Source of the DNA: Flavobacteriales bacterium
GTDB taxonomy: Bacteria; Bacteroidota; Bacteroidia; Flavobacteriales_D; JAUILH01
Assembly (NCBI GenBank): GCA_964230215.1
Contig: CAXRGQ010000007.1
Coordinates: 789,531 to 853,530, forward strand
DNA length: 64,000 bases
Direction of reading: 5' to 3'
In this document: positions 1-64,000 of the stretch, piece after piece
Position numbering within the stretch: position 1 is the stretch's first letter
Layout of the letters: each line of letters opens with the position of its first letter
Notes under the pieces: generated by a model
What the model was told of the DNA's origin: nothing
Seen by the model: the letters and a program-made list of their open reading frames with translations, nothing else
Databases searched by the model: none
Made by a program: the position numbers and the translations under genes

Positions 1-41
1 AAACTTGGTGTAGATTAGAGATGACTTAGTTAAAAGTAGTT

Positions 42-722
42 ATGTCGTTTCTAGAAGATTTTTTGGCGCTTTTTTACCCTAAGGTTTGTTGTGGATGCAG
101 TAAATCACTGCTTAAAGGAGAAAATGGAATTTGCCTTGAGTGCAAAATGATGTTGCCAACAGTTCCAATCCAAAGTCTGCAGAATAATCAAATTTCTAAA
201 GTGTTATGGGGCAGAGTAAAGATTAGAGATAGCTTTAGCTTGGTTGAGTTTAATAAAGGCCATAGAATTCAGAAAATCCTACACGCCATTAAATATGAAA
301 ACAACCCAATTGCTGCGAATGAACTTGGGAGAATGATGGGCGAGTCGATTGAACAACTAGGAGGACATTATGATAGTATCGTTCCAGTGCCGCTTCATCC
401 AAAACGGCAAAAAATAAGAGGCTACAACCAAGCAGAGGAAATAGCAAATGGCCTGGCTGAAGTGCTACACATACATGTCGAAACTAGAGCTTGCGAAAGA
501 GTCGCTTACAACAAAACGCAAACCAATAAAGGTAGATTAGATCGATGGGAGAATGTGGAGGAAATATTTGAATTAAAACAGCCAGACTTACTATTAGAGC
601 ATGATGTTCTGGTGGTAGATGACGTCTTAACTACGGGTGCGACCCTGGAGGCTTTTACAGCACAACTGCTTTCTGGCCCATGTAAATCAGTAAGTATTGC
701 AACGGCTGCTTGCGTGCTTTAA
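42..722 (+). CDS. comF: ComF-family phosphoribosyltransferase-like protein
   Basis: 226-aa ORF. N-terminal 4-Cys cluster (CCGC...CLEC) and C-terminal PRTase signature VLVVDDVLTTGATL, typical of the ComF/GntX family. Confidence 0.8.
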   Translation: MSFLEDFLALFYPKVCCGCSKSLLKGENGICLECKMMLPTVPIQSLQNNQISKVLWGRVKIRDSFSLVEFNKGHRIQKILHAIKYENNPIAANELGRMMGESIEQLGGHYDSIVPVPLHPKRQKIRGYNQAEEIANGLAEVLHIHVETRACERVAYNKTQTNKGRLDRWENVEEIFELKQPDLLLEHDVLVVDDVLTTGATLEAFTAQLLSGPCKSVSIATAACVL

Positions 723-736
723 TTTATATTTGCGCC

Positions 737-1222
737 ATGGCAGAAAGCTTATATATCGAAAAGGGATTGGATAAAGAGGAGTTGTATACGCAGCTATACC
801 CACAGTTAAAGGCACTTATAGAGGGGGAGGCAAACCTTATTGCAAACATGGCTAACTTTTGTGCCGTGCTCAATGAGGCTTTTGGCTTTTTATGGACTGG
901 GTTTTATTTAGTGGATGGGAATGAGTTGGTTCTCGGGCCATTTCAAGGACCTATTGCTTGTACAAGAATTCAGCACGGTAAGGGTGTGTGCGGAACAGCG
1001 TGGAAAAACAACGAGACGATAGTTGTCCCAAATGTGGATGAATTTCCGGGGCATATTGCGTGTTCAAGTTTGTCAAAGTCTGAAATAGTTGTGCCGGGAA
1101 GACATAAAAATGGGGAAGTTGCGTTTATTCTTGATATCGATAGTGCCGAGCTAAATTCATTTGACGCAATTGATGAAAAGCATTTAGGTAAATACATTAA
1201 TCTGATTGAAGCTTGTCTATAA
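737..1222 (+). CDS. Single-GAF-domain protein, free methionine-(R)-sulfoxide reductase-like (MsrC/YebR family)
   Basis: ORF-track ORF 710..1222. ATG at 737 (MAESLY...) is preferred because it avoids overlapping the comF end. Motifs GKGVCGTAW and GHIACSSLSKSEIVVP resemble fRMsr-type GAF proteins. Confidence 0.65.
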   Translation: MAESLYIEKGLDKEELYTQLYPQLKALIEGEANLIANMANFCAVLNEAFGFLWTGFYLVDGNELVLGPFQGPIACTRIQHGKGVCGTAWKNNETIVVPNVDEFPGHIACSSLSKSEIVVPGRHKNGEVAFILDIDSAELNSFDAIDEKHLGKYINLIEACL

Positions 1223-2772
1223 TTAGAACCATACACTATTTATTTGTTCTTGTACTTATAGCATCTTGCGCCACAATTTCGGCTCCTACTGGGGGAGATA
1301 AGGATACTGCAGCTCCTAAACCAGTGAGGTTTTATCCAGAAAATCAAGCACTAAACTTTTCGTCACAAAGCATTCTTATCGAGTTTGACGAGTTCATTTC
1401 ACTCAACTCACCCAAACAAAATATAATAGTCTCTCCACCGCTTAAATATCCTTTGGAAGTGATTGCCAAGGGAAAAACGGCAACGATTAGTTTTAAAGAC
1501 ACGCTTAGAAAAAATACAACCTATAACTTCTACTTTGCTGGGGCAATAAAGGACTTTACAGAAGGGAACGACACTACCTTTTCATACGTGTTAAGTACGG
1601 GTGAAATGATTGATTCTTTGAGCTTATCGGTGCTTGTGAAAGACGCATTTACATCTAAACCACAAGCAGATGTTTGGGTCTTGGCTTATGATTCGCCCGA
1701 ATCTGGCAACATTGATTCGTTGCGCCCACTATACCTAGCAAAAACAGATAAAGGAGGACGAGCCAAATTGAATTATTTGGCAAATAAACCATTATGGCTT
1801 TATGCACTCAATGATTTGAATGGAGACCTTAATCTGAATGTGGGTCAAGACAAACTAGGTTTTGTTGGTGAGCAGGTTATTCCGGGTGATTCGATTGTCC
1901 CATCCATCAGAATGTATGCAACGCTTGATACAAGCTTAAAAATTATTAGCAAGACCTATGATCATCCTGGACTTATAACTCTTGTGTTTAATAAGGAATG
2001 TGATTTAAGTAATAAGATACTGAGTGATGGTGTCGCAGACATAAGAGTGAGTAATGACTCTATGCAAGTGTTTTTATCAGATGATTATATTAAGAAAGGG
2101 AATTATACACTAAGTATCGACAATACTCGAGACACCTTAGTGTACACCTTTTATATTCCAAATGATTTAACAAGTTTTAGCTCTAATCTTGAAGGACCCG
2201 CAAGAAACTCATTCTCACACACAAATGGCTTGAGGTTTAAATGCGATAGACCAATAAAGCAATATCTGGAGGATAAGATAAGTGTGAAGTATGATAGTGT
2301 TGAACTGCCCATTCGCATTGAAATAGACTCTACGGATAAGCGATTCATTTGGATTAGAGGCGATTTTGCTCCATCAAAAGCATATACAGTTAAGATTCAA
2401 GAAGGAGCAATTCAAGGCAGTAATGCTTGGCAAAATGATAGTCTATTCAAGGCTTTTAACACATATCCAGAGAACTATTTTGGTAAGATAACCTACAGCG
2501 GCGAAAGGAAGGGACTATTGCAATTAACCAAGGAGGAAATAGTCGTTTGGGAGGGTGGTGTTGATGTGTCTTCTGTTATACTCCTTGACAAGCTAACACC
2601 GGGCAAGTATCAGTTTAGGATGATAGAGGATACTGACGGAAACGGAAAGTGGAGCCCTGGAAATCACCATATGGGCGTACAACCAGAAAAGGTCTATTAC
2701 TACCCGAATGAAATTGACTTAAGAACGGGTTGGGACATTGAAATTGAGTGGCGTGAGCTAGAATTAGAGTAA
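1213..2772 (+). CDS. Putative lipoprotein, Ig-like domain protein (function unknown)
   Basis: 519-aa ORF with a TTG start overlapping the upstream stop. Lipobox LIASC followed by APTGGDKDTAAPKP. No catalytic motif recognised. Confidence 0.4.
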   Translation: MSIIRTIHYLFVLVLIASCATISAPTGGDKDTAAPKPVRFYPENQALNFSSQSILIEFDEFISLNSPKQNIIVSPPLKYPLEVIAKGKTATISFKDTLRKNTTYNFYFAGAIKDFTEGNDTTFSYVLSTGEMIDSLSLSVLVKDAFTSKPQADVWVLAYDSPESGNIDSLRPLYLAKTDKGGRAKLNYLANKPLWLYALNDLNGDLNLNVGQDKLGFVGEQVIPGDSIVPSIRMYATLDTSLKIISKTYDHPGLITLVFNKECDLSNKILSDGVADIRVSNDSMQVFLSDDYIKKGNYTLSIDNTRDTLVYTFYIPNDLTSFSSNLEGPARNSFSHTNGLRFKCDRPIKQYLEDKISVKYDSVELPIRIEIDSTDKRFIWIRGDFAPSKAYTVKIQEGAIQGSNAWQNDSLFKAFNTYPENYFGKITYSGERKGLLQLTKEEIVVWEGGVDVSSVILLDKLTPGKYQFRMIEDTDGNGKWSPGNHHMGVQPEKVYYYPNEIDLRTGWDIEIEWRELELE

Positions 2773-4146
2773 ATGCAATTGTTTAATCATAGATTCTTTT
2801 GGCATTGCCTTCTGATAATTGGAGTCGTGTTTTGCGTATCTGGCAATCATCTTTTTGATCAAACCATGTTTATGGATGGCCTTACGTATACGGACGTAAG
2901 TATTAACATGATGTCTGGCGAAGGAAGTATTTGGAGCCCCAAATATACAGAGGTCTGGAACCCCTTCTATGAACATCCTCCTTTGGCATATGCAACGCAG
3001 GCCACTGTTTTATCAATTACTGGCGCGCCGTTATGGGGAGACGCTTTATATGGAATAGTTTGTTTTATACTGGTGTTTATAGCTATAGTTAAGTCATTTA
3101 GATTCATAGCTAAATCTAACGGAAAGTCGGATGTTCTTCCCTTACTATTGTTCTTAAGCTGCCCAATTGTTTGGTGGAGTATAGGCAACAATATTTTAGA
3201 GAACACTTTGATGGTATTTACAACGTGGGCTAGCTATTATCTAATATCAAATATTCATCAGAAGACAGTATGGAGACCACTATTGGCAGGAATGCTTGTA
3301 GCGGCAGCATTTTTATCAAAAGGGTTTACAGGCTTATTTCCAATTTCATTGCCTTTTCTTTTAATGTTCTTAAGTAGACCATATGATTTTCGCTACTTCC
3401 TTCGTGAGACATTTACGGTAATAGTGGGGCTTGGCGTTATAATGGGCGCCATACTGATAGATAATAACGCACTAGCTTTTTTCGAAAACTACATGAATCA
3501 GCAGGTTATACGTAGCCTGAGCGGCATTCAAACGGTAAACTCACGATTCGACATCTTATTAAAATTCCTACTTGAGATATTACCTATGCTTGTTGTCTTC
3601 CTAAGCATATCCATCTATAAAAACATAAAAAACAAAACGATTTCAAACAGCTCATGGTTTTGGGTTTTAACCATATATAGTTTATGTCCTGTGCTACCAA
3701 TTTGCGTGAGCCTTAAGCAAGGAGCGTTCTATATTTTAGCCGCGTATCCTATAGTTGCTTTGGCGATGGCGCTATGGCTGTATCAGAATATAGAACTTAA
3801 GCTTCATGCTAAATGGCATAGGCCAATTATAGCTTTGGTTTTTCTGGGGGGTTTAGGCAATGTTGCCTTCCATTTCAACAAATTAGGGGCGCATGCTGAT
3901 ATGATAAATGAAGTTGATGACATGGCAAAAACGATTGAGGGTACGGTAGCTTGTGATCATGAAACATATGTTGATTGGTCTTTTCAAACCTATTTATACC
4001 GCAGACACGGAATATCATTGGACAATAAAAATCCGTATGACCATGATTTCCTTATACTAGTTGCAGCCAGCAAAAACAGCGTGATACCTAATTACAGCTT
4101 ATACAAGGATTATGGGAAACATGTGATATTTAAACGGCATGATTAA
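2773..4146 (+). CDS. Polytopic membrane glycosyltransferase (ArnT/PMT-like, GT39/GT83-type)
   Basis: 457 aa with many hydrophobic helices. Early loop YEHPPLAY resembles ArnT-like transferases. Assigned by pattern only. Confidence 0.45.
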   Translation: MQLFNHRFFWHCLLIIGVVFCVSGNHLFDQTMFMDGLTYTDVSINMMSGEGSIWSPKYTEVWNPFYEHPPLAYATQATVLSITGAPLWGDALYGIVCFILVFIAIVKSFRFIAKSNGKSDVLPLLLFLSCPIVWWSIGNNILENTLMVFTTWASYYLISNIHQKTVWRPLLAGMLVAAAFLSKGFTGLFPISLPFLLMFLSRPYDFRYFLRETFTVIVGLGVIMGAILIDNNALAFFENYMNQQVIRSLSGIQTVNSRFDILLKFLLEILPMLVVFLSISIYKNIKNKTISNSSWFWVLTIYSLCPVLPICVSLKQGAFYILAAYPIVALAMALWLYQNIELKLHAKWHRPIIALVFLGGLGNVAFHFNKLGAHADMINEVDDMAKTIEGTVACDHETYVDWSFQTYLYRRHGISLDNKNPYDHDFLILVAASKNSVIPNYSLYKDYGKHVIFKRHD

Positions 4147-4919
4147 TCTTCAATCGAAAATTTATCTGCGTCTTTGTGAACAGGAAACTTCTCTCTAAAA
4201 TCCTTAAGAATAGAATATGATAGGCTAGATGTAATGACCGCTTCATTGTGATTTTCATCCCTCATAATATATTCGCCATACGGATCAATTATTGCACTGT
4301 CCCCAACAAACGTGAAGTCGTTCTTATCATTTCCAACCCTATTACATGCTATCACATAAGCTTGGTTTTCAATAGCTCGCGCAAGGAGCAAGGATTTCCA
4401 AGCGTTTCTCCTGGGTTCGGGCCAGTTGGCAACATATATTATAATATCCGCTTTTCCGTTTAGCTTTGACCATACTGGGAAACGCAAATCATAACATACA
4501 TAGGGACTAATTTTCCATCCTTTATAGTCTATAATGAGCTGTTTGTTGCCAGGCGTATAGGAGATATGCTCTCCAGCCATAGAAAAGAGGTGCCTTTTAT
4601 CGTATGATTCGTATGTTCCATCTGGATGAACAAACAAAAATCGATTATAATAGCGTCCAGTATCCTTAATTGCAAGCGAACCACAGACTGCCGCATTGTA
4701 TTTTTTAGCTTGATTTTGCATCCAGTTTAAACTAAATGAATTTTCCATGTCTTCTGCAATGGGCGATGGTTTCATAGTGAATCCAGTACTAAACATCTCG
4801 GGCAAGACATATAAGTCGGTATTGTCATGATTAAAAAAGGCCTCATATCGTTTGCAATTTCCCTCGATATTTTCCCAGTCAATATCTACTTGAAGTGTTT
4901 TAACGTTTAAATCTTGCAT
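4143..4919 (-). CDS. Carbon-nitrogen hydrolase, omega-amidase (YafV-like)
   Basis: 258 aa. Nitrilase-superfamily Glu/Lys/Cys contexts LPEMF, YDKRHLF and CYDLRFP. Confidence 0.8.
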   Translation of the reverse strand: MQDLNVKTLQVDIDWENIEGNCKRYEAFFNHDNTDLYVLPEMFSTGFTMKPSPIAEDMENSFSLNWMQNQAKKYNAAVCGSLAIKDTGRYYNRFLFVHPDGTYESYDKRHLFSMAGEHISYTPGNKQLIIDYKGWKISPYVCYDLRFPVWSKLNGKADIIIYVANWPEPRRNAWKSLLLARAIENQAYVIACNRVGNDKNDFTFVGDSAIIDPYGEYIMRDENHNEAVITSSLSYSILKDFREKFPVHKDADKFSIED

Positions 4920-6043
4920 AATATATCAGCTGCTTTAATAAGTGTATCATTATTTTTAGCAAAACACAATCTAAGGATCTTGTGGTCTTCTGCTGTACTG
5001 TAAAAGACAGAACACGGAATACTGGCGACCCCATACTCTATGGTCATTCTTTTGGCGAAATCAACATCATTTTCTTGACTGATTGCGCTATAATTCACTA
5101 GTTGAAAGTAGGTGCCATTTGATGGTAATAATTCAAATCTACTCCCACTCAAGGCAGTTTGTAAAAGATCTCTTTTCTTTTGAAAGAATGCAGGAAGTTC
5201 TTGATATGATTGATTCGGCACATATTCTGCAAGCGCCATTTGAATTGGAGTATTGCAACTAAACACAATGTACTGATGAAACTTTCTGAACTCCTTAGTT
5301 AATGAATGCGGAGCAACGCAGTAGCCCATTTTCCATCCTGTGGTATGATAGGTTTTCCCGAATGAGTAGCAGATAAAACTTCTTTCAAACAAGGCAGGAT
5401 AGTCTAGGACAGAGATGTGATGCTTACCACCAAACACAATGTGTTCATACACTTCATCCGAAATAAGATAAAGATTATGTTTGAGCACAAGTTCTTCAAT
5501 AGCCTGTAATTCCTCGTTTGAGATAATCGCTCCTGAGGGATTATGGGGAGAATTGATAATAATTGCTTTTGTCTTATTTGTGATTTTGGCGGCTAGATCC
5601 TCCAAAGGAATACTAAAATCAGGATAATTAAGTGAAATGTGTATTGTTTTACCGCCATATGCAGCAATCGCAGGCTCATAACAATCGTAGGCCGGGTCAA
5701 AAACAATCACCTCATCTCCTTTCTCAACAAGGCAACTAATGGCTGAAAATATTGCCTGGGTAGCTCCGGCGGTGATAGTAATGTTGTCCGCATTGATGGA
5801 GGTTGTATGCCTAGCAGTGTATTTTATTGCCAAGGCCTCTCTTAAGCTCAGATTACCAGGCATAGGAGCATATTGATTAAATCCCTTTTGCATGAAGGAA
5901 TTTACTGATTCAATTAATCCTTCATCACAATTGAACTCGGGAAAACCCTGAGACAGATTTATGGCATTGTGTTTATTTGCAAGTGCAGACATCACTGAAA
6001 AGATAGTATCGCCTACTTGCGGTAGTTTACTTTTAAAACTCAT
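4907..6043 (-). CDS. Class I PLP-dependent aminotransferase (YbdL-like methionine/glutamine transaminase)
   Basis: 378 aa. Motifs NSPHNPSG and the PLP-lysine context SFGKTYHTTGWKMGY. Overlaps the amidase start by 13 nt. Confidence 0.8.
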   Translation of the reverse strand: MSFKSKLPQVGDTIFSVMSALANKHNAINLSQGFPEFNCDEGLIESVNSFMQKGFNQYAPMPGNLSLREALAIKYTARHTTSINADNITITAGATQAIFSAISCLVEKGDEVIVFDPAYDCYEPAIAAYGGKTIHISLNYPDFSIPLEDLAAKITNKTKAIIINSPHNPSGAIISNEELQAIEELVLKHNLYLISDEVYEHIVFGGKHHISVLDYPALFERSFICYSFGKTYHTTGWKMGYCVAPHSLTKEFRKFHQYIVFSCNTPIQMALAEYVPNQSYQELPAFFQKKRDLLQTALSGSRFELLPSNGTYFQLVNYSAISQENDVDFAKRMTIEYGVASIPCSVFYSTAEDHKILRLCFAKNNDTLIKAADILCKI

Positions 6044-6187
6044 GCATTAAATATGTACAAAATCTGTCAAATTTTGGGTTAAAATGACTGGTTTTTAAAG
6101 AATAAATGACTTGAAATATGAAAAACATTTGATATCTAACAGAAAAGCTCATTTCTTTGTTGGACTTAAAACTTAAATTATTTAGCA

Positions 6188-6421
6188 ATGAAAAAAGTAT
6201 TATTATCATTAGTAGTTGTTGCTGCAGTAGGAATGACTTCTTGCGGTGGAGGTGACGTATGTTCATGTTTGAAAGATGCAGAAAAGATGGCTGAAGAAGC
6301 TGGAGATGATGCTGACAAGCAAAAAGAAGCACAGGAAAAATCTCTAGAATGTTTAGATATGGTAAAAGACATGTCTGAAGAAGAGATTGAAGCTGAAATG
6401 AAAGATTGCGATCTTGAGTAA
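6188..6421 (+). CDS. Small acidic CxC lipoprotein, paralog 1
   Basis: 77 aa. Signal peptide with lipobox GMTSC, then CSC, then two further Cys (ECLD, DCDL). Glu/Asp/Lys-rich. Has its own terminator downstream. Confidence 0.8.
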   Translation: MKKVLLSLVVVAAVGMTSCGGGDVCSCLKDAEKMAEEAGDDADKQKEAQEKSLECLDMVKDMSEEEIEAEMKDCDLE

Positions 6422-6461
6422 AAAAATCGAATCTAGTGATTCGGTTCACTAGACATAATTT

Positions 6462-6488
6462 AACCCACCTTTAGGTGGGTTTTTTTGT
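6462..6488 (+). terminator. Rho-independent terminator after paralog 1
   Basis: aacccacc-ttta-ggtgggtt hairpin followed by a T-run. Confidence 0.8.
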
Positions 6489-6583
6489 TTTTGAAGGGTG
6501 TATTTGTGCTTATTGATCTGATAAGGAGAAGTATTAAAATCAAAAAAATGCCTGAAAACTTGACTTGTATTGAAAAAGCATGT

Positions 6584-6590
6584 TAATTTG
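6584..6590 (+). promoter_or_regulatory. Bacteroidota-type -7-like element (TAATTTG) upstream of paralog 2
   Basis: Resembles the TAnnTTTG consensus (one position short). TTG motifs lie about 22 nt upstream. It sits about 42 nt before the ATG. Confidence 0.4.
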
Positions 6591-6631
6591 CGCCCTATTA
6601 AAAAAAACTTAAAAACTTAAATTATTTAGTT

Positions 6632-6859
6632 ATGAAAAAGGTATTATTAGCAGTAGCTGTTGTAGCTGCATTTGGAATGACATCTTGTGGTGGTCCTGAC
6701 GTATGTGACTGTATGAACTTAGAGTACGACGAAGAAGGAAAAGCAAAAGATGCTGATCTTGAGAAGAAATGTGAAGAAATGGGTAAAGACAAGTCTGAAG
6801 AGGAGTTGGAAGAGATGATGGAAGAGGCTAAAAAGTGTGATAAGAAAGACGAAGAATAG
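6632..6859 (+). CDS. Small acidic CxC lipoprotein, paralog 2
   Basis: 75 aa. Lipobox GMTSC, then CDC, KKCEEM and KKCDKK. The leader and signal-peptide DNA are very similar to paralogs 1 and 3. Confidence 0.85.
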   Translation: MKKVLLAVAVVAAFGMTSCGGPDVCDCMNLEYDEEGKAKDADLEKKCEEMGKDKSEEELEEMMEEAKKCDKKDEE

Positions 6860-6883
6860 ACCCATATTCTTTAAAAAAACAAA

Positions 6884-6912
6884 AGCCCAACCATTCGGTT
6901 GGGCTTTTTTTG
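6884..6912 (+). terminator. Rho-independent terminator after paralog 2
   Basis: agcccaacc-attc-ggttgggct hairpin followed by a T-run. Confidence 0.85.
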
Positions 6913-7035
6913 TGTGCTAATGTATTCTCGGTTAGGACGGTATAGAAATTTCTAATAATCAAGCAAAGACATGGGCTTAAATGAGGTTTTTTGTATGTAT
7001 TAGTTTGTTTTTTTGGACTTTAACAAATTTAGTCC

Positions 7036-7043
7036 TACATTTG
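7036..7043 (+). promoter_or_regulatory. -7 promoter element TACATTTG (TAnnTTTG) upstream of paralog 3
   Basis: Exact match to the Bacteroidota sigma-A -7 consensus pattern, 31 nt upstream of the ATG at 7075. Confidence 0.55.
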
Positions 7044-7074
7044 CGCAGATTTTAAACGTTTAAATTATTTAGTT

Positions 7075-7308
7075 ATGAAAAAAGTATTTTTATCAATGGC
7101 AGTAATAGCTGCTTTCGGTATGGTTTCTTGTGGTGGTCCAAGCGTATGTGACTGCGTTAACGAAGAAGAGGAATCAGAAGAGTGTAAAGAAATGAAGAAA
7201 GACTGGGAAAAGGAGTACAAAGATGCTTCTGACGAGGAGAAAGAAGAAATGATGAAAGAGGTAAAAGATTGCCAGAAAGAAGGAGAAGATAAAGAAGGAG
7301 AAGAATAA
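7075..7308 (+). CDS. Small acidic CxC lipoprotein, paralog 3
   Basis: 77 aa. Lipobox GMVSC, then CDC, EECKEM and KDCQKE. Confidence 0.85.
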   Translation: MKKVFLSMAVIAAFGMVSCGGPSVCDCVNEEEESEECKEMKKDWEKEYKDASDEEKEEMMKEVKDCQKEGEDKEGEE

Positions 7309-7330
7309 GTCACTCTTATTTGAAATTGAA

Positions 7331-7361
7331 AACCCCAAGCACTTGTGCTTGGGGTTTTTTT
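7331..7361 (+). terminator. Rho-independent terminator after paralog 3
   Basis: aaccccaagcac / gtgcttggggtt hairpin followed by T7. Confidence 0.85.
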
Positions 7362-7414
7362 ATGCGTATGTTTTTGGTGTTTTGGAGAAAATAGATTCTT
7401 GAATGCAATTTTTA

Positions 7415-7422
7415 TATCTTGC
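7415..7422 (+). promoter_or_regulatory. TATCTTGC box (probable -7-type promoter element) upstream of paralog 4
   Basis: The exact 8-mer TATCTTGC recurs 18-28 nt upstream of paralogs 4, 5, 10 and 11. Confidence 0.45.
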
Positions 7423-7443
7423 GGGGTAACTAAAATTTATATA

Positions 7444-7698
7444 ATGAAAAAACTAATAGTATCTATGGCAGTTCTAGCTGCTTTTGTTGCTACATCTTGT
7501 GGTGATGATAAAGAATCTGACGAGAAATCAAGTGGACCAAATGTATGTGACTGCGTAAATATGGAGTACGACGAAGATGGCAATCCAAAAGATATGGACC
7601 TAATGGAGAAGTGTGAAGAAATGGCGGAAGAAGTAAAAGGAGATGATGAGAAGATGAAAGAGCTGATGGAAGAGGCTAAAAAGTGTGAGAAAGAATAA
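7444..7698 (+). CDS. Small acidic CxC lipoprotein, paralog 4
   Basis: The ORF-track ORF starts at 7345. The internal ATG at 7444 gives MKKLIVSMAVLAAFVATSC, a proper lipoprotein signal. Followed by CDC, EKCEEM and KKCEKE. The mature part is closest to paralog 2. Confidence 0.8.
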   Translation: MKKLIVSMAVLAAFVATSCGDDKESDEKSSGPNVCDCVNMEYDEDGNPKDMDLMEKCEEMAEEVKGDDEKMKELMEEAKKCEKE

Positions 7699-7720
7699 GC
7701 ACTCAATATAACAAACAAAA

Positions 7721-7752
7721 AAGCCCGTTTGACTATGTCAAACGGGCTTTTT
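7721..7752. terminator. Bidirectional rho-independent terminator (paralog 4 and csp)
   Basis: gcccgtttgac-tat-gtcaaacgggc hairpin flanked by an A-run on the left and a T-run on the right. It lies between convergent genes. Confidence 0.85.
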
Positions 7753-7771
7753 GTAAATATCTCGTAAAAGA

Positions 7772-7963
7772 CTAAACCAATTTCACGTTTACCGCGTTCA
7801 GTCCTTTTGCCCCTTGTTCAAGGTCAAAAGTTACTTTGTCGCCTTCTTTAATATCAACTGTTAGTGCACTTTGGTGTACAAAGGCATCTTTACCACCATC
7901 ATCTGGAGTTATAAATCCAAATCCTTTAGTAGTGTTGAAAAATTTTACTGTACCGTTACTCAT
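7772..7963 (-). CDS. csp: Cold-shock protein (CspA family)
   Basis: 63 aa. RNP1 KGFGFI and RNP2 DAFVH motifs. Confidence 0.95.
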
Positions 7964-8220
7964 TATATATTGTATTAATTAAGTCGCGAAGGTAGACCTT
8001 TAAATCGTCCCGAACTATTTTTTTATTGATATTCAGCTATTTACATTAAGAGTGAAATCAAAGATACGAGTGATAACAGGGGATGCAGGGCATAAAATAG
8101 TTTAAAATAAATAGGCTTACCTTGGCTAATCGTGCTGTGATTTGATGAATTTCAGTTGTTTTTCCTACTTCATCGGCTTAAAATGAACGCGCAAGAGGAC
8201 AGCCATACCTCTAAGTTTCA

Positions 8221-8228
8221 TATCTTGC
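8221..8228 (+). promoter_or_regulatory. TATCTTGC box upstream of paralog 5
   Basis: Exact 8-mer, 21 nt before the ATG at 8250. Confidence 0.45.
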
Positions 8229-8249
8229 ACTAAACAAAAACTACTTATA

Positions 8250-8570
8250 ATGAAGAAACTACTATTATCACTTACACTTGGAGCTGGCTTAGTATTGGCT
8301 TCATGCGGTGGAGACACTGATGCAGCAGATATTAAAGCAGAAGACTTAGAAACAGCTTGTGACTGCGTAGACGCAATGAATACAATAGTAGATCGCATGA
8401 TTGAACTACTGGATGAGGATGAAAGCGAAGAAGTTGACGCTGAATATGAAAAGCTGGAGGAGAAAATGAATGAAGTTACTAAGCACTGCACTAAAGAATT
8501 TAAGAAAGAAGATGCCGAAGGATGTGATGGATATGACGATATTTCTGAGAAAATGAGACAAATAAGATAA
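8250..8570 (+). CDS. Small acidic CxC lipoprotein, paralog 5 (longer variant)
   Basis: 106 aa. Lipobox LASC, then ACDC, KHCTKE and EGCDGY. Confidence 0.75.
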   Translation: MKKLLLSLTLGAGLVLASCGGDTDAADIKAEDLETACDCVDAMNTIVDRMIELLDEDESEEVDAEYEKLEEKMNEVTKHCTKEFKKEDAEGCDGYDDISEKMRQIR

Positions 8571-8590
8571 TTCACTAATAGAAAGGATCT

Positions 8591-8630
8591 AGCCCAGCAA
8601 CCATAAATTTATTGGTGCTGGGCTTTTTTA
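8591..8630 (+). terminator. Rho-independent terminator after paralog 5
   Basis: agcccagca...tgctgggct hairpin followed by T6. Confidence 0.75.
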
Positions 8631-8657
8631 ATTCCAATTTTTAAGGAACTTTAGCAT

Positions 8658-8891
8658 ATGAAAAGACTAGTTTATGTATTTGTCATACTATTCACAACTT
8701 GCTTGATCGCATGCGAAGACGAGGATTCAGACAATAAAGAACCCAGCGTTTGTGAGTGTGTTGAAAATGCAAATGAGGACGAAAAGTTAGCCGAAGAATG
8801 CGAAAAAATGTATGAGAATGCGTCTAATGAGCGACAGGAGGAAATAAAAAAAGAAGCCGAAGAGTGCATAAAAGAAATGTCTATTGAATAA
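8658..8891 (+). CDS. Small acidic CxC lipoprotein, paralog 6
   Basis: 77 aa. Lipobox LIAC, then CEC, EECEKM and EECIKE. The stop overlaps the next ATG (TAATG). Confidence 0.75.
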   Translation: MKRLVYVFVILFTTCLIACEDEDSDNKEPSVCECVENANEDEKLAEECEKMYENASNERQEEIKKEAEECIKEMSIE

Positions 8892-9256
8892 TGCTTAATC
8901 AGATGAAAAGATGGATATGGGTGGTCATTGCTACCATCAGCTTGGCAAGTTGTGGGAATGATAACGAGTCAAACGCAAAAAGCTTAGCTGATTGTACATG
9001 CGAGTGTGTTCAGGATAACGGCCTTAAATCTCTAATGGGTAATTCTTCACCAATTTCAGGAGTTGGGGCCATTCAAGATTGTCTACAAAAAAGCGCAAAG
9101 GACGAACTGGAGTATTATTTGGGTCTTCAAGAAAGTGAAAAAAAGGAATTTATTAAGACCTTTCTAAAAGCATTGGTTGATTCACAATGTACAGATTTAG
9201 CACTCCTAATGTCTATGCCATATATCGATAAATTAGTAGGAGAGGCATCTGAATAA
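8891..9256 (+). CDS. CxC lipoprotein, paralog 7 (divergent, longer)
   Basis: 121 aa. Lipobox LASC, then CTCEC, QDCLQK and SQCTDL. An alternative ATG at 8903 gives MKRWIWVV.... Confidence 0.65.
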   Translation: MLNQMKRWIWVVIATISLASCGNDNESNAKSLADCTCECVQDNGLKSLMGNSSPISGVGAIQDCLQKSAKDELEYYLGLQESEKKEFIKTFLKALVDSQCTDLALLMSMPYIDKLVGEASE

Positions 9257-9298
9257 ACCAGAATGATTTCGTATGTTTAGTGTGAAAAACAAGAAATC

Positions 9299-9955
9299 AT
9301 GAAAAATGTATTATTGGGTATTTTGTGCCTTTCGTTTGCACTAACTTCTTCTGCTCAAGTTGGGGAAAAAGGAAAAATTTATGTCGATTTAAATGGCGGT
9401 CTCGGTATTTATAGAACGCTTGCCACCTCAACGATTACAAGTGGAGGCTCAAGTATTTCGTCTGAGGTAAAAGACACAGCTGCAGCGACCTATGTAGCCA
9501 TTGGAGCAGAATATGGCATTGTTGATTGGCTTAGTGCAGGTTTAAACCTAAGGTCAGGGAGCTATCTTTACGAGGACAATGATCAAAAACAATACAAAAG
9601 CAACAAGGTTAACACGCTTGAGGCTACTTCACACCTCTATTTTTTAAACCGAGATAAGTTCACGTTTTTCGGATCAATTGCGCTTGGATATACATTCTTC
9701 AAGAACAGCTATGACAATAACATTTATTCATCAGATGAAAAATATAATGGCTTGCATACCGGATTAGGACTAGGTTTTAAGTGGTTGTTTATTAAAGAAA
9801 GAGTTGGTTTGTTTTTTAACTATGAGTACAACACCTTCAACTTTGATTTAAAGGAGCGGATGATCAACGGAAATCAGCAGGATTTATCAAACCTAGAATA
9901 CAATTTAAATGTTCGTGGAAGTGAATTACGTTTGGGCCTCAGTGTTAAGATTTAG
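9299..9955 (+). CDS. Outer-membrane beta-barrel protein (OmpW/porin-like, function unknown)
   Basis: 218 aa. Signal peptide ending SSAQ. Alternating hydrophobic and Gly/Tyr/Asn-rich strands. Embedded in the lipoprotein array. Confidence 0.55.
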   Translation: MKNVLLGILCLSFALTSSAQVGEKGKIYVDLNGGLGIYRTLATSTITSGGSSISSEVKDTAAATYVAIGAEYGIVDWLSAGLNLRSGSYLYEDNDQKQYKSNKVNTLEATSHLYFLNRDKFTFFGSIALGYTFFKNSYDNNIYSSDEKYNGLHTGLGLGFKWLFIKERVGLFFNYEYNTFNFDLKERMINGNQQDLSNLEYNLNVRGSELRLGLSVKI

Positions 9956-10187
9956 TGCAATTATTTGGATGATTCTTTTTCTTGGATCTTGTAGTAGTGG
10001 CGGAGATGACAATAAGGCCTTGTGCGAATGCATTAAAGACCTGGATGCTTTGGATGCACAGATGCGCGAGGAAGGCAGTTCAAGAGAGCTGGCAAACGCA
10101 TTTAAAAAACGAATGGCAAATTGCGCAAAGGTCATGAAGGACTATAAACCAGAGAAAAAGGAAGAAATTTTGAAGAACTGTGAGTGA
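9942..10187 (+). CDS. Small CxC lipoprotein, paralog 8
   Basis: The ORF-track ORF starts at 9909. A GTG at 9942 gives (M)LRFSAIIWMILFLGSC, a normal-length lipoprotein signal, whereas the ATG at 9969 would leave too short a signal. Followed by CEC, ANCAKV and KNCE. Overlaps the end of the OMP gene. Confidence 0.6.
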   Translation: MLRFSAIIWMILFLGSCSSGGDDNKALCECIKDLDALDAQMREEGSSRELANAFKKRMANCAKVMKDYKPEKKEEILKNCE

Positions 10188-10194
10188 TAATGAT

Positions 10195-10202
10195 TATCTT
10201 GC
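10195..10202 (+). promoter_or_regulatory. TATCTTGC box upstream of paralog 9
   Basis: Exact 8-mer, 28 nt before the ATG at 10231. Confidence 0.45.
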
Positions 10203-10230
10203 CCTCCAATAAACGTTATTAAAGATTAAA

Positions 10231-10461
10231 ATGAAAAAAGTATTGTTTTCTGCTGCATTAGTTGCAGCACTAGGATTGTCTTCATGTGGTGGAGATAAAG
10301 ATTATTGCGAGTGTATGGAAATCGGCCTTAAAGTTCTTGGTGGTGAAATGACCAAAGAAGAAGCTGAAGATGAAGCTAAAGGATGTGAGTACATTAAAGA
10401 CTTATCACAAGAAGAGCAAGCTGAAAAAGCTAAAGATTGCGACTTCAGTGATATGAAGTAA
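10231..10461 (+). CDS. Small acidic CxC lipoprotein, paralog 9
   Basis: 76 aa. Lipobox LSSC, then CEC, KGCEYI and KDCDFS. Confidence 0.8.
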   Translation: MKKVLFSAALVAALGLSSCGGDKDYCECMEIGLKVLGGEMTKEEAEDEAKGCEYIKDLSQEEQAEKAKDCDFSDMK

Positions 10462-10488
10462 CTATCATACTTAACTAATTTAAGTTTT

Positions 10489-10530
10489 AACCTGTCTTCA
10501 GCAATAAGCGGAAGTCAGGTTTTTTCTTTT
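10489..10530 (+). terminator. Rho-independent terminator after paralog 9
   Basis: aacctgtcttc...ggaagtcaggtt imperfect hairpin followed by a T-run. Confidence 0.6.
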
Positions 10531-10557
10531 TATACCCCAAGAGACTAAGGTTTTAGT

Positions 10558-10565
10558 TATCTTGC
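10558..10565 (+). promoter_or_regulatory. TATCTTGC box upstream of paralog 10
   Basis: Exact 8-mer, 18 nt before the ATG at 10584. Confidence 0.45.
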
Positions 10566-10583
10566 ATTACAAAATTATAGACT

Positions 10584-10874
10584 ATGAAATCTCTAGCTTT
10601 ATCTATTATATGTGTAAGTAGTGTAATGGTAATTACCTCTTGTGGCTCATCGTATTCTTCAGAAGCAGGTGATATGGCTGATGGCGTGTGCGACTGTGTG
10701 GGAGAAAATTATAGTGAAGATTTCGCAAAGGAATGCTTGTTTAAAGTAGTTACCTCATCAAAAAAGTATGAAGAGTTTGGAGACGATATTGACGCTGCAC
10801 AGGCGTTTTCAATGGAGGTTCAGGACGCTCTCAAGGATAAATGCCCAGAAGTATATACAGTTCTTAAAGATTAA
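10584..10874 (+). CDS. CxC lipoprotein, paralog 10
   Basis: 96 aa. Lipobox ITSC, then CDC, KECLFK and DKCPEV. Confidence 0.7.
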   Translation: MKSLALSIICVSSVMVITSCGSSYSSEAGDMADGVCDCVGENYSEDFAKECLFKVVTSSKKYEEFGDDIDAAQAFSMEVQDALKDKCPEVYTVLKD

Positions 10875-10895
10875 ACGGCCCCAATAAACTTAGGT

Positions 10896-11246
10896 ATGAC
10901 TAGAGTATATTTCGCTTTCCTACTTATTTTTACTCTTGCTGTTGCATCATGTGGAAGCAAACAATCTGACACCATTTCAATTAAGGATATTAAAGAGCCA
11001 TGTGACTGCACCAATCATCTTACTATTTATTTGGATGAGGCACTAGAAATCTCACAAAATTACGATTCTGGCAAGGATATAGAAGGCTCGGCTGATGAAG
11101 CAGAACTAGAGCTTTTATTGGATCGTATTGAGGCAACTCAGCGCAAATGTGAAAAAAAATTCGAATCTTCTGCAGTCCAATCGTGTAGTGGAAGCGAGCA
11201 AGTTGAGTCTAAGCTAATTGAGCTTTATAAATTATTGTCCGAATAG
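10896..11246 (+). CDS. CxC lipoprotein, paralog 11
   Basis: 116 aa. Lipobox VASC, then PCDC, RKCEKK and QSCSGS. It starts 21 nt after paralog 10, so the two are probably co-transcribed. Confidence 0.7.
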   Translation: MTRVYFAFLLIFTLAVASCGSKQSDTISIKDIKEPCDCTNHLTIYLDEALEISQNYDSGKDIEGSADEAELELLLDRIEATQRKCEKKFESSAVQSCSGSEQVESKLIELYKLLSE

Positions 11247-11262
11247 ATTCCTTAGTTCTGGC

Positions 11263-11712
11263 TTACTGGACTATTCTCATGCCAACATGAGGTATACCGT
11301 CCTCTAGATATTCATCTGTATACTTTTCAAACCCAAACCCTTCGTAATAGTGCATTAAATGAGACTGTGCACTGATAGCAATTTTTAGCGGCTCATAATG
11401 TTTGTCTATGTGTGTCAGGGTGAACCGAATTAACCGTGATGCAAGTCCTTTAGATCTATAATTTACATCTGTCACCACGCGCCCAATTTTAATGATGTTA
11501 TCCTGAACATAAAGACGCAAATAACAACATGCCACCATTCCGTCCATGATAAAAATATGCTCAGCGCTTTTATCTATCTCGTCTACATCAGGATAAGGAC
11601 AGTCCTGCTCCACGACAAATACATCAACACGCAACTTGTAAATAGCGAATATTTCATCGTTACTTAAATCTTGGAATTTCTTTATATGGATGTTATCTAA
11701 AGGCAAAACCAA
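11263..11712 (-). CDS. GNAT family N-acetyltransferase (ElaA-like)
   Basis: 149 aa. VFVVEQDCPYPDVDEID and RSKGLASRL motifs as in ElaA-type GNATs. The start is a TTG and is uncertain. Confidence 0.7.
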   Translation of the reverse strand: MVLPLDNIHIKKFQDLSNDEIFAIYKLRVDVFVVEQDCPYPDVDEIDKSAEHIFIMDGMVACCYLRLYVQDNIIKIGRVVTDVNYRSKGLASRLIRFTLTHIDKHYEPLKIAISAQSHLMHYYEGFGFEKYTDEYLEDGIPHVGMRIVQ

Positions 11713-12988
11713 TGTTGAATAATAAGTTGTTATTTAGACTAAGCCCTTGGTAGTAACCTTTCGACTTATAACCTAGCCTGGCTTGTACAAATGCGTTTCG
11801 GCGTTTAAATAGTTTGTAGTTAGCAATTATATTTCCCATTCCGCCAAAACCTTCGAATTGCTCAAACACTTGATTTACCTTAAAGCTCATTTCGGGCTGA
11901 TTCCACAGGCCAATTAGCCCATCAAGGCTAAATCGTTTATCCTTTCCCAATAGTAAATTAAACATATTAATATCTATGCCCAAGGACTTAATTGCGCTTC
12001 CAGCCGTATGTCGAAAATCAAATTCGAGCATTGATTTTTCAAACTTAAAGTACTGCTTATAAAGCATTTCGATTCCATAAGGAGCGGTAAGGATATCAAA
12101 ACTTGGCAAATACTTAACTTTTTCTCCAAACTTAATCCACAGTAGTTTGGCTTCTTCCTCACCTTTGGCTATATACTTAAATAACCCAGCCGCAGACGCC
12201 AGATTTACTGGGTCGAGAATCATATCTGCTATGGATAAGATCTGAAGCTTATCTAAATCTACATGCCCTTGACCATAAGTGGCATTAAGCTCGTTGGCAT
12301 AACGCGTCAAACTCGAATCAACATACGATTTACCAGTGGCTATATGAAAGGCTAAATCATTATTAGAAAACAGATACAATAGGCCATCTTCAAATAACAT
12401 ATGATCGTTTAACAATGTGTTTTTGGCTGCCAGGTTTGATATCATCTGATTGGCTTCAAAGCCCCCTATGTAACTCAGCGCTCGCTCCTTTGGACTCAGA
12501 GAGTCTGAGAAAATTACTGACATTGTTGGCAAACCTTGGCCATACGGCTGTGGCACGCTTAGATTAGGAGCCGTGTAACTTGCTCCTAATTGTTCTGCCC
12601 TATACTGAGCACCAAATATTTGTCTCTGAGTAATAGCAGTAAGATAAGTTAGTGGATAATCCATCAACCCCGTTTTTACCACCCTGTACAAAATGTTTCC
12701 GGCTTTGGATAGTTTACTCTCTTTTTTGAAAATATCTGTAGGAATAAACTTATTCTCCAGTCGACTAACTAACTCATGATTTGCGAGCAACTGTTGAGCA
12801 CCAAAGTTGGCCGAGAGTTCGTTTTCGTATACAAGGCTGTATATTGAGTTTTTATCGTCCTTATCGGATTTTTTGTCCTTGTCTTTGTCTTTTTTGTCCT
12901 TATTGAAGAATTGTGCACTTGTATCACAAACACTTAGTGATGCAATAAGAAGGCAGATTAGTTTGAACTGAAAGAGTCTTTGCAACAT
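11693..12988 (-). CDS. Hypothetical secreted protein with K/D-rich low-complexity N-terminus
   Basis: 431 aa. Signal peptide, then KDKKDKDKDKKSDKDDK. No motif recognised. Confidence 0.4.
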   Translation of the reverse strand: MLQRLFQFKLICLLIASLSVCDTSAQFFNKDKKDKDKDKKSDKDDKNSIYSLVYENELSANFGAQQLLANHELVSRLENKFIPTDIFKKESKLSKAGNILYRVVKTGLMDYPLTYLTAITQRQIFGAQYRAEQLGASYTAPNLSVPQPYGQGLPTMSVIFSDSLSPKERALSYIGGFEANQMISNLAAKNTLLNDHMLFEDGLLYLFSNNDLAFHIATGKSYVDSSLTRYANELNATYGQGHVDLDKLQILSIADMILDPVNLASAAGLFKYIAKGEEEAKLLWIKFGEKVKYLPSFDILTAPYGIEMLYKQYFKFEKSMLEFDFRHTAGSAIKSLGIDINMFNLLLGKDKRFSLDGLIGLWNQPEMSFKVNQVFEQFEGFGGMGNIIANYKLFKRRNAFVQARLGYKSKGYYQGLSLNNNLLFNIGFAFR

Positions 12989-13156
12989 TAAAATAGTATT
13001 TGTGGCTAATTTAGGATTATCGTTGGAAATATACGGACATTTAAGCGCTTTCCTAATGCTTATATCTGCAAAACAGGGCGTGATGCAACCATCTTAACAA
13101 AATACTCGTTTTGTCATTGTTAATCAACTTGTTTACTCACAGAAGATAATCAGAAA

Positions 13157-14782
13157 ATGAAAAAATTACTTGCTACACTCATACTATTGACTAGCATATC
13201 TTCAAGCTATGCTACACATATTGTGGGGGGTGATATTAGCTTACAATATGTATCTCCAAACACATATAATCTTACCGTAAGAGTGTATAAAGATTGTGGC
13301 TCATCAATAAACCCTAATCCAGCGGGTATGCCAACCTCAGTAACAGTTGGTTTATATGACCTATCAACAGATGCTCAGAATACCACTTGGGTTCTAAATA
13401 ATCAAAGTGCTGACACTTTAAGCTTAGGTGATGATTGTTATACACCGGATGATATTTGCGTAATGGAAGGAATATTTACAACACAAGTTACTATCCCAAA
13501 CAACCCAAATGGCTGGTATTTATCTACTCAATTATATGCTAGAAATGGTATTATAGACAATATCGTAGGTCCGGGGTCCACAGGAATGACATTCTACGCC
13601 GAGATTCCAGATCCTGCTATTGGTGTGAACTCTACACCGGATTTTGGTCCATATCCGACTGATGGATATTTGTGTATTAGTTATCGTAAGGAATTAGAGT
13701 TTAACGTATCTGATGCTGATGGCGATTCACTTGTATATTCTTTAGTGGACCCATTAGGATCTGTTGGAACAGCAAATGGTACTTTTGCTGGCCCATACAC
13801 AGGCGTGAATTGGCAAGCGCCTTTCAGTTTAGCCGATATTTGCGGAGGAACACCACCAATGGATATAGATCCAATTACCGGTATAGTGTCCGCGCAGCCG
13901 TCGGCTTTGGGTGTATATGTGTTCTCTGTTCGAGTAGAAGAATATAGAAATGGCGTAAAAATAGGGGAGACAAGAAGAGACATGCAGTATGCGGCACTGA
14001 ATTGTACGGTTGACAGCCCACCGAACTTTTTGGGATGGGATGACACCACTCAAACTGTGGAAGCATTGAGTGAATTATGCTTAGACTTTATTGTACAAGA
14101 TGTTGATGCAGATGACACAATTTATATGGATATAGATTCAGACATTTTGTCTATCCATGGAGGTTATACCACAACGGGGACATTGGTGGCTACATCACCA
14201 GATACACTCTATGAATATGAGTATACATCCGGCGGAAGCACTTTCACTGTGCAACAAGATCAGAACGGCATCTTTTTAATACCACCGAGTAATGTACTTT
14301 ATTTTAATGAAGGAACGGTAGCGCAGAGATTTTGCTGGACGCCTCAATGTGAGCACATAAGCACGCATCCTTACCCTGTAACGGTAGAATCTTACTCGCT
14401 GGGTTGTAGCGGTTCTGACACTACGCGCTTAAATGTTAACATTAACGTTGTTCCAATTCAGAATGGTTTCGAGAAAATTCCCAATGTGTTTACTCCTAAC
14501 GGAGATGGTGTGAATGATTATTTCATGATTGATGGAAGGTTTGACGTGTGCAACGATTTTATGAACGTAAAAATAATGAATAGATGGGGTCAATTGATTT
14601 TTGAATCGGATGATCCATTGTTCAAATGGGATGGCAAAACCGAATCAGGTAAAGAATGTCAGGCTGGTACTTATTATGTTTTAATTGAGGGACAATATGG
14701 AGGTGAGGTAATCACTAACGATGATGTGGGCAGCCAAGACAGCAGGAATATTAGCAAATACGCTGTCACCCTTTTTAGATAG
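13157..14782 (+). CDS. T9SS type-B cargo: gliding-motility-associated C-terminal domain protein
   Basis: 541 aa. Signal peptide. C-terminal FTPNGDGVNDYF...MNRWGQLIFES...WDGK...GTYYV signature. Confidence 0.75.
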   Translation: MKKLLATLILLTSISSSYATHIVGGDISLQYVSPNTYNLTVRVYKDCGSSINPNPAGMPTSVTVGLYDLSTDAQNTTWVLNNQSADTLSLGDDCYTPDDICVMEGIFTTQVTIPNNPNGWYLSTQLYARNGIIDNIVGPGSTGMTFYAEIPDPAIGVNSTPDFGPYPTDGYLCISYRKELEFNVSDADGDSLVYSLVDPLGSVGTANGTFAGPYTGVNWQAPFSLADICGGTPPMDIDPITGIVSAQPSALGVYVFSVRVEEYRNGVKIGETRRDMQYAALNCTVDSPPNFLGWDDTTQTVEALSELCLDFIVQDVDADDTIYMDIDSDILSIHGGYTTTGTLVATSPDTLYEYEYTSGGSTFTVQQDQNGIFLIPPSNVLYFNEGTVAQRFCWTPQCEHISTHPYPVTVESYSLGCSGSDTTRLNVNINVVPIQNGFEKIPNVFTPNGDGVNDYFMIDGRFDVCNDFMNVKIMNRWGQLIFESDDPLFKWDGKTESGKECQAGTYYVLIEGQYGGEVITNDDVGSQDSRNISKYAVTLFR

Positions 14783-14795
14783 GATAAAAAAATAA

Positions 14796-14822
14796 AAGCT
14801 CTGCATAGCGCAGAGCTTATTT
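14796..14822 (+). terminator. Probable rho-independent terminator
   Basis: aagctctgc-atagc-gcagagctt hairpin with a weak T-tract. Confidence 0.55.
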
Positions 14823-14823
14823 G

Positions 14824-14897
14824 TGGAGATAGTCGGAGTCGAACCGACGACCTCTACGCTGCCAGCGTAGCGCTCTAGCCAGCTGAGCTATACCCCC
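14824..14897 (-). tRNA. tRNA-Ala (anticodon GGC)
   Basis: Manual cloverleaf: acceptor GGGGGTA/TATCTCC with the G3:U70 Ala identity pair, D arm GCTC/GAGC, anticodon stem CTACG/CGTAG with loop CTGGCAG, T arm GTCGG-TTCGACT-CCGAC. CCA is not encoded. Confidence 0.9.
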
Positions 14898-14945
14898 GCA
14901 GTGCGAATATAAGAATAGTCCCGAATTATTAATACATTAGTTTCC

Positions 14946-15533
14946 GTGGATTATTACATTATTTACAAGCCCTATAATATGCTTTCGCAATTTACCCAGG
15001 AAGGCAATAGAACGTCTCTAAAAGATTTGTATGATTTTCCTAGTGACGTTTATCCCGTGGGACGACTGGATGCAGATAGCGAGGGACTTCTAATTTTGAC
15101 AAACGACACCTATCTAAATAATGCTCTGCTTAATCCAAAACATGGACATAACAGAAAATATTTAGTGCAAGTAGATGGGCAAATTACTGATGAGGCCATC
15201 AGAAAACTGCAAGACGGTGTTCAAATCAAAATCAACAAAAAGATATATCAAACTAAACCATGCAATTCATGTATAATTGATGCGCCGGAGCACCTTCCAG
15301 AACGCATTCCACCAGTAAGATATAGAGCAAACATTCCAACCTCATGGATAGAGCTCAACTTAAGCGAGGGTAAAAATAGGCAGGTGAGAAAGATGACTGC
15401 GAAAGTAGGTTTTCCAACCTTGCGGCTAATTCGTGAGCGAATAGAAGATTTGAGCATTGATCATTTACAAGGAGAAGCTGTGACGCAAATCGATCAAACA
15501 ACGCTATATGAATTGCTCAGGATCAATAAATAA
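14946..15533 (+). CDS. Pseudouridine synthase (RsuA/RluE family)
   Basis: 195 aa with a GTG start. Catalytic motif GRLDADSEGLLILTND and the conserved C-terminal GKNRQVRKM. Confidence 0.8.
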   Translation: MDYYIIYKPYNMLSQFTQEGNRTSLKDLYDFPSDVYPVGRLDADSEGLLILTNDTYLNNALLNPKHGHNRKYLVQVDGQITDEAIRKLQDGVQIKINKKIYQTKPCNSCIIDAPEHLPERIPPVRYRANIPTSWIELNLSEGKNRQVRKMTAKVGFPTLRLIRERIEDLSIDHLQGEAVTQIDQTTLYELLRINK

Positions 15534-15576
15534 GAGATTCAATTGACGGAACTTGTCAAAATCCGTACTTTTAGAC

Positions 15577-18549
15577 ATGCGCTTATTCCTGAGTTTCATA
15601 TGTCTTTTATCAGCGACTTTCGGCTTTGCTCAAAAGAACCAGATAGAACTCAGCTTGCAAACCGGGCACACGGGTGATATTACAGAAGTTCGACTCAGTC
15701 ATGACAACCACCTAATTGCAAGTGCAGCTTCTGACCATAAAATAATAGTGTGGGACATCAAATCTGGTAAACAATTGGCTGCATTGTATGGCCATACAGA
15801 CGTGATTAATGATATCGACTTTTTTCCAGGTGATTCTACATTGATTAGCTGTAGTGATGATGGGAGCGTCAGAATATGGGATTTAAATCACAAGAAAGAG
15901 ATAAATAAATTACAAGACTTTAATGAAGCAGTGAAATGTGTAAGGGCAGGCAATGATGGTCTTACTTTCGCCACCGCCTCCAGCTTTATTAGAGTGTATA
16001 ATAGGACAAGTCTTAACTTTAAACGACTAGATCTAGTGGCAAAGGAGCGATTTGATTGCCTTTCCTATTCTTCAGATGGATCTAGAATACTATTTGGGGG
16101 AGAGGAGGAGAATTGGGTGTACGCATATAATTTACATACAAACGCTGTTGATGTTAAGTTCTTTTCGCAAGCAATAGACCTTGATTTTTCCCCTGATGGA
16201 GAGGAAATATACGTATGCACACCATATGGAAAGCTTTATGTATGGAATGATAGTACTCGATTAAAAAACGGAGTTGCCAGTAATAAAATACTCAACAAGT
16301 TTAATGCCGTGGCAGTTACTAATTCTGAGTTTTTCTTGGGAAATGAGGAGGGCAATATATATAGCTATAAACATTCTAATTTCAAGAAAAGAGGGGTTTA
16401 TCAAGCGCATTTAAGTTCAATTACTGCTCTGGATGTTAGTAATGATGACAGATTGCTTGTGTCCGCAGGAAGTGATCAGTTTATAGTTGTGTGGGATATT
16501 GCCACAGGTAGAATGCTTCAAACGCTAAGAGGGAGCGTTGACAAGTTGAATTGCGTGGGTTTTTCGACTGATGGTAAAGCGATGGCCTTGGGCTACAATA
16601 ATGGGATCATACGTCACTGGAATACTTTATCCAACAAAATTGTGACGACTGTATTTCAGCCTAATATAGTAGACGAGATCCTTGGCTGGGATTACACAAT
16701 AACGAATACAAACATTGACAATGATAGCATAGTAACAGTTCAGGCATACAAGCGCAAGAGGTCTTTCGAAAATAAAGATATCTATAGTGATATAATGCCC
16801 GTTCAGCTTACTTGGAATATAAATGAGAATCGATATGAAATATTACCTGGTTCAAAAAAACAAGAAACGCTTAAAAACCAGTATTTTAAAGACATAAGGA
16901 AAGGGCATGTACGAGATTTACAAGCTTATTTTTTAGATACAGCCAACTTTTACGATGAAAACGCATTGGTTAGTTGCAGAATACAATCAGATAGGTCCTT
17001 GATGATAAAATCGCTTGAAGATGGCACAGACAAGAAAATAATTACGGAGCACACGGATTTGATTTCTGCCGTTGCCATTAACCCAGTTTATTCTATGATT
17101 CTGACAACTAGCTGGGATGGGACTATGAGATATTGGGACATTGAAACAGGAGGGCTGATTGCTAAGATGGGATCTTTTGGGGTGGATGATTACATCTACA
17201 TAGATAAGGACAATTATTACTATTCGTCAAAGGGAGCGCTTAAAAATGTTGCCTTCAGAATGGGTAATAAAGCATTTGATTTTGATCAGTTCGACATCAT
17301 CTACAACCGACCAGATATAGTATTCTCACATTTCCCGTACTCTGAGCCTGAGCTCTTAGCCGACTATAAGCGCGCATATGAAAAACGTATGTCTAAGTTA
17401 GGGCTAACAACAGAAGATTTGAAAGTAAGCGAAGATGTCCCAACAATTAATGTTGAACTCCCTAGTGAGTTGTCAACTAGCGATGGCTTATTTACATTTC
17501 GAATATCTGCAGAAAGTAATCAGGAGAACCTTGAAAGATTATATGTGTACGTAAATGGTGTGCCAGAATTTGGAATAGGAGGTAAGCACATTGATGGTAA
17601 GAAGTATGAATCTGAAATCAAATTAGATTTGTGTTACGGGATTAATAAGGTTCAGGTTTTTGTTTCAAACGAGTCGGGACAAGCTTCTTACAAGGAATAT
17701 TTTGAATTAACCAACAAAGAAAAAAGAAGTAAGCCAGACGTCTATCTTGTCACATTAGGAGCTTCTAAATTTAAACAAGAAGATTTTAATTTGACATATG
17801 CCGCAAAGGATGCAGACGACATTCAATCACAATTTCAAAGGAGCAGACTATACAAGAATGTGCACAGTCTAAATATCAAAAATGACGGTATTGTCAAGTC
17901 GAAAATAGACACAATAAACACATTTTTAGCAGCTGCTAATCCTGATGATGTGGTAATTCTATTTGCGGCTGGGCATGGTGTTCTAGATGCTAATCTGGAT
18001 TACTATTATGCCTCCTACGATATGGATTTTGACTCACCCGAAGGCAAGGGTATTCCATATAGTTATTTTGAAGATGTCTTAGATAACACTAAAAGCAGAA
18101 ATAAGGTGATGTTTCTGGACGCCTGTCATTCTGGGGAAGTTGACAAAGAAGAGGTAATCAAAACGGATGCAGCTGACACAGAAATTGAGGGCATCACATT
18201 TAGACATGTGGGCGTTGATATCTCGAATAAAAATATGGACAACATAAACAGCTTTGAATTATCCAAGAGGCTTTTTGCGGATACGAGAGCCAGTAATGGT
18301 AGTACCGTTATGAGTAGCGCTGGGGCGGGTGAGTATGCTATAGAAGGAGATCAGTGGAGCAACGGTGTTTTCACGTATTGTTTACTTGATGGTTTAAACT
18401 CAAAGGAAGCTGATTTAAACCATGATAAAAGAATTATGCTTAGTGAACTGCAGCGTTATCTAAAGACAAAAGTGAGCCGAATGACAGCTGGTCAACAGCA
18501 ACCTAATGAGCGCTCAGAAAACCTACAAAACGATTTCCGTATATGGTAA
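15577..18549 (+). CDS. Secreted WD40-repeat / caspase-like (peptidase C14) multidomain protein
   Basis: ATG at 15577 gives the signal peptide MRLFLSFICLLSATFGFAQ. Multiple WD40 units follow (e.g. GHTGDITEV...IIVWD, GHTDVIND...VRIWD, AHLSSITAL...IVVWD, EHTDLISAV...MRYWD). The C-terminal caspase fold carries a His-Cys dyad in the contexts AAGHGV and LDACHSGE. Confidence 0.8.
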   Translation: MRLFLSFICLLSATFGFAQKNQIELSLQTGHTGDITEVRLSHDNHLIASAASDHKIIVWDIKSGKQLAALYGHTDVINDIDFFPGDSTLISCSDDGSVRIWDLNHKKEINKLQDFNEAVKCVRAGNDGLTFATASSFIRVYNRTSLNFKRLDLVAKERFDCLSYSSDGSRILFGGEEENWVYAYNLHTNAVDVKFFSQAIDLDFSPDGEEIYVCTPYGKLYVWNDSTRLKNGVASNKILNKFNAVAVTNSEFFLGNEEGNIYSYKHSNFKKRGVYQAHLSSITALDVSNDDRLLVSAGSDQFIVVWDIATGRMLQTLRGSVDKLNCVGFSTDGKAMALGYNNGIIRHWNTLSNKIVTTVFQPNIVDEILGWDYTITNTNIDNDSIVTVQAYKRKRSFENKDIYSDIMPVQLTWNINENRYEILPGSKKQETLKNQYFKDIRKGHVRDLQAYFLDTANFYDENALVSCRIQSDRSLMIKSLEDGTDKKIITEHTDLISAVAINPVYSMILTTSWDGTMRYWDIETGGLIAKMGSFGVDDYIYIDKDNYYYSSKGALKNVAFRMGNKAFDFDQFDIIYNRPDIVFSHFPYSEPELLADYKRAYEKRMSKLGLTTEDLKVSEDVPTINVELPSELSTSDGLFTFRISAESNQENLERLYVYVNGVPEFGIGGKHIDGKKYESEIKLDLCYGINKVQVFVSNESGQASYKEYFELTNKEKRSKPDVYLVTLGASKFKQEDFNLTYAAKDADDIQSQFQRSRLYKNVHSLNIKNDGIVKSKIDTINTFLAAANPDDVVILFAAGHGVLDANLDYYYASYDMDFDSPEGKGIPYSYFEDVLDNTKSRNKVMFLDACHSGEVDKEEVIKTDAADTEIEGITFRHVGVDISNKNMDNINSFELSKRLFADTRASNGSTVMSSAGAGEYAIEGDQWSNGVFTYCLLDGLNSKEADLNHDKRIMLSELQRYLKTKVSRMTAGQQQPNERSENLQNDFRIW

Positions 18550-20291
18550 GAATACTAATGATAGTAATCTGTTTTGCTGCACTTGATGTGCTTGGACAAA
18601 GTGTAGATTTAACAATTGGAGCAAGACATAATTTTAACCTAATTAACGGTAATTCTGATTATCAAATAGCTATTCCTGATCAGGATCAATGGCCTCTATT
18701 ATCATCGTTTGATGATTACCAAATGGAAAGAAATACGGAACTGGAATTTGGCTTAAGGTTTAACATGAAAAACAATTGGTTTTTTGAGACTGGCTATAGC
18801 AATAGTAGACTGGTAATTAATTTATCGGGCACGAGTAATTATTCTGATTCCATATTAACGGATTTGGCGGACAATTCATTTAATGATCTTTATGCAAACA
18901 TGGGAGGATCATATACGTATCAAGAGTTCTATGATTTATACTACCAGCGTGTTTATAACCAAACAAGGGCCGAGTGGGAGACTGATTTGGCATATACAGA
19001 AGAGTTAAAAACGCACAATATTTACTTTGGAGCGGGATATAGATTTTTTCAAAATAAACCAATCAGACCATATGTTAAAGGAGGGATAACTATAAAAAAG
19101 AAGTACGATAAATTTAGCTATCAATATCTTGAGCAGAATAACGCATTGGTGACTAACAAGATCGTTTTCTACAATAACATTCCGAGTATTTGGGATTTTA
19201 TCACTTTTGGGAATATTGGTTTTGGTGTTGATATGTATCGATTACAAGCTGGTGTTAACTTAGAATTTAACATTGGTTCCATTGAAAGAGCTATACCCGT
19301 TGAGGAATTAGATACCACTGGAAACGTAGTAACCTATTATGATTTTAGCAAGCGTCTCTACAATAACTGGGTGCGCGTTGGCTTTCAGGTTACTTATGAC
19401 TTAGTGTCGGCTGATGTGACTTCTAGAGTTAACAGGAAAGCGCTTGAGAATCTAGATCATATTACAACTGGTCGATACGAACGAAAAGAAAGAAAATTTG
19501 TCCTAGGCGCGAAACTTGCCCAGCCAATGATTAACAGTATGTCACGCACATTCGACTCGGTGTTAGTTTACCAAGACTATGTATATGATGTAGTTGAGTC
19601 TGACACAATATATCAAAGAGGGGCGTATCAGGATTTACTTTTTAATAGAGTAAAGAGAGTAGAGTTATCGCCTGAAGTGGCGGGATTTGCTCAGTTTAAG
19701 ATTTTAGACTGGTTTTTCCTAGAAACAGACTTGGCCTATCAATTTGGGAAAGTTGATATAGGAACTGAAGAATGGAATGTTCCAGAATATGACCTTGATA
19801 ATCCAGGGTCCGCATTTGATAATGTAATCCAAGATCTTGGGGCATTCCGATTTTCATATGACGCTGTTAAACTTAAACAACTATTCAAGTTTAGGGTACT
19901 TAATCATGATTTAGTGCGCATTTTACCATTCATTGGTGCTGGCGTGGAGACATGGACACCACGGGAATTTGATAACTCTACGCCTGGAGTAAACAGCTTA
20001 GAGATTCATAAGGATTTCTACAATCATTATTTTCTCGGAGAGCCAAATGAAACTTTACAAGCAGGATATCTTGATCTGTACTCAAATCATGAAGACCCGA
20101 ACATAGACTTAACTAAAACGGCATGGGGCGGAACTAAGGTAATTGGCACCATTATTTTAGGAACAGAACTTGAGTTGGACAGAATTAAATTTGGAGTGAA
20201 TTATGAATTCACTCCTGGATTTATTGATGAGTTAATGCTTTCCCATTACCAGTCATTGACGCTCTCCATGGCATATAACTTTATGCGTTAG
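18543..20291 (+). CDS. Hypothetical secreted protein (possible outer-membrane beta-barrel), coupled to the WD40-caspase gene
   Basis: 582 aa. Signal peptide ...LDVLGQS. The ATG overlaps the upstream stop by 7 nt. Tyr/Gly/Asn-rich alternating segments. Confidence 0.45.
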   Translation: MVRILMIVICFAALDVLGQSVDLTIGARHNFNLINGNSDYQIAIPDQDQWPLLSSFDDYQMERNTELEFGLRFNMKNNWFFETGYSNSRLVINLSGTSNYSDSILTDLADNSFNDLYANMGGSYTYQEFYDLYYQRVYNQTRAEWETDLAYTEELKTHNIYFGAGYRFFQNKPIRPYVKGGITIKKKYDKFSYQYLEQNNALVTNKIVFYNNIPSIWDFITFGNIGFGVDMYRLQAGVNLEFNIGSIERAIPVEELDTTGNVVTYYDFSKRLYNNWVRVGFQVTYDLVSADVTSRVNRKALENLDHITTGRYERKERKFVLGAKLAQPMINSMSRTFDSVLVYQDYVYDVVESDTIYQRGAYQDLLFNRVKRVELSPEVAGFAQFKILDWFFLETDLAYQFGKVDIGTEEWNVPEYDLDNPGSAFDNVIQDLGAFRFSYDAVKLKQLFKFRVLNHDLVRILPFIGAGVETWTPREFDNSTPGVNSLEIHKDFYNHYFLGEPNETLQAGYLDLYSNHEDPNIDLTKTAWGGTKVIGTIILGTELELDRIKFGVNYEFTPGFIDELMLSHYQSLTLSMAYNFMR

Positions 20292-20301
20292 ACGAACAGT
20301 T

Positions 20302-21933
20302 TTAAAATGAGGGAGCTGATATAGTGCGATAGCGTGTCTTTGTAACCACTTGTTTTGCCTTAGGATATTTTATGGTATAACCTAGCTCGTAATTCTGAAC
20401 TTTACTAGGTGCTAACTTAAGCCTCCATGATAGAATTCCGGTCTCTTCATTTTTATCCGCATCTGATATCTCATCTACATTCACATTAATCTCACTATTT
20501 TTAGAAATAGGGTATTGATCCTGAATTTCAATGTCAATTTCCTTCGAGTGCATGTTCTTAATCTTGATCTCGTAGGTATATGATTCCTTTCTGCTTCCGC
20601 CTAAAATTGACTTAGAAGAGTATTCCATCTTTTCAATTCGCTCAATAAGTACTTTATCATCACGCCCCAGAGAGATGCTCATAGTATCGGCAAATTCAAC
20701 AGGATTAATCTTAGATTTTCCAACATATTTATTTCCAAAGTAGATATTGGATGGACCTTCTATCAAGTTGAGGTTTTCCCATCCAGTAATGTCAGCCATT
20801 AAGAATGCCTTTTTCTCTAATTTAGGTACTGTAAAATGAGAATAACTTGCTGGCAGTTTGTTTTCAGATATCCCTATTATATAAGGCTTAGCGTCTGCTG
20901 GGATAGTATATTTTTCTTCAATGTCAAATTGAACACTTACTTCAGAAACAAGAACTTCTTTGTACTTGACTTTTTGCATTTGATTATTATCCCATGTATC
21001 AGCACTTCTATTAGATACGCTAGAATTGTAGTTACTCACTTTTTCGGCTGACTGACGATATGTAGAGTGTGTTGTATAGTTCAAATACCAAGGTTTTAGT
21101 TCTGGTCTTGAAGCGCTTAAGTAAGGATCTGCACTAGATAAGTGCATAGTTACGTCATCCCAAGATATGGAGGTATTATTGAACACCTTGCCTTTATAAA
21201 CGATAGTGATATCGCTATTAATGTCTTGCGCTTTTATATCATAAACAGGTTCCCAACCAGCCTGACTAGTAAGGTATCTAATGCCAACTTTTGCTGATGT
21301 CGTCGTTTTAGACTCAACTAAAACATGAATGTCATAACGTTTGGGATTGTTTTCATAGTTAAGGGTGTTTAGTTGTCGCTGTAGCTTGTTTTTCAAGTCA
21401 GATTCTAACTTTCTTTTGCGCGAAAGTGTATTGATCGCTTTGCCTATTTCCAGCACCCGTGTTCTAAAGAATTCAGTTGCCTTTTTGAGTTCATCTACAG
21501 ATAAACCACTGGCCTCTCCACTTACTTTCTTGTTAGTCATCATCACATCTTTTTCAATTGAATACGCATCAATCTCATTATTTAATGATTCGATAGACAG
21601 TTCAAGAAATTCAATACTGTCTTTCAAGGTTTTTATGCGTGGCTCCAGTGTTTCAGGCACTAAATGATTAAGTTCTGAGCTAACACTAAGTATTTTCACG
21701 TCCTTATCCAATCCAATTTGCACAGATGAAGGATCCATAAAAGGAGATTGATTCTTAAATACTAGCTTGTTCTTGCCTGCAGTAAGATTGACATTAGCTT
21801 CTCTTTTAAGCTCTGCTCCAACTAAAAATATGGTAACATCTTTTATCTGAGCTTCAGAAACCTTAGGCGTCTGAGAAAATAGAAGCTTGCTAAGTAGCAA
21901 AGAGGTAATAACTAATGTGAAGGCCTTTATCAT
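20302..21933 (-). CDS. DUF4139-like (MuiA-type) secreted protein
   Basis: 543 aa. Signal peptide and a central coiled-coil-like segment. The overall pattern recalls DUF4140/DUF4139 proteins. Recognised from memory only. Confidence 0.4.
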   Translation of the reverse strand: MIKAFTLVITSLLLSKLLFSQTPKVSEAQIKDVTIFLVGAELKREANVNLTAGKNKLVFKNQSPFMDPSSVQIGLDKDVKILSVSSELNHLVPETLEPRIKTLKDSIEFLELSIESLNNEIDAYSIEKDVMMTNKKVSGEASGLSVDELKKATEFFRTRVLEIGKAINTLSRKRKLESDLKNKLQRQLNTLNYENNPKRYDIHVLVESKTTTSAKVGIRYLTSQAGWEPVYDIKAQDINSDITIVYKGKVFNNTSISWDDVTMHLSSADPYLSASRPELKPWYLNYTTHSTYRQSAEKVSNYNSSVSNRSADTWDNNQMQKVKYKEVLVSEVSVQFDIEEKYTIPADAKPYIIGISENKLPASYSHFTVPKLEKKAFLMADITGWENLNLIEGPSNIYFGNKYVGKSKINPVEFADTMSISLGRDDKVLIERIEKMEYSSKSILGGSRKESYTYEIKIKNMHSKEIDIEIQDQYPISKNSEINVNVDEISDADKNEETGILSWRLKLAPSKVQNYELGYTIKYPKAKQVVTKTRYRTISAPSF

Positions 21934-22025
21934 CGTTAATAGTTTTTATGTAGAACCACTAAGATTAAAATAAGTTACTGAGTTAACAAACTACACATGG
22001 TGAAATGCACATTTCACTTAGAGTT

Positions 22026-22586
22026 TTACTTCTTTTTACGCTTAAATAGATCTCCAAAGCCACTGTTAATGTCCACATCTCGGTTGTTTACAAGAGTGAA
22101 TCTTAGTCGGATAAAAAATGTGTTGCATGTTACAAATTGGTCAGCTGGAGTCAAGAAATGATAGCCGGCTTGTAAATGAAAGCCCATTAAACGGTAGCCT
22201 AAAGATGGGCCAATGCCGAATCTGTTTTCATCAAAGTTAGTCCTTAGCACAGCATCCGCCCCAAAAGTGAGACCTAAGCGGCCTGATTTATACCAATAAC
22301 CAGCCTCAAAGCCTAAAACATTGTGCTTAAAGTTGTAATCAAACCCTGTGTGGAAACCATGTGTTATAGGATGTATTAGTTTGACATGCTTATACATCCT
22401 CTCAATACCCAATTCAAAAGCATCATACTTACCTCTTGCATATCCAAAGTAAGGGCCAGTTTTAGTTACCCTGATATCAAGTAGGCGCTTTTTATTTTGG
22501 ATGGCTGTTTGAGACTGTAAGTTTTGAGCACTTACAGAAAAAGTCAATGACGTCAGTATTAAAATGTATGTTGCCTTTAATAACAT
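22026..22586 (-). CDS. Hypothetical outer-membrane beta-barrel-like protein
   Basis: The ATG at 22586 gives MLLKATYILILTSLTFSVSAQ. Gly/Tyr/Phe-rich strands. Confidence 0.4.
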   Translation of the reverse strand: MLLKATYILILTSLTFSVSAQNLQSQTAIQNKKRLLDIRVTKTGPYFGYARGKYDAFELGIERMYKHVKLIHPITHGFHTGFDYNFKHNVLGFEAGYWYKSGRLGLTFGADAVLRTNFDENRFGIGPSLGYRLMGFHLQAGYHFLTPADQFVTCNTFFIRLRFTLVNNRDVDINSGFGDLFKRKKK

Positions 22587-22712
22587 AATAAACGCAAAGG
22601 TAGTACTAAGCCTAATACATGAAACCAATCCTTGTAACAATTAGAAAAAAGCATGACATTTGTCAGAAATTAATTGATAATCAATTGCGTAATTGCATAA
22701 AAAAGAAGAATT

Positions 22713-24074
22713 ATGAAGAAAATTTTACTTACTTCAATGTGTGCTGTTGCCTTATTTTCAAACGCTCAATTAGGCGTAGTTTATAACGGCGACCTTGAAA
22801 CGTGGACAAGCTCTACAATATTTGAATCCCTTGATAATTGGAACACGTCTAATCAAGAGTGGCCAGGTGCCGGGACATGTATAAAAAGTACGGATGCACA
22901 GGATGGCTCATTTTCTCTAGAACTTAATACTGTGCTTGTAGATACAGACACAGCTTTTGGTTATGCTGCTTGGGGTGAAGTGGGGAACGACCTGGTTGGG
23001 AATCCATATAGCACAAGCGTAGATTCATTAGTGGCTTATTTTAAATACGATTTCACGAATAACGATTCAGCAACAGTACTTGCTGTTCAATTCACAGCCG
23101 CTGGACCTGTATTAAACATGTGGAAATTTGCCGGTTCTAACACTAGTACTTGGGAAAGAAAAGCTTTCAAACTATTATCGCCTGTACAGGATTCACTGCT
23201 TGTAGCATTTGCATCTGGAAATGCATTTGAAGAGTATTCAAATCCTGGCTCTATGCTGATGGTTGACAATGTGATGCTGACAACTGGTGCAGGAACTGGT
23301 CCAAATATCGGAAACCATTCTTTTGAGAACTGGACCCCAGTGACTATTGAAGATCCTAATGATTGGGAAACGACTAATAGATTTACTGAAATTGGTGGAT
23401 TAGGAAGTAATGTAATTAAATCAACAGATGCACACTCAGGTTCATACGCTGCAGAGCTAACTACTGTGGGTGACTCTCAAGATTACATTCCTGGAATTAT
23501 GACAAATGGGTTTATCTTTTTCGGTGGTGTTGATGGAGGTGTTGCGTATGAGGCCCAACCAACTGCATTGGAGTGTTATTATAAATATGCACCTGATGCA
23601 TCAGATCAAGCCTTTATATCAGTGACGTTTTGGGGTTCTGGCGGAACGGTAATAGAACAGCAAGGAGGTACATTTACAGCAAATGGCAGCTATACACTTA
23701 TGAGCGTTCCTCTTACCGTACCATCTATACCTGACTCCATGAACATTACTATTTATTCTGGAGACAGTGTTGGGTCTGTACTGCACATAGATGATATCGT
23801 GTTCACCGGCGGTAACGTAGGAATTGATGATCAAGATCTATTCATTCAGTTCGAAATGTACCCTAATCCAACTAATGACGGATTTTGGATGAACTCTGAC
23901 TTAAAAGGAAAAGCGCAATACACCATTGTTGCAGTAGACGGAAAGACAGTAGCGAGTGGCTTGGTTAATTCAAACAAAACTTACATTAACACATCTAATT
24001 TAACTCCAGGAGTATACAATGTTATAATGACAAGTAAATACGCACGAGCTACTAAGAAACTTGTAGTTGAGTAA
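22713..24074 (+). CDS. T9SS type-A cargo (Por_Secre_tail C-terminal sorting domain), function unknown
   Basis: 453 aa. Signal peptide. C-terminal MYPNPTNDGFWMNS...GVYNVIMTS...KKLVVE. Confidence 0.7.
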   Translation: MKKILLTSMCAVALFSNAQLGVVYNGDLETWTSSTIFESLDNWNTSNQEWPGAGTCIKSTDAQDGSFSLELNTVLVDTDTAFGYAAWGEVGNDLVGNPYSTSVDSLVAYFKYDFTNNDSATVLAVQFTAAGPVLNMWKFAGSNTSTWERKAFKLLSPVQDSLLVAFASGNAFEEYSNPGSMLMVDNVMLTTGAGTGPNIGNHSFENWTPVTIEDPNDWETTNRFTEIGGLGSNVIKSTDAHSGSYAAELTTVGDSQDYIPGIMTNGFIFFGGVDGGVAYEAQPTALECYYKYAPDASDQAFISVTFWGSGGTVIEQQGGTFTANGSYTLMSVPLTVPSIPDSMNITIYSGDSVGSVLHIDDIVFTGGNVGIDDQDLFIQFEMYPNPTNDGFWMNSDLKGKAQYTIVAVDGKTVASGLVNSNKTYINTSNLTPGVYNVIMTSKYARATKKLVVE

Positions 24075-24096
24075 ATAAACATTTAACTAATGTTTG

Positions 24097-24126
24097 ATAG
24101 GGGTGCATTCGCACCCCTATTTTTTT
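24097..24126 (+). terminator. Rho-independent terminator
   Basis: ataggggtgc-attc-gcacccctat hairpin followed by T7. Confidence 0.85.
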
Positions 24127-24151
24127 GTCTCAAATTATTTAGATCCGTTAA

Positions 24152-24643
24152 TTAATCCTTAGCGTCTGCTTTCATGTCTATTAATGCTCTCTCAAAGACT
24201 CGTTTTAAATCACGATAATTAGACATTGTAATTGTCCCGTATATAAGAATCATCAGAGCAATCAATATAATTGATCCAATAGCTGGCAAGGAAATGACGA
24301 ACTGAATACTTAGCAGCCCAGCAATAACCACAAACATCATAAAACTCCAGAAAGGGATTTCGTAATTCGTTTTGATTACAAGTTGATTGTTATGGATTTG
24401 TATCTCTCCCTTAGCTAGGACCTCTACCCGAAAACCTCTTGTGATTGGTCTATATAAATAAATTGAAAAAAAGTTATTAGTTCTTCTGCCACCAAATTCA
24501 TTGTTAAAATTACCCCAAAATGGTGTTGTATATCCAAATTCAGGATTGATATACTGTGCAACAGTTTTTGATTCTAGAGCTGACCAAAAAGCATCCTTGG
24601 TAACATGTTTTAGGTAGTATGTATGTGAACTAATAGGAATCAT
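24152..24643 (-). CDS. Hypothetical membrane protein
   Basis: 163 aa with two C-terminal hydrophobic helices. No motif recognised. Confidence 0.4.
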   Translation of the reverse strand: MIPISSHTYYLKHVTKDAFWSALESKTVAQYINPEFGYTTPFWGNFNNEFGGRRTNNFFSIYLYRPITRGFRVEVLAKGEIQIHNNQLVIKTNYEIPFWSFMMFVVIAGLLSIQFVISLPAIGSIILIALMILIYGTITMSNYRDLKRVFERALIDMKADAKD

Positions 24644-24721
24644 TTCTCCTCATAAAATCAATAAGCTACTTATATAACATTGTAATTATTAATTGTGGTC
24701 TAGATTTAGGATAATCATTGC

Positions 24722-24753
24722 AAAAAAAAGCACGGGCCTTGCCCGTGCTTTTT
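24722..24753 (-). terminator. Rho-independent terminator of the giant adhesin gene
   Basis: agcacgggc-ctt-gcccgtgct hairpin with T8 on the minus strand. Confidence 0.85.
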
Positions 24754-24773
24754 ATTTCTGTATTTCAATTTAT

Positions 24774-27700
24774 TTATCTCACTACAGTTACATGACCAAT
24801 GTACTCATGTGGTATGTTTTTATGGTCAACCGTTTTAATTAACCAAACATATACATCTAACTTAACTGTTCTTCCACTGCGTGTATCCGTTCCATCCCAT
24901 CCATAATCTGGACTGTGAGATTCGAATACAATTTGTCCCCATCTATCAAAGATGTACATTTCAAACTGATTATCAGTAAGACCGACACCAACAGGGTAGA
25001 ACACATCATTCATACCATCACCATTAGGTGTAAATGCGCTTGGTGCGAATAGAATGTAATCTCCTTCAACATACACTTCATATGAGATTTGATCTGTACA
25101 ACCAAACTCATTTTCAACCGTAAGCGTTACATCAAAGTATCCAGTGTCAGTATACGTATGAATAGGGTTTTGATACGTTCCAATCGTGTGTCCATCATTT
25201 GTTCCTACTGGCACTGCTCCTGGAGTTCCGCTAAGCGTATATCCATCACCAAAGTCCCAGTTGTACACAGTAGCACCCGAGCTTGAATCCGAGAATGTAA
25301 TTGTTGGATTCAACATAGTGGTAATCGCCGGATCCATTCCAAAATTAGCTATTGGAAGTGGATGAGATGTTACTATCTGACTTGCTGTCATAGAAGCAGT
25401 ACATCCATCTGCAGACTCCACTGTCATACAAACATCATATGTTCCAGGTGTGCCGTACGTATAAGTTGGATTTGAATTAGGTCCAACATAATCAACGGTT
25501 CCATCACATTCAAAGTCGAATGAGTAGTTAACACCGATATCCGAGTTAGCAATGAACTGAGCTGTGAATGGTGAACATCCAGACGAATCAACTACATTCA
25601 AGAATGCAGATGGATTAGGATTCACAATTACTTCAACTGAGTCTAACACATCTAAGCTACAACCATCTCCCGTGGTTACATAGTACCATCCAGAAGCTAG
25701 TGGGTTAAGTGTTATAGTAGATGAGTTGCCATTCTGTGTACCTGCAATTGGATTACCTTGATCGTCTACCCAATCAAATGTGTAAGGTCCACCATTACCA
25801 TCTGAAGCCGTAACCGTTAAATCAATCTGATCTCCGTCACAAATAGATGTATCTGGTGTTATAACAGTTGCAATTGGAGGTAGAACTGTGATATCGATAC
25901 AACCTAAGCCAGTACTTGGACAACCATTTGCATCTGTAATATCAAAGCAATATTGAGTACTTGTTAATGGATTAACCGTAATTGGTCCCTGACCATTCAA
26001 GCCTGGTGTTTGCCAGATGATGTTGTAAGGAGGTGTACCACCTTGTCCGCTTGCCCATAACTGAGACGAATCACCATAACAAATGGTCGCGTCTAAATCT
26101 GGAACAGGACTTAGTGGCTGTGGCTCAATAAGAGTTGCACAATTTGTAGCCTGACACCCGTTTGCATCTTGAATAGTAACACAATATGTGCCATCTCCAA
26201 GCGCCACTGCTGGGTTCGAATTTTGGTTAAACGCTGCTGCATCCCACTGATAGGTAATTGTACCAGTACCACCACTGTGAAGTACTTCAAGTGATCCGTT
26301 TGATAAACCATTACATGTTGGAGGTGTTAAGTTAAATCCATCAATAGTAGGAGCAGGCTCATCGGTTACAGTAATTGTAATCGTTTCTGTACATCCTTGC
26401 GCATCTGTCACTTCAACAGTGTGTAAACCTGCAAGTAGTCCAGTGTTAGTTTGTGAAGTCAAGTTACTTCCTCCAGATAGCCACTGGTACGTATACGGTG
26501 CTGTACCACCAGTTGGGTTCACCGTTGCGGTTCCATTAGCCTGAGAACATGTCGAGTTAGTAGAGCTTCCAGTTAGTGTTAATAGAGGTGGCTCTGTAAT
26601 CGTCACACTAATGTTTGCTGGACATCCGTTTCCATCTGTTACGTCTAAATCATACGTTCCTGCACACAATGCACTTGCCGTTGGGCCGTTAGACACAACA
26701 GGAGTCCATGCATAAGTATAAGGAGGTGTAGCACCACTTGCCGTAATCGTTACTGTACCATCGCATGCACCGTTACAACTAACATCTACCTGGTTAGTAT
26801 TTGCTAATAATAGTTGCGTTGGTTCAGTGATCGTTACAGTACTTGAAGTACTACAATTGTTCGAGTCAGACACTATTACGTTATAAGTACCCGCACATAG
26901 CCCTGTATTGGTTGCTGCTGTAGTGTTTGCACCGGCATTCCAGTTGTATGTATAACCTGTCAATACAGATGGCAGTCCACCACTCACAGATACAGTTGCT
27001 TGGCCATCGCATCCCAAATAACAACTAACATTTGTTTGTGATGTAATTGCACTGTTTATCTGATTTGGTTCTGTAATACAAATGGTGCTAAAGTCAATAC
27101 ATCCCGCAGCATCTGTAGCCATAAGAGTATAGCATCCACCATCAAGACTAGTAGTTAGGGTTTGCCCTGTGTTAACAGAGTTGTTGTTCGCATCAAGGAG
27201 CTCTAATGTTGATGTACCAGTTCCCCCTGTAACAGAGAATTCAACCATACCATCCATGTCACCAAAACATGTCACATTCATTGAGTCAACATTATCTACC
27301 GTTGGACCAACAATATCGCTAATACATAGTAAGCTATCTTTAATACATCCGTTTGCATCTACAATTGTTATCGTATAACATCCTGCAGGAATGTTTGGTA
27401 ATGTCGCAGATGTTGTTCCGTTAGGATCACTCCATTGATATGTAAATGGTGCCACACCACCTATAACATTGACGCTCATAGATCCATTCGATTGACCGCA
27501 GTTAGAATTAGTAAGCGTAGCTGCAAAGTCAAGTTCGTTTGGTTGTGTTATAATTACGGTCTCAGTAATAATACATCCATTAGCATCTGTAATTGTACAT
27601 GTATATGTTCCTGCACATAAGTTGATTGCACTTGCCCCAGTTTGGAATGCAGGGTCGTCCCATTGATAATTAAATGGAGGCGTACCACCTTGTAACAACA

Positions 27701-30700
27701 CATTAGCTGATCCATCGCAGGCATTGAAACAAGACACATTAACACTTGTTGATGAAATGGTTAACGGGTTAGGCTCGATGATAGTCACCTGAGCAGTTGC
27801 CGTACATCCGTTAGCATCTGTAACCGTTGCCACGTATGTGTTAGGACAAAGATTAGTCGCTAATTGATTAATTCCCGCGTTATTACTCCATTGATATGTA
27901 TATCCAGGAGTACCGCCTGCTTGATCAACTTGTGCGAATCCATCACATGCACCACTACATGTTACATCTCCTTGCTGGGAAATGTTTGCCGTTAATAGTG
28001 GCGGTTCTGTAATGGTAACTGATACTGTTGTGAAACAGCCATCCGCATCTGTTACTATACAAGTATAAGTTCCGGGGCACAAATTAGTTGCTGTGGCAGT
28101 CGTTTGTGCCATCGGATCATCCCATAGATATGAGAACGCACCCACACCGATTATACCAGTTGCCGTTGCCGTTCCATCACATACTCCATTACAAGTAACA
28201 TTAGATGAAGTAGCGTTGGCTGTAACTTGTGCTGGATCAACCAATGTTACGTTATCTGTAGCGATACATCCATTAGCATCCGTAATATTGACAACATAAT
28301 TACCAGAGCATAAATTTGGAATACTATCATTGGTGCCAATTACAGCTCCTGCTCCGTTAACCCAAGAATAAGTGTAACCTGGAGTTCCGCCTGTAACATT
28401 AACCCAAGTACTTCCATCACAGTATCCGAAACATACAGGATCGGCACCATTCGTAATATATGATAGATCTGTTGGTTGATTTATAGTAACATTTGTACTT
28501 GCCGAGCATCCAAGATCGTCGGTAATGGTAACAGAGTAGAATCCAGCACTTAAGTTGGATGCTGTTGGTGTAGTCTGGTTACCAGCGTTAGCATCCCATT
28601 GCACTGTGAATGTAACACCTGCTCCACCCACCATGTCTACAGTGGCTGTTCCGTTGTTGCCTCCAAAACAAGAAACATCTGCTGAAGCAATAATTGCTGC
28701 TGTTGGACCACTTAAGTCACTAATTTCAACTGCTATCTGTTCAACGCACCCGTGATCATCAGTAACATCAACAATGTATGTGTTTGCTGCTAAACCAACC
28801 GCACATGAGTTTGTTGAGTTATTTGGCCATAAATATGTATAAGGAGCAGTTCCTCCAGAAGCAATTACGCAACCTTGACCATCCGCCTGATTACAGTTTG
28901 CATTAACTACGGTTGAGTCAAGTAGAATTGGGCTCGGAGTAGCAACCTGAATAGAATCAATAATAGAGCACCCATTGTCATCAGTTACTGTCACTGCGTA
29001 CATTTGTGAACAAAGTCCAATTGCCGTTTGCGTAATTTGATTTAGCGGATCATTCCACTGATAGTCATATCCTGCAATTGCCGTTCCGCCGGCAGGAGTT
29101 GCTATTATAGAACCATTGCAGTCACCATGACAGTGAACAGGATTCTGATTAAGTGTTAGCGATAATGCGGTAGGCTCACCTACTGTAACATTTCCAGATG
29201 TTGACAAACACGTATTTGCATCCGTTACTTCAACGTAGTAATCACCAGCACATAATCCAGTTGCGTTCTGAGTAGTTTGCCCGATTGCTATACCCGTGTT
29301 TGCGTCAAACCACTCATAGGTAAATGGTGCAGTTCCGCCTGCCATTGATACACTTACTTCTCCATCGCAGGCGCCATTACATAGGGCATCTGATACATGC
29401 ACAGACGTAGCGATTCCTGGAGGAATGTTTCCAACTGTGGCTGTGGCTTGTGCCGAACATCCATCTGCATCCGTAACAGTCACGGTATATGTGTTTGGTG
29501 CTAAGTTAATTGCTGTTTGAGTAGATTGACCAGTCGGGTTCCATGCATACGTTAGCTGGCCTACACCACCTTGCACAATGTTTACTGTTGCAGATCCTGT
29601 AAGCGTATTACAGAATGCATCAACATCAGATGTTGTAAGTATTATTTCGAGTGGTTCTCCGACTGTTCCGGTAACAACAAATGTACATCCGTTTGCATCA
29701 GTAACAATACAGTCATATGTTCCTGGGCAGAGTCCAGTAGCAGTATTTGTAGTCTGAGCGCCTGGATCATTCCAAAGGTAAGTGTAAGGTCCAGTTGCAC
29801 CTGAAGCTAACACCGTTAATGAACCATCACAATCTCCATAACAAGTTACATCAACTGTTGTTTGAATTACCGCGTTTAATGCTGTTGGTTCTGTAATTGT
29901 AAGACTTGTAGATGCGATACATCCATTTGCGTCTGTCATTTCTGCAGTATAAGATCCTGCACATAGGTTATTAATGGATGGCGTTGTTGAGATTCCGCTT
30001 ATCGGATTATTCGCTGCATCAAACCATTGATAGTTTACTGGAGGAGCCCCACCAGTAACTTGTACCTGAGCAAATCCATCACAAGCACCATTACACGTTA
30101 CGTTGGTAACTGTTAAAGGAGTAATAGTTGGAGATCCAAGGTTTTGCACACAAACATTCTCAGTTGCTGTACAACCGTTGCCGTCAGTTACTGTTACATC
30201 ATAACATCCGGCCGCTAAGTTTGTAGCTGTTGCTGTTGTTTGATTTCCGGCAGCTGCATCCCATTGGTACGTGTATGCAGGGTCTCCTTGAGTAACGGTA
30301 ACTGTTGCATCCCCATCCGTTTGCCCACAGTTTGCACCATTAGAAGCGCTCGTTAAGATTAGTTCTGTTGGCTCAGTTATAATAACTTGATCGTTAAAGG
30401 TACACCCATTTGCATCCGTAATAACTAAGTTATAAGTGCCTGCGCATAGGTTTGTGATCCCAGCTGTTGTACTAAGCGCAGGGTCATCCCATTGATAGGT
30501 ATATGCACTTACTCCACCAGATACATTTGCTGTAGCATCACCATCACAAGCTGCAAAACAAGAGTTATTGTTAGATGCTATGGTGTTAGCTAATGCCGCT
30601 GGTTCGGTCAATGTTATCGGTACAATTACTTGACAGTTGTTAAAGTCTGTTATTGTCACATTATAAGTTCCAGCACACAAATTGTTCACTGCTGCAGACG

Positions 30701-33700
30701 TGCTTCCAGTTGGGTCATCCCATTGATAAGTATATCCTGGTGTTCCGCCAGAAGCGGTAACATCAACACTACCATCGCATGCTCCATTACACGATATATC
30801 TTCACCATTGTAAGATGAAGTCACTGATGTGATCCCACTAAGTGCGGTAGGAGAACCCACAGTGACATTGGCACTAGTAGTTGAGCCTCCGTTGGCGTCA
30901 GTAACTTCAACATAATAATCTCCTGCACATAAGTTGTTAGCAGTGATACCCGTTTGCCCCGGCATAGGGAACCCTGTCGCAGCATCAAACCATTGGTAGG
31001 TGAACCCACCAACACCACCTGACGCTGTTACTGTTGCAGAACCATCACAAGCTCCTGCACATAATTCATCTGTGCTTGTCAATACTGTATTTATACCATT
31101 TGGCTCATTAATAGTAACACAAGTGGTATCTGTACACCCTTTAACATCAGTTGCGATTACAGAATAGGTGCCTGCAGCCAGTCCAGTGGCGTTAGTTCCT
31201 GTTTGACCAGTTGTAGTTCCTGGAGGGCATCCATTAAACCACTCATAAGTATAGTTTGGTGTTCCTCCCGCAGCGCTAGCATCTGCTGTTCCGTCTGCTG
31301 CTCCATTAATCGTAGCGTCTGTACTTCCAGTAATGGTTACCACGACAGGTGTTGGTTCAGTTATAGTGATTGTAACATTATCAACACATCCATTAGCATC
31401 TGTTACAGTCACCGTATATGTTCCTGCACACAATCCAGTACCAGAGTCAGTTCCTTGACCAGCTCCCGGTGCAGGGTTCCAGTTGTATGAATATGGCGCA
31501 GCTCCTCCCGTTGCTGTTACGGTTGCAGTACCATCACAAGCCCCTGTACACGACACTTCTACTTGGTTGAAGATTGAAATAGTAGGTCCTGCATTGTTGT
31601 TGACACCAACAGTAGCAGTACCAACACATCCATTATCGTCAGTTACAGTTACTGTGTATGTGCCGCCAGGCACAGTATTTGGGTTGGCCACTGGGTTATT
31701 TGCAGCATCTACCCAAGTTTCGTTAACATAAGTTCCTGATCCACCCGTTGTAGACACAACCGAAATGCTACCGTCTGCCTGTCCACAGTTAGCATCTGTA
31801 GAAGTTACGGTTGGAACGATAAGCGCCGGTTCTGTAATCGTTACTGATGTACTAGCAGTACATCCATTTGCATCCGTCGCCTCTACATAATATGTGCCGG
31901 CGGTAATTCCTGTTAATGGTGTGCCGGTGCCAACAGAATTAGTTAGTGCGGCATTATCAAACCATTCAAAAGTAATAGCTCCTGTTCCGCCTGAACCCGT
32001 TGCAGAGACTTCTCCATCTGCACTTCCGTTACACAGAGCATCAACCCCATTGGCGTTAACTACCACAGCAGTTGGTTCAGTAATAATTACCTGTGTTGCC
32101 ATTGTACAACCCACACCGTCGGTAACAATCACGTCATAAGTTCCTGCTTCCAAGTTTCCTGGGTCTTGTGTAGTACTTGTGAATCCATTAGGGCCTGTCC
32201 ATGCGTAAGTAAATGCAGGATTCCCCCCAGTTATAGTTAAGTCAATAGAACCGTCCGTACCTCCATTACATGACACGTCAATTTGCGTAGTTGATACAGT
32301 TCCTGCAGTATTGTCAACTACGTTTACTGAATTATTGGCAGTACATCCATTTGCATCCGTAACCTCTACATAGTAAGTGCCCGCAAGAAGGCCAGTAAGA
32401 TTTGCTCCTGATCCAACATTGTTGGTTAACGCTGGGTCATCATACCACTCATACGTCAATCCTGGCGTGCCACCGTTTCCGTTTGCAGTTACTTCACCAT
32501 CAGCTTGTCCACAGTTAGAGTTAACACTAACCGCGTTTACTGTCAATGCTGCTGGTTCAGTTGGGGTGAATGTTTCAGTTGCAGTACATCCATTTGCATC
32601 CGTAATCGTTACAGTGTAAGCTGTTCCTCCAGTTAAACCAGAAACACTATTCGTGCCCTGACCAGCGCCCGGAGCAGGCACCCAGTTGTAATTTAAACCA
32701 CCGGCACCTCCACCTGCTGTTACAGTTGCCGTGCCATCTGCCGCACCGTTACATGAAACATTTGTGCCGGCTATTGAAGAGGTGATCGCAGTTGGTTCAT
32801 TAATCGTAACCGTTTCAGAAATTGTACAACCATTATTATCTGTTATGTCTAATGTGTAAGTCCCTGCACAGAGAACACCCGTTAAATCTTGTGAGGTAGG
32901 ACCATGTTGCCATGCAGCAGTATAAGGGGCTGTTCCACCACCAACGGTTGCATCTGCTGATCCGTCGCAAGCACCATTACAGTTAGCGTCAGTTCCATTA
33001 ATAGTTAGCGTCATTGGCGTTGGCTCCGTGATAGTCACAGATGCACTTGCTGTACAACCATTATTATCAGTAATATCTAAGGTTGTATTTCCAACACAAA
33101 GTGCGATTGCTTGTTGTGCGGACTCACCATTACCCCAAGTATAGGTAATTGGAGCAGCTGCGTTATTAACAGTTGCAGTTGCTGCACCGTCGCAAACACC
33201 GTTACATTGTGCGTCTTGATCAACATTAATAGTAATTGTTGGGTCTGGATCTGTGCCGATAGTTACTGTTGCTACATCAGAACAACCAGAATTATCAGTC
33301 GCTGTAAGTGTATATGTTGTGCCTCCGCATAAACCTGTTGCGTTAGGAGTACCTTGACCACCACCTGGCGCAGGATTCCATGCATAGGTAATTGGTGCAC
33401 TACCACCTGCAACTGTGAAACCTGCGGTTCCATCACAAACCATCGAACAGCTTGCATTCGTTTGACCCGCTAGAGTTAATGCTGGACCAGCAAGACCTGA
33501 TACGGATATTGTTGCAGTACCTGTACAGCCATTATCGTCTGTAACGGTAACAGTATATGAACCTGCAGGAACGGCATTTGGATTACCAACGACATTCGTA
33601 GTTGCATTATCTACCCATACGGTAGAAACGTATGTGCCGGATCCACCTACTGTACTATTGACGATTAGTTGTCCATCTGAAGCCCCACAGTTGGCGGGGT

Positions 33701-35651
33701 TTGAAGTAACGTTAACAACAATTGGAGCAGGGTTATTTGGTGTAAACGATTCAGTAGCAGTACATCCATTTGCATCTGTAATTGTCACGGTGTAGGTCGT
33801 TCCTCCAGCTAAACCTGTAGCTGCATTAGTTCCTTGACCACCACCAGGCGCAGGATTCCAGTTATAATTTAATGCTCCTGATCCACCGCTAGCAGTAACA
33901 GTTGCTGTTCCATCAGCGACTCCAGCACATGAGGCATCTGTACCATTTATAGAAGAGGTGATCACAGGAGGCTCAGTAATTGTATAAGAGTCTGTTGAGG
34001 TACATCCGTTAAGGTCTGTGATGGTAACAGTATATGTTCCAGCGCCAAGACCTGTTTGATTCGCGCCATTCATGTTACCAGGCATCCAATTATATGTATA
34101 ACCGGGTGTTCCACCTGCACCATTTGCTGTCAGTGTCCCGTCATTCGCACCAGCACAACTCAGATTAGTACCGTTGGCAGTAACAGTTGGTTCTGGGTAT
34201 ACAACGATATTTACAGTAGCTTGATCAGTACATCCTGCGGCACTTGCATCTAAGGTAACTGTGTACGTCCCAGGGGCAGCATACGATATTCCTGTTGGGT
34301 TTTGTGCGGTTGATGTACCTGGAGTCCCGCCACCGAAATTCCAATTCCACGTTGTACCACCTGCACTGGTGTTTGTAAAGTTAAAACTATTGCCAGTTAA
34401 ACATTGATTTCCGTTGTAAGTGAAATTAGCCACCGGGTTAGGTAATACAGTGACAGTTTGTGTGATCGTTCCCGTACATCCCGTTGCATTGGTAACGGTG
34501 AGTGTTACATTGTAAGTCCCAGGTGCTGCATAGGTGTGTGTTGGATTTTGCGCGGTTGATGTTCCTCCATCGCCAAAGTTCCAGTTATAGCCAGTAATAG
34601 CTGAACCACCATTGGCATTGGATGTATTGGTAAATGTTGTAGCAACACCATCACATACATTTGGTGCCGTAAAGTTCGCGACTGGATTAGGGTCTACGTT
34701 GACGCATACCGTATTTCCAGTGGCCGTAAGACCTCCACAGCCAGTTACGACAGGCCTAAAGCATGTATTGGCTGTTATTCCCGCAGTGTTGTAGGGGACT
34801 GTTGTTGCACCACCGATATTTGTCCATGGTCCTCCTGCACCAGGAGCAGATTGCCATTGCACATTTCCTGCATGACCGACCAGGTTGAGTGAGACAGGGG
34901 TGCCGGAACAGACCGTAGTGGCAGATATGCTGGCCGTACCAGCGACGGGGGGGGGTAATACATTGATGGTTATGGATGCTTGATCTGTAAAGTTACTACA
35001 CTGTTCTGTGGCAGTGACCGTGTACGTAGTAGTTGTTGTGGGGCAGACGACAATGTCCTCCGTGGTTTGTCCGGTACTCCAGCTCCACGTGTCGGAGAGT
35101 CCGCATCCTTGAATTACACTTGCGTCTAGCGTAACACAGTCACCTGAGCAAATAGTGGTGGAGCTTGCTGTTATGCCCACAACTAAAGGTTGAGTTGATC
35201 CCGGAACTGTGAAAGTTTGTGCCGCTGTCCATGGACCTACTGCCCCGTTATGGTTTTCACGCATTCTATACTGATACGTCAAACCTGGGCAAAGTCCAGC
35301 AAATGGAATCGTAATGCCAGGATAGTTCTGTACTGTACAGTTTGGCTTTTCCATTGTAGCCGATTGGAAATATGGATAGGTGCTTAACGGTCCATGAAAA
35401 CCTGGTGCAAAAGGAGCTGCATCAAACGGCTCATTCATACAACGCACCTCTAAATCAAGCCAATATACATCACAGCCACATGTAGGACTGTCGGAAGCAG
35501 CATTTACAAATATACTATTTGCGTTAATGGTTTGCTGGTTGAAATTAATAAGGGCTATCGCGTGACAAGCCTCAGCTTTTTGAGTATTAAAAGTCAGCAA
35601 TACACCCCAGAGGACTAGCGCCCTGAGTAGAGTAGATTTAATCATAAGCAT
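24774..35651 (-). CDS. Giant cell-surface adhesin: PKD + SprB-type repeats + T9SS type-B C-terminal domain
   Basis: 3625 aa. Signal peptide. N-terminal PKD units (NWNFGDGGTSTAQNPTHTYAAPGTYNVTLTV). About 35 tandem ~75-aa repeats (counted by eye) with C-[NA]-G-x-x-DG...D-x-NGC. C-terminal PKD units, then FTPNGDGMNDVF...DRWGQIVFES...WDGT. Confidence 0.9.
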   Translation of the reverse strand: MLMIKSTLLRALVLWGVLLTFNTQKAEACHAIALINFNQQTINANSIFVNAASDSPTCGCDVYWLDLEVRCMNEPFDAAPFAPGFHGPLSTYPYFQSATMEKPNCTVQNYPGITIPFAGLCPGLTYQYRMRENHNGAVGPWTAAQTFTVPGSTQPLVVGITASSTTICSGDCVTLDASVIQGCGLSDTWSWSTGQTTEDIVVCPTTTTTYTVTATEQCSNFTDQASITINVLPPPVAGTASISATTVCSGTPVSLNLVGHAGNVQWQSAPGAGGPWTNIGGATTVPYNTAGITANTCFRPVVTGCGGLTATGNTVCVNVDPNPVANFTAPNVCDGVATTFTNTSNANGGSAITGYNWNFGDGGTSTAQNPTHTYAAPGTYNVTLTVTNATGCTGTITQTVTVLPNPVANFTYNGNQCLTGNSFNFTNTSAGGTTWNWNFGGGTPGTSTAQNPTGISYAAPGTYTVTLDASAAGCTDQATVNIVVYPEPTVTANGTNLSCAGANDGTLTANGAGGTPGYTYNWMPGNMNGANQTGLGAGTYTVTITDLNGCTSTDSYTITEPPVITSSINGTDASCAGVADGTATVTASGGSGALNYNWNPAPGGGQGTNAATGLAGGTTYTVTITDANGCTATESFTPNNPAPIVVNVTSNPANCGASDGQLIVNSTVGGSGTYVSTVWVDNATTNVVGNPNAVPAGSYTVTVTDDNGCTGTATISVSGLAGPALTLAGQTNASCSMVCDGTAGFTVAGGSAPITYAWNPAPGGGQGTPNATGLCGGTTYTLTATDNSGCSDVATVTIGTDPDPTITINVDQDAQCNGVCDGAATATVNNAAAPITYTWGNGESAQQAIALCVGNTTLDITDNNGCTASASVTITEPTPMTLTINGTDANCNGACDGSADATVGGGTAPYTAAWQHGPTSQDLTGVLCAGTYTLDITDNNGCTISETVTINEPTAITSSIAGTNVSCNGAADGTATVTAGGGAGGLNYNWVPAPGAGQGTNSVSGLTGGTAYTVTITDANGCTATETFTPTEPAALTVNAVSVNSNCGQADGEVTANGNGGTPGLTYEWYDDPALTNNVGSGANLTGLLAGTYYVEVTDANGCTANNSVNVVDNTAGTVSTTQIDVSCNGGTDGSIDLTITGGNPAFTYAWTGPNGFTSTTQDPGNLEAGTYDVIVTDGVGCTMATQVIITEPTAVVVNANGVDALCNGSADGEVSATGSGGTGAITFEWFDNAALTNSVGTGTPLTGITAGTYYVEATDANGCTASTSVTITEPALIVPTVTSTDANCGQADGSISVVSTTGGSGTYVNETWVDAANNPVANPNTVPGGTYTVTVTDDNGCVGTATVGVNNNAGPTISIFNQVEVSCTGACDGTATVTATGGAAPYSYNWNPAPGAGQGTDSGTGLCAGTYTVTVTDANGCVDNVTITITEPTPVVVTITGSTDATINGAADGTADASAAGGTPNYTYEWFNGCPPGTTTGQTGTNATGLAAGTYSVIATDVKGCTDTTCVTINEPNGINTVLTSTDELCAGACDGSATVTASGGVGGFTYQWFDAATGFPMPGQTGITANNLCAGDYYVEVTDANGGSTTSANVTVGSPTALSGITSVTSSYNGEDISCNGACDGSVDVTASGGTPGYTYQWDDPTGSTSAAVNNLCAGTYNVTITDFNNCQVIVPITLTEPAALANTIASNNNSCFAACDGDATANVSGGVSAYTYQWDDPALSTTAGITNLCAGTYNLVITDANGCTFNDQVIITEPTELILTSASNGANCGQTDGDATVTVTQGDPAYTYQWDAAAGNQTTATATNLAAGCYDVTVTDGNGCTATENVCVQNLGSPTITPLTVTNVTCNGACDGFAQVQVTGGAPPVNYQWFDAANNPISGISTTPSINNLCAGSYTAEMTDANGCIASTSLTITEPTALNAVIQTTVDVTCYGDCDGSLTVLASGATGPYTYLWNDPGAQTTNTATGLCPGTYDCIVTDANGCTFVVTGTVGEPLEIILTTSDVDAFCNTLTGSATVNIVQGGVGQLTYAWNPTGQSTQTAINLAPNTYTVTVTDADGCSAQATATVGNIPPGIATSVHVSDALCNGACDGEVSVSMAGGTAPFTYEWFDANTGIAIGQTTQNATGLCAGDYYVEVTDANTCLSTSGNVTVGEPTALSLTLNQNPVHCHGDCNGSIIATPAGGTAIAGYDYQWNDPLNQITQTAIGLCSQMYAVTVTDDNGCSIIDSIQVATPSPILLDSTVVNANCNQADGQGCVIASGGTAPYTYLWPNNSTNSCAVGLAANTYIVDVTDDHGCVEQIAVEISDLSGPTAAIIASADVSCFGGNNGTATVDMVGGAGVTFTVQWDANAGNQTTPTASNLSAGFYSVTITDDLGCSASTNVTINQPTDLSYITNGADPVCFGYCDGSTWVNVTGGTPGYTYSWVNGAGAVIGTNDSIPNLCSGNYVVNITDANGCIATDNVTLVDPAQVTANATSSNVTCNGVCDGTATATGIIGVGAFSYLWDDPMAQTTATATNLCPGTYTCIVTDADGCFTTVSVTITEPPLLTANISQQGDVTCSGACDGFAQVDQAGGTPGYTYQWSNNAGINQLATNLCPNTYVATVTDANGCTATAQVTIIEPNPLTISSTSVNVSCFNACDGSANVLLQGGTPPFNYQWDDPAFQTGASAINLCAGTYTCTITDANGCIITETVIITQPNELDFAATLTNSNCGQSNGSMSVNVIGGVAPFTYQWSDPNGTTSATLPNIPAGCYTITIVDANGCIKDSLLCISDIVGPTVDNVDSMNVTCFGDMDGMVEFSVTGGTGTSTLELLDANNNSVNTGQTLTTSLDGGCYTLMATDAAGCIDFSTICITEPNQINSAITSQTNVSCYLGCDGQATVSVSGGLPSVLTGYTYNWNAGANTTAATNTGLCAGTYNVIVSDSNNCSTSSTVTITEPTQLLLANTNQVDVSCNGACDGTVTITASGATPPYTYAWTPVVSNGPTASALCAGTYDLDVTDGNGCPANISVTITEPPLLTLTGSSTNSTCSQANGTATVNPTGGTAPYTYQWLSGGSNLTSQTNTGLLAGLHTVEVTDAQGCTETITITVTDEPAPTIDGFNLTPPTCNGLSNGSLEVLHSGGTGTITYQWDAAAFNQNSNPAVALGDGTYCVTIQDANGCQATNCATLIEPQPLSPVPDLDATICYGDSSQLWASGQGGTPPYNIIWQTPGLNGQGPITVNPLTSTQYCFDITDANGCPSTGLGCIDITVLPPIATVITPDTSICDGDQIDLTVTASDGNGGPYTFDWVDDQGNPIAGTQNGNSSTITLNPLASGWYYVTTGDGCSLDVLDSVEVIVNPNPSAFLNVVDSSGCSPFTAQFIANSDIGVNYSFDFECDGTVDYVGPNSNPTYTYGTPGTYDVCMTVESADGCTASMTASQIVTSHPLPIANFGMDPAITTMLNPTITFSDSSSGATVYNWDFGDGYTLSGTPGAVPVGTNDGHTIGTYQNPIHTYTDTGYFDVTLTVENEFGCTDQISYEVYVEGDYILFAPSAFTPNGDGMNDVFYPVGVGLTDNQFEMYIFDRWGQIVFESHSPDYGWDGTDTRSGRTVKLDVYVWLIKTVDHKNIPHEYIGHVTVVR
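26130..34195 (-). repeat. Coding tandem-repeat region (SprB-type repeat units, ~225-235 nt period)
   Basis: Recurrent DNA blocks such as catccatttgcatccgtaa and protein blocks such as YTVTITDANGCTATE. Higher-order duplicated multi-repeat blocks are visible. Boundaries are approximate. Confidence 0.75.
34947..34955 (-). repeat. Homopolymeric tract (G9 on +, C9 on the coding strand) inside the giant adhesin gene
   Basis: Read directly: agcgacGGGGGGGGGtaata. It encodes Pro-Pro-Pro (NVLPPPVAGT) at about codon 233. Confidence 0.95.
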
Positions 35652-35883
35652 GCAATATAACAGTAGTCAGACGGTAGTAAGTCTAGACGGTTGCCAATTT
35701 ATGACGCAAAAATTACATTTTTTTTAAGAAATCATAAAAATTTCTAAATGGTCATTATTGTTATCCTAACATTTAAAGGTGTTTTGACCCCAATCAAATA
35801 ATGATTGGACCGCTAATGTAATTAAGTATAGTATTAGCGTAATTTGATGCATGTTTCCCCTATTTTTGAGAAAAAACTATCCT

Positions 35884-38586
35884 ATGAAAATCAAAAACCA
35901 AATTGTAGTTCCTTTGATTCTTTCTTCACTTTTAGTAACATCTTGTGCAGAGGAAAAATCATCTGAAGACTCAAGCGATAAAAAAGATACAGAGACTATG
36001 AAAATAGAATACCCAACACCTATCCTGGATAGAGAGTTGTTTTTTGGTAATCCAGAGATTTCATCTGGTCAATTAAGTCCGGATGGTAAATACATATCCT
36101 TCTTAAAGGAATATGACGGTATCATGAACATCTGGGTGAAAGCATTTGACGAACCGTTTGAAAACGCATATCCACTTACTAATAGCGCAAGACCTTTGGC
36201 AGGTTATTCTTGGACTGTTGATGGGAAATATATCCTATTTGTGAAGGATAACGATGGCGACGAAAATATGAACGTTTTTGCCGTGGATCCTTCGCAGAAA
36301 GTTGAAGGTGGAGTGCCAGAGTCAAGAAACCTAACACCAATGAAGGATGTGACTGTAAATATCTCACATGTTAGTCAGAATAACCCTGATATGTTAATGG
36401 TGTCGATTAATGATAGAGACAAGGCGTGGCATGATTTATACAAACTAACAATTTCGACTGGTAAGTTGGAGAAAATGTATGAAAATACAGACCGCATCAC
36501 GAGCTACGGTTTTGATTGGGACGACAACTTACGTTTGTTGTACAAGACGGATGAGCAGGGTAACACTATCATGTATCACATTCAAAACGATGAGTTAACA
36601 CCTATCTATGAAACCAATGTGAATGAGCAGGCCTCAGCAGTTAATTGGAACGAGGATAATTCCAAGTTTTACCTGATGACAAATAAGGGTGATTTGGATT
36701 TGTTGACATTATACTTGATGGACCCCATTACAAAGAAAATGGAGTTAATTGAAAGTGACCCGGAAGGTAAAGTAGACATGAGCGCACTTGTTTTAGACCG
36801 CAATACAAGAAAGATGGTCTTAACGGCTTACACTGACGATAAAACAAGATATTATTGGAAAGACGAGAAAAGAAAAGCTATTTACGAGCATCTTGTAAAA
36901 GAATTTCCAGGTCGTGAAATTGGGTTTTCCAGCTCTACAGCTGATTACAGCAAATTCTTAGTAAGCGTTTCTGGCGATAAATATGCGTCTGAATCATGGT
37001 TCTATGATGTTGAAACTAAAGAGCTAATTCATCAATATACACCACGACCAGACCTTAAAAAGGTTGAAGAGCACTTGGCAGAGATGAAGCCTGTGAGATA
37101 TAAGAGTAGTGATGGTTTAGAGATTCCGGCATACCTTACTTTGCCTATTGGGGTTGACGCTAAGAACCTTCCAACGGTAATCCTTGTGCATGGTGGACCT
37201 AAAGGACCTAGAGATTATTGGGGATATAATGCATTTGTACAGTTCCTGGCTAATCGTGGGTATGCTGTGCTACAGCCAAACTTTAGAGCGAGTGGTGGTT
37301 ACGGTAAAAAATTCATGAATGCTGGAGATTTACAATGGGGTAAATTAATGCAGGACGATATCACTTGGGGTGTTAAATATCTGATTGAAGAAGGTATTGC
37401 GAATGAAGATAAGGTTGCAATCATGGGAGGAAGTTATGGTGGATATGCTACGCTCGCTGGACTTGCATTTACCCCAGATGTTTATGCTTGTGGTGTTGAC
37501 ATAGTTGGCCCATCAAACATCTTTACTTTATTAGAAAGTGTTCCGGCATATTGGGAAGCAGGAAGAGCATTTTTGTACGGAATGGTAGGTGATCCAAACA
37601 CCGAAGAAGGGAAAAAGCGCATCAAGGAAGCGAGTCCATTGTTTAGTGCAGATAAGATTACTAAACCGCTATTGGTGGTTCAGGGAGCTAACGACCCACG
37701 AGTTAAAAAAGCAGAAGCAGATCAGATTGTAGTTGCTTTGAGAGAGAAAGGACATGAAGTGTCTTATTTATTAGCAGAAGACGAAGGTCATGGTTTTAGA
37801 AAGCCGATTAATAATATGGCTATGTTTGCTGAGATTGAAAGGTTCCTTGCTCCAATTCTAGGTGGAAGGTATCAAGAAGACATGCCAGAAGATGTAGCGA
37901 AAAGACTTGAAGAGATAACAGTTGACGTTAATACGGTTGAATATTCAGAGAAAGGAGATGTAGAATTCAGCTCTGAATTACCGGAAGTAAACGGAAGTTT
38001 AAAGGCTGCTAAGGAAGAGTTGACTATGGATATTTCAGTTCAAGGACAGAACATCTCAATGACAACCAACAGAACTATTTCTCAAGAAGGTGATGGCTGG
38101 AAAGTACAAGACAAGACATCAGGGCCAATGGGAGAGATGATGGATGAAGTTAATTACAATAGCACGTATCGTCCAGTGTCAAGAAAAATGATTCAAGGCG
38201 GACAAGAAATCACGGTTGAGTATTCTGCAGATAAAGTATCCATTACTATGGGTGATAAAGTAACGGATATCGATATTGAAGGCGTATTACTTGATATGGC
38301 ACCTGGTTTTGAGAACGTAGTAGCACTAATGGATATTCCGGCAGAAGGCATAGTGGCAACGGCTATCGACTTTAATAAGATGAAAGCTAAAACTATTCAG
38401 CTAACGGCGGAAGGAGAAGAGTCATTGGATGGTGTTGATTGTAAAAAGCTCTTAATTGTTGACTACAATAATGAAGCAGACAAGTCTGAGATTTGGGTTA
38501 ACAAAGAAAACAATGAAGTGGTGAAAACACAACAAGTAATTCCTGCAATGAATAACGCGGTTATGACTATTACTAAGGCTGAGTAG
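35884..38586 (+). CDS. S9-family serine peptidase (prolyl oligopeptidase/dipeptidyl-peptidase type) lipoprotein
   Basis: The ATG at 35884 gives [21 protein letters not shown] (lipobox). Beta-propeller region, then the catalytic GGSYGGY nucleophile elbow, a GANDPRV Asp context and an EDEGHGF His context. An extra C-terminal domain of ~230 aa follows. Confidence 0.85.
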
Positions 38587-38617
38587 TTAAACAGCCAAAT
38601 GACATATGATGTTTAGA

Positions 38618-38646
38618 AAGGGGTTGGCTTGCTAGCCCCTTTTTTG
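38618..38646 (+). terminator. Probable rho-independent terminator
   Basis: aaggggttggc...gctagcccctt imperfect hairpin followed by T6. Confidence 0.6.
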
Positions 38647-38837
38647 GTGGTTTTGTGTTGGTTATTACCACGAGTTGATTAACTACGTTTAAATTTCGTT
38701 GATTGAAAAAAACTCTCGGGAGTGTTTTGAGTTGAGTTCTAACAACTTTAATCAAGCCAAGCTACCTTTCGCTATTTGTATTAAGCCATTCGGAAGTAAT
38801 TTCATCGCGACGACGAGATTTGTTTATATTTATATAC

Positions 38838-40421
38838 ATGAAGTCTTTATTTCTGTTGTTTTTATTTTACCTCTTTATGTCACCGTCATGGGGGCAAAAA
38901 TTCATTAGAATTGACCACCCAAGCTGTAATGTAATTGCTAGTTCATCTGACAAGTTAGAAGGTGTGGGAACATTTGTTGTTGGAAGGGCTACTGGATGTT
39001 ACCCAACAGGTCAAGAGACATTTTTTAACAATTACATTGCGCTTATTGATTCCAATGGCTTGATACAATGGCAAAAAAGTATTGACCTGCACTCTGTAGG
39101 ATTTTTATCAAAACCATGCGAGCGATCTGTTGATGTCATATGGACCAAGGATTCTTGTGCATTGGTTGCAATGAATTCGACTGTCCAAGCAGACTTTGGT
39201 ATTGGTGTTTGGGCGTATGATGCAGTTTTAATATCTAAATGGGACAGGTGGGGCAACAATATATGGGCAAATAAATATTCTTTCGGAAAGACGTTTTACG
39301 AACATATAGATATTCAAGAGGTTAATGATTCATTGTACCATATTCCATTAAATCATACAGATTCTATAGCTACTTATTTAGAATTTAATAGTCATGGTCT
39401 GGTAACGGACACATTTGCACTGCGCTTTAGCGACACATCCTATTTTCAATATGACAACTTTTCATCCCTATCTCATCTGTCAGGTGAGCGACTATTTTGT
39501 GGGGAGATTGGAGCTAATCGCGACTTGGTTTTGTGTAAAACATCTGGCAACATCATTGATTGGAGTAGACGAATTGAGTTTAGTGAAAATCATTATCCTT
39601 TGTCAATTGTCCAGAGTAATAGCAAAAGCAGCATATATGTCCTTGGAGGAACTGTGGGTAGTAATTTCACTTATAGTGTTACAAAACTAAACGCATCAGG
39701 TAATGTCATGTGGTCTTCTGGCTTGGGATCTGGGCATCATTGTGCAAAGATTATCCTTTACAATGAATATGTTATTATTCCAGAATGTGTTAATTATATA
39801 CACTTATTGGACACGTTGGATGGAACCAACTTAAGCACTATAAGTATCTTTTATGATAAGCACGACCCAGACCCAATCGAAAGCATAAACAATTTCAAGA
39901 TTGCGAATAAAAAAATGCATTTAACGGGCATGCTTATTACACCTAGTACCGACCAAACAAGTGTAAATGGCTTTATTATGGAAAGTAATGATTCATTAAT
40001 GTTTTGTCGTGACTCAATTTCACAGAGTTATACCGTACCCCTGTCTTACACCTATCATACAATAAACCCCATCATGGAATCAATTCCATTGCAGGTACAT
40101 CCGTACTCCTTTACTATTGACACTCTGCAAGAGCTATTCACGATTGATCAATGTTCCATTCATCTGGATGTATCAGACAAGAAGGCTAATAAATTGAGGG
40201 TATATCCAAATCCTACTCATGACCATTTGAACATAAATGTGGGAATTGGTAAGCAAGGGCTGCTGCAGGTGTATAATGTATCTGGGCAGCTTGTTTTTTA
40301 TTCAAATGTTTTAGAAAATATAACATTGAATACCTCAGAATGGAAAAGTGGGCTATACACTATTGTGTTGCATGATGAAGGTGGTTCTGTATTGCATGAA
40401 AGGTTTATAAAGCTTGATTAG
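38838..40421 (+). CDS. T9SS type-A cargo, function unknown
   Basis: The ATG at 38838 gives MKSLFLLFLFYLFMSPSWGQ. C-terminal LRVYPNPTHDHLNINV...GLYTIVLHD...FIKLD. Confidence 0.7.
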   Translation: MKSLFLLFLFYLFMSPSWGQKFIRIDHPSCNVIASSSDKLEGVGTFVVGRATGCYPTGQETFFNNYIALIDSNGLIQWQKSIDLHSVGFLSKPCERSVDVIWTKDSCALVAMNSTVQADFGIGVWAYDAVLISKWDRWGNNIWANKYSFGKTFYEHIDIQEVNDSLYHIPLNHTDSIATYLEFNSHGLVTDTFALRFSDTSYFQYDNFSSLSHLSGERLFCGEIGANRDLVLCKTSGNIIDWSRRIEFSENHYPLSIVQSNSKSSIYVLGGTVGSNFTYSVTKLNASGNVMWSSGLGSGHHCAKIILYNEYVIIPECVNYIHLLDTLDGTNLSTISIFYDKHDPDPIESINNFKIANKKMHLTGMLITPSTDQTSVNGFIMESNDSLMFCRDSISQSYTVPLSYTYHTINPIMESIPLQVHPYSFTIDTLQELFTIDQCSIHLDVSDKKANKLRVYPNPTHDHLNINVGIGKQGLLQVYNVSGQLVFYSNVLENITLNTSEWKSGLYTIVLHDEGGSVLHERFIKLD

Positions 40422-40438
40422 TTGAGGACTAGTTATCT

Positions 40439-41719
40439 CTATCGCATGTTGTCAATATTCTTCTGAATATCACGCATTATTAATTCAACAGTCTTCTTGT
40501 TTAAATCATACTCTTTAATCCTTTTTGGGAAGGTCAATACATGCTCAATTACATTGTCTATTATTTCATTAAAATTTATAATACCAACCTTCTTAGCAAC
40601 CGACTTAAGGTCGTCTCGTGTGATATCTTTTACTTTTTGATTAATGGATATCTGATGCGGAACGGCAAAGCTTTGGTAGGGGTCAAAAGGAAATGTCAAA
40701 TCATAGGCCGGAGACAAAGACCATTTACCATTACCATCCATTAAGAAAGAAAAATTCTTGGTATGATCGTCTCTATTTGAAGCCGCTACATTGAATACCA
40801 TTTGCATATATAGCTGCTCTTTGTCATTATGCGGAAGGTTGAGGTATTCTATAATTTTAAAGATGTTTTCGTAGGCAAATTCCGTGTTCTTTCCGAAAAA
40901 CCCTGCTAGAGCACTTACCGTTTGTTGGTGAATTTTTTTGTTTTCTACCCTATCAAATCGTTTGCTTGCAAAATGAGCTCTTCCTCCCTCCAATATTAAT
41001 CGCGAGTCTGCAACGTTTATCCCGATATCTCTGGCAATTTCATTGTAAACATATTCAACTAAGTTCTTCTCTTTATACCAAATGTCTTTAGGGTCATGTT
41101 CTAACTTTACTACGTAGTAGTCAACTGGGATATGGTGGATGACATCTCCAGCTAAAAGCTTTTCGTTTTCTTTTTTTGACTCTCTGGTTATGGCGACCAG
41201 AATTTTGGCTTGTGCTCCACCGACAGAAGAACCAATGTTTAGAATATTTTTCAGAGCTTCTGGGTTATGCATATAGTCTTCCTGTGCATACTTTCTTTTT
41301 ATAATCTTGTCTGATATTTGAGATAGTTCGCCTAAATCAAGATTGTGTGTAATGTTTGGAATTTCTTTATCCTCATGATACTCTAGCGCACCTATGCCTC
41401 TTTTCCCAACATAGAGCAACCTTTCTACAGGGTTCATCTTGGACTGATCCATATCCATCTGCTCTAACCATTCTTTGAACACAATATTTCCGAATGAATC
41501 TGGAAGAGAATCGTTAAATGTTGGAATCATCCCGGCGAACTTCTCATTAAAGTCATTTCCAAAAAGAAGATCTTTTTTATTGGGGTGTATTATTGGAGCA
41601 ATATTAATGGGCGAATCAAGATATTCTGCTGCAGGTTCAAATATCGCTGTGTTTTGTTGATCATCCCAGGCAATGTAACCAACAACTGTGTCCCATATGG
41701 TTATTTTGGCCGAACTCAT
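40439..41719 (-). CDS. hipA: HipA-family serine/threonine kinase toxin (type II TA)
   Basis: 426 aa. N-terminal HipA coupling region and a C-terminal kinase core with the SNRDDHTKNFSF catalytic loop. The ATG overlaps the hipB stop (ATGA). Confidence 0.85.
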   Translation of the reverse strand: MSSAKITIWDTVVGYIAWDDQQNTAIFEPAAEYLDSPINIAPIIHPNKKDLLFGNDFNEKFAGMIPTFNDSLPDSFGNIVFKEWLEQMDMDQSKMNPVERLLYVGKRGIGALEYHEDKEIPNITHNLDLGELSQISDKIIKRKYAQEDYMHNPEALKNILNIGSSVGGAQAKILVAITRESKKENEKLLAGDVIHHIPVDYYVVKLEHDPKDIWYKEKNLVEYVYNEIARDIGINVADSRLILEGGRAHFASKRFDRVENKKIHQQTVSALAGFFGKNTEFAYENIFKIIEYLNLPHNDKEQLYMQMVFNVAASNRDDHTKNFSFLMDGNGKWSLSPAYDLTFPFDPYQSFAVPHQISINQKVKDITRDDLKSVAKKVGIINFNEIIDNVIEHVLTFPKRIKEYDLNKKTVELIMRDIQKNIDNMR

Positions 41720-41991
41720 TTATGCTCCCTTTCATATTTTTCTTTTGGAGAGATAGACGAGCTAGAAAGAATCTCTAATAGCTTTTCAGACTTGTTGAAT
41801 TCCTTTAAAAGCTTTACAAATATTAATAAGCTAGTTCCTCTTCCTGCTTCTATATCACTGATGTGTTTCCTGCTTACACCAATTCTATCGGCTAGATGTG
41901 CCTGGCTATATTTTTTGTGCTTTCTGAGAGTTCGTAGTTTTTCTCCTATTTCCTCCAGTACCTCACCGTCAAGTTTTTCTAATAAATACAT
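41716..41991 (-). CDS. hipB: HipB-like XRE-family HTH antitoxin
   Basis: The ATG at 41991 (MYLLEKLDGEV...) is preferred to 42021. HTH: YSQAHLADRIGVSRKHISDIEAG. Confidence 0.8.
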   Translation of the reverse strand: MYLLEKLDGEVLEEIGEKLRTLRKHKKYSQAHLADRIGVSRKHISDIEAGRGTSLLIFVKLLKEFNKSEKLLEILSSSSISPKEKYEREHK

Positions 41992-41993
41992 GA

Positions 41994-42118
41994 TGTAACT
42001 ATATGATAGCAAATATACCATTTAGTACGAAAAGTGGTAACGAATAGTTACATAGAAATGTTAATTAGATGTAACTAAAAAGTTACAAAATCAATATAAT
42101 AGGGTATAAATGTAACTA
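41994..42118. promoter_or_regulatory. Putative hipBA operator array (TGTAACTA repeats / GTAAC-N5-6-GTTAC palindromes)
   Basis: TGTAACTA at 41994, 42070 and 42111. The exact inverted copy TAGTTACA at 42045. AGTTACA at 42081. Palindromes at 42037-42051 and 42070-42087. Confidence 0.6.
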
Positions 42119-42200
42119 AATAATATCAATAAAAATAAGTTCGTGATCTGTGATAGCCGTGAGATTGTAATTCATGCTAACGTGGTAGTAATTCAATAGT

Positions 42201-42240
42201 GCTAATAATCGCTCATGCTTTAAGATTAGTCTAGCGTGGG
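42201..42240. repeat. Intergenic ~40-nt repeat, copy A
   Basis: gctaataatcgctcatgctttaagattagtctagcgtggg. 35/40 identical to copy B. Confidence 0.8.
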
Positions 42241-42329
42241 CCGTTGCTAGCTTGGAAAAACCCGTTAGAATACACTATAATTATGCACAGAAAAGGGCTA
42301 AACATTAAAATTTACGCCTTGTAAATCTG

Positions 42330-43127
42330 TTAAGCATCAATGACTTTATTACCCCCATTTACGATTTTTATTTTATATCCAATCGAAATGCCTACTTGAA
42401 AAAACGAATGAGACTTTTCGTATGGATATAGAAATGACCACATTGACCTATAAAAAGATTTTTGCATATAGAGCTTGAGTCTAAGTCTAGATTTAAAATG
42501 TGGCTCTATGCCATAATTAAATATTACACCAGAAACTCTCTCGTAAATCTCGTTATCGTCATTTACGACAAACTCACCTTCCGAATTAAATTCCGATGAG
42601 TTTTCCCCTCTTAAAAACCTTACTCCCATACCCAAACCGAATGTATGATTTACAGATTTGGTAACTAGCTCTCGTATAAGCAATAACTCTGGAGAATAAA
42701 TAAGTAAGCGCGTCCTGGCATACCCATTAGTGTAATTGGTGTCTGGAGCAATTAGGTTTGGCCTTTGTGATATCCAATTCATTCGTGACAACGCAAACCC
42801 CAATGAAATAAACGTCTGCTTGCTAATAGACCGTTCAAATGTGATTTTTGTTCCTCCACCAAATCCATTTAGTTTGTAGCTATAGTCGTCTCGGAATTTT
42901 TCATGAATTAAGTGTGTGGATGACACCCCATAAAAATCAAGTGAAATGGTGCTTCTTGGAGACTCTTTCAATGAAATTTGACCCTTAATACAATGAATGT
43001 TTGAGAAGATAATGAGCATGATGCAAGTTATTCTCCAATAGCTATCATGAATTTCTATCTTGTGGGTATTAAACCGATTGCTAACGCTCATCTGAATAAA
43101 TGTACCACAATATACATTATATATCAA
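42330..43127 (-). CDS. Hypothetical protein (possible outer-membrane beta-barrel)
   Basis: 265-aa ORF with an uncertain start (alternative Met at 43091). Alternating aromatic/Gly-rich segments. Confidence 0.35.
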   Translation of the reverse strand: MIYNVYCGTFIQMSVSNRFNTHKIEIHDSYWRITCIMLIIFSNIHCIKGQISLKESPRSTISLDFYGVSSTHLIHEKFRDDYSYKLNGFGGGTKITFERSISKQTFISLGFALSRMNWISQRPNLIAPDTNYTNGYARTRLLIYSPELLLIRELVTKSVNHTFGLGMGVRFLRGENSSEFNSEGEFVVNDDNEIYERVSGVIFNYGIEPHFKSRLRLKLYMQKSFYRSMWSFLYPYEKSHSFFQVGISIGYKIKIVNGGNKVIDA

Positions 43128-43150
43128 ATAGTTAGCATGTCGAGAACATG

Positions 43151-43190
43151 GCTAATAAGCGCTCATGCTACAAGATTAGGCTAGCGGGGG
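43151..43190. repeat. Intergenic ~40-nt repeat, copy B
   Basis: gctaataagcgctcatgctacaagattaggctagcggggg. Confidence 0.8.
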
Positions 43191-43199
43191 TGTAGCAAA

Positions 43200-43583
43200 T
43201 TATATATTGAAATCAGTATCAACTATCCAAAGTGTAGATATAATTGATATAAAGATTAATATGAATGCGATTGCTCCATAAAAATAGTATTTTCTTCTTA
43301 CTGCTATACCTTTCTCAAATGTTGAGGTTAAATCTTCTCGAAATTCGGAATTATTGAACACAGAGAGAAAAATAGCATATAGAAGCAGTGCAACCCATGG
43401 AAAAACAATAATAATTGACTGATAGCTATCAAAGGGACAAGTAAAATATATTATGTTCAAGGGCAGTATTGCTAAACAAACTACGAAGATTGAAAAGAAG
43501 GCTAATCCTTGAGTCATCATTGTTATTGAATTCTGCCATGGAATTAGTGTGTTTACAAGTAAAATACCCTTCAAATACTTCAT
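43200..43583 (-). CDS. Hypothetical polytopic membrane protein
   Basis: 127 aa with about four hydrophobic helices. Confidence 0.4.
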   Translation of the reverse strand: MKYLKGILLVNTLIPWQNSITMMTQGLAFFSIFVVCLAILPLNIIYFTCPFDSYQSIIIVFPWVALLLYAIFLSVFNNSEFREDLTSTFEKGIAVRRKYYFYGAIAFILIFISIISTLWIVDTDFNI

Positions 43584-43631
43584 TTATTCCTTGCTCACAT
43601 TTATCCGTTGATAATGAGGGGCCAGCTTGGC

Positions 43632-45368
43632 CTATCTTGTAATAATTAGGCTTCCTGATTGAGCCTTATCATTGCCCACGATCCTATATAGATAGAGTCC
43701 ATTATTTAAGTTTTCTAATTGGATTCGTTTGATTTTGTTATTTCCAATATCAGAACGCAAAACCTCCTTCCCAAGCGAGTTATAAAGCACAAATTTAGCA
43801 CTTCCAAATCTCTGTAAATTTTCTACTGTAAGAAAATTGGACGCAGGATTAGGGTAGACCTTGACTAAGCCTTTCTCTATCGATTCCGTTGAGCTTATTG
43901 CTGCATTTGCTATAACTTGAACTGTATCTTCATCACCACATGCACCAACTATTAGTGTCACATTATAGACCCCCTGGGTGCCATATACATGACTTACTAA
44001 GGTATCTGGAGTATACCCCCATCTGTCTTCATTATTGTAGGTAGTGTCTATAGTGCCATCTCCCCAATTCCAGATGGCATAATCATAATATTGACTATTA
44101 TTATCAATTACTACTTCAAAGTTATCCCCAGTGGAGGATATAGCGTCTGCTATTGGGGGGGATGAGAAGCCCATACAGTTTGTTTTAATTAGGTAGGTGT
44201 CTTGGTTATCAAATTGTGTGGCGGTTCCCGGTGGAGCGCTGTAAAATCCAGTCAATAAATAGCCTTCATCGTTTCCGTGTACCAAGTTAGTGGACATGTG
44301 AGAACCATCACCTACCTCTAACGATCTTTCCCATATTAACTCTCCAGCACTGCTTAGTTTGGCAAAGTGGTTTTCATATAGCTGCCATGAAATAAGAATA
44401 TTAGAATCTGAATCTTCAATCATCCAGCCAGAACTAATATAGGCTGCCAATGGATATAACAATGTAGACCAGACGACATTATTGTTATAAGTTAACTTCT
44501 TAACCCGTGTTCTTCTGTCAGGAACGGTGGACTGCACAGGGTATATAACTTCATCGTAGCATATAATAATATTGCCATCAGCGGTATTAAGAATCCCTCC
44601 TCCTTTCCCTATGTAATTTGGCGAGCCTTCAAGTCTAATCCATTCAATGTTAAAGGTTTCATCCATTTTAACAATTACGTTTCGACGGTATGTACTATAT
44701 CCCGTTGCATCAGCCGTAATAGCTAAACCGTGATCGTCGGTAAAAACAAAAGCTCCAAAATATTCGTGTTCATTTTGAACTCCCCATATTTCTCTAAAAA
44801 TTTCATTAGCGTTGAGATCGAAAATTGACAGGAAAGCATCAATCTCCACTGCACCTCCCATACTATCCCAGACGTATGTTGTGCCTGTAACAAATAAACT
44901 ATCATTTCTTACATCAGAGTATCCGTAGAATAAAGTGGTATCGCTATCAGAATTAATTATTTTGGTCCAGTTTGTATCTAATGTTACTGGATCTATAGAA
45001 GCGATTATTAAGCTGATGCCATTACTTGAATTATAATCAGCATAATTACCAAGGGCAATATATTCGCCAGAAGAAGTTTCATGTATCTTATATATTTCAA
45101 CGCTTTTGTCAATCCATCCAAAATAGCTCTTTTGAATAACATTGCCGTCCTTATCAACGCGAGCTATTGAACCATACCTCTCATTTGAGAAGAAGTATTC
45201 AAAAGCTCCACATAAAATATACCCGCCAGTATCTAGGGCAAAGGACCCCATACACAAATCAGCTGTGGTGGAATCAGGATGGTTATCAAATCGATTTTCA
45301 AAATATATATTTTGGCCGCTTGAAATCAAGGTTGCAGCTGTAATAACTATGGTTAGAATTAATCTCAC
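43632..45368 (-). CDS. T9SS type-A cargo with PKD domain, function unknown
   Basis: 578 aa with a GTG start. PKD unit (WNWGDGTIDTTYNN...HVYGTQGVYNVTLIV). C-terminal VKVYPNPASNFLTVEN...GLYLYRIV...LIITR. Confidence 0.7.
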   Translation of the reverse strand: MRLILTIVITAATLISSGQNIYFENRFDNHPDSTTADLCMGSFALDTGGYILCGAFEYFFSNERYGSIARVDKDGNVIQKSYFGWIDKSVEIYKIHETSSGEYIALGNYADYNSSNGISLIIASIDPVTLDTNWTKIINSDSDTTLFYGYSDVRNDSLFVTGTTYVWDSMGGAVEIDAFLSIFDLNANEIFREIWGVQNEHEYFGAFVFTDDHGLAITADATGYSTYRRNVIVKMDETFNIEWIRLEGSPNYIGKGGGILNTADGNIIICYDEVIYPVQSTVPDRRTRVKKLTYNNNVVWSTLLYPLAAYISSGWMIEDSDSNILISWQLYENHFAKLSSAGELIWERSLEVGDGSHMSTNLVHGNDEGYLLTGFYSAPPGTATQFDNQDTYLIKTNCMGFSSPPIADAISSTGDNFEVVIDNNSQYYDYAIWNWGDGTIDTTYNNEDRWGYTPDTLVSHVYGTQGVYNVTLIVGACGDEDTVQVIANAAISSTESIEKGLVKVYPNPASNFLTVENLQRFGSAKFVLYNSLGKEVLRSDIGNNKIKRIQLENLNNGLYLYRIVGNDKAQSGSLIITR

Positions 45369-45586
45369 ACCTTCAATTTAGTAAATAATAAGAAACTGTT
45401 GATTGTCAGTTATTAAAAGGTTGGTTTGATTGAGTGAATATAAATAGTAAAATATTAAATTCTCTATTGGATACACGACATCTCCTTAAATCGTCGCCAT
45501 GGGATTACATACCGCCCATGCTATATTAGATTCAACGGCAAAGATGTTAGTCATTATCAGGCTTGAACCGTGCAAATAATTTGCAA

Positions 45587-45627
45587 ATAAAAAAGGCTTC
45601 CAAACTAATTAAAGTCTGAAAGCCTTG
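45587..45627 (-). terminator. Probable terminator downstream of tRNA(CAT)
   Basis: On the minus strand: aaggctttc...ggaagcctt hairpin followed by T6. Confidence 0.55.
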
Positions 45628-45637
45628 TGTTTACTTG

Positions 45638-45711
45638 TGGGCCCACCTGGGCTCGAACCAGGGACCCCTTGATTATGAGTCAAGTGCTCTAACCAGCTGA
45701 GCTATAGGCCC
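45638..45711 (-). tRNA. tRNA with CAT anticodon (elongator Met or lysidine-modified Ile2)
   Basis: Manual cloverleaf: GGGCCTA / D arm GCTC-GAGC / CTTGA-CTCATAA-TCAAG / CCTGG-TTCGAGC-CCAGG / TGGGCCC-A. It is not initiator-like. The C4:G69 and C5:G68 pairs and an Ile-like acceptor stem favour Ile2. Confidence 0.9.
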
Positions 45712-45742
45712 GGATTATTAAGATATAATCCTAAAAGGATTG

Positions 45743-45750
45743 CAAATGTA
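45743..45750 (-). promoter_or_regulatory. -7 promoter element TACATTTG upstream of tRNA(CAT)
   Basis: Exact TAnnTTTG on the minus strand, about 32 nt upstream of the tRNA 5' end. Confidence 0.5.
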
Positions 45751-45792
45751 TCTTTTGAAGCGTTATTTTGCAAGTTTATTTTAAACTTTAGT

Positions 45793-46416
45793 ATGAATTT
45801 AGAACGTGTGTCTGCCATTATATTTGACCTTGGCGGTGTTATCCTTAACATTGATTACAATAAAACCAGTCAAGCCTTTATAGACCTTGGGCTGACCAAT
45901 TTTGATGAACTCTACTCGCAGGCCAAACAATCTAATTTGTTTGATGATTTTGAAACAGGTCGCATGTCTGCGGATCAGTTTAGAGATGAGCTGCGATCAA
46001 TTTCTGGTGTGGCTTTGTCAGATGAGGACATAGACAATGCATGGAATGCAATGCTTTTAGATATGCCAGTTGAAAGGATTGAGTTTCTAGAGGAGCTTTC
46101 TAAATCAAGACCCCTATATCTTCTAAGCAATACCAACGAAATTCATGTGAAGCAATTTGAGACGGACATGAAGTCACAAGGCTTGTTTGATAGGTTTATA
46201 ACTGTGTTTCAGAACTACTATTATTCTAGCACAATTGGACAACGCAAACCTGATGCGGGCGCATTTATGTATGTATGCTCACAAAATGACTTAGAGCCAT
46301 CAAAAACATTGTTTATTGACGATTCAATTCAGCATGTACAAGGCGCAAAAGAAGCTGGTCTACAGGCGATTCATTTGAATACGGCTGAGTCGGATATAAT
46401 TCAGCTTTTCTCCTGA
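45793..46416 (+). CDS. HAD-superfamily hydrolase (subfamily IA)
   Basis: 207 aa. Motif I-like IIFDLGGVIL, LLSNTN and a C-terminal FIDDS motif. Confidence 0.75.
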   Translation: MNLERVSAIIFDLGGVILNIDYNKTSQAFIDLGLTNFDELYSQAKQSNLFDDFETGRMSADQFRDELRSISGVALSDEDIDNAWNAMLLDMPVERIEFLEELSKSRPLYLLSNTNEIHVKQFETDMKSQGLFDRFITVFQNYYYSSTIGQRKPDAGAFMYVCSQNDLEPSKTLFIDDSIQHVQGAKEAGLQAIHLNTAESDIIQLFS

Positions 46417-46802
46417 CAGATTTCTACTAACACGCCATTAGTGCTTTTTGGATGCAAGAAAGCAATTCGTTTATTGTCTGCACCGTCTTTTGGGCTGGTG
46501 TGAATGAGTGTGAAGCCTTCGTCTTGTAAACGTTTTATTTCAAGATCGATATCTTCCACTTCAAAAGCAAGGTGGTGAATACCTTCTCCTTTTTTCTCGA
46601 TGAACCTTGCAATTGCACTGTCACTATTGGTGGCTTCTAATAGTTCAATTTTAGTCTCGCCCACCTGAAAAAAACGTGTGCTGACACCTTCGCTTTCGAC
46701 CGCCTCAGTTTTATAAGCTTTAGTGTTAAGAAGGCTTTCAAAAAGTGCAGTACTATCGTCAAGATTCTTTACTGCAATACCAATATGTTCTAATTTCTTC
46801 AT
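46401..46802 (-). CDS. mce: Methylmalonyl-CoA epimerase (VOC/glyoxalase fold)
   Basis: 133 aa. LEHIGIAV, GIHHLAFEV and NGVLVEICQ motifs. Confidence 0.8.
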   Translation of the reverse strand: MKKLEHIGIAVKNLDDSTALFESLLNTKAYKTEAVESEGVSTRFFQVGETKIELLEATNSDSAIARFIEKKGEGIHHLAFEVEDIDLEIKRLQDEGFTLIHTSPKDGADNKRIAFLHPKSTNGVLVEICQEKS

Positions 46803-46810
46803 TTTTTTGG

Positions 46811-46845
46811 ATTAAAAAAAACCCTGACGATAAGGTCAGGGTTTG
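46811..46845 (-). terminator. Rho-independent terminator of the 46866..47657 gene
   Basis: aaccctgac...gtcagggtt hairpin with T9 on the minus strand. Confidence 0.8.
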
Positions 46846-46865
46846 AATTTTGTTTAACTACTAAA

Positions 46866-47657
46866 TTACTTCTTCAAGAATTTCTCACTCTTGTTATCGT
46901 AATTTAAGTAGTATATACCTTTAGTTAAACCTGAACAGTCAACTGATTCACCAGCTCCTTTTTTAACGGGGTTTCCGTAGGCATCAAAAATTTCATATCT
47001 AGTCTTGGCAGAAAACTTAATCTCTTTATTCACCTTCTTAGGTTCAAAGGTAACCTCAGGAACAGTTGATGAGATTGATTTTGGCTGAGACGAGTTAGCT
47101 CTTTTCGTGTGGTCAATTTGCTTAACACGCACTTTAACAGAACCACTGTGCATATTTACTTTAAAACCATATTCGTGTTGTTCTGGAGTTCCTTCACCAT
47201 CAACTTCACCAATTGGAATCCATTTGTTCCAGTTGTACATTTCAACAATGAATGGTAACTTACCAGTTTCACCTGTTGTTGTCCACTTAACGTTTCCTTC
47301 ACCATCAATTTCAACAGATGTGTACTTGCAAGTAGACGTAGGCTTAAGAACTTCTTTGTTCAATACTTTTGGTGTACACTCGCTTCCATGCTCAATAACA
47401 ACAGTAACAGGGTCACCCATCTTTAATCCATGCTTGGTAAAATCAATTTCATAAGCACTTGAACTAATCTCATCAGAGGTAACTTTATCATTAACTGTCA
47501 CCTTCTCAGTACAGAAACCAACCCCGCCATCTCCGTTAAATGGATTCTGAACGAAAATGTTTTTCCCTTGGTAGTGACCCTCCAACACCAACCTCTTTTG
47601 AGCATCTATCTCATTAGAAACTAGTGCAATAACGCATATAAGTAGTAATTTTCTCAT
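46866..47657 (-). CDS. Hypothetical secreted protein, possible T9SS type-A C-terminal domain
   Basis: 263 aa. Signal peptide ...EIDAQ. C-terminal ...YEIFDAYGNPVKKG...GLTKGIYYLNYDNKSEKFLKK. Confidence 0.5.
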   Translation of the reverse strand: MRKLLLICVIALVSNEIDAQKRLVLEGHYQGKNIFVQNPFNGDGGVGFCTEKVTVNDKVTSDEISSSAYEIDFTKHGLKMGDPVTVVIEHGSECTPKVLNKEVLKPTSTCKYTSVEIDGEGNVKWTTTGETGKLPFIVEMYNWNKWIPIGEVDGEGTPEQHEYGFKVNMHSGSVKVRVKQIDHTKRANSSQPKSISSTVPEVTFEPKKVNKEIKFSAKTRYEIFDAYGNPVKKGAGESVDCSGLTKGIYYLNYDNKSEKFLKK

Positions 47658-47910
47658 GCCAATAACAGCTTTCGTCTTTTTAGACTTGAGCGCAATATTA
47701 TAATCAATTTTGTAATTATCAAAGCAAATTCAAATAATTTTTAACACATTATTTGATGGATTTTATCGATAAAAGTCAAAAAATGAAAGACTAATCCAAT
47801 TATGCTTGGGCAATGTTTGGATTATTATTATTTTCGTACTATTCTTGCATGGTTTGCGCAAATCATAGGCATTTTGCAGATTAATTGCAGGCTAAACTAA
47901 CGAATTGAAT

Positions 47911-49728
47911 ATGAAGAAATTATTGTTTGTTTCACTGCTAGGACTGGCTCTGGCTGGTTGTGGTGATAAATCATCAAGTGATACAGAAGGAAAGAAAGAT
48001 GGAGGTGAAAGCAAGTCTGATGATAAAAAATCATCTCATTCATCTGCTGGTTTGGATGGCTTGCGTGAAGGAAATGGCAACGTATCCTTAGGAGGAACTT
48101 TTCACCTTGCTGAAGAAGAACCATACACCACTTTGTTTCCTCAAGCGATTGAAGATTTAAATTCATCTAAAATGGCCAATCAAATTTATGAGGGGCTAGT
48201 TAAGTATAATCCGTCTACATTAGAACTTGAGCCTGCTGTGGCAGAAAGCTATGAGCTAAGTGCTGATGGAACAGAGTTTACATTTAAGATTCGTAAAGGC
48301 GTGAAATTCCACGACAATGACTGTTTTGAAGGCGGAAAAGGAAGAGAGCTAACCGCTAATGATGTAAAGTACTCAATTGAGTTAATGTGTTCTGGAGATA
48401 ACACAATGGCTAAATCAAATTTTGAAAATACTTACTTAAGTACTCTAGAAGGTGCTGCAGCCTATAATAGTGGACAGGCAGATAACATTTCTGGTGTTGA
48501 AGTAATTGATGACTACACACTAAAGCTGAAACTTAATGCAGCCCACACAAGCTTTATCTACAAATTGGCACTAACGCCAACAGCGGTAATTGCTAAAGAG
48601 GCATACGAAAAATATGGAAGTGAGATAAAGGTTGGATCTGGACCATTTAAATATGTATCAGAAACAGCTGATGGTGTTGTAATGGCGAGAAATGAAAATT
48701 ATTACGGTAAAGATGCTGATGGCAATCAATTACCGTACATGGATACTGTGGTTTTCCATTTTATCGATAATAAGTCCGAGCAGGTTGAAATGTTCGAGAA
48801 TGGACAGTTACACGTATTAAATGGTTTACCTGCAGAAAGTGCTGCCGAGATCATCCAAGAGAAAATTGACGAGTACGAAGGTGCTCCACCAGTGAAAATT
48901 TCTCAGTTTGAACCTGAATTAGCTTGTCAGTATTATGAGTTTAATATGACAAGAAAACATTTTAAGGATGCAAGAGTTAGAAAGGCGTTTAACTATGCGG
49001 TTGATCGAAATAAGATAATCGAAAACGTTCTATACAACCAGGCTCACATGAGCGGTAATTACGGAATTACACCTCCAGTGAAGATCTTAAAGGATTACCC
49101 ATTTGATAGTATAGCTAATTACGGTTATGAGTATAATCCAGAGTTGGCTAAGGAATTAATGGCGGAAGCTGGATATCCAAATGGAGAAGGATTTCCTACA
49201 CTTGAATTGGTGATTAATAGCGGTGGTAACATGCACAATAAAGTTGCAAAAGAGGTTACTAAGCAGCTAAGATCAGTTTTAGGAGTGGAAGTAAACTTGG
49301 CGGTTGTGCCATTCAAACAAAAGTTGGAAGATGCTAAGTACGGCAAGGCAGACATGTTTAGAGGTGCGTGGGTAGCTGATTATCCAGACCCAGAAACATT
49401 CTTAACGAATTTCTATGGTAAAAACGTGCCAGCTAGTCTTGACGAACCATCGCATCCAAATACAACCAGATATAAGAATGCAACCTTTGATAAGTACTTT
49501 GAAGCTGCGCTTAAATCAACAGACAAGGAATCGCGTTATGATAACTTCTTTAATGCAGAAAAAACCATGTTAATGGATCCACCAATAATGGTTTTATGGT
49601 ATGCTGAAGATTATAAGTTATACTATTCGTATGTTAGAAATTATGCGCCAAATGCACTTCAGTACCTTGATTTAAGCAGAGTATATCTAAAAGTTTGGGA
49701 AAAGAATGAGTGGGTAGATGCTCACTAG
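47911..49728 (+). CDS. ABC-transporter substrate-binding lipoprotein, family 5 (peptide/nickel type)
   Basis: The ATG at 47911 gives MKKLLFVSLLGLALAGC. SBP_bac_5-like motifs (e.g. GVKFHDN, GPFKY). No permease or ATPase gene is adjacent. Confidence 0.8.
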   Translation: MKKLLFVSLLGLALAGCGDKSSSDTEGKKDGGESKSDDKKSSHSSAGLDGLREGNGNVSLGGTFHLAEEEPYTTLFPQAIEDLNSSKMANQIYEGLVKYNPSTLELEPAVAESYELSADGTEFTFKIRKGVKFHDNDCFEGGKGRELTANDVKYSIELMCSGDNTMAKSNFENTYLSTLEGAAAYNSGQADNISGVEVIDDYTLKLKLNAAHTSFIYKLALTPTAVIAKEAYEKYGSEIKVGSGPFKYVSETADGVVMARNENYYGKDADGNQLPYMDTVVFHFIDNKSEQVEMFENGQLHVLNGLPAESAAEIIQEKIDEYEGAPPVKISQFEPELACQYYEFNMTRKHFKDARVRKAFNYAVDRNKIIENVLYNQAHMSGNYGITPPVKILKDYPFDSIANYGYEYNPELAKELMAEAGYPNGEGFPTLELVINSGGNMHNKVAKEVTKQLRSVLGVEVNLAVVPFKQKLEDAKYGKADMFRGAWVADYPDPETFLTNFYGKNVPASLDEPSHPNTTRYKNATFDKYFEAALKSTDKESRYDNFFNAEKTMLMDPPIMVLWYAEDYKLYYSYVRNYAPNALQYLDLSRVYLKVWEKNEWVDAH

Positions 49729-49751
49729 AATTTAGACAAGCAAGAACATTT

Positions 49752-49780
49752 TAAAGGGAGCTAGGAGCTCCCTTTTTTTG
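49752..49780 (+). terminator. Rho-independent terminator
   Basis: aagggagct-agg-agctccctt hairpin followed by T7. Confidence 0.8.
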
Positions 49781-49924
49781 TTTTACAATATTTCGTTCGG
49801 CAAAACGTCTTAAGAAGCACAGGGTGGCAGATTAACATTTTTTAAGACACACGAATACATGTCTTAAATTATTTTTGGCACAGCATTTGATTATGAGAAA
49901 ATAGAACACTAAAAAACATACGTC

Positions 49925-50062
49925 ATGAACGAAATAAAGAAACAATATAGAGAAGCAAAAGAATTAGCAAAGAAGTTAATGCAGTCTGGAATGATTGGTG
50001 CTTATTTAAAGCAATTGACTGTGGTAGATGCTTTACAACTTCAGCTAGTAAAAGCTAAATAA
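49925..50062 (+). CDS. Hypothetical 45-aa helical micro-protein (not in the ORF track)
   Basis: ATG..TAA ORF MNEIKKQYREAKELAKKLMQSGMIGAYLKQLTVVDALQLQLVKAK, followed by a strong terminator. Coding status is unproven. Confidence 0.35.
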   Translation: MNEIKKQYREAKELAKKLMQSGMIGAYLKQLTVVDALQLQLVKAK

Positions 50063-50085
50063 GATAAGTTTATAGTTTAAGATAA

Positions 50086-50111
50086 AAGAGCGGGCATTGC
50101 CCGCTCTTTTT
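50086..50111. terminator. Bidirectional rho-independent terminator
   Basis: aagagcgggc-att-gcccgctctt hairpin with flanking A- and T-runs. It lies between the micro-ORF and the convergent SulP gene. Confidence 0.85.
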
Positions 50112-50132
50112 GTTTTGATACAGATTGTATGT

Positions 50133-51734
50133 TTACTTGATTAAGGCGCCTCCATGCTTATGCACATGCTTTCCTTGTTGTTCAAGTTGGTATTCAATTT
50201 CTCCTACTACTTCTTGGCCATCATTGTCGATATGGATCACATTTTCAAAATCAATCATCACTCGATCGCCATCTATTTTTTGAACGAGACTTCTAAGCCC
50301 AGCTTTACTTATAAATGAAATCCTTTCTGACAAGACAATTACATCTTCGACTCTACCATGTTTGTCTTCCCTCTTTTCTAGCTTACCACCCCTAATCATG
50401 GCTATTAAATGACCAAAAGATTTAACCTCATTTAAAAATATTGTTATTAGTAAGGCAATTGCAAAACCAATTCCAATGCCCGTTAAGAGGTCAGAAAAAA
50501 GAATTCCTCCGATGGTAGCGATGAAAGGCACAAACTGCATCCATCCACGCTGCCAATAATCGCGATAAAGGCTAGGTTTTGATAGTTTCATACCAATTAC
50601 AATTAATACAGCCGCCAGAGAAGCCAGTGGAATATAATTCATTAGCGACGGGATTAATAAAACACTCAATAATAACAGCCACCCATGCAAGAAAGCTGAC
50701 AATTTTGATTTGGCACCATTTTGAGCATTGGCAGAGCTACGTACAATCACCTGAGTAACGGGTAAACCACCTAAAAATCCACTTACAAGATTGCCGGCAC
50801 CTTGTGCAAGTAGTTCTTGGTTTGGGTTACTTCTCCTCATTTCAGGGTCTAATCTATCAGCAGCGTCTAAACAAAGTAAGGTTTCTAAACTGGCCACAAC
50901 AGCAAGTGTAATGGCGGCAGTATAAACCTTAGAGTCCTGTAATGCATCAAAATTTGGGAACATATAGAATACATCTCCTAAACCAGATATTTCTGGTAAA
51001 GTTACTAGGTGTGATGAACTAACAGCCATAGAAGTTCCCTCGACAGCGGCAACAAACACGGCACCAAGAACAACAATCATTAGTGGAGCAGAAATAATCT
51101 TTGTAAAACTCTGTTTTTGCATAAATTTTCTTGACCATAGAAGGGTTATTAGCAAGCCAAATATGAAAACCAATGTCGGAGATTGTGTGATCGCGTCATG
51201 CATGTCGAAAATCTCTGTAAAGGTGTTTTTACCGTCTGCTTGATCAAAATCTATATCGCCTTCGTAATCTTTGTCATATCCGAAGGCATGGGGAATTTGT
51301 TTTAAAGTAATAATCAGTCCAATTCCAGCTAGCATACCATTAATTACAGCACCTGGGAAAAAGCCGACCATATTACCTAGTTTAACGAGCCCAAGTATTA
51401 CTTGAATTACCCCTGCAAGAACTACAGCAACTAGGAACAACTCAAAACCACCCTCTTCACCTGCAAATCCTTGAAAGTAGGTAATAGCTCCAGCAACAAT
51501 AGTTACTAATCCTGCTGCGGGACCGCTAACGCCAAGTGCGCTGTTACTAAAAAACGTAACAACAATACCTCCAGCAATTCCTGCTATAATACCTGATAAT
51601 GGTGGTGCACCAGAAGCTAGTGCAATTCCTAAACAAAGTGGCAAGGCCACTAAAAATACAACCAATGCAGCTGGAATATCTCTTTTTAAATCGCTGCCCC
51701 AGTTGAAAAAACCTTTCTTATTATTTGATTTCAT
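50133..51734 (-). CDS. SulP-family inorganic anion transporter with a C-terminal STAS-like domain
   Basis: 533 aa. Polytopic, with SulP-type N-terminal motifs (ALPLCLGIALASGAPPLSGII) and a soluble C-terminal domain. Confidence 0.8.
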   Translation of the reverse strand: MKSNNKKGFFNWGSDLKRDIPAALVVFLVALPLCLGIALASGAPPLSGIIAGIAGGIVVTFFSNSALGVSGPAAGLVTIVAGAITYFQGFAGEEGGFELFLVAVVLAGVIQVILGLVKLGNMVGFFPGAVINGMLAGIGLIITLKQIPHAFGYDKDYEGDIDFDQADGKNTFTEIFDMHDAITQSPTLVFIFGLLITLLWSRKFMQKQSFTKIISAPLMIVVLGAVFVAAVEGTSMAVSSSHLVTLPEISGLGDVFYMFPNFDALQDSKVYTAAITLAVVASLETLLCLDAADRLDPEMRRSNPNQELLAQGAGNLVSGFLGGLPVTQVIVRSSANAQNGAKSKLSAFLHGWLLLLSVLLIPSLMNYIPLASLAAVLIVIGMKLSKPSLYRDYWQRGWMQFVPFIATIGGILFSDLLTGIGIGFAIALLITIFLNEVKSFGHLIAMIRGGKLEKREDKHGRVEDVIVLSERISFISKAGLRSLVQKIDGDRVMIDFENVIHIDNDGQEVVGEIEYQLEQQGKHVHKHGGALIK

Positions 51735-51797
51735 ACTGATATTTTGTGATAAATGAAATGTATCGCATCCTTCAAATGCGTTAGATGATTCAATTTA

Positions 51798-52088
51798 TCA
51801 CGCCTCCGGAGGGGTATAGGGGGGCTCAGTATCTACCAATTGATAAGGCAAGTCTTGGTGGCTCTCAATTGTTACTGATGTAAGATTATTCTGACTAATA
51901 ATAGCATTTGTGTCGTCGTGCTCGCTCTTCTGATTGTGTTTAGTTTCTTCTTCTTCCTCGGCATTAGAAAGCACATTGGAAATATCCTCACCAATCTCAA
52001 AGTCAATACACGTGATTAAGCTTCCTGCCGAAAACTGAATAATCAATGCAGTTAGAAATGAAAATGATATGATATACTTGAAAATCAA
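51798..52088 (-). CDS. Hypothetical protein
   Basis: 96 aa. N-terminal hydrophobic helix and an acidic middle. No motif recognised. Confidence 0.3.
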   Translation of the reverse strand: MIFKYIISFSFLTALIIQFSAGSLITCIDFEIGEDISNVLSNAEEEEETKHNQKSEHDDTNAIISQNNLTSVTIESHQDLPYQLVDTEPPYTPPEA

Positions 52089-52152
52089 TATAGTTGCAGT
52101 TAGTCTTAGCCAAATATACGATTTAAATAGAGTAATCCAGATAAGAGTTCAA

Positions 52153-52557
52153 TTAGTCTTCCAATCCATGACCAGAATCAGATTGTTCTACTCTTTTGAG
52201 AAAATAATTCCAATCATTTTTATCACACATGGATACTGAAATTCTAACGCGTTCCTTGTTTCCATCTGAGTTTAGGTAGAGTTTTTTACCATCTAAATAG
52301 AAATCTGATAAGGACTTGAATCCATAGGTTTTGTGAACGGTGCCAAATAATGAATAATGTATGAATTGCTGTCCCCGTATTTCAAAATAGTCGTTTTGAA
52401 GATATAGCACACCCATGATAAGGCAAATTACTGCTGGCACAAAGTTTAAAATAGGAACATTTACATCCATGTACATTCCCAGGCCAAAAATTGCAATGGC
52501 TACTAAGCTTAAAATCACGAATAGATAACCCCAAATCTTATTATATCCTATTGTCAT
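52153..52557 (-). CDS. Hypothetical membrane protein
   Basis: The ATG at 52557 (MTIGYNKIWGYLFVILSL...) is preferred to the longer 52650 start, which would overlap the divergent Cys-rich ORF. Two TM helices plus a soluble domain. Confidence 0.4.
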   Translation of the reverse strand: MTIGYNKIWGYLFVILSLVAIAIFGLGMYMDVNVPILNFVPAVICLIMGVLYLQNDYFEIRGQQFIHYSLFGTVHKTYGFKSLSDFYLDGKKLYLNSDGNKERVRISVSMCDKNDWNYFLKRVEQSDSGHGLED

Positions 52558-52638
52558 AAAGTTTTTTTGCGTCTTTTTTGACCTTTCTGCGTCTACATAG
52601 GTAGAATCAACAAAAATAGTAATCATAAATATTACAAG

Positions 52639-52788
52639 ATGAAAGATCAAGATAAATTAATGAAAGACGGGACTTGCACATGTGAAAACTGTCAATGTAC
52701 CCAATGTGACTGCAATGGTAAGTGTGATAGCTCTTGCACTTGCGAAAAATGCGATTGCACGAATTGTAATGATTCATGCTGTGCATAA
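52639..52788 (+). CDS. Metallothionein-like Cys-rich micro-protein (49 aa, 14 Cys); absent from the ORF track
   Basis: Hand translation: MKDQDKLMKDGTCTCENCQCTQCDCNGKCDSSCTCEKCDCTNCNDSCCA*. The CxCxxCxCxxCxC pattern occurs twice. A 13-bp-stem terminator follows. Confidence 0.65.
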   Translation: MKDQDKLMKDGTCTCENCQCTQCDCNGKCDSSCTCEKCDCTNCNDSCCA

Positions 52789-52807
52789 TACAGACAGGAC
52801 TTATAAG

Positions 52808-52845
52808 AGTTCCGATATGACTTGTTCATGTCGGAACTTTTTTTT
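52808..52845 (+). terminator. Strong rho-independent terminator after the Cys-rich ORF
   Basis: agttccgatatga-cttgt-tcatgtcggaact (13 bp including one G:U) followed by T8. Confidence 0.85.
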
Positions 52846-52866
52846 ATCTTAAATAATAATTTAACA

Positions 52867-53412
52867 ATGGATTCAACCACAAATGTCTGGAACAAGTTTC
52901 ATGAGAATGTGCATAATTTTGTGCGCAAGAGAGTGGATGTAGATGCAGACATTGATGACATTGTACAGGAAGTTTTTGTTAGAATCCATCTTAAGAAAGA
53001 GAGTGTTAAAGATGACGCTAAACTCCAATCTTGGATTTATCAGGTTACACGGAACACAATAGCGGACTTTTATAGACAAAAGCAGAAAGAGGGCTATAAA
53101 CAGGACGAAACACCAGATATTGAAGATCAGGATGTGGGATTCTACGGAAAACAAGAGATGTTTTGTTGTCTGCACCCCTTTGTTGATGAACTACCAGATA
53201 AATACAGGGAAGCTTTAAAAATGTCTGATTTGGAAGGCAAAAAACAACAAGAAGTAGCAGACATTTTAGGTATATCTCTCTCAGGTGCTAAATCTAGGAT
53301 TCAAAGGGCACGCGAAATACTGAAAACCAAGTTTGTAGCATGTTGCAATTTCACCTTAAATGAGGAGGGTGAGCTAGTAGGAGAACAAGATTGTGCACGT
53401 TGTAATCCATAG
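52867..53412 (+). CDS. ECF-type sigma-70 factor (SigZ-like) with a Cys-rich C-terminal extension
   Basis: The ATG at 52867 (MDSTTNVWNKF...) is preferred because the 52822 start lies inside the terminator. Sigma-2 (IVQEVFVRIH, WIYQVTRN) and sigma-4 (ALKMSDLEGKKQQEVADILGISLSGAKSRIQRAR) regions. Cys at FCCLHPF and the C-terminal ACCNF...DCARCNP. Confidence 0.75.
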   Translation: MDSTTNVWNKFHENVHNFVRKRVDVDADIDDIVQEVFVRIHLKKESVKDDAKLQSWIYQVTRNTIADFYRQKQKEGYKQDETPDIEDQDVGFYGKQEMFCCLHPFVDELPDKYREALKMSDLEGKKQQEVADILGISLSGAKSRIQRAREILKTKFVACCNFTLNEEGELVGEQDCARCNP

Positions 53413-53655
53413 AAGCAACCTTTTTTTGTATATTTACGTCATATTAAGTAGACAACCCAAGGTGAACATCCTATAGAGCAATCGCTCGAAACCACTTTGG
53501 AACTTTATGTACTAACATGAAAGAGTTCCAAAGTATATTTCAAAAATATATTATCGGAATGTAATGTTAGGAAAGGACTTTCCTGACCTTGTTATTGCGA
53601 ATTACCCAGATCTCTGAGTATTGCTTACTTACCTCAAAACAATATTTAGAGATTT

Positions 53656-53683
53656 TGCCCCTCCAACTGAGAGGGGCATTTTT
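53656..53683 (+). terminator. Plus-strand rho-independent terminator in the sigma/ndh intergenic region
   Basis: tgcccctc-caactga-gaggggca hairpin followed by T5. There is no T-run on the minus strand. Confidence 0.7.
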
Positions 53684-53707
53684 GTACCCTGATGCTACTA
53701 GATCAAT

Positions 53708-55060
53708 CTATTTTTCAAGCTCTTCTGTGACATGATGTTCAAGTCCTACACCATATTGCTCACGCCTTTTCTTTTTGGCTTTGGATAATTCAAACGGGGT
53801 AATAATAAGACGCATTCCTCTATCAGAATTAAAGTAGTTTCTAGTCCAATTCATCAGGACTACTAATCTGTTTCTAAATCCGACGAGTGCGAGCAAATGA
53901 ACAAGCATCCAAATGAACCATGCAACAAAGCCACCAATATTTCTTTTGCCAATCTGAACGACGGCTTTATTTTTACCAACCGTAGCCATGGCTCCTTTGT
54001 CTTTATATTTAAAAGGGCGTAGCTCCTGTTTTTTTAGAAGCCGATTAAAGTTTTTTGCCAATTGTTCGCCTTGCTGCACGGCAACTGGTGCTACCATCGG
54101 ATGACCCCTGGGCGTATCCTCGGTTTCCATAGCTGCTACATCACCTATTGCAAAAATATTTTCATGACCTTTTATTCTGTTGTATTCGTCTACCAGAATT
54201 CTGTTTCCTCGGCTTATGGCGTCAACACCTAATCCACTTATTGGAGCACCTTCAACTCCGGCTGTCCAAATAAGTGTTTTAGCAATCATATCTTGATCTG
54301 TATTTGTCTGTACATAATCACCATGATAATCCAACACGCGGGTATTAAGAACCACTTCTACACCTAGGTTTTCAAGGTATTTTAATGCACGGGCCGATGA
54401 TTTTTCAGACAATGCGGGTAAAACGCGATCCCTTGACTGTACTAGATAAATGTTCATTTTGGATATATCTAGTTCGGGGTAATCTTTAGGTAATACCTTT
54501 TGCTTCATTTCGCCCAGCGCACCAGCTAATTCCACTCCTGTAGGACCAGCTCCAGCAATAACAAAGTTCATCAAACCTTGACGCTTTCTTTCATTCGTTA
54601 AGGTCAGGGCTTTTTCGAAATTCTGTAACACCAAGCTCCTTAAATCAATGGCCTCAATGATGTTTTTCATTGACATGGCATTTACTATAAGCCCTTCATT
54701 GCCGAAGAAGTTGGTTCTGGCACCTGTGGCAATTACCAAGTAATCGTATTCTAAAGTGACATCCTTGCCCAAATCAATGTATTTTTCCTCAGCATGAATC
54801 TTTTTAACCGTTTTCCTTCTGAAGTAGAAGTTTTTCTGACCCTCAAATATCTTCCTAACAGGATAGCAGATAGATTCCGCCTCCAATGCGGATGTCGCAA
54901 CTTGGTACAATAATGGTTGAAACGTGTGAAAATTGTTCTTGTCAATCAGCACCACCTGGCAGTCCGTTTTTCTCAGTGCTTTTGCGAGTTTTATCCCCCC
55001 AAAACCAGCACCTATGATGACGATTCGGGGATGTTTTGATTCTGGGATGTTTATTTTCAT
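53708..55060 (-). CDS. ndh: Type II NADH:quinone oxidoreductase (NDH-2)
   Basis: 450 aa. Two dinucleotide folds (IVIIGAGFGG and FVIAGAGPTGVELAG) and an amphipathic C-terminal region. Confidence 0.85.
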   Translation of the reverse strand: MKINIPESKHPRIVIIGAGFGGIKLAKALRKTDCQVVLIDKNNFHTFQPLLYQVATSALEAESICYPVRKIFEGQKNFYFRRKTVKKIHAEEKYIDLGKDVTLEYDYLVIATGARTNFFGNEGLIVNAMSMKNIIEAIDLRSLVLQNFEKALTLTNERKRQGLMNFVIAGAGPTGVELAGALGEMKQKVLPKDYPELDISKMNIYLVQSRDRVLPALSEKSSARALKYLENLGVEVVLNTRVLDYHGDYVQTNTDQDMIAKTLIWTAGVEGAPISGLGVDAISRGNRILVDEYNRIKGHENIFAIGDVAAMETEDTPRGHPMVAPVAVQQGEQLAKNFNRLLKKQELRPFKYKDKGAMATVGKNKAVVQIGKRNIGGFVAWFIWMLVHLLALVGFRNRLVVLMNWTRNYFNSDRGMRLIITPFELSKAKKKRREQYGVGLEHHVTEELEK

Positions 55061-55198
55061 GGCTAGTGAAAGTTAGTAACTAATGCATAACATAACAAGC
55101 GAATGTTATTGAGATACATTATTAAATTAACAACAACTCATTCAGTATTGTGTTCAAATCGTCATACTCACGCTAGTTATTAACTCTAGTAATTAAAT

Positions 55199-56668
55199 TT
55201 ATTCTAGACTGGATAGGTAAGAATTAGCGAGATTAACGTGATTTTCTAGCTTGTTTTCATCCATAGATTCTAGATGTCTGGTTAACATTCCTAAACGTGG
55301 ATTACCCTCAAAAAATGAACGCTGTTTATGCATAAAACGCCAAAACAAGCCGTCCCATATTTCCTCCCAGTCACCGGACTTATAATTACTCATCTTTCGC
55401 AAATAATTGCTTGAGGAAATATATGGTTTTGTTGCAAATAACCCACCATCGGCAAATTGACTCATAGAGTACACATTTGGCACCATTACCCAGTCATAAG
55501 CATCTATAAATAGCTCCATAAACCACCGATATACTTCATCAGGGTCAAATTCACATAAAAGCATGAAGTTTCCCAATACCATAAGTCTTTCAATGTGGTG
55601 GCAATATCCCGTGTTTAGAACTTTTTTGATGGTATCATCTATGGGGGCAATTCCAGTTTGCGCATTATAAAAGCTTTGCGGGATTTTGCGCCTGAATCCC
55701 CAGAAGTTAGTAGTGCGCATTTCAGCACCTTTGCATGTATACATGCCGCGCATGAACTCACGCCATCCAATAATTTGTCGTATGAAGCCCTCCAGACTCT
55801 GAAGTGGGACCTTGTTGTTATTTGCAAATTCAATGGCCTTTTCTACAATTTCAAATGGTTTTAACAAACCAACATTAAGCATTGGTGTTAAAACACTATG
55901 ATGCAGGAAACTGGACTCTTTTACTATTGCATCCTCGAAGGGCCCAAATTCAGCGAATCTTTGTTCTAAAAAATGATTGAGCCACTGCTGACTTTGTGCA
56001 ACATTGTAAGGATAGATTAACTCCGCTAAGTTTCCAGGGTTATCATTGAAGTTTGTATTGGTATAACTGACAGCTTCATCCCAATTTAAGTCTGATTCAG
56101 GTAAATGAATGCTCGGGGGAATTTTGCCTTTAGGATATTTTTTTCTGTTATCTGAATCGAACGTCCATTTGTCTCCTTGAGGTTTACCGTCTGAGTCAAC
56201 TAAAATATTGAGTCGTTTTCTTTCCTTCTTGTAAAATGTGGTTTGATGAAATGACTTTTTATCAGACCTAAAATATGCTTCAAGGTCTTTACTAGAATTG
56301 ATAAATAGCGTGGATGAATACTCGATCAATTCTATACGTGCTTCAATTGCTGCTTTTTTTGTGCGAGTGTCAAGCCAATTATCTATAGGATTGATGTATC
56401 CCAATGCTGTGTACCCCTCTTCAGCTAGCATTGAGATCAAGACTCTAATATCAGATGCTTCAGAAGTCGATTCAACATACCTAATTACTTTGTTGGCCAG
56501 ACTATGTTCAAAGGTCTTCATACTGGCCCGATGAAAGGCTATTTTTTGTTTATGGAAATTGTATTGTTTGAAGAACAGGAATTCCTCAATTATGATGACT
56601 TTATCAAAATCATTTAGTGATGGATGATCTAAATCGAGCTGATGTGGGAATATTAGTAGTGCTTTCAT
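55199..56668 (-). CDS. Cryptochrome/photolyase-family protein of the bacterial (6-4)/FeS-BCP (COG3046-like) type, without the Fe-S cysteines
   Basis: 489 aa. Motifs [23 protein letters not shown] and [16 protein letters not shown]. Only three Cys in the whole protein. The ATG overlaps the upstream stop (ATGA). Confidence 0.7.
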
Positions 56669-56823
56669 TCCGTTTGTCTGTTAGTTTTACATTTCTTACT
56701 GCAGTACTTAACATTTGCCCACTCTTTTGCCCATTTTTTCCTCCAAGTAAACTCGCGCCCACAAATGGGGCACACTTTTTTGTCCAGATATGATTTATTC
56801 CCTTTGTTCTGCGGTCTAATCAC
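56665..56823 (-). CDS. DUF2256-like zinc-ribbon micro-protein (52 aa; not in the ORF track)
   Basis: Hand translation from the GTG at 56823: (M)[55 protein letters not shown] overlap with the upstream stop and ATGA overlap with the downstream start. Confidence 0.7.
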
Positions 56824-58331
56824 GATTTGGTGCTTCTATTGGTTCTTATGTCTCGGGTGTGTTTTTGTATTATTCGATTTGCTTCTTTTTTCACCATAGG
56901 GTGTTTTTTATGACTATAGATTTTAATTCTTGCTTTTTTAGCACTTTCCTCCAGCGGTACGATAGGCCTTGGGTAGTCCAATCCAAGATTAAAATTATAA
57001 AGCACTTCTTCCATGGGACTTATTTTCCATGGCTCATGAATCAATTCTAGTGGCAAGTTGCAAAGCTCTGGCACCCACTTCAAAATAAATGCCCCATGTG
57101 GGTCATGATCCTGACTTTGTTTCACAGGATTGTACATTCTGATTGTATTTATGCCTGTGGTGCCTGCTTGCATTTGAAATTGCGGATAATGGATGCCGGG
57201 CTCATAGTCCAAAAACATCTGAGCTAGGTGGTAGACGCCATCCTTCCAGTTTTGGCCTAAATGATGACAAAAAAACGATACTAACATGGCGCGCATTCTG
57301 AAATTAATCCATCCAGTTTGGATTAAGCAACGCATATTAGCATCAATCATGGGATATCCTGTTTTACCACTCTTCCATGCTTCTATGAAAGCGTCATTTT
57401 TGTCGTGCTTAAGAAGTTCATACCCTCTATTAATGCATGTATGTTCGTATGAGCACTCCATTTCAAATTTTTGAATAAAATGACAGTGCCATTTAAGGCG
57501 AGTGAGAATCCCATTGTAAGCGCGTTTATTCTCAGTAGCACTGGGGTGATTGGAAATAAATTGTACAGCCTGCCTAATGCTGATATTACCCCACGCAAGG
57601 TACGGAGATATTCGTCCGCAACTTGTTCTACTTTCAGTGGGCTTAGATATTTTTAAGTGGTATTGCGCACCTCTGCCTTCAACGAATGACCTGAGGTACT
57701 TCCATGCCATGTCCTCTCCTGGCTTTTGGAAATCGTTTGGAAGTGAACGCCACTTTTTTATCAGATTGGCAGGAACCTTAAATATATTATCCCATTGAAT
57801 ATTAAAGCCTTCTTTGAAAGCAATTGGTGTTGTCGGTTCTTTCATTCGAACGTACCAAGCCTTGTCCCATCCTTCTCGATTTTTAATACCTGTTACAATT
57901 CCATCGCGCTGAAATTGATGCCAGACAACTCCATTATCTTCTAATATTTGAACTACCTTTTTATCTCGTTTCCATGTACGTTCAATTCCACTTTCCTGAT
58001 ACGAGAATACCTTGTTCAACTTCCAATTCGTTACTGCATATTGGAAGAAATCAGCCGCATTTACATATGTAATGTACATACGCCTGTTGTGTTTTCTGAG
58101 TCTCTTTTGCATTTCAGAGGCGCTCCCATAGATGAACTGTAGATGCCGTAAAGAGGAATCCTGATGAGATATAAGGTTCGGTTCAAACATATAAACCAAA
58201 ACATATGGCAAGGATGCTTGCTCTGCCGCCAATATCGCTTCATGATCTTGTATTCTTAAATCACGCTTTATCCAAACAATATTTATGGATTCCTTTACCA
58301 CGACTTCATTTCTTTTTTTGCCTTGTTCCAA
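56820..58331 (-). CDS. Cryptochrome/DNA photolyase family protein (full-length, 503 aa)
   Basis: N-terminal [15 protein letters not shown] (photolyase alpha/beta domain). FAD domain: [28 protein letters not shown] and [16 protein letters not shown]. Confidence 0.8.
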
Positions 58332-59380
58332 AACTTAAAGAATGAAGATGCATACCTATGATGTTCAAACAACCATTCTCGTTGGTCCATTATACCTCTA
58401 AAGTGGTTGTTAGTAGGATGCTCTTTGTATATAAATTTTTGTTTTGGAAAGGACTGACATAACTGCTCAAAGCTTCCCACATATAATTGTAACCCATCTA
58501 TGTTTTTTCCCAAGCTAAGCATGAAATCGATTACCATATTTGAGCAACTGAAGGTATTTAGTAGGTCATTTTCCAGTATTAAGATTCTGTTATGGTCTTC
58601 ATCTGATCGCCAAACGGGATCTAGATTAAAGGGGGTGTAAAGTAGTGTTGAAGGAAACTTAATATGCAATTTGTCTGAAGAAGGGCGCTCAGTTACAAGT
58701 GATATGGAATTGACTTCAGCAAGTGCATTTGGCACCTCAATTTTGGATATTTTATCGTAGGAAACATCCAAGTATGTTCCAGTCTGATTATCCTTAAAGA
58801 AGCGATTAATATTCTCTTGGTTTGCGTAGTATTTTTTATTCGAATTAGCACCACAAATCCATTGCCAGCTTAGCATATTGCTTGCGGGATCTCCATCGAG
58901 TAGGTGATAATACATCCACTTGGCACCCGTTAACCAATCACAATTGGCGATATTACAGACAAGCATGGCAACATACATTCGCATATGATTATGCATGTAT
59001 CCTGTTTCGTATAGTTCATTAATGGCTTCATCTATCTTATGAATGCCTGTATTTGCTTGAACAATGGCAGTGGGGATTTGGCGCTCAGTGTGTTGATTGA
59101 AATCGGATTTGATAGGTGCTAACACATTCTTGTGTTGCCAGCATATTTGCCAATAGTCACGCCATGCTAATTCTTGAATGAATTTTTCAATTTCCTCGGG
59201 TTTATAACCTGACCTTAGCAGTGAACTAGCTACATGTATAGTGCTAATTACTCCTCTAGATATGTAGGGTGAAAGTCGACTAACCGCGCCATCACTATAA
59301 TTTCGTGTATTAGCGTAAGGCAATGGATTAAAATTATTGACGCGATCTATTATTTCACTATAGTTTGTAGTAAATGGCAT
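58295..59380 (-). CDS. Photolyase-type FAD-binding-domain protein lacking the N-terminal alpha/beta domain
   Basis: 361 aa. [13 protein letters not shown] at residues ~34-46, then [21 protein letters not shown] and [15 protein letters not shown]. The last ~165 aa are uncharacterised. Confidence 0.7.
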
Positions 59381-59655
59381 TACCGCTTAGATATTTTATT
59401 GGCTGAAATATGTGATTGTCTGGAACATTTGAATCTTGAAATATCTGCATTACGTTTCTTCAAGTGCTTTTGACTTACGCCGGAATTCACCCTTTTTCGC
59501 CACAACTTGAAGCTTGACGGTCTAAGCGAATTCCTCATAATAGATATCACTTCCGCCTCAGAAAGGTCAAACTGATACTCAATGGCCTCAAAAGGGGTGC
59601 GGTCTTCCCATGCCATTTCTATAATTCGGTCTATGTCTCTATCAGATAAGTGCAT
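59380..59655 (-). CDS. TIGR03643/DUF2805-like small protein (photolyase-associated)
   Basis: 91 aa. IEMAWEDRTPFEAIEYQFDLSEAEVISIMR. TAATG junctions on both sides. Confidence 0.6.
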   Translation of the reverse strand: MHLSDRDIDRIIEMAWEDRTPFEAIEYQFDLSEAEVISIMRNSLRPSSFKLWRKRVNSGVSQKHLKKRNADISRFKCSRQSHISANKISKR

Positions 59656-60350
59656 TACCCACTAATAATGCTTGATTTACCGCCATCTACATGGAAGGTT
59701 TGCCCGGTTATCCATGTGGATTCATCATGTAAAAGAAAGGTCGCCATTGCCGCAATGTCTTCGGGTGAACCAATTTTTTTTAGTGGATGTCGCTCGGCAT
59801 TAGCATCACGTTTGCTTTCAGTGCTCAGAAGCTTCTGGGCCAGAGGAGTATCGGTTAAACTGGGTGCAACTGTATTGACTCTGATGTCAGGAGCCCATTC
59901 TGCTGCTAAGCTTCTTGATAGTCCTTCAATGGCTCCTTTGGAACTTGACACAAGAGAGTGAAATGGAAATCCCGATTTCACAGCCACGGTAGAGAATAAC
60001 ACCACGGACGGGTTTGATCCATTTTTAAGCTTGTCTCGCAATGCTTGGAGACACTTCACCGCACCTATTACTTGAAGATTATAATCTTCGATAAAGTCAT
60101 TAGTGTTAAAACGATGAAACGGTTTTAGGTTAATTGCACCTGGACAGTATGCTAAACCATCTAGTTGATCTGGGACCGGAGAAAAATCTAGGGTTTCATT
60201 CGTAACGTCTAGGTGAAATTGATGAATCCTCGAATCATTTATTTGTCCTGTGTTATATGTGCCCCAAACCTGTTGGCTTTTTTCAAGTAGGTTTTTAGCA
60301 ATGGCATATCCAATACCACTTGAAGCACCTATTATTAAGTAATTTCCCAT
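59655..60350 (-). CDS. Short-chain dehydrogenase/reductase family protein (atypical: the catalytic Tyr position is Val)
   Basis: 231 aa. IIGASSGIG cofactor motif. The active-site region reads LVSSSKGAIEGLSRSLAAE where classical SDRs have YxxxK. Confidence 0.7.
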   Translation of the reverse strand: MGNYLIIGASSGIGYAIAKNLLEKSQQVWGTYNTGQINDSRIHQFHLDVTNETLDFSPVPDQLDGLAYCPGAINLKPFHRFNTNDFIEDYNLQVIGAVKCLQALRDKLKNGSNPSVVLFSTVAVKSGFPFHSLVSSSKGAIEGLSRSLAAEWAPDIRVNTVAPSLTDTPLAQKLLSTESKRDANAERHPLKKIGSPEDIAAMATFLLHDESTWITGQTFHVDGGKSSIISG

Positions 60351-60476
60351 GCTTCACTAACAGCTGAAAGACTGTTTTTGTTTATAAAATCAGCTTTTTT
60401 GTGAAGAAATAGCAGAACGTAACTAGATTACGTAGTGACTTATAATCTTTGTATCGTCAAACTAATATAAAAGACG

Positions 60477-60818
60477 ATGATTACAGCGATTAACTTATTC
60501 GACAGCACACTAAAAAAGCAATTAGACTCAATACAAATAGATACAATTGTATATGAAAGACACGATGATGGTTTTTTACTTGAGTGCACAGTTAATGGTT
60601 CTGAAAAGAAGAACTTAGAAGTAGATTTCTATCAATGGAAATTTCTGGTAAACTCTATCAAGGATGCCTTTTTTGCACTTCAGGTTGAGTCTCTGGTAGA
60701 TGATATGGTAAGAAAAGTAGACTGGATAGCAGAGCTGCCAATTCGTAAAATGTTCGGTAAATCAATCATCATTAATTCAAACAAAAACAATAACCAGCTT
60801 AGAGCAATCTCAGCATAA
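60477..60818 (+). CDS. Hypothetical protein
   Basis: 113-aa ORF, divergent from the photolyase operon. No motif recognised. Confidence 0.35.
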   Translation: MITAINLFDSTLKKQLDSIQIDTIVYERHDDGFLLECTVNGSEKKNLEVDFYQWKFLVNSIKDAFFALQVESLVDDMVRKVDWIAELPIRKMFGKSIIINSNKNNNQLRAISA

Positions 60819-60828
60819 ACATACAGAT

Positions 60829-61191
60829 ATGAGAGAATTACAATTAGACAAAAAAGATTACCTTATTAATAGCGGTCTAGAGCACAATTTAGGGGTGCTA
60901 ACAAGTGTTGATAGATTAACTAGCTACGATATGATATATGTTTATCATATGATGAAAATTGGCGATAAACTGTCACTCCGCAGAGATTATTCAAATCCAT
61001 TTGAAAAGGATACGGTTGAGGTGTTTTTTAAAGGGTTTAAAATTGGTACAATCTCAAGAAAGTCGGCACCAATAATAAGTAGACTGATAGATAAGGGATG
61101 TCCTGTGATGGCAACAATTAAAGGAGTAATGGGGGAGAAGTATAAGCCATTTAGTGGCTTGGATGTAGAGATTAAAGCGCTTGTTGATTAA
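60829..61191 (+). CDS. Possible stand-alone HIRAN-domain protein
   Basis: 120 aa. GDKLSLRRDYSNPFEKDTVEVFFKGFKIGTISRKSAPIISRLIDKG resembles the HIRAN pattern (G-x-L-x-L-x-R-x-x-x-N-P-x-D...IGY...A..L..L.D.G). Confidence 0.45.
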   Translation: MRELQLDKKDYLINSGLEHNLGVLTSVDRLTSYDMIYVYHMMKIGDKLSLRRDYSNPFEKDTVEVFFKGFKIGTISRKSAPIISRLIDKGCPVMATIKGVMGEKYKPFSGLDVEIKALVD

Positions 61192-62228
61192 CTTGCGAGT
61201 TTGTTCTTATTAGCAAGCTGTCCACAAGCCGCATCTATATCTTTACCCCTGCTGCGTCTTACGTTAACAATGATGTTTTTCTCCTCTAAGAATTTGGCGA
61301 ATGCATCTACTTTAGCTACTGAAGCTTGTTGAAATTCACCCTCGTCAATAGGGTTGTATTCAATGATATTGACTTTACAAGGAACGTGTTTGCAGAATTC
61401 TGCAAGCTCTTTAGCGTCAAGAATGGAGTCGTTAAAGTCTTTAAATATGATGTATTCGTAGGTCACACGACTACCCGTTTTATCGTGGAAATATTTTAAT
61501 GCATCCGCCAGTACAGCCAGATTATTGCTGTCATTTATCTCCATGATTTCTGTGCGCTTTGCGTCATTGGCGGCATGCAGGGATAATGCTAGGTTAAAAC
61601 GCACGCCATCGTCACCTAATTGTTTTATCATTTTTGCGATACCTGCAGTAGAAACAGTTATCCTTTTAGGTGACATACCCATGCCCTCATCTGAGCAAAC
61701 CATTTCAATTGATTTTAGCACGTTTTTGTAATTCAGCAATGGCTCACCCATGCCCATATAAACAATGTTCGATAGGGGAATATCGTAATGTGATTTACTT
61801 AACTCGTTAATTGTAAACACTTGATCATAGATCTCAGCAGCATCTAAATTGCGCATACGTTTTAGACGTCCAGTTGCGCAGAACTTACACGCTAAACTAC
61901 ATCCAACTTGAGAACTTACACAAGCCGTCATTCTTTTTGAAGTTGGAATAAGGACACCTTCAATTACTTTATCATCTTGGGTTTTAAAGGCACATTTTAT
62001 GGTGCGATCACTACTAATCTGCTTTTCGTCTAGACTGATGTGTCCAATGGTAAAATGCTGTACAAGTTTTTCACGCAAATTTTGGGACAGATTCGTCATC
62101 TCACTAAAACCAGAGACGTTCTTTTTCCAAATCCATTCATAGACCTGCTTGGCTCTAAATGGTTTTTCCCCCAGTTCACTTAGAGCCGATAATAACTCGT
62201 CTTTATTTAACTCGCGAATATTTTGCAT
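61188..62228 (-). CDS. rlmN: 23S rRNA/tRNA (adenine-C2)-methyltransferase RlmN (radical SAM)
   Basis: The ATG at 62228 (MQNIRELNKDEL...) is preferred; the ORF-track start at 62237 is a TTG. CSLACKFCATG radical-SAM motif, GMGEPL, and the C-terminal DIDAACGQL. Confidence 0.9.
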   Translation of the reverse strand: MQNIRELNKDELLSALSELGEKPFRAKQVYEWIWKKNVSGFSEMTNLSQNLREKLVQHFTIGHISLDEKQISSDRTIKCAFKTQDDKVIEGVLIPTSKRMTACVSSQVGCSLACKFCATGRLKRMRNLDAAEIYDQVFTINELSKSHYDIPLSNIVYMGMGEPLLNYKNVLKSIEMVCSDEGMGMSPKRITVSTAGIAKMIKQLGDDGVRFNLALSLHAANDAKRTEIMEINDSNNLAVLADALKYFHDKTGSRVTYEYIIFKDFNDSILDAKELAEFCKHVPCKVNIIEYNPIDEGEFQQASVAKVDAFAKFLEEKNIIVNVRRSRGKDIDAACGQLANKNKLAS

Positions 62229-62258
62229 GCGGCGCAAAGGTAATGCAAAGCGGGCAAT

Positions 62259-64000
62259 TTAGCGAACTAAGGTTACATGTCCGCGCAATACATGCTGCTC
62301 ACGATTCACATCAAGAATGACCACTTTCCAAACATAGACATCCATCGGTGCCTCTTTACCATTGAAAGTGCCGTCCCATGACACGTTATCATCTTTAGTA
62401 TCCAGTATTTTATTTCCCCAACGGTCAAAAATCAGGAAGTTATACTCGATATATCCAAACCCTTTTCCAACAAAGAAATCATTAACACCATCATTGTTAG
62501 GCGTGAAAGCATTAGGCACGTAAAAGGCAAATTCCGGGCTAACGTGTACGTAATCTTCTGCCGTATCTGAGCATCCATAGGCATTATACACTATTTGTGT
62601 GATTGTAAACCATCCTGTATCGGAATACTCATGTATCGGATTAGTCAGATTACTATAGGTGTTATCACCGAATTCCCACTCCCAATCTATAGCATCTATG
62701 GATGCGTCCGTAAACTCAATTATTGGGTCAAATATGGAAACTTCCGACTGGTCCATACTAAATCCTGCTATTGGTTTAGGGAATACTGTAATTGGGTAAG
62801 TTAAAGTATCCGAATACACACAGCCTTCTAGCGTAGTTACACTCAGTGCAACGTAGTAATCTCCTTCATCTGTAAATACATGTGTTGGGTTTTGGGCAAA
62901 TGAAAACGTACCATCATCAAAATCCCACAACCAATTAATTATAGTCGCTCCACTAGAAGTTGTCGATAGATCTTCAAATTCTACCGTTAATGCTGGACAT
63001 CCCGCTGTGGTGAGCGGTGCAAAATCAAAGTCTACCACTGGATGTGTGAATATAGTTTGTGTAACGCTATCCATACATCCAAGGCTAGTAGTAACCACTA
63101 GCGTAACCGGGAAAGAGTCAGTACTAGTGTTAAATACGTGGTTTGGATGCTGAATATTCTGCGTACCACCATCATTGAAGTTCCAGTGCCAATCAACTAT
63201 AATATCGTTGGTCACCGTACTCTGGTCTGTGAAACTTATTGGCGAGCCTCCACACACCGTGTCATTAGTGAACGCAGCATTCGGTTGAGGATAAATTGTT
63301 ACATTTTGGCTGGCTATACTCTGACAGCCAATATCATCGCTAATTAATAAGGTCACGTTATAATTACCTGCCATAGCGTAAACATGACTTGGGTTTTGTG
63401 TATTATCATTCGGCGAACCATCACCAAATGTCCAATCCCATGTTACAATGTTTCCTGAACCGCTCGTTGATTGATCTATAAAATTAGTTGGCTGTCCTTC
63501 ACAAGGGGTGTTTGCAGCAAATTGAGCACTAGGTAATTCAAACACGTAGATGTCTTGAGTAGCAGTGCTGATGCACCCACCAGACGATTCAACCGACAAA
63601 GTAACTGTATAGATTCCTGCTGTTGAATATGTATGATTGGTGTTTTGAGAATTGTCTAATGGGCTTCCATCTCCAAAATCCCATGTCCATGCCACAATAT
63701 TCCCCTGAGTAATTGTACTGATATCTGTAAAGACAACATTACTGTTTACACAGGTGGTATCGTTAAATTGCATATCCGCATTTACGACATCACTCACAGT
63801 TACAACATGAAAAACTTGGTCTGTACAATTGGCTGTACCTCCGTCAACAATCAATGATACAAGATATGAGCCTGGTCCAGCGTAGGTATTTTGAACTACA
63901 GGGCCGTTGGTACTTGTGTTACCATCTCCAAAGTCCCATATCCATGAACTCGGTGCACCTGTTGATAAATCCGTAAATGTGGTGGGCGAGCCAACGCAAA
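62259..64000 (-). CDS. PKD-repeat protein with a T9SS type-B C-terminal domain (partial; the 5' end is beyond the window)
   Basis: The reading frame stays open upstream of the ORF-track start (a TTG at 63854) to the window edge (…WDFGDGNTSTNGPVVQNTYAGPGSYLVSLIVDGG). At least 6 PKD units. C-terminal FTPNNDGVNDFF...DRWGNKILD...WDGT. Confidence 0.85.
   Translation of the reverse strand, partial: CVGSPTTFTDLSTGAPSSWIWDFGDGNTSTNGPVVQNTYAGPGSYLVSLIVDGGTANCTDQVFHVVTVSDVVNADMQFNDTTCVNSNVVFTDISTITQGNIVAWTWDFGDGSPLDNSQNTNHTYSTAGIYTVTLSVESSGGCISTATQDIYVFELPSAQFAANTPCEGQPTNFIDQSTSGSGNIVTWDWTFGDGSPNDNTQNPSHVYAMAGNYNVTLLISDDIGCQSIASQNVTIYPQPNAAFTNDTVCGGSPISFTDQSTVTNDIIVDWHWNFNDGGTQNIQHPNHVFNTSTDSFPVTLVVTTSLGCMDSVTQTIFTHPVVDFDFAPLTTAGCPALTVEFEDLSTTSSGATIINWLWDFDDGTFSFAQNPTHVFTDEGDYYVALSVTTLEGCVYSDTLTYPITVFPKPIAGFSMDQSEVSIFDPIIEFTDASIDAIDWEWEFGDNTYSNLTNPIHEYSDTGWFTITQIVYNAYGCSDTAEDYVHVSPEFAFYVPNAFTPNNDGVNDFFVGKGFGYIEYNFLIFDRWGNKILDTKDDNVSWDGTFNGKEAPMDVYVWKVVILDVNREQHVLRGHVTLVR

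What the first reader, a model, noticed from the sequence alone, without database searches (positions are those of the whole stretch)
6188..11246. Tandem array of eleven paralogous small acidic lipoproteins with an invariant lipobox-Cys + CxC + C + C signature
Eleven same-strand ORFs of 75-121 aa make up the array: 6188-6421, 6632-6859, 7075-7308, 7444-7698, 8250-8570, 8658-8891, 8891-9256, 9942-10187, 10231-10461, 10584-10874 and 10896-11246. Each begins with a lipoprotein signal peptide ending in a lipobox Cys (GMTSC, LASC, LIAC, GSC and similar). An invariant C-x-C follows 5-17 residues later (CSC, CDC, CEC, CTCEC). Two further conserved Cys then follow, each roughly 15-45 residues on (about 20-25 in the short copies). 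The mature parts are extremely Glu/Asp/Lys-rich and look helical. I do not recognise the family. The array is interrupted only by a csp gene on the other strand and by a beta-barrel OMP gene. Conservation of exactly four post-lipobox Cys across otherwise divergent copies suggests one of two things: a two-disulfide-stapled helical hairpin, or a tetrathiolate metal site displayed on a lipid anchor. The tandem, diversified, multi-promoter organisation also resembles arrays of orphan immunity or decoy lipoproteins. All functional ideas here are inference.
Basis: partly seen in the sequence, partly recalled or inferred. Interest (0 to 1): 0.8.

Follow-up and report, generated by a model that had tools for sequence, protein, structure and literature searches.

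The report
Array of uncharacterised four-cysteine acidic lipoproteins
Eleven neighbouring genes encode small, very acidic, membrane-anchored helical proteins from a Bacteroidota family that is real, conserved and found in other uncultured relatives, but has never been named or studied, so its function is still only inferred.

Summary
Eleven same-strand ORFs at 6188-11246 each carry a lipoprotein signal peptide, a CxC motif and two further Cys. A csp gene and an OMP beta-barrel gene are embedded in the array.

They are real genes. Orthologues in a syntenic relative give dN/dS of 0.08-0.12. A profile built from independent proteins hits all eleven ORFs and nothing else in the window.

They belong to an uncurated Bacteroidota family. 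It has no Pfam, NCBIfam, PHROG, PADLOC or PDB match. An exhaustive search of 1.84 billion representatives found 262 clusters. Of 116 mature domains, 111 have exactly four Cys. All source names seen were "hypothetical protein", apart from two evident automatic mis-annotations.

AlphaFold2 predicts a three-helix bundle, not a hairpin, with pLDDT about 88 in the domain.

Tandem arrays are typical of the family (2-11 copies in nine of eleven loci). This array sits at an old, conserved chromosomal site. Most genes have their own promoter-like box and terminator.

Nothing supports an immunity or decoy island.

Function is inferred only. My best guess is disulfide-stabilised polyanionic envelope lipoproteins that bind cations or cationic ligands. 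Soft-metal binding by Cys/Met is the main rival.

Copies 7 and 10 share only the N-terminal module with the family. This is a new protein family of a familiar kind and is moderately interesting.

The parts
6188..6421 (+). Copy 1: 77-aa lipoprotein. Cys at 19 (lipobox), 25, 27, 55, 74.
   Evidence: Family HMM E 4.6e-19; mature-domain HMM E 1e-9. AF2 predicts three helices, 24-38, 42-60 and 64-72. dN/dS 0.12 against the L010 orthologue.
6632..6859 (+). Copy 2: 75-aa lipoprotein, a shortened form (CxC-x19-C-x21-C).
   Evidence: E 2.4e-18; E 1.3e-8. The identical protein is found on 16 public contigs.
7075..7308 (+). Copy 3: 77-aa lipoprotein. C3 lies soon after CxC, as in the family's 'early C3' variant (CxC, +10, +29 here; +12 to +14, +28/+29 in the family).
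   Evidence: E 9.7e-15; E 9e-5. It shares a ~129-nt 5' block (UTR plus signal peptide) with copies 1 and 2 at a 443-444-nt period.
7444..7698 (+). Copy 4: 84-aa lipoprotein with an LES-like CGDDKESDE after the lipobox.
   Evidence: (E 1.6e-5).
7772..7963 (-). Embedded cold-shock protein gene. It is not a family member.
   Evidence: Pfam CSD E 5e-22. It is absent from the syntenic array in L010.
8250..8570 (+). Copy 5: 106-aa 'long' type, CxC-x40-C-x11-C followed by an extra helix.
   Evidence: E 7e-6. BLASTP to copy 11 gives E 4e-11 with all Cys aligned.
8658..8891 (+). Copy 6: 77-aa lipoprotein with an LES-like CEDEDSD.
   Evidence: (E 1.1e-5).
8903..9256 (+). Copy 7: 117-aa divergent lipoprotein (alternative start 8891). 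It shares only the signal peptide plus CxC module with the family.
   Evidence: It is 95% identical to the L010 orthologue with dN/dS 0.10. The L097 orthologue is 25% identical, E 9e-15, with Cys aligned.
9299..9955 (+). Embedded 218-aa outer-membrane beta-barrel gene. Its stop overlaps the start of copy 8.
   Evidence: Pfam OMP_b-brl, 33.9 bits against a 28.7 cut-off. It is absent from L010.
9942..10187 (+). Copy 8: lipoprotein with possible starts at 9921 or 9942. It is the least acidic copy (pI 5.5).
   Evidence: E 3.4e-10; E 3e-6. dN/dS 0.11.
10231..10461 (+). Copy 9: 76-aa lipoprotein.
   Evidence: E 9e-13; E 0.011.
10584..10874 (+). Copy 10: 96-aa divergent lipoprotein. It shares only the signal peptide plus VCxCV with the family.
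   Evidence: It is 83% identical to the L010 orthologue over the 88 aligned residues, with dN/dS 0.08.
10896..11246 (+). Copy 11: 116-aa 'long' type, CxC-x46-C-x11-C.
   Evidence: hhalign to the family gives probability 93%, E 3e-7, aligned through C3. BLASTP to copy 5. dN/dS 0.09.
7415..7422 (+). TATCTTGC promoter-like (-7) box upstream of copy 4. Identical boxes lie at 8221-8228, 10195-10202 and 10558-10565 upstream of copies 5, 9 and 10.
   Evidence: These are the only four occurrences in the 64-kb window. All are on the + strand, 19-29 nt before a family ATG. Related TAATTTGC (6584-6591) and TACATTTGC (7036-7044) lie upstream of copies 2 and 3.
6462..6490 (+). Intrinsic-terminator-like hairpin plus T-run after copy 1. 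Similar ones lie at 6881-6915 (copy 2), 7333-7361 (copy 3), 7718-7752 (between copy 4 and csp; the scan scored it on the - strand only, and its inverted repeat has runs on both sides), 8591-8629 (copy 5) and 10490-10526 (copy 9).
   Evidence: The scan found 8 sites against 2.9 expected. The other hairpins were read from the sequence.

Best explanation
What it is (well supported, probability above 0.9). This is a chromosomal tandem array of eleven anciently duplicated genes for one uncurated Bacteroidota family of small lipid-anchored proteins. The mature domain is about 55-65 aa. It is a three-helix bundle that begins with C-x-C in the first turn of helix 1, has a third Cys near the end of helix 2 and a fourth in or after helix 3. 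The surface is dense with Glu, Asp and Lys, and the core is unusually rich in Met.

Transcription (inferred from sequence motifs). Copies 1-5 look monocistronic, each with its own box and terminator, and copy 9 has its own box and a terminator after it. Two short operon-like blocks make up the rest: copy 6, copy 7, OMP and copy 8; and copies 10-11.

How it probably works (inferred, about 0.35). The proteins are exported, lipidated and anchored in the outer membrane. Most should face the periplasm, because only copies 4 and 6 carry an acidic LES-like surface-export motif. At least C2-C3 form a structural disulfide that locks the small bundle. The domain acts non-enzymatically through bulk properties. 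It would form a dense fixed polyanionic layer that binds or buffers cations (divalent metals or cationic peptides/proteins) at the envelope. Many separately transcribed, subfunctionalised paralogues would supply dosage and condition-specific variants.
For: Gene reality and family:
- establish the ORFs and their family membership.
- Exact copies occur on 16 public contigs.
- Orthologue dN/dS is 0.08-0.12, similar to the flanking housekeeping genes at 0.04-0.15.
- The exhaustive search gave 262 clusters at E<=1e-3.
- 111 of 116 mature domains have exactly four Cys.

Fold:
- AF2 on copy 1 gives helices 24-38, 42-60 and 64-72.
- AF2 on canonical P0192 gives helices 33-49, 54-75 and 80-93 with pLDDT 85-91.
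- In the heptad analysis, C2, C3 and C4 sit at core positions, and C2 and C3 are in exact antiparallel register.

Bulk-property argument:
- Apart from the Cys, the conserved columns are mostly hydrophobic core positions, one loop Asp (84%) and an S/T-x-E-E stretch at the start of helix 3, alongside recurrent Lys/Glu positions. No catalytic-looking motif is present.
- Composition of the family domain is E 18.9, D 9.2, K 16.7 and M 6.4%. The other long ORFs of the window have E 5.0, D 6.3, K 5.1 and M 2.0%.
- Window copies have pI 4.05-4.44 and net charge -8 to -19, except copy 8 (pI 5.5, net -1).

Localisation:
- The lipobox is present in all copies.
- An LES-like motif (>=2 D/E at +2 to +5) occurs only in copies 4 and 6, and in 28 of 186 family members. 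The LES definition is from PMC6222051.

Organisation:
- Arrays are the rule elsewhere: L097 has 9 copies, L010 has 8, L102 has 6, L101 has 5, L098 has 4, L007 and L015 have 3, and L099 has 2.
- The same site next to the CN_hydrolase/aminotransferase pair is used in L010 and in L097, where the aminotransferase is only 51% identical.
Against: - There is no expression, lipidation, localisation or binding data of any kind.
- The LES rule comes from Bacteroides and Capnocytophaga and may not transfer to this lineage.
- A purely bulk-charge function does not explain why four Cys are so strictly kept. It also does not explain why C4 sits, by helix register, at the opposite end of the bundle from C1-C3 in canonical members.
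- It does not explain the threefold Met enrichment, or the Met-rich tails ending in His in some relatives.
- No conserved partner gene was found that would point to a ligand.
- Copies 7 and 10 may have a different C-terminal fold.
Confidence: 0.4

Rival explanations
1. Soft-metal handling. In this reading, the lipid-anchored bundles bind or buffer Cu(I), Ag(I), Zn or Cd. Ligands would be the Cys cluster (C1, C2, C3, with or without C4) and/or Met side chains, making the proteins an envelope metal sink or chaperone.
For: - The CxC plus two Cys are invariant, and three of them converge at one end of the predicted bundle.
- In the copy 5/11 type, all four Cys can cluster.
- Met is 6.4% in the family against 2.0% in the other long ORFs of the window.
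- A subfamily carries a Met-rich extra helix. His is 0.3% overall, yet 7 of 116 proteins end in His (e.g. ...MGGEH...GGH).
- The four Cys are also kept in a Bacteroidales MAG protein. From memory, and untested here, such anaerobes often lack Dsb machinery.
- An HMA-domain gene lies about 5 kb from the family genes in L015 and SCO1/SenC genes lie about 5 kb away in L100.
Against: - No family member matches any Pfam or NCBIfam copper/metal family.
- There is no cop/cus/czc operon context in any of 11 loci. The HMA and SCO1 genes are several genes away and occur in single loci.
- The Met positions are hydrophobic core positions that other members fill with Leu, Ile or Ala.
- Window copies lack the Met/His tail, and copy 11 has no Met in its mature part.
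- Extracytoplasmic Cys in aerobes are usually disulfide-bonded.
Confidence: 0.22
2. Redox or covalent-assembly module. In this reading, the exposed CxC at the N-cap of helix 1 is redox-active, in the manner of Mia40's CPC or CsgC's CxC. Alternatively, C1 and the distal C4 form intermolecular disulfides that link copies into homo- or hetero-oligomers on the membrane.
For: - By helix register, C4 is about 7-9 helical residues (about 11-13 Å along the axis) from the CxC level in canonical members. An intramolecular C1-C4 bond is therefore not obvious, while C2-C3 are in register.
- C4 sits at different, non-homologous positions in the subtypes (offsets of +11, +19, +22 and +30 from C3), as if only its presence matters.
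- Tandem multi-domain versions exist.
- A CxC motif with a proposed redox role is described for periplasmic CsgC (PMC3173608, listed).
Against: - Cys-Cys distances could not be measured, because no coordinates were available. The geometry is inferred from secondary-structure limits only.
- There is no thioredoxin-like or CHCH similarity.
- No hydrophobic substrate groove is evident in such a charged protein.
- No Dsb or VKOR neighbours were seen.
Confidence: 0.1
3. Orphan immunity or decoy array. In this reading, each diverged copy neutralises a different exported toxin or cationic antimicrobial.
For: - The genes are tandem, diverged paralogues with separate promoters.
- Copy number differs between relatives (11, 8 and 9), with turnover in the first half of the array.
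- The acidic surface could bind basic toxins.
Against: - There are no toxin, T6SS, Rhs, CDI or mobile-element genes in the 64-kb window or in the flanks of 11 loci.
- There are no PADLOC or PHROG hits beyond the signal peptide, and none on viral contigs.
- Orthologues show dN/dS 0.08-0.12, not diversifying selection.
- The locus is fixed beside housekeeping genes in lineages whose aminotransferase is only 51% identical.
- Array GC (0.34-0.38) lies at the low end of the window's 0.34-0.46 range and shows no distinct island signature.
Confidence: 0.06
4. Sacrificial antioxidant layer. In this reading, abundant Met- and Cys-rich envelope proteins scavenge HOCl or H2O2 and are recycled by methionine sulfoxide reductases. 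The analogue is the methionine-rich periplasmic scavenger peptide recalled from memory and discussed in reviews of chlorine stress (PMC7464077, listed; not read).
For: - Met is enriched about threefold.
- An msrA (PMSR) gene lies about 1.2 kb downstream of a three-gene array in L015.
Against: - The msrA adjacency occurs in 1 of 11 loci and has a GDPD gene in between.
- Most Met residues sit at buried core positions.
- Several window copies have 0-3% Met.
Confidence: 0.06

Closest known systems
PG1828 family lipoprotein of Porphyromonas gingivalis (NCBIfam NF050142)
   Same: It is a small Bacteroidota outer-membrane triacylated lipoprotein (PMC13466725). It is the only named model giving repeated weak matches: up to 30.4 bits over profile positions 1-44 for family member P0088, and at most 21 bits for the window copies.
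   Different: All scores are below the 50-bit cut-off. For the window copies the match covers little beyond the signal peptide. No evidence was obtained that PG1828 has the CxC/C/C pattern.
Braun lipoprotein Lpp (Enterobacteria)
   Same: It is a very small, all-helical lipoprotein anchored in the outer membrane and acting structurally rather than enzymatically. Also, 53 of 116 family members end in Lys, as Lpp does (from memory).
   Different: There is no sequence similarity. Lpp is a Cys-free trimeric coiled coil, not a four-Cys three-helix bundle. The window copies mostly do not end in Lys. Peptidoglycan attachment was not tested.
CHCH / twin-CX9C proteins (Mia40, Cox17, Coa6)
   Same: They are small, disulfide-stapled helical domains. 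Mia40 has a redox-active C-P-C just before the helices. Coa6 appeared at rank 20 in the Foldseek list.
   Different: That Foldseek hit has E=9.6, so it is not significant. The twin CX9C spacing is absent (CxC, about x35, about x22). The fold here is three helices, not a hairpin. These proteins are also eukaryotic and mitochondrial.
Periplasmic Met/His-rich Cu/Ag binders (SilE/PcoE, CusF, CopC) and the CxCC protein CopG
   Same: They are small extracytoplasmic proteins enriched in Met. Some relatives here have Met-rich tails ending in His, and a Cys cluster includes CxC.
   Different: There are no profile matches. His is almost absent (0.3%). Met lies mainly in the core. There is no cop/sil/cus gene context.
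Surface-exposed Bacteroidota lipoproteins carrying the LES export signal
   Same: They are acidic lipoproteins of the same phylum. Copies 4 (CGDDK) and 6 (CEDED) have the acidic residues at +2 to +5 that define the LES (PMC6222051).
   Different: Nine of the eleven copies, and 85% of the family, start with CGG or similar and have fewer than two acidic residues at +2 to +5. Most are therefore predicted to stay on the periplasmic side.

Membership tests
Bacterial lipoproteins (signal peptidase II substrates) | A basic n-region, a hydrophobic h-region, and a lipobox [LVIM][ASTVI][GAS]C within about 15-25 residues of the start. | tested here: met
   All eleven copies fit. For copy 8 this holds only with a start at 9921 or 9942. 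The 'SCGG' lipobox is near-invariant in the family.
Bacterial lipoproteins (signal peptidase II substrates) | Actual diacylglyceryl modification and Lsp cleavage. | not testable with these tools
   This needs globomycin or acyl-labelling experiments.
The uncurated four-Cys family defined here | A significant match of the mature domain (without signal peptide) to a profile built from independent members. | tested here: met
   Copies 1-6 and 8 score E 1e-9 to 9e-5. Copy 9 scores 0.011. Copy 11 is joined by hhalign at E 3e-7 through C3 and by BLASTP to copy 5 at E 4e-11.
The uncurated four-Cys family defined here | The same criterion applied to copies 7 and 10. | tested here: inconclusive
   The mature-domain HMM gives no hit for copy 7 and E 0.13 for copy 10. 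hhalign aligns only the signal peptide plus VCxCV. The Cys count and array position are conserved, including in the L097 orthologue of copy 7.
PG1828 family lipoprotein (NF050142) | A score at or above the curated cut-off of 50 bits. | tested here: not met
   The window copies score 12-21 bits. The best family member scores 30.4 bits.
CHCH / twin CX9C | Two CX9C motifs on an antiparallel helical hairpin. | tested here: not met
   The Cys spacings are CxC, 10-47 and 12-36. The predicted fold has three helices. There is no significant structural match.
Known periplasmic copper/metal-binding families (CopC, CusF, PcoE/SilE, CopG, HMA, Sco) | A profile match to the family model. | tested here: not met
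   No such Pfam or NCBIfam hit appears for 20 proteins at E<=0.1-1.
Orphan immunity-gene islands (T6SS/CDI/Rhs-associated) | Linkage to effector, toxin or delivery genes or their remnants, or to mobile elements. | tested here: not met
   None were found in the window or in the flanks of 11 loci. There are no PADLOC or PHROG matches.
Orphan immunity-gene islands (T6SS/CDI/Rhs-associated) | Diversifying selection between orthologues. | tested here: not met
   Pairwise dN/dS is 0.08-0.12 for five orthologue pairs. dS is near saturation (about 1), and site-wise tests were not possible.
LES-bearing surface lipoproteins of Bacteroidota | Two or more acidic residues at positions +2 to +5 after the lipidated Cys. 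| tested here: inconclusive
   The feature is met by copies 4 and 6 only, and by 28 of 186 in the family. The motif definition is from PMC6222051. Whether it transfers to this lineage is unknown.

The most novel reading that the evidence does not exclude
The four invariant Cys may not be a simple pair of structural staples. C2-C3 would lock the bundle, while the exposed C1 of the CxC and the distal C4 would stay reactive. The paralogues would then form a lipid-anchored thiol network on the Bacteroidota envelope. That network could be a Mia40/CsgC-like CxC redox relay, a set of covalently cross-linked hetero-oligomers, or a Cu(I)/soft-metal trap. Tandem arrays would supply interchangeable subunits. 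This would be a previously undescribed envelope redox or metal system specific to the phylum.
Probability: 0.15. Interest if true: 0.8.

Novelty: new variant of a known kind. Interest (0 to 1): 0.45.

Why it matters
Bacteroidota envelopes carry many lipoproteins whose roles are unknown. This family is compact and easy to express, and a confident fold prediction and an unusually clean signature (lipobox, CxC, C, C) mark it out. It is expanded to 2-11 tandem copies in several lineages. It has no name, model or structure in any resource searched here.

Defining it gives annotators a new domain family. It gives experimentalists a tractable target for asking how these bacteria manage cations, metals or thiol chemistry in the envelope. 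The payoff is modest if the proteins are only a charged coat. It is larger if the conserved Cys turn out to be redox- or metal-active.

Tried and rejected
Searches that found nothing:
- Pfam, NCBIfam, PHROG and PADLOC scans of the window copies and of canonical relatives gave only signal-peptide or low-complexity noise.
- A PDB sequence search found nothing.
- Foldseek against PDB with both models gave nothing better than E about 3.
- A viral-contig scan with P0192 found no relatives.
- An Rfam scan of the region gave only sub-threshold matches.
- Six literature searches found no description of the family.

- The genome-contig scan with the copy-7 alignment found no relative.
- The second scan, with the neighbouring aminotransferase, returned 80 Bacteroidota loci at no more than 58% identity. 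None had a family gene beside it. The window's lineage therefore has no close GTDB representative, and the organism could not be named beyond Bacteroidota. Named relatives carrying the family are Crocinitomicaceae and one Bacteroidales MAG.

Ideas considered and dropped:
- A conserved lipoprotein-OMP gene pair. An OMP-like gene is adjacent in 4 of 11 loci, but the OMPs are not detectably homologous.
- Spurious ORFs, rejected on dN/dS and on homologues.
- A recent duplication burst, rejected because paralogues are only 25-57% identical and orthologous subtypes exist in L010 and L097.

Not possible: Cys-Cys distances could not be measured, because the structure tool returns no coordinates.

Full report
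**1. The observation**

ORF listing and a scripted check confirm eleven + strand ORFs at the coordinates given.

- Each starts with a basic n-region, a hydrophobic stretch and a lipobox Cys. A C-x-C follows 6-18 residues later, and two further Cys follow that.
- A six-frame regex search for this pattern found these eleven plus one 43-aa chance ORF.
- Small corrections apply.
  - Copy 7 reads CTCEC here but FTCEC in its orthologue, so the core motif is CxC.
  - Copies 6 and 10 have one extra Cys inside the signal peptide.
  - Copy 8 needs a start at 9921 or 9942, overlapping the OMP stop, to have a credible signal peptide.
  - Strong acidity (pI 4.05-4.25, net -10 to -19) holds for copies 1-6 and 9. 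It is weaker for copies 7, 10 and 11 and absent in copy 8 (pI 5.5).
- The two interrupting genes are a cold-shock protein gene (7772-7963, - strand; CSD E 5e-22) and a 218-aa OMP_b-brl gene (9299-9955).

**2. The genes are real, and the window comes from an uncultured Bacteroidota**

- The exact protein of copy 2 is on 16 public contigs, including the MAG GCA_041260045.1, and gene callers annotate the same small genes there.
- A syntenic locus in a related organism (L010, whose aminotransferase is 88% identical) has eight copies.
- Five orthologue pairs give dN/dS of 0.08-0.12. The flanking housekeeping genes give 0.04-0.15. The genes are therefore protein-coding and under purifying selection.
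- The neighbouring aminotransferase has at most 58% identity to any GTDB species representative. The lineage has no close reference genome.

**3. Which family**

- No Pfam, NCBIfam, PHROG or PADLOC model matches beyond the signal peptide.
- No PDB sequence or fold matches.
- Six literature searches found no description of the family.
- Word-indexed searches of 5.8 billion clusters found 22, 17 and 88 relatives. Where a source gave a name it was 'hypothetical protein', apart from two evident automatic mis-annotations (Cas8b1/Cst1 for P0048, YidC-type insertase for P0251). A few come from Crocinitomicaceae MAGs and one from a Bacteroidales MAG.
- An exhaustive HMMER search of 1.84 billion representatives found 262 clusters at E<=1e-3 and 32 at E<=1e-10.
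- The consensus is: lipobox SCGG, then (P)S-V-C-D-C-V, helix, A-G-D-D, helix with E-K-Y-K...E-E-C-x-K-L, G-E-G-K-S-E-E-E, helix ending A-K-x-C.
- Of 116 mature domains, 111 have exactly four Cys. The commonest offsets between successive Cys are 2, 35 and 22 (that is, CxC-x34-C-x21-C). One variant has C3 soon after CxC (offsets 12-14 then 28-29). Another has C4 only 11 positions after C3.
- Some relatives carry two to five domains in one secreted polypeptide or are anchored by a transmembrane helix. The unit is therefore an autonomous domain.
- A profile built only from these independent proteins hits all eleven window ORFs and nothing else in the window or in 80 unrelated Bacteroidota loci.
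- Without the signal peptide, copies 1-6 and 8 remain significant and copy 9 is marginal. Copy 11 is linked through hhalign (E 3e-7, aligned through C3) and through copy 5 (BLASTP E 4e-11, all Cys aligned). Copies 7 and 10 align only over the signal peptide plus VCxCV. Their later Cys are nevertheless conserved in their own orthologues, including a 25%-identical one in L097.

**4. Structure**

- AlphaFold2 predicts three helices for copy 1: 24-38, 42-60 and 64-72, with core pLDDT of 81-87.
- With an 83-sequence alignment it predicts three helices for canonical P0192: 33-49, 54-75 and 80-93, with pLDDT of 85-91.
- Column statistics show heptad-like hydrophobic positions. C2, C3 and C4 fall on core positions, and C2 and C3 are in exact antiparallel register.
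- By the same register, C4 of canonical members lies near the far end of the bundle from C1-C3. In copy 1 it is only about one turn away. In the copy 5/11 type all four Cys lie at one end.
- This is inference from secondary-structure limits, because the tool returns no coordinates. A C2-C3 disulfide is likely. The partner of C1 and C4 is unresolved.

**5. Composition**

- The family domain has E 18.9, D 9.2, K 16.7, M 6.4, C 6.2, H 0.3 and R 1.2%. The other long ORFs of the window have E 5.0, D 6.3, K 5.1, M 2.0 and C 1.7%.
- Met mostly fills core positions.
- Apart from the Cys, the conserved columns are mostly hydrophobic core positions, one loop Asp and the S/T-x-E-E stretch before helix 3, alongside recurrent Lys/Glu positions. 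Nothing looks catalytic.

**6. Organisation and evolution**

- Copies 1-3 are a 443-444-nt tandem repeat. Its 5' UTR and signal-peptide block is 72-76% identical at the DNA level, while the mature parts have diverged.
- Terminator-like hairpins follow copies 1, 2, 3, 4, 5 and 9. The scan found 8 sites against 2.9 expected.
- The octamer TATCTTGC occurs four times in the whole window. All four are on the + strand, 19-29 nt upstream of the start codons of copies 4, 5, 9 and 10. It resembles the TAnnTTTG -7 element that I recall from memory for Bacteroidetes promoters; I did not check this here.
- TAATTTGC and TACATTTGC occupy a similar place before copies 2 and 3.
- Copy 6, copy 7, OMP and copy 8, and likewise copies 10-11, have gaps of 43 nt or less or overlap, so they look co-transcribed.
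- The array lies beside a CN_hydrolase/aminotransferase pair. The same arrangement occurs in L010 (eight copies, no csp, no OMP). It also occurs in L097 (nine family copies plus one short ORF), whose aminotransferase is only 51% identical. The site is therefore old.
- The distal copies 7, 8, 10 and 11 have one-to-one orthologues in L010. The proximal copies show gain and loss.
- Arrays are typical of the family elsewhere too: 6, 5, 4, 3, 3 and 2 copies, against two singletons.

**7. Function**

- No conserved partner gene emerged. An OMP-like gene is adjacent in four of eleven loci, but these OMPs are not detectably homologous.
- HMA, SCO1 and msrA genes occur near single loci only.
- Only copies 4 and 6 have the acidic residues after the lipidated Cys that define the Bacteroidota surface-export signal (PMC6222051). 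Most copies are therefore predicted to face the periplasm.
- I commit, at about 0.35, to this reading. The proteins are non-enzymatic, disulfide-stabilised, polyanionic outer-membrane lipoproteins that bind or buffer cations or cationic ligands. The array provides dosage and specialised variants.
- The main rival, at about 0.2, is soft-metal binding through the Cys cluster and Met. It is favoured by the strict Cys conservation, the Met enrichment and the Met-rich, His-terminated tails in some relatives. It is weakened by the lack of any metal-family match or metal operon context.
- A redox-active or intermolecular-disulfide role for the CxC and C4 is about 0.1. An antioxidant sink is about 0.06. 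An immunity or decoy array is about 0.06, and is contradicted by context and by purifying selection.

**8. Verdict**

This is a real, conserved, unnamed protein family of a familiar kind (small Cys-containing lipoproteins). This window holds the largest array seen here. I rate the interest as moderate.

Noticed in passing
window 7415-7422, 8221-8228, 10195-10202, 10558-10565 (+): TATCTTGC occurs only four times in the 64-kb window. All four lie inside the array, on the + strand, 19-29 nt upstream of the ATG of copies 4, 5, 9 and 10, which are not each other's closest paralogues. This may be a shared promoter or regulatory element.
   Followed up: partly
window 7719-8249 (-): The embedded csp gene has an unusually long upstream non-coding stretch of about 285 nt. 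A sub-threshold Rfam cspA-thermoregulator match (32 bits against 78, E 1.3e-5) spans the gene and its leader.
   Followed up: no
window 4143-6043 (-); L010 5567-7467; L097 3404-5337: The array is always divergently adjacent to a CN_hydrolase plus class I/II aminotransferase pair. From memory, this pair resembles the omega-amidase/transaminase pair of methionine salvage. That is curious next to Met-rich proteins, but it was not tested.
   Followed up: no
window 9299-9955; L013 5206-5889; L015 4561-5148; L100 5071-5865: A small OMP-like beta-barrel gene sits directly beside family genes in four of eleven loci. In the window its stop overlaps the start of copy 8. The four OMPs show no detectable similarity to each other.
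   Followed up: partly
family proteins P0053, P0056, P0070, P0077, P0021, P0029, P0019 (L015 6001-6288; L101 2839-3162): A subfamily has a Met-rich fourth helix after C4 (C-P-S-Y-K-E-M-E-K-L-M...). It often ends in Gly-Gly-His or His, although His is only 0.3% of family residues. Separately, 53 of 116 members end in Lys.
   Followed up: partly
L098 6717-7631; L102 6458-7375; P0047, P0075, P0141: In some proteins the domain occurs as two to five tandem repeats with an ordinary, non-lipoprotein signal peptide. These genes sit inside arrays of single-domain lipoprotein genes in Crocinitomicaceae MAGs.
   Followed up: partly
window 24774-35651 (-): This is a 3625-aa ORF with 20 SprB repeats, PKD domains and a CHU_C type IX secretion signal. 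It looks like a gliding-adhesin-like giant protein. It lies in a stretch with higher GC (0.43-0.46) than the rest of the window (0.34-0.41).
   Followed up: partly
window 11693-12988 (-): This is a 431-aa ORF with a Lys/Asp-rich repeat (KDKDKDKK) after its signal peptide and no Pfam match. It is conserved at 93% identity in L010.
   Followed up: no
L010 7571-7804: The orthologue of copy 1 in the syntenic relative lacks an in-frame signal peptide in that contig. This could be a frameshift near an A-run, an assembly error or a pseudogene. A full-length 77-aa version (P0018) exists elsewhere.
   Followed up: no

Follow-up and report, generated by a model that had tools for sequence, protein, structure and literature searches.

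Bacterial caspase homologues are discussed almost wholly as cytoplasmic cell-death or defence proteases. The locus described here raises the question of what a caspase-like protease with a signal peptide does in the cell envelope, and why its gene overlaps that of a putative outer-membrane barrel protein. In the window (i.e., the whole 64,000-nucleotide stretch of Flavobacteriales DNA that was analysed), the open reading frame list places gene A, the exported WD40-caspase identified by its Pfam WD40 and Peptidase_C14 matches, at positions 15577-18549 (990 aa from an ATG) and gene B at positions 18543-20291 (582 aa); both genes, as well as all features given below, are on the + strand. Translation of A could alternatively start at an upstream TTG (position 15553; 998 aa); a protein identical to the 990-aa product is recorded from an NCBI assembly. 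An earlier note on this DNA had claimed a 7-nt overlap between A and B, which the junction sequence (cgtATATGGTAAgaa) confirms (ATGGTAA, 18543-18549), with the ATG of B lying within the ...TGGTAA that makes up the last codon and the stop codon of A. We propose that A and B are translationally coupled, which would yield roughly equal amounts of both proteins. The pair is flanked by genes for a pseudouridine synthase (upstream) and a DUF4139/MuiA-family protein; as regards the transcription unit, scans for sigma-70-type promoters, intrinsic terminators and the Bacteroidetes -7 motif (TAnnTTTG) gave results at or below chance.

Signal peptides of A and B were assessed by inspection and with a hydropathy script, and both proteins have the hydrophobic N-termini expected from the signal peptides that had been claimed for them. 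In A, the hydrophobic segment is followed by Ala-Gln at the predicted type-I cleavage site (signal peptide MRLFLSFICLLSATFGFA, followed by Gln; 15577-15630), and in B by Gly-Gln (predicted signal peptide MVRILMIVICFAALDVLG, followed by Gln; 18543-18596), with Gln19 of B invariant in 28 family members. Among 76 full-length A homologues, a hydrophobic segment at the N-terminus is seen in 74 and the [AGS]Q motif in 67. The WD40 or beta-propeller region of A (aa ~22-530; 15640-17166) was matched by PF00400 in four stretches (132.6 bits against a cut-off of 27) and by more than 40 propeller families spanning aa ~20-360 and ~448-524. By eye, approximately nine WD40-like units can be discerned, of which four pass the per-repeat Pfam threshold; residues ~110-290 and ~366-490 hold degenerate repeats. 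The earlier description of WD40 repeats over ~560 residues was thus approximately right, although not exact. The middle region that follows (17254-17721) consists of helices (aa ~569-615) and a beta-sandwich (aa ~623-713) in an AlphaFold2 model covering aa 545-990, computed from an 18-sequence alignment (pLDDT 79.9, pTM 0.81); it shows a weak match to Big_7 (E 0.067) and a YNRPD motif that is kept among 87 homologues.

The C-terminal part of A (aa ~722-990; 17740-18546), located after the WD40 region just as the earlier note had described, is a Peptidase C14 (caspase-like) domain, as that note had also claimed; both Pfam and a structure search agree on this assignment. PF00656 matched aa 727-987 with 57.4-59.7 bits (cut-off 21.4; E 2.3e-15 and 4.5e-16), and the top 43 Foldseek matches of the caspase model were all MALT1, caspases or metacaspases, with MALT1 as the best match (E 5.8e-9, target-normalised TM 0.69) and caspase-9 and metacaspases also represented. 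At the sequence level, phmmer gave no match to PDB sequences when run with the caspase region, and a profile built from 87 sequences matched only GSU0716 and Arabidopsis metacaspase-4 (AtMC4), both weakly. The motifs AAGHGV (17965-17982) and DACHSGE (18118-18138) contain the catalytic codons for His800 (17974-17976) and Cys850 (18124-18126). H800 and C850, as well as D745 and D848, are present in all 87 homologues, so that the dyad, which had been reported as intact, is conserved throughout the set. D745 and D848 align to the aspartates in "ND" and "DSCHSG" of AtMC4; in metacaspases and MALT1, the S1 pocket that accepts basic P1 residues is lined by these aspartates. As this acidic pocket is invariant and aligned to that of AtMC4, the protease domain of A is predicted to be specific for Arg or Lys at P1. 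In addition, the p10-like part contains an EF-hand-like loop (DLNHDKRIMLSE; aa 946-957, 18412-18447), in which positions 1, 3, 5, 8 and 12 are kept in 85-86 of 87 homologues; the loop matches Pfam EF-hand_1 at E 0.0094 only, and its conservation suggests that the caspase domain probably binds Ca2+.

Compared to orthocaspases and other bacterial metacaspase-like proteins (MEROPS C14, PF00656; cyanobacterial and STAND-type caspase-NTPase-WD40 proteins), A shares the caspase fold, the His-Cys dyad, a DxCHSG motif with acidic pocket residues predicting Arg/Lys cleavage, and WD40 as partner domain. However, the WD40 repeats are C-terminal in those proteins and N-terminal in A, which also lacks an NTPase; A further differs by its signal peptide, its helical and Ig-like spacer and the EF-hand-like loop in its p10-like part, and its gene is coupled to that of an outer-membrane barrel. 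A thus departs from the canonical layout of a cytoplasmic orthocaspase (protease at the front, partner domains behind it, no export signal), with its WD40 region at aa ~22-530, its protease at aa ~722-990 and signal-peptide-like N-termini in 74/76 homologues. A also falls outside the EACC1-associated caspases (NCBIfam NF047832), as it scores 74.5 bits against a cut-off of 140, over the p20 part only. Like A, the paracaspase MALT1 is a clan-CD protease with an Ig-like domain beside the protease domain, and it is Arg-directed, as is predicted for A; on the other hand, the Ig3 domain of MALT1 follows the protease, whereas the beta-sandwich of A precedes it, and MALT1 is eukaryotic and cytosolic, with an identity to A of 12-15%.

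The earlier note had called A secreted, a claim that was not supported, as A has a type-I signal peptide but neither a type IX secretion system (T9SS) C-terminal domain nor a lipobox. Pfam detected no T9SS C-terminal domain (CHU_C, Por_Secre_tail) within the C-terminal 446 residues of A (E<=1), nor one in B, while four other proteins of the same window carry such a domain and served as positive controls for the search. Anchoring of A as a lipoprotein was considered and rejected; Cys9 is within the hydrophobic core, the residues around it do not form a lipobox, and its position varies among homologues. With neither of these known sorting signals present, the periplasm is left as the default location, and A is most likely periplasmic.

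B had no match in Pfam, NCBIfam or PADLOC. Its AlphaFold2 model (pLDDT 84, pTM 0.73) is nearly all beta, and all 50 Foldseek matches listed are outer-membrane barrels, the best partial matches being OmpA and OmpW (TM ~0.5). The partner had previously been described as a large beta-barrel protein; the barrel part of this description stands, but a tandem of two barrels, homologous to each other, would probably describe B better. Unit 1 (aa 19-292, including a helical hairpin at aa ~102-145; 18597-19418) and unit 2 (aa 319-582; 19497-20288) align to each other (hhalign 96.3%, E 1.9e-9). Moreover, each aligns to stand-alone single barrels of ~250 aa (98.0%, E 2e-13, for unit 1; 93.9%, E 1.5e-7, for unit 2), one of which shows a weak match to OMP_b-brl_2. 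B is thus an internal duplication, in which a helical linker rich in Lys and Arg (aa ~293-318; 19419-19496) connects the two barrel units. The linker, a helix and a segment of low model confidence (pLDDT <50 at aa 294-313), has eight Lys or Arg per 30 residues (ADVTSRVNRKALENLDHITTGRYERKERKF) and is presumably on the periplasmic side of the modelled protein. As judged from the secondary structure of the model, each barrel would have roughly ten strands and would close separately. The only conserved residues of B are Gly, Asn, Arg and Gln, and catalytic-type residues are therefore not evident. At the C-terminus, where a beta-signal would close on an aromatic residue, the protein ends in ...LSMAYNFMR and homologues end in ...FYLRK or ...LFLN, i.e., with an aromatic residue 2-4 positions before the end instead of at the terminus. 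The B family comprises 26 representatives found by exhaustive HMMER searches, as compared to two proteins found by word-indexed searches with a single sequence or a 9-sequence profile.

Multi-barrel outer-membrane proteins have been described previously, among them a superfamily of Bacteroidetes whose two- or three-barrel chains contain an alpha-helical linker (Solan et al. 2021, PNAS, PMC8346858). B, too, is predicted to combine, in one Bacteroidota chain, two homologous barrel units and a helical linker; its units look closer to ten strands than to eight, and B is likened to it by description and not by sequence membership. The same paper makes no link to caspase-like proteases (0 occurrences of "caspase").

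A genome survey of loci seeded from A supported the claim that the two genes co-occur elsewhere. In 18 further loci, all from Crocinitomicaceae and other Flavobacteriales, we found 17 A-B pairs in 16 distinct loci. Each full-length B was located directly downstream of an A, with the exception of the second of two tandem B copies in locus L004, and the stop and start codons of A and B usually overlap; the -7 junction also occurs in L001 (twice), L002, L003, L004, L028 and L033, and the other members show junctions of -20, -4, +1 or +2. In L001, the A-B pair was duplicated as a unit. The A proteins with a B partner form one clade (17/19). B evolves faster than A (mean identity 23.7% vs 36.6%) and has diverged to 15-23% identity across loci that keep its adjacency to A. 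Around the pairs, no third common gene was found; the upstream genes vary by lineage, i.e., a pseudouridine synthase gene here and HemL-like, methyltransferase or alpha-2-macroglobulin genes elsewhere. We found no A-B fusion proteins.

The rarity of the architecture that the earlier note had implied could not be upheld, as more than 590 WD40-caspase matches, nearly all in Bacteroidota, were found among GTDB species representatives, and such proteins already carry the label "caspase family protein" in databases. A 2012 paper (PMC3501461) had pointed out that exported prokaryotic caspase homologues exist and that WD40 is the most frequent partner domain; our literature searches found no functional study of the exported architecture with N-terminal WD40. 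Overall, these data point to a large exported caspase branch that is family-wide in Bacteroidota, extends over hundreds of species, is often present in several copies per genome, and has a genetic link to barrel proteins of the outer membrane and to lipoproteins of the envelope. Many distant WD40-caspases are encoded in operons with a single-barrel homologue of the B unit and a VWA or PepSY-like lipoprotein, so that the barrel-protease association recurs with a different gene order, and one WD40-caspase type directly precedes an OmpA-like barrel of 199 aa. A barrel partner was detectable in fewer than half of the distant loci (none detectable in 56/87), which indicates that the protease does not always need a barrel. 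In a single distant proteobacterial relative (L084), the WD40-caspase is directly followed by a POTRA_2 protein, a neighbour that hints at secretion instead of periplasmic tethering.

We hypothesize, with a probability of roughly 45%, that A and B assemble one-to-one into a complex of the envelope, with the double-barrel B keeping the Arg/Lys-specific, probably Ca2+-binding protease A on the inner side of the outer membrane. According to this hypothesis, A would be exported by the Sec pathway and stay in the periplasm, where its N-terminal WD40 propeller(s) would serve as a binding platform for a protein or ligand, linked by the helical and Ig-like spacer to the C-terminal clan-CD (C14) cysteine protease. 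B, as an outer-membrane protein with two tandem homologous barrels, would form a stable complex with A and position it for regulated cleavage of envelope proteins. The physical complex and the tethering role of B are inferred; the recurring small-barrel partners are easier to reconcile with an anchor or scaffold role than with a channel that conducts proteins. Arrangements in which a membrane partner tethers a periplasmic propeller or adaptor to the outer membrane are familiar from NlpI-Prc, TolB-Pal and BamB-BamA. A periplasmic WD40 domain in Bacteroidota is found in PorE of the T9SS (PMC12773672). The likeness of A-B to these four systems is a functional analogy only, with no sequence relationship, and their tethers are lipoproteins or OmpA-like domains, as compared to the double barrel of B. 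The conserved A-B pair in one bacterial lineage points to an uncharacterised cell-envelope protease complex. If this complex is real, caspase-family proteases would gain a role in envelope biology, and a predicted, uncharacterised multi-barrel outer-membrane protein would gain a functional partner.

Considering the sister operons as well, the WD40-caspase, the barrel and the VWA or PepSY lipoproteins might together represent an envelope-resident, NTPase-free machine for sensing and proteolysis. Its propellers would detect a ligand (e.g., a phage or predator component, material from a damaged envelope or a surface cue) and its Ca2+-dependent caspase would cleave envelope targets, remodelling or permeabilising the outer membrane. 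We regard this extended proposal as quite unlikely; such a machine would be a periplasmic counterpart of cytoplasmic sensor-caspase systems.

An alternative to the tethered complex is that B acts as a dedicated outer-membrane translocator that delivers A to the surface or medium in a two-partner-like manner, making A a surface or extracellular protease used, for example, in feeding or in attack on other cells. The order and translational coupling of A and B resemble those of cargo-transporter pairs, and, as in two-partner secretion (TpsA/TpsB) and in autotransporters, an exported protein is encoded beside an outer-membrane barrel. Autotransporter barrels (e.g., EspP, NalP, EstA and AaaA) are also among the Foldseek matches of B, the POTRA_2 protein of L084 directly follows its WD40-caspase, and fast evolution, as seen in B relative to A, is often true of surface-exposed proteins. 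However, B has neither a POTRA or other periplasmic recognition domain nor the 16-strand barrel of Omp85 proteins, A has no TPS domain, and the Pfam search of B gave no match that would place it among TpsB/Omp85 transporters. Moreover, the units of B are small, as reflected in their best partial matches to OmpA and OmpW and in the weak OMP_b-brl_2 match of the single-barrel homologue, and the single small barrels, or the OmpA-like 199-aa barrel, of related operons cannot pass a 100-kDa propeller protein. Finally, surface proteins encoded by this genome use T9SS signals and A lacks one. We thus consider a translocator role of B unlikely.

B could also be the substrate or effector of A; a ligand bound to the WD40 region would activate the protease, which would cut the Lys/Arg-rich linker and change outer-membrane permeability, giving an envelope-level cell-death or defence switch like that of caspase-gasdermin systems. 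This would suit the low model confidence and the basic composition of the linker, the predicted basic-residue specificity of A, the tandem paralogue arrays of WD40-caspases in L039, L031 and L073 (as often seen in sensor families) and a weak PADLOC "caspase" match of A (E 1e-6, plus a repeat match). On the other hand, the partners in related operons are single barrels that have no linker to cut, and linker cleavage can therefore not be the ancestral logic. One-to-one translational coupling is also unusual between an enzyme and its substrate, and B has no gasdermin similarity. With regard to known anti-phage defence systems (caspase-gasdermin etc.), PADLOC gave the weak match for A only and none for B, and neither a gasdermin or effector neighbour nor other defence genes were found nearby; overall, a substrate role appears very unlikely.

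The hypothesis that the pair is a nutrient-processing module seems equally improbable. Here, B would be an uptake channel for peptides or solutes and A would degrade polypeptides that are imported or already periplasmic, its propeller restricting entry much as it does in prolyl-oligopeptidase-type enzymes; an earlier metagenomic survey offered, as a speculation, a role of Bacteroidetes metacaspases in the breakdown of polymers (PMC4933709). When the whole chain of B is considered, its top Foldseek matches are FadL/TodX substrate channels (E 2e-7), but with a TM of only 0.15-0.2, and B appears to consist of two small barrels and not of one 14-stranded channel. Uptake genes of the SusC/D or TonB type are not linked to the conserved pair. 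In addition, caspase-family enzymes are typically limited, site-specific proteases, which argues against bulk degradation.

That A and B are functionally independent and merely co-transcribed envelope proteins would agree with the many distant WD40-caspases that have no barrel neighbour, but we give this little credence, as adjacency and, usually, stop/start overlap were kept while B diverged, duplication copied both genes together, no full-length B turned up apart from an A, and the barrel-protease link recurs in distant operons with a different gene order. The proposed complex of A and B, if it exists, could be studied in a cultured organism, as Crocinitomix catalasitica ATCC 23190 has the same A-B pair (locus L033).

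The gene A, which encodes an exported WD40-caspase (15577-18549, +; 990 aa from an ATG, or 998 aa from an upstream TTG at 15553), and the gene directly 3' of it, B (18543-20291, +; 582 aa), lie on the same strand and together span 15577-20291. The 7-nt overlap read in the earlier note was borne out by the junction sequence, cgtATATGGTAAgaa, in which the ATG of B lies inside the last codon and the stop codon of A. Proteins identical to A (990 aa) and B (582 aa) are recorded, both without a name, in NCBI assembly GCA_041260045.1. A convergent gene (20302-21933, -) stops 10 nt short of the stop of B; it encodes DUF4140 and DUF4139 (TIGR02231, "mucoidy inhibitor MuiA family"), and its adjacency to A-B pairs was not kept in other genomes.

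Co-occurrence of the two genes elsewhere, which the earlier note had proposed to survey, was found in 18 further loci. Four homologue look-ups led to loci of the Crocinitomicaceae type, where the gene for an A of 977-990 aa overlaps, by the same 7 nt, a downstream gene whose 601-652-aa product lacks Pfam domains. A-type proteins were also sought, by the pattern D[AT]C[HF]SG[ES][VI]D, in one genome per GTDB species; at least 596 stretches matched and at least 593 were confirmed. The matches listed were almost all from Bacteroidota, among them the cultured Crocinitomix catalasitica ATCC 23190; some others carried the labels Ignavibacteriae and Chlorobiota, and a single one came from a Proteobacteria MAG. 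ORFs were called in all fetched loci (given L numbers here) and searched with HMMs of the A and B families. Every full-length B match, in the window and the 18 further fetched loci, was directly downstream of an A, with the sole exception of a second tandem B copy in L004. The A-B loci (L001-L004, L007-L013, L015, L016, L022, L028, L033 and L036) represent 17 independent pairs in 16 distinct loci, as L007 is the window's own genome and L011 repeats L001. Junctions measured -7 (ATGGTAA), -20, -4 (ATGA), +1, +2 and, once, +146. The 17 B-partnered A proteins fell within one clade of 19 in a neighbour-joining tree of A C-termini, and L019, one of the two other members, was paired with a divergent B-like protein (E 1.9e-13, filters off). 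Across 15 pairs, mean identity was 36.6% for A as compared to 23.7% for B, A was better conserved in every pair, and the two sets of distances co-varied (r = 0.94). L001 carries two A-B pairs in tandem; these differ by 58% (A) and 36% (B), and duplication thus took in the whole pair as a unit.

Pfam searches of A found WD40 (PF00400, 132.6 bits) in four stretches, matches to dozens of propeller families that cover aa ~20-360 and ~448-524, and Peptidase_C14 at aa 727-987 (E 2.3e-15, or 4.5e-16 with the C-terminal 446 residues scanned alone). Modelled with AlphaFold2 from 18 aligned sequences (pLDDT 79.9, pTM 0.81), aa 545-990 comprised helices over a short stretch (aa ~569-615), then a beta-sandwich (aa ~623-713) and an alpha/beta domain with a low-confidence insert (aa ~854-914) at the place of the caspase p20-p10 linker. 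Foldseek matched this model in the PDB to MALT1 paracaspase (E 5.8e-9, TM 0.69 normalised to target), caspase-9, and metacaspases of fungi, trypanosomes and plants; these matches confirm the previously proposed C14 caspase-like fold, and A truly belongs to peptidase family C14. The NCBIfam EACC1-associated caspase model matched below its cut-off, and this identity was rejected. WD40 accompanies prokaryotic caspase homologues more often than any other partner domain (in 10.9% of them), and their N-terminal helices were previously flagged as possible signal peptides (PMC3501461); compared to canonical orthocaspases, A departs in both architecture and location.

The motifs AAGHGV (17965-17982) and DACHSGE (18118-18138) are present as quoted earlier, and the dyad described as intact, His800 and Cys850, proved invariant when 87 homologues were aligned over their C-terminal 446 residues, as did Asp745 and Asp848. 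In a profile alignment to Arabidopsis metacaspase-4, Asp745 fell on the Asp of "ND" and Asp848 on that of "DSCHSG"; in metacaspases and MALT1 the S1 pocket, which takes Arg or Lys, is lined by the equivalent residues, and we thus predict basic P1 specificity (Arg/Lys) for A. A 12-residue loop with an EF-hand pattern, DLNHDKRIMLSE (aa 946-957; 18412-18447), belongs to the p10-like portion of the caspase domain, and 85-86 of the 87 homologues keep its positions 1, 3, 5, 8 and 12. As it matched the Pfam EF-hand model at an E-value of only 0.0094, we only infer that A may bind Ca2+; the loop suggests a family-wide Ca2+ site distinct from the known metacaspase site.

A begins with MRLFLSFICLLSATFGFA, a predicted type-I signal peptide, followed by QKNQ; a signal peptide and then Gln is the usual arrangement in Bacteroidota. 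Among 76 full-length homologues, 74 have a hydrophobic, signal-peptide-like N-terminus and 67 an [AGS]Q motif, with the conserved QTGH of the first WD40 unit directly after. The window's genome belongs to a Bacteroidota using the type IX secretion system (T9SS). No T9SS C-terminal domain was found in A with Pfam at E<=1, in a scan that detected such domains in four other window proteins, and T9SS cargo was rejected as its identity; A also has no lipobox. With a signal peptide present and these two features absent, A would by default stay in the periplasm, and the earlier description of it as secreted was not supported. Around the locus lie a gliding-type SprB-repeat adhesin (24774-35651, -; 3625 aa, 17 SprB repeats, PKD domains, CHU_C T9SS signal), whose ORF has a GC content of 0.43-0.46 as compared to ~0.37 in its flanks, and three more T9SS cargo proteins (13157-14782, 22713-24074 and 38820-40421; one CHU_C, two Por_Secre_tail). 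An exported 431-aa ORF (11693-12988, -) has a KDKDKDKK low-complexity stretch after its signal peptide and no match in Pfam or NCBIfam.

B had no match in Pfam, NCBIfam or PADLOC, and only 26 relatives (570-663 aa) emerged when 1.84 billion cluster representatives were searched exhaustively with HMMER. Its AlphaFold2 model (28 sequences, pLDDT 84, pTM 0.73) has long beta-strands almost throughout, a helical hairpin (aa ~102-145), a helix (aa 293-304) and a low-confidence stretch (aa 294-313). All Foldseek matches listed were outer-membrane barrels; the best E-values among them belonged to TodX/FadL (2e-7, but with TM of only 0.15-0.2), and OmpA and OmpW matched one half (TM ~0.5). The half at aa 18-292 is homologous to that at aa 315-582 (hhalign: probability of 96.3%, E 1.9e-9, 186 columns), and the two are joined by the linker ADVTSRVNRKALENLDHITTGRYERKERKF; B is thus a tandem duplication of a barrel unit with roughly ten strands, as counted from model secondary structure only. 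The "large putative beta-barrel" of the earlier note therefore stands as to its barrel nature and is revised to two tandem homologous units. As residues conserved across the B family are limited to Gln19, several Gly, Asn32/Asn484 and Arg72, none of them points to an enzyme active site. Outer-membrane proteins with several barrels have already been predicted, in a paper that does not mention caspases (Solan et al. 2021, PNAS, PMC8346858); B probably falls within this general class and is in no named family.

More distant WD40-caspases (1030-1400 aa) have no B downstream. In at least 11 loci (L005, L023, L025, L031, L042, L043 in two copies, L044, L069, L075, L079 and L086), a ~245-300-aa exported protein (not detected above threshold in L023) and then a ~325-360-aa lipoprotein precede the WD40-caspase, which is last in the operon; several of these loci have a ~200-215-aa exported protein ahead of the other genes. 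In five others (L034, L040, L046, L052 and L062), the WD40-caspase comes after a protein of 263-288 aa and, next to it, a lipoprotein of 576-744 aa (in L062, two ORFs of 681 and 698 aa); a retropepsin-like 178-aa protein is encoded upstream in L034 (operon at 748-7922). Among the ~330-aa lipoproteins, which are VWA-domain proteins, 5 of 12 matched Pfam VWA or VWA_3 (E-values down to 9e-7), and their profile matched the integrin alpha-M I-domain (E 1e-6); the longer lipoproteins of L034 and L040, the two scanned, have PepSY_like repeats. The ~250-290-aa operon proteins are single-barrel homologues of both B halves (hhalign 98.0%, E 2e-13 for the N-half; 93.9%, E 1.5e-7 for the C-half). One WD40-caspase type has an OmpA-like 199-aa barrel next downstream, as in L005 (operon region 3677-9718), and in a proteobacterial MAG (UBA981; L084, 50-5358) a 1194-aa WD40-caspase overlaps by 1 nt a 574-aa protein with a ShlB-type POTRA domain (POTRA_2). 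The link of this family with outer-membrane barrels is thus old and recurrent, and the window pair is a lineage-specific version with the barrel duplicated, fused and moved downstream of the protease gene.

Overall, the best-supported reading, with a probability of roughly 45%, is that A and B form a putative one-to-one envelope complex. B would sit in the outer membrane and hold A, retained in the periplasm, at its inner face, possibly through the helical hairpin and linker; with a standard barrel topology for B, both would be on the periplasmic side. A substrate protein or a ligand would be recruited by the WD40 platform, and cleavage after Arg or Lys would fall to the caspase domain, with Ca2+ stabilising it. 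That B is instead a translocator for A is doubtful: the L084 gene order hints at two-partner-like secretion in that lineage, but the recurrent partners are small barrels, which favour a scaffold role over a protein-conducting channel, and a two-partner secretion pair was ruled out as the identity of A and B. It is improbable that B is a substrate or effector of A in a death or defence switch, since the existence of single-barrel homologues speaks against inter-barrel linker cleavage as the core logic; a known defence system was also ruled out (PADLOC). We likewise see little likelihood in an uptake-plus-degradation module, and mere co-transcription of the two genes is an equally poor prospect. 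The components of the A-B pair are recognisable, and their combination, location and conserved coupling are previously undescribed as far as our literature search reached; this search, of incomplete coverage, found no paper on an exported WD40-caspase coupled to an outer-membrane barrel, an absence of evidence and no more.

WD40-caspase paralogues stand head to tail, two to four genes per array, in L039 (2828-15355), L031 and L073, recalling the 28 copies reported in Haliscomenobacter hydrossis (PMC3501461). In two Crocinitomicaceae MAGs, a gene for a ~2100-aa bacterial alpha-2-macroglobulin lies directly upstream of the A-B pair or pairs on the same strand (L001, 1-811; L002, 1-5937); bacterial alpha-2-macroglobulin is a broad protease inhibitor.

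Follow-up and report, generated by a model that had tools for sequence, protein, structure and literature searches.

A conserved, unannotated Cys-rich peptide gene with metallothionein-like composition leads a two-gene unit with sigZ in Bacteroidota

We identified a short Cys-rich open reading frame (ORF) in a Flavobacteriales genome that is a real, previously unannotated gene under purifying selection. At a probability of roughly 0.58, it encodes a cytoplasmic, Cys-rich, metallothionein-like peptide whose family had so far escaped annotation, and comes first in a two-gene unit with the ECF sigma factor SigZ (group ECF238) in a proposed feedback circuit. Because the gene is conserved, encodes a Cys-rich product, adjoins sigZ and lies behind an apparent SigZ promoter, its product is, as far as can be judged from sequence, most likely a metal(loid)-trapping thiol sponge switched on by SigZ. 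The features discussed below are listed by their positions in the window (the whole stretch of 64 000 nucleotides that was analysed):

52564..52598, plus strand: ECF-type promoter motif of 35 nt (comparative motif, PWM)
52592..52605, no strand assigned: TCTAC-atag-GTAGA, a short palindrome that overlaps the -10 element as well as the expected start of transcription
52639..52788 including the stop codon, plus strand: metallothionein-like peptide gene (translation, conservation, open frame)
52805..52845, plus strand: intrinsic-terminator-like hairpin with T8 (terminator scan, folding)
52867..53412, plus strand, from the ATG at 52867: sigZ, encoding a SigZ-type ECF sigma factor of 181 a.a. (TIGR02959, Sigma70_r2, Sigma70_r4_2)

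The first-pass annotation had described a 49-codon ORF with 14 cysteines at 52639-52788, and the translation reads exactly so: its product on the plus strand is MKDQDKLMKDGTCTCENCQCTQCDCNGKCDSSCTCEKCDCTNCNDSCCA (49 a.a., followed by the stop codon). Cys makes up 14 of the 49 residues (28.6%, as against the ∼29% reported earlier), at positions 13, 15, 18, 20, 23, 25, 29, 33, 35, 38, 40, 43, 47 and 48, and the peptide (mass about 5 kDa) is without F, W, Y or H, in agreement with the earlier statement that it has no aromatic residues. The overall pattern is CxCxxCxCxxCxC...CxCxxCxCxxCxxxCC. A CxCxxCxCxxCxC arrangement had been said to occur twice; a full copy is found at residues 13-25, but the second (residues 33-43) is CxCxxCxCxxC and then continues as xxxCC, so that the internal repeat is CxCxxCxCxxC in two copies, plus C29 and the terminal CC. 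The N-terminus is hydrophilic and the peptide has no signal peptide, and is therefore presumably cytoplasmic; it contains almost no hydrophobic residues and is rich in acidic and amide residues. An AlphaFold model of the peptide has a pLDDT of 53, too low to be informative.

Metallothioneins are defined operationally (Kagi/Fowler) as proteins of <10 kDa with ∼15-35% Cys in CxC/CxxC/CC motifs, few or no aromatic residues, metal-thiolate clusters and a response to metals. The peptide has the low molecular weight, the high content of Cys in CxC, CxxC and CC motifs and the lack of aromatic residues, and the metallothionein-like composition first proposed for it is borne out in size, Cys and aromatic content.

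It had also been argued that such an ORF would hardly arise by chance, and the numbers agree: the binomial probability of 14 Cys in a stop-free stretch of 37 a.a. is 2e-12 (2.6e-7 when corrected for all positions), and the maximum across 30 shuffles was 5-8 Cys. Off-frame pseudo-ORFs of a giant gene at 24.8-35.7 kb in the window are fairly Cys-rich as well (up to 10 Cys in 28 a.a.), and for that reason conservation, not composition alone, is the decisive evidence.

We found 13 homologues of the peptide across Bacteroidota (35-52 a.a. in length), and conservation in relatives, which had been put forward as the check on the ORF and its Cys pattern, is clear: 12 Cys columns are invariant in a nine-sequence alignment (A2) and common to the 13 homologues. 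Kaistella palustris DSM 21579 and Pontibacter sp. HSC-36F09 are carriers that can be cultivated. The Cys codons of the homologues alternate between TGT and TGC, and residues other than Cys are also kept in the family (e.g. G27, D30, an EKC motif and D45-S46). An occasional His or Tyr is seen in the peptides of other loci (one His in locus L016; one His and one Tyr in locus L019). The companion check of the dN/dS type points to strong purifying selection, with pS of 0.7-1.0 (i.e. synonymous sites are saturated) against pN of 0.03-0.33 across the family; for example, the peptide genes of L001 and L002 differ at 20 synonymous and four non-synonymous positions. An antisense ORF (52692-52895, minus strand) does exist, and its earlier description as probably spurious is supported by the stops found in it in many homologous loci. 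Since the peptide frame alone is open in all 14 loci, we rejected both a spurious ORF and an antisense gene as explanations. The peptide ORF is a real, unannotated gene under purifying selection.

Protein databases contain essentially no members of the family, and current annotation does not see it. None of nine members matched a Pfam family at E-values up to 10, NCBIfam gave no match to the peptide family (its profile included), and neither phmmer nor the family profile retrieved a metallothionein from PDB at E-values up to 10. A word-index protein search with the single window peptide returned nothing, and exact look-up failed to find the window peptide, ten family members being absent from 15 billion proteins. 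The family profile had a single match (P0001) among 1.84 billion representative proteins. In a metagenome pattern scan, two out of 600 stretches were confirmed among the matches listed. A tblastn search of plasmids with the peptide gave no match (the low-complexity filter may be responsible), and Rfam had no meaningful match around the locus.

The peptide gene is linked to sigZ throughout the family. All 13 homologues are located directly 5' of a gene for a SigZ orthologue (36-71% identity), with gaps of -1 to 98 nt; the exception is L003, where one ORF is inserted. The sigma factor in the window scores 189.8 bits against TIGR02959 (SigZ; cut-off 168.65) and 198.5 bits against NF007215, which is under the cut-off of 212 for that model, and its only domains are sigma2 (PF04542) and sigma4 (PF08281). 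Its start had been called over-extended, rightly so: a TTG-extended ORF exists at 52822-53412, but the homologues start at the ATG at 52867. The linker between sigma2 and sigma4 has a Cys-Cys (FCCLHPF) instead of CxC, and the C-terminus, CCNFTLNEEGELVGEQDCARCNP, is Cys-rich (CCNF...CARCNP, four Cys). The neighbours of the module in the window are genes for a membrane protein, a photolyase relative, a SulP protein and NDH-2; no metal-resistance gene adjoins the peptide-sigZ module there, a point against a role in metal defence. The peptide gene had been said to look like a discrete gene, given the terminator that follows; it is not wholly so, being the first cistron of a peptide-sigZ unit, and the two genes abut or overlap in L015 (gap of 6 nt), L016 (-1 nt) and L019 (2 nt).

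SigZ has been placed in ECF238 together with CorE2, a Cd/Zn-activated ECF sigma factor; members of this group are without anti-sigma factors and carry Cys residues in the linker and in a short C-terminal extension (PMC7826278, PMC4937300). In the loci compared, we found no anti-sigma-like gene conserved beside sigZ. Reviewers regard ECF238 as heterogeneous, and a metal response has never been demonstrated for its SigZ-like (former ECF24) members (PMC8999054).

Such tight linkage raises the alternative that the peptide is a partner that regulates SigZ and not a bulk chelator: a small anti-sigma factor that responds to metals or to redox state, a co-sensor, or a metallochaperone. The peptide and the Cys residues of the sigma factor would have a metal site in common, and SigZ would be released or loaded upon thiol oxidation, alkylation or metallation. 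The co-occurrence with sigZ is strict (13 out of 13 homologous loci), the CC-linker variant of SigZ is found in the clade that bears the main peptide family, ECF sigma genes as a rule share a transcript with their regulator gene (PMC3817407), and for ECF238 no anti-sigma factor is known; a peptide missed by annotation would have been overlooked in genomic-context surveys for the same reason. If true, the peptide would be a regulator that had gone unnoticed in an ECF group presumed to lack one. But the peptide has almost none of the hydrophobic residues that a helical anti-sigma domain would need and no HxxxCxxC motif. A zinc-binding anti-sigma factor (ZAS) was rejected, as the peptide lacks His, HxxxCxxC and any Pfam anti-sigma domain. 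Peptide-free SigZ loci retain both the promoter motif and the Cys features of the sigma factor, and the terminator should yield more peptide than sigma factor, the opposite of stoichiometric pairing. Non-homologous Cys-rich ORFs are also found behind the same promoter motif in other lineages: one with 16 Cys in 46 a.a., 5' of sigZ, in a verrucomicrobial Puniceicoccaceae locus (L019), and one with nine Cys in 62 a.a., 3' of sigZ, in a Bacilli MAG (L020). These peptides have only their Cys richness in common with the family, which argues against a specific protein–protein interface and suggests that what matters is the cysteine content and not a specific fold. We consider a regulatory partner unlikely, and the metal(loid) sponge remains the preferred reading.

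ECF promoters are conventionally located by comparing the regions upstream of sigma genes, which works because ECF sigma factors autoregulate (PMC3817407). Upstream of the peptide gene, a 35-nt motif is found in 13 loci with fixed spacing; in the window it consists of a -35-like TGCGTC (52568-52573), followed by a T-run, and a -10-like CGTCTA (52590-52595), with a spacer of 16 nt. A leave-one-out PWM scores the window site at 48.6 bits, while the runner-up in the 64 kb has 8.2 bits, and across 174.5 kb of loci all hits of at least 24 bits adjoin sigZ. The motif is probably SigZ-dependent, going by this comparison. Transcription would be expected to start about 6-8 nt after 52595. The palindrome that overlaps the -10 element has equivalents (GTCTA-N-TAGAC) in L001, L003, L011, L012, L013 and L014, and may be the operator of a second regulator.

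Sites outside the training set are informative about what else SigZ may control. In peptide-free SigZ loci, sites of 31-34 bits precede arsM (L017 and L018; NF008823 arsenite methyltransferase, 370 and 376 bits, cut-off 263) and arsI/cadI (L005; a heavy-metal resistance enzyme; NF041414, 129 bits, cut-off 116). A weaker variant (17.9 bits) is found 5' of another ArsI/CadI gene (122 bits) in L007. On a Hymenobacter plasmid (L023) the motif is just 5' of sigZ, with arsC and ACR3 nearby; a 54-a.a. annotated hypothetical protein gene 5' of that sigZ is not Cys-rich and looks spurious. A flavoprotein in L020 was not accepted as an arsenic gene (its ArsO match is weak, 47.5 bits against a cut-off of 425), no convincing motif was seen in the Desulfobulbaceae locus (L021), and the surroundings of L026 and L027 were uninformative. 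To our knowledge, the SigZ of Bacillus subtilis has no assigned function, its physiological role having been open since the genome was sequenced. TGCGTC-N16-CGTCTA would be the first candidate promoter for the SigZ/ECF24 part of ECF238, and the Cys-rich peptide, arsM and arsI/cadI the first candidate SigZ targets, which makes the role of SigZ directly testable.

Motif sites also bear on a second alternative, in which SigZ would sense non-metal, thiol-reactive stress (electrophiles, carbonyls, quinones, oxidants or hypochlorite) through modification of its Cys residues, and the peptide would be sacrificed as a thiol buffer. Weak hits of 12-16 bits, beside sigZ, precede genes for glutathione S-transferases (L024 and L025) and an aldo/keto reductase (L022), as this would predict. 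Many Bacteroidota are believed to have no glutathione, and a thiol sink encoded by a gene of its own would be sensible in them. The strong hits, however, precede genes specific to arsenic and heavy metals; metal-thiolate clusters typically have regular CxCxxC spacing of the kind that the family conserves, and a protein scavenger consumed stoichiometrically would be a costly way of quenching electrophiles. We therefore hold a buffer of this kind to be distinctly improbable as compared with metal(loid) trapping by the peptide.

A hairpin separates the peptide gene from sigZ. Its arms are at 52805-52820 and 52826-52841 with a loop of 5 nt, and the T8 is at 52838-52845; the folding energy is -23.1 kcal/mol (z = -5.3 to -5.8). 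The first-pass annotation had reported a terminator with a 13-bp stem and T8, of which the hairpin and the T8 were recovered, but the stem has 12 pairs before the T-run (16 if pairs with the T-run are included). The terminator starts 16 nt after the peptide stop, and the T-run ends 21 nt before the ATG of sigZ, which leaves no room for a separate sigZ promoter. A hairpin is present at the same place, with unrelated sequence, in all 11 loci with a spacer of at least 38 nt (z lies between -2.3 and -5.7 in ten loci; L013 has -1.0). The hairpin probably terminates part of the transcripts or stabilises the 3' end of the mRNA, and so sets a high ratio of peptide to sigma factor; the strength of the terminator could also mean, against the proposed circuit, that transcription of sigZ does not depend on the peptide promoter.

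This arrangement of a short ORF with 14 Cys codons, a terminator and sigZ is also what one would expect of a leader peptide, functionless in itself, on which ribosomes stall at low cysteine or Cys-tRNA and so attenuate sigZ via the hairpin, and the hairpin is indeed kept in structure and not in sequence. But whole-transcript folding left the hairpin intact and revealed no competing antiterminator structure, and the stop codon is too far 5' of the stem for a ribosome stalled in the Cys codons to mask it. The hairpin is absent in L015, L016 and L019, all of which keep the Cys-rich ORF, and the conserved residues of the family include the non-Cys ones given above. With no mutually exclusive structures, and with the peptide sequence under purifying selection, we rejected the attenuator as very improbable. 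A precursor of a secreted or modified Cys-rich peptide (a bacteriocin, a RiPP of the SCIFF/ranthipeptide type or a disulfide-rich toxin) is scarcely credible: a short hydrophilic N-terminal segment does precede the Cys-rich core, with Gly-Gly just before the first Cys in L001, L002 and L004, but the GG is not conserved (GT in the window; SN, QN or NN in others), so there is no conserved leader or cleavage motif, no NCBIfam precursor model matches, there is no signal peptide, and sigZ is the only gene conserved nearby, with no radical-SAM or lanthipeptide enzyme, C39-peptidase ABC transporter or other maturase.

The metal(loid) sponge that we favour would work as follows. SigZ, having no anti-sigma factor, would be activated when a thiophilic metal(loid), candidates being Zn/Cd/Cu or As(III), engages its linker and C-terminal Cys residues, as in CorE2. 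RNA polymerase with SigZ would then start at TGCGTC-N16-CGTCTA (52568-52595), as comparative genomics suggests. From the anatomy of the unit, most transcripts would end at the hairpin and T8, giving abundant peptide mRNA, and a minority would read through into sigZ, giving positive autoregulation. The 14 thiolates (the two CxCxxCxCxxC repeats, C29 and the terminal CC) would hold the metal(loid) in thiolate clusters, and by lowering the free metal(loid) the peptide would switch SigZ off again, closing a negative feedback. Its ligand may be As(III) or Cd and not Zn or Cu; alternatively, the peptide may serve as a more general thiol buffer. If the scheme is correct, the combination of a Cys-sensor sigma factor with a thiolate sink would be a compact metal(loid) feedback loop, of relevance to metal homeostasis, arsenic biogeochemistry, small-protein discovery and synthetic biology.

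More tentatively, SigZ-type ECF sigma factors in general may be direct, anti-sigma-free sensors of thiophilic metal(loid)s that drive lineage-specific detoxification from one promoter; we see this as a possibility, on balance a doubtful one. The signals would be As(III), methylarsenite or Cd, sensed via the linker and C-terminal Cys residues, and the outputs arsM, arsI/cadI or convergent, unannotated Cys-rich 'thionein' peptides (in Bacteroidota, Verrucomicrobiota and some Bacilli). Such peptides, if this is true, would bind up the toxicant and also feed back negatively on the sigma factor; the window peptide would then found a new family of bacterial metallothioneins and supply the second component that the ECF238 circuit has lacked. 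Our literature search found no paper linking SigZ with arsenite, no metallothionein partner described for any ECF sigma factor and no metallothionein reported from Bacteroidota.

Among known sigma-factor systems, CorE/CorE2 of Myxococcus xanthus (ECF44, now ECF238) are alike in their group, in having no anti-sigma factor and in the Cys residues of the linker and the C-terminal extension. The window SigZ differs from them in having CC and not CxC in the linker, and four C-terminal Cys residues in place of six. As the CxC between sigma2 and sigma4.2 is essential in CorE/CorE2 (former ECF44), with FCCLHPF at this place the window SigZ is not a strict CorE-like sigma factor (PMC4937300, PMC8999054). 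CorE/CorE2 control efflux pumps and oxidases, and no metallothionein is known among their targets. The CorE/CorE2 literature reports no Cys-rich peptide partner (PMC4937300, PMC8999054). The RsrA-SigR pair also combines a small Cys-containing protein with an adjacent ECF sigma factor and uses thiol chemistry as the signal. RsrA is a helical protein of ∼105 a.a. with an HxxxCxxC motif and a hydrophobic sigma-binding face, and the window peptide has none of these features (neither the size nor the helical structure, the motif or the face).

Among metallothioneins, the beta/alpha domains of vertebrate MT-1/2, for example, are likewise small, have ∼30% Cys in CxC/CxxC/CC motifs and a duplicated Cys module, and lack aromatic residues and His; vertebrate metallothioneins end in ...SCCA, as does the window peptide. 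Sequence relationship was nevertheless not detectable: the eukaryotic Pfam models (PF00131 and related) have no match to the family, and BLASTP against human MT2A gave E = 2.6 (with an approximate MT2A sequence). The window peptide also differs in being bacterial, acidic/amide-rich and presumably sigma-controlled. The bacterial BmtA/SmtA family (PF02069) is alike in being cytoplasmic, small and Cys-rich, in its presumed sequestration of soft metals and in having a regulator gene adjacent. SmtA has 8-9 Cys together with His ligands, aromatic residues and a zinc-finger-like fold (PMC12193353), whereas the window peptide, with its 14 Cys, lacks both His and aromatic residues and gave no hit to PF02069, so that the earlier view of it as unlike SmtA/BmtA stands; BLASTP against SmtA (again with an approximate sequence) gave E = 0.11. 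The regulators differ too: SmtA has the ArsR/SmtB-type repressor SmtB, and the window peptide presumably an activating ECF sigma factor. MymT contains His and has fewer Cys than the window peptide, and no search detected homology between the two. This Cu(I) metallothionein comes from Mycobacterium tuberculosis, a member of a different phylum, and resembles the window peptide in being a tiny, lineage-restricted bacterial protein that annotation had missed and whose Cys motifs define it (PMC7387436). Very few bacterial metallothionein families have been described (BmtA/SmtA and MymT; PMC7387436, PMC12193353), and the peptide described here, if it is one, would add to them a family conserved in Bacteroidota.

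The 49-codon ORF at 52639-52788 (+) translates to MKDQDKLMKDGTCTCENCQCTQCDCNGKCDSSCTCEKCDCTNCNDSCCA*, in which 14 of the 49 residues are Cys, as the first-pass annotation had it; F, W and Y are absent, as it also stated, and so is H. The internal repeat that it described is present, but the full CxCxxCxCxxCxC arrangement occurs once only (residues 13-25) and not twice: the second repeat (residues 33-43) reads CxCxxCxCxxC, followed by xxxCC, and the repeat unit is CxCxxCxCxxC. The mechanical ORF list does contain the two ORFs said to mask the gene, an antisense ORF (52692-52895) and a TTG-extended sigma factor ORF (52822-53412). An AlphaFold model of the peptide has a pLDDT of 53, as expected for an apo-thionein, and is otherwise uninformative. 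Such a Cys content is indeed improbable by chance (binomial P = 2e-12, 2.6e-7 when corrected), and 30 shuffles gave a maximum of 8 Cys per 37 aa. Many moderately Cys-rich pseudo-ORFs also arise where a 3625-aa gene (24.8-35.7 kb) is read in its off-frames; calling Cys-rich ORFs by composition alone needs caution, and we therefore rested the reality of the gene on conservation. The giant ORF itself spans 24774-35651 (-), and one off-frame example, at 29880-29963, has 10 Cys in 28 aa.

Homologues were searched for from three anchors: the downstream sigma factor gene (sigZ), a metagenome scan, and P0001, the sole protein match (E = 1e-7) among 1.84 billion representatives. At least 13 homologous ORFs were recovered.

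Loci with a homologue of the peptide gene
L001, Parvicellaceae MAG
L002, Bacteroidia MAG
L003, Flavobacteriales MAG
L004, Pontibacter
L006, Kaistella palustris
L009 to L016, metagenomes

The comparison covers few loci, 14 of the peptide family and about 10 others with SigZ. The Cys pattern, which the first-pass annotation proposed to check in relatives together with dN/dS, is conserved, with 12 Cys columns invariant in the alignment, and among six 49-codon members pS is 0.70-1.08 (saturated) against a pN of 0.03-0.33. Between L001 and L002 there are 20 synonymous and four non-synonymous changes, and TGT and TGC are both used in nearly every Cys column. Of the six frames, that of the peptide alone is free of stops across 14/14 loci; the antisense frame, suspected of being spurious, is broken by stops in many of them. 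On this comparative evidence the peptide ORF is a real gene, evidently under purifying selection. A spurious ORF is excluded.

The family is almost unknown to protein databases. An exact-sequence look-up of ten members among about 15 billion proteins found none, the absentees including the peptides of the RefSeq isolates Pontibacter and Kaistella, and no entry of Pfam, NCBIfam or PDB matches the peptide, even when the family profile is used. Compared by BLASTP, neither human MT2A nor SmtA shows significant similarity to the peptide.

All homologues lie directly 5' of a SigZ orthologue (36-71% identity), and nothing besides sigZ is conserved among the neighbourhoods compared; judged from gene order, the two genes are a two-gene module. 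Read from the ATG at 52867, the window gene (52867-53412, +, 181 aa) scores 189.8 bits with TIGR02959 (cut-off 168.65), and its product is thus assigned to the SigZ-type ECF sigma factors. Its linker between sigma2 and sigma4 contains a CC (FCCLHPF), and more Cys are found at the C-terminus (CCNF...CARCNP). The ECF238 group, which includes SigZ and the Cd/Zn-activated CorE2 of Myxococcus xanthus, is without anti-sigma factors and depends on C-terminal and linker Cys (PMC7826278, PMC4937300); reviewers consider it heterogeneous, with CxC restricted to the former ECF44 (PMC8999054). The genes flanking the module in the window offer no metal clue.

Genes flanking the module in the window
50133-51734 (-), SulP permease
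96-aa ORF without assigned function
52153-52650 (-) as called, probable true start ATG 52557, membrane protein
53708-55060 (-), NDH-2
55199-56668 (-), photolyase-related protein

The divergent ORF 52153-52650 (-) is over-called: its TTG start crosses the conserved promoter and enters the peptide ORF by 12 nt. The 134-aa membrane protein read from the in-frame ATG 52557 has no family match.

The terminator reported after the peptide gene is borne out: a hairpin at 52805-52841 (-23.1 kcal/mol, z about -5.5), then T8 at 52838-52845. Eleven loci, counting the window, have a spacer of 38-98 nt between the peptide gene and sigZ. In L003 an inserted lipoprotein-like ORF widens it to 361 nt; L015 and L016 have just 6 and -1 nt. 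In all eleven spacer-bearing loci (L003 included) a hairpin comes right after the stop codon, with unrelated sequences. The L003 insertion (2702-3000) is an ORF of ~100 aa (MVRIAVLSLLFYAGACK...) between the peptide-gene terminator and sigZ, found in this locus only. In the window the T-run ends just 21 nt short of the sigZ start, so transcription of sigZ must depend on read-through or on a promoter lying farther 5'.

Common to 13 loci, at fixed spacing 5' of the peptide gene, is TTTTTGCGTCTTTTTT-N9-(G/C)NGTCTAC, which reads as TGCGTC-N16-CGTCTA (52568-52595 in the window), with ECF-promoter geometry and a CGTC-type -10 element. With a PWM built without it, the window site scores 48.6 bits (next best in 64 kb, 8.2), and all hits of at least 24 bits in 174.5 kb of collected loci are beside a sigZ gene. 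Autoregulation is the rule among ECF sigma factors, and the usual way to find their promoters is to look for motifs enriched next to the sigma factor genes (PMC3817407); on these grounds the motif is most simply read as the SigZ promoter, with the peptide gene as its probable first target. A palindrome, TCTAC-atag-GTAGA (52592-52605), coincides in part with the -10 element and with the point where transcription is expected to start; it has equivalents (GTCTA-N-TAGAC) in L001, L003, L011, L012, L013 and L014, and a second regulator may use it as an operator.

Motif sites in SigZ loci without the peptide were outside the PWM training set.

Motif sites at further loci
L017 (Arenicellales-like), 3055-3089, 32 bits, between sigZ and arsenite methyltransferase (arsM; NF008823, 370 bits)
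L018 (Arenicellales-like), 3055-3089, 31 bits, between sigZ and arsenite methyltransferase (arsM; NF008823, 376 bits)
L005 (Fodinibius), 4113-4147, 34 bits, 5' of ArsI/CadI metalloenzyme (NF041414, 129 bits)
L007, 4358-4324 (-), weaker variant, 17.9 bits, 5' of ArsI/CadI gene (122 bits)
L024 (Microbulbifer plasmid), 3532-3566, weak (12-16 bits), 5' of glutathione S-transferase (GST) gene, beside annotated sigZ
L025 (Vibrio cortegadensis plasmid), 1009-1043, weak (12-16 bits), 5' of GST gene, beside annotated sigZ
L022 (Priestia megaterium plasmid), 2955-2921 (-), weak (12-16 bits), 5' of aldo/keto reductase, beside annotated sigZ

In L023, from a Hymenobacter plasmid, the motif has a spacer shorter by 1 nt and lies between the ORF of WP_162303730.1 and sigZ, directly upstream of the latter; arsC and ACR3 are found at a distance of 2 kb. 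That RefSeq 'hypothetical protein' (2764-2928) has no Cys-rich composition, and its GC-rich ORF looks spurious. The motif 5' of arsM or ArsI/CadI genes in peptide-less loci points to a role of SigZ-type sigma factors in controlling the detoxification of arsenic or soft metals; a literature search for a SigZ-arsenite link found none. The low-scoring hits are leads only, and those at GST and aldo/keto reductase genes hint at a broader SigZ regulon against thiol-reactive compound stress.

Cys-rich ORFs were also observed at this slot in other phyla. In L019 (Puniceicoccaceae, Verrucomicrobiota) the ORF 2358-2498, between motif and sigZ, encodes MSEEIKNVKKCCTEEENYCVCKCCCTCCCDSQSCCHPKKDEVKSCC (46 aa, 16 Cys); in L020 (a Bacilli MAG) the motif is 3' of sigZ and is followed by a 62-aa ORF (2660-2848) with nine Cys (CC, CC, CGC and CC). 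Neither aligns with the Bacteroidota family, and both look like counterparts of the window peptide that arose convergently. As they are non-homologous to the family, a Cys-rich product recurs in the slot whatever its sequence, which favours a chemical role (thiolate binding) over a specific protein-protein interface.

We propose, with a probability of about 0.58, a SigZ-driven metallothionein (MT)-like thiolate sink with feedback. A thiophilic metal or metalloid would engage the SigZ cysteines and activate the factor, by analogy with CorE2, and RNA polymerase with SigZ would fire the 52568-52595 promoter. The hairpin would end most transcripts, yielding abundant peptide mRNA, and some read-through would give more SigZ; the 14 thiolates of the peptide would then trap the ligand and bring the system back to its starting state. 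Given the association of the motif with arsM and arsI/cadI, As(III) and Cd would be as plausible ligands as Zn or Cu. As(III) typically takes three thiolate ligands and is also bound by mammalian MT.

The strict linkage to sigZ is also what a regulatory partner or anti-sigma-like co-sensor of SigZ would show, but the peptide is almost devoid of hydrophobic residues, the equivalents at the slot are non-homologous and the terminator would produce the peptide in excess, and we consider this role unlikely. Somewhat less probable still is a non-metal thiol buffer against electrophiles, to which the weak GST and aldo/keto reductase hits would point. It is very improbable that the ORF is a Cys-codon attenuator leader, as no antiterminator structure was found, non-Cys residues are conserved and three loci are without the hairpin. 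Least credible is a RiPP or bacteriocin precursor, with no maturase found, GG not conserved and no family model matching.

The comparison of loci also provides, as a by-product, the first candidate promoter and candidate regulon for SigZ. The window peptide has every compositional feature of a metallothionein and, to judge from its sequence, probably works like one. It falls outside BmtA/SmtA by sequence, as first proposed, and is a member of none of the eukaryotic MT families. As bacterial MTs, the reviews consulted name SmtA/BmtA (with PmtA of Pseudomonas among them) and MymT but no others (PMC12193353, PMC7387436), and those on CorE-like and SigZ sigma factors describe no MT partner (PMC4937300, PMC8999054). 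We rate the peptides as a putative new family of MT-like proteins under a novel kind of control, in which the presumed regulator is an ECF sigma factor instead of an ArsR/SmtB repressor.
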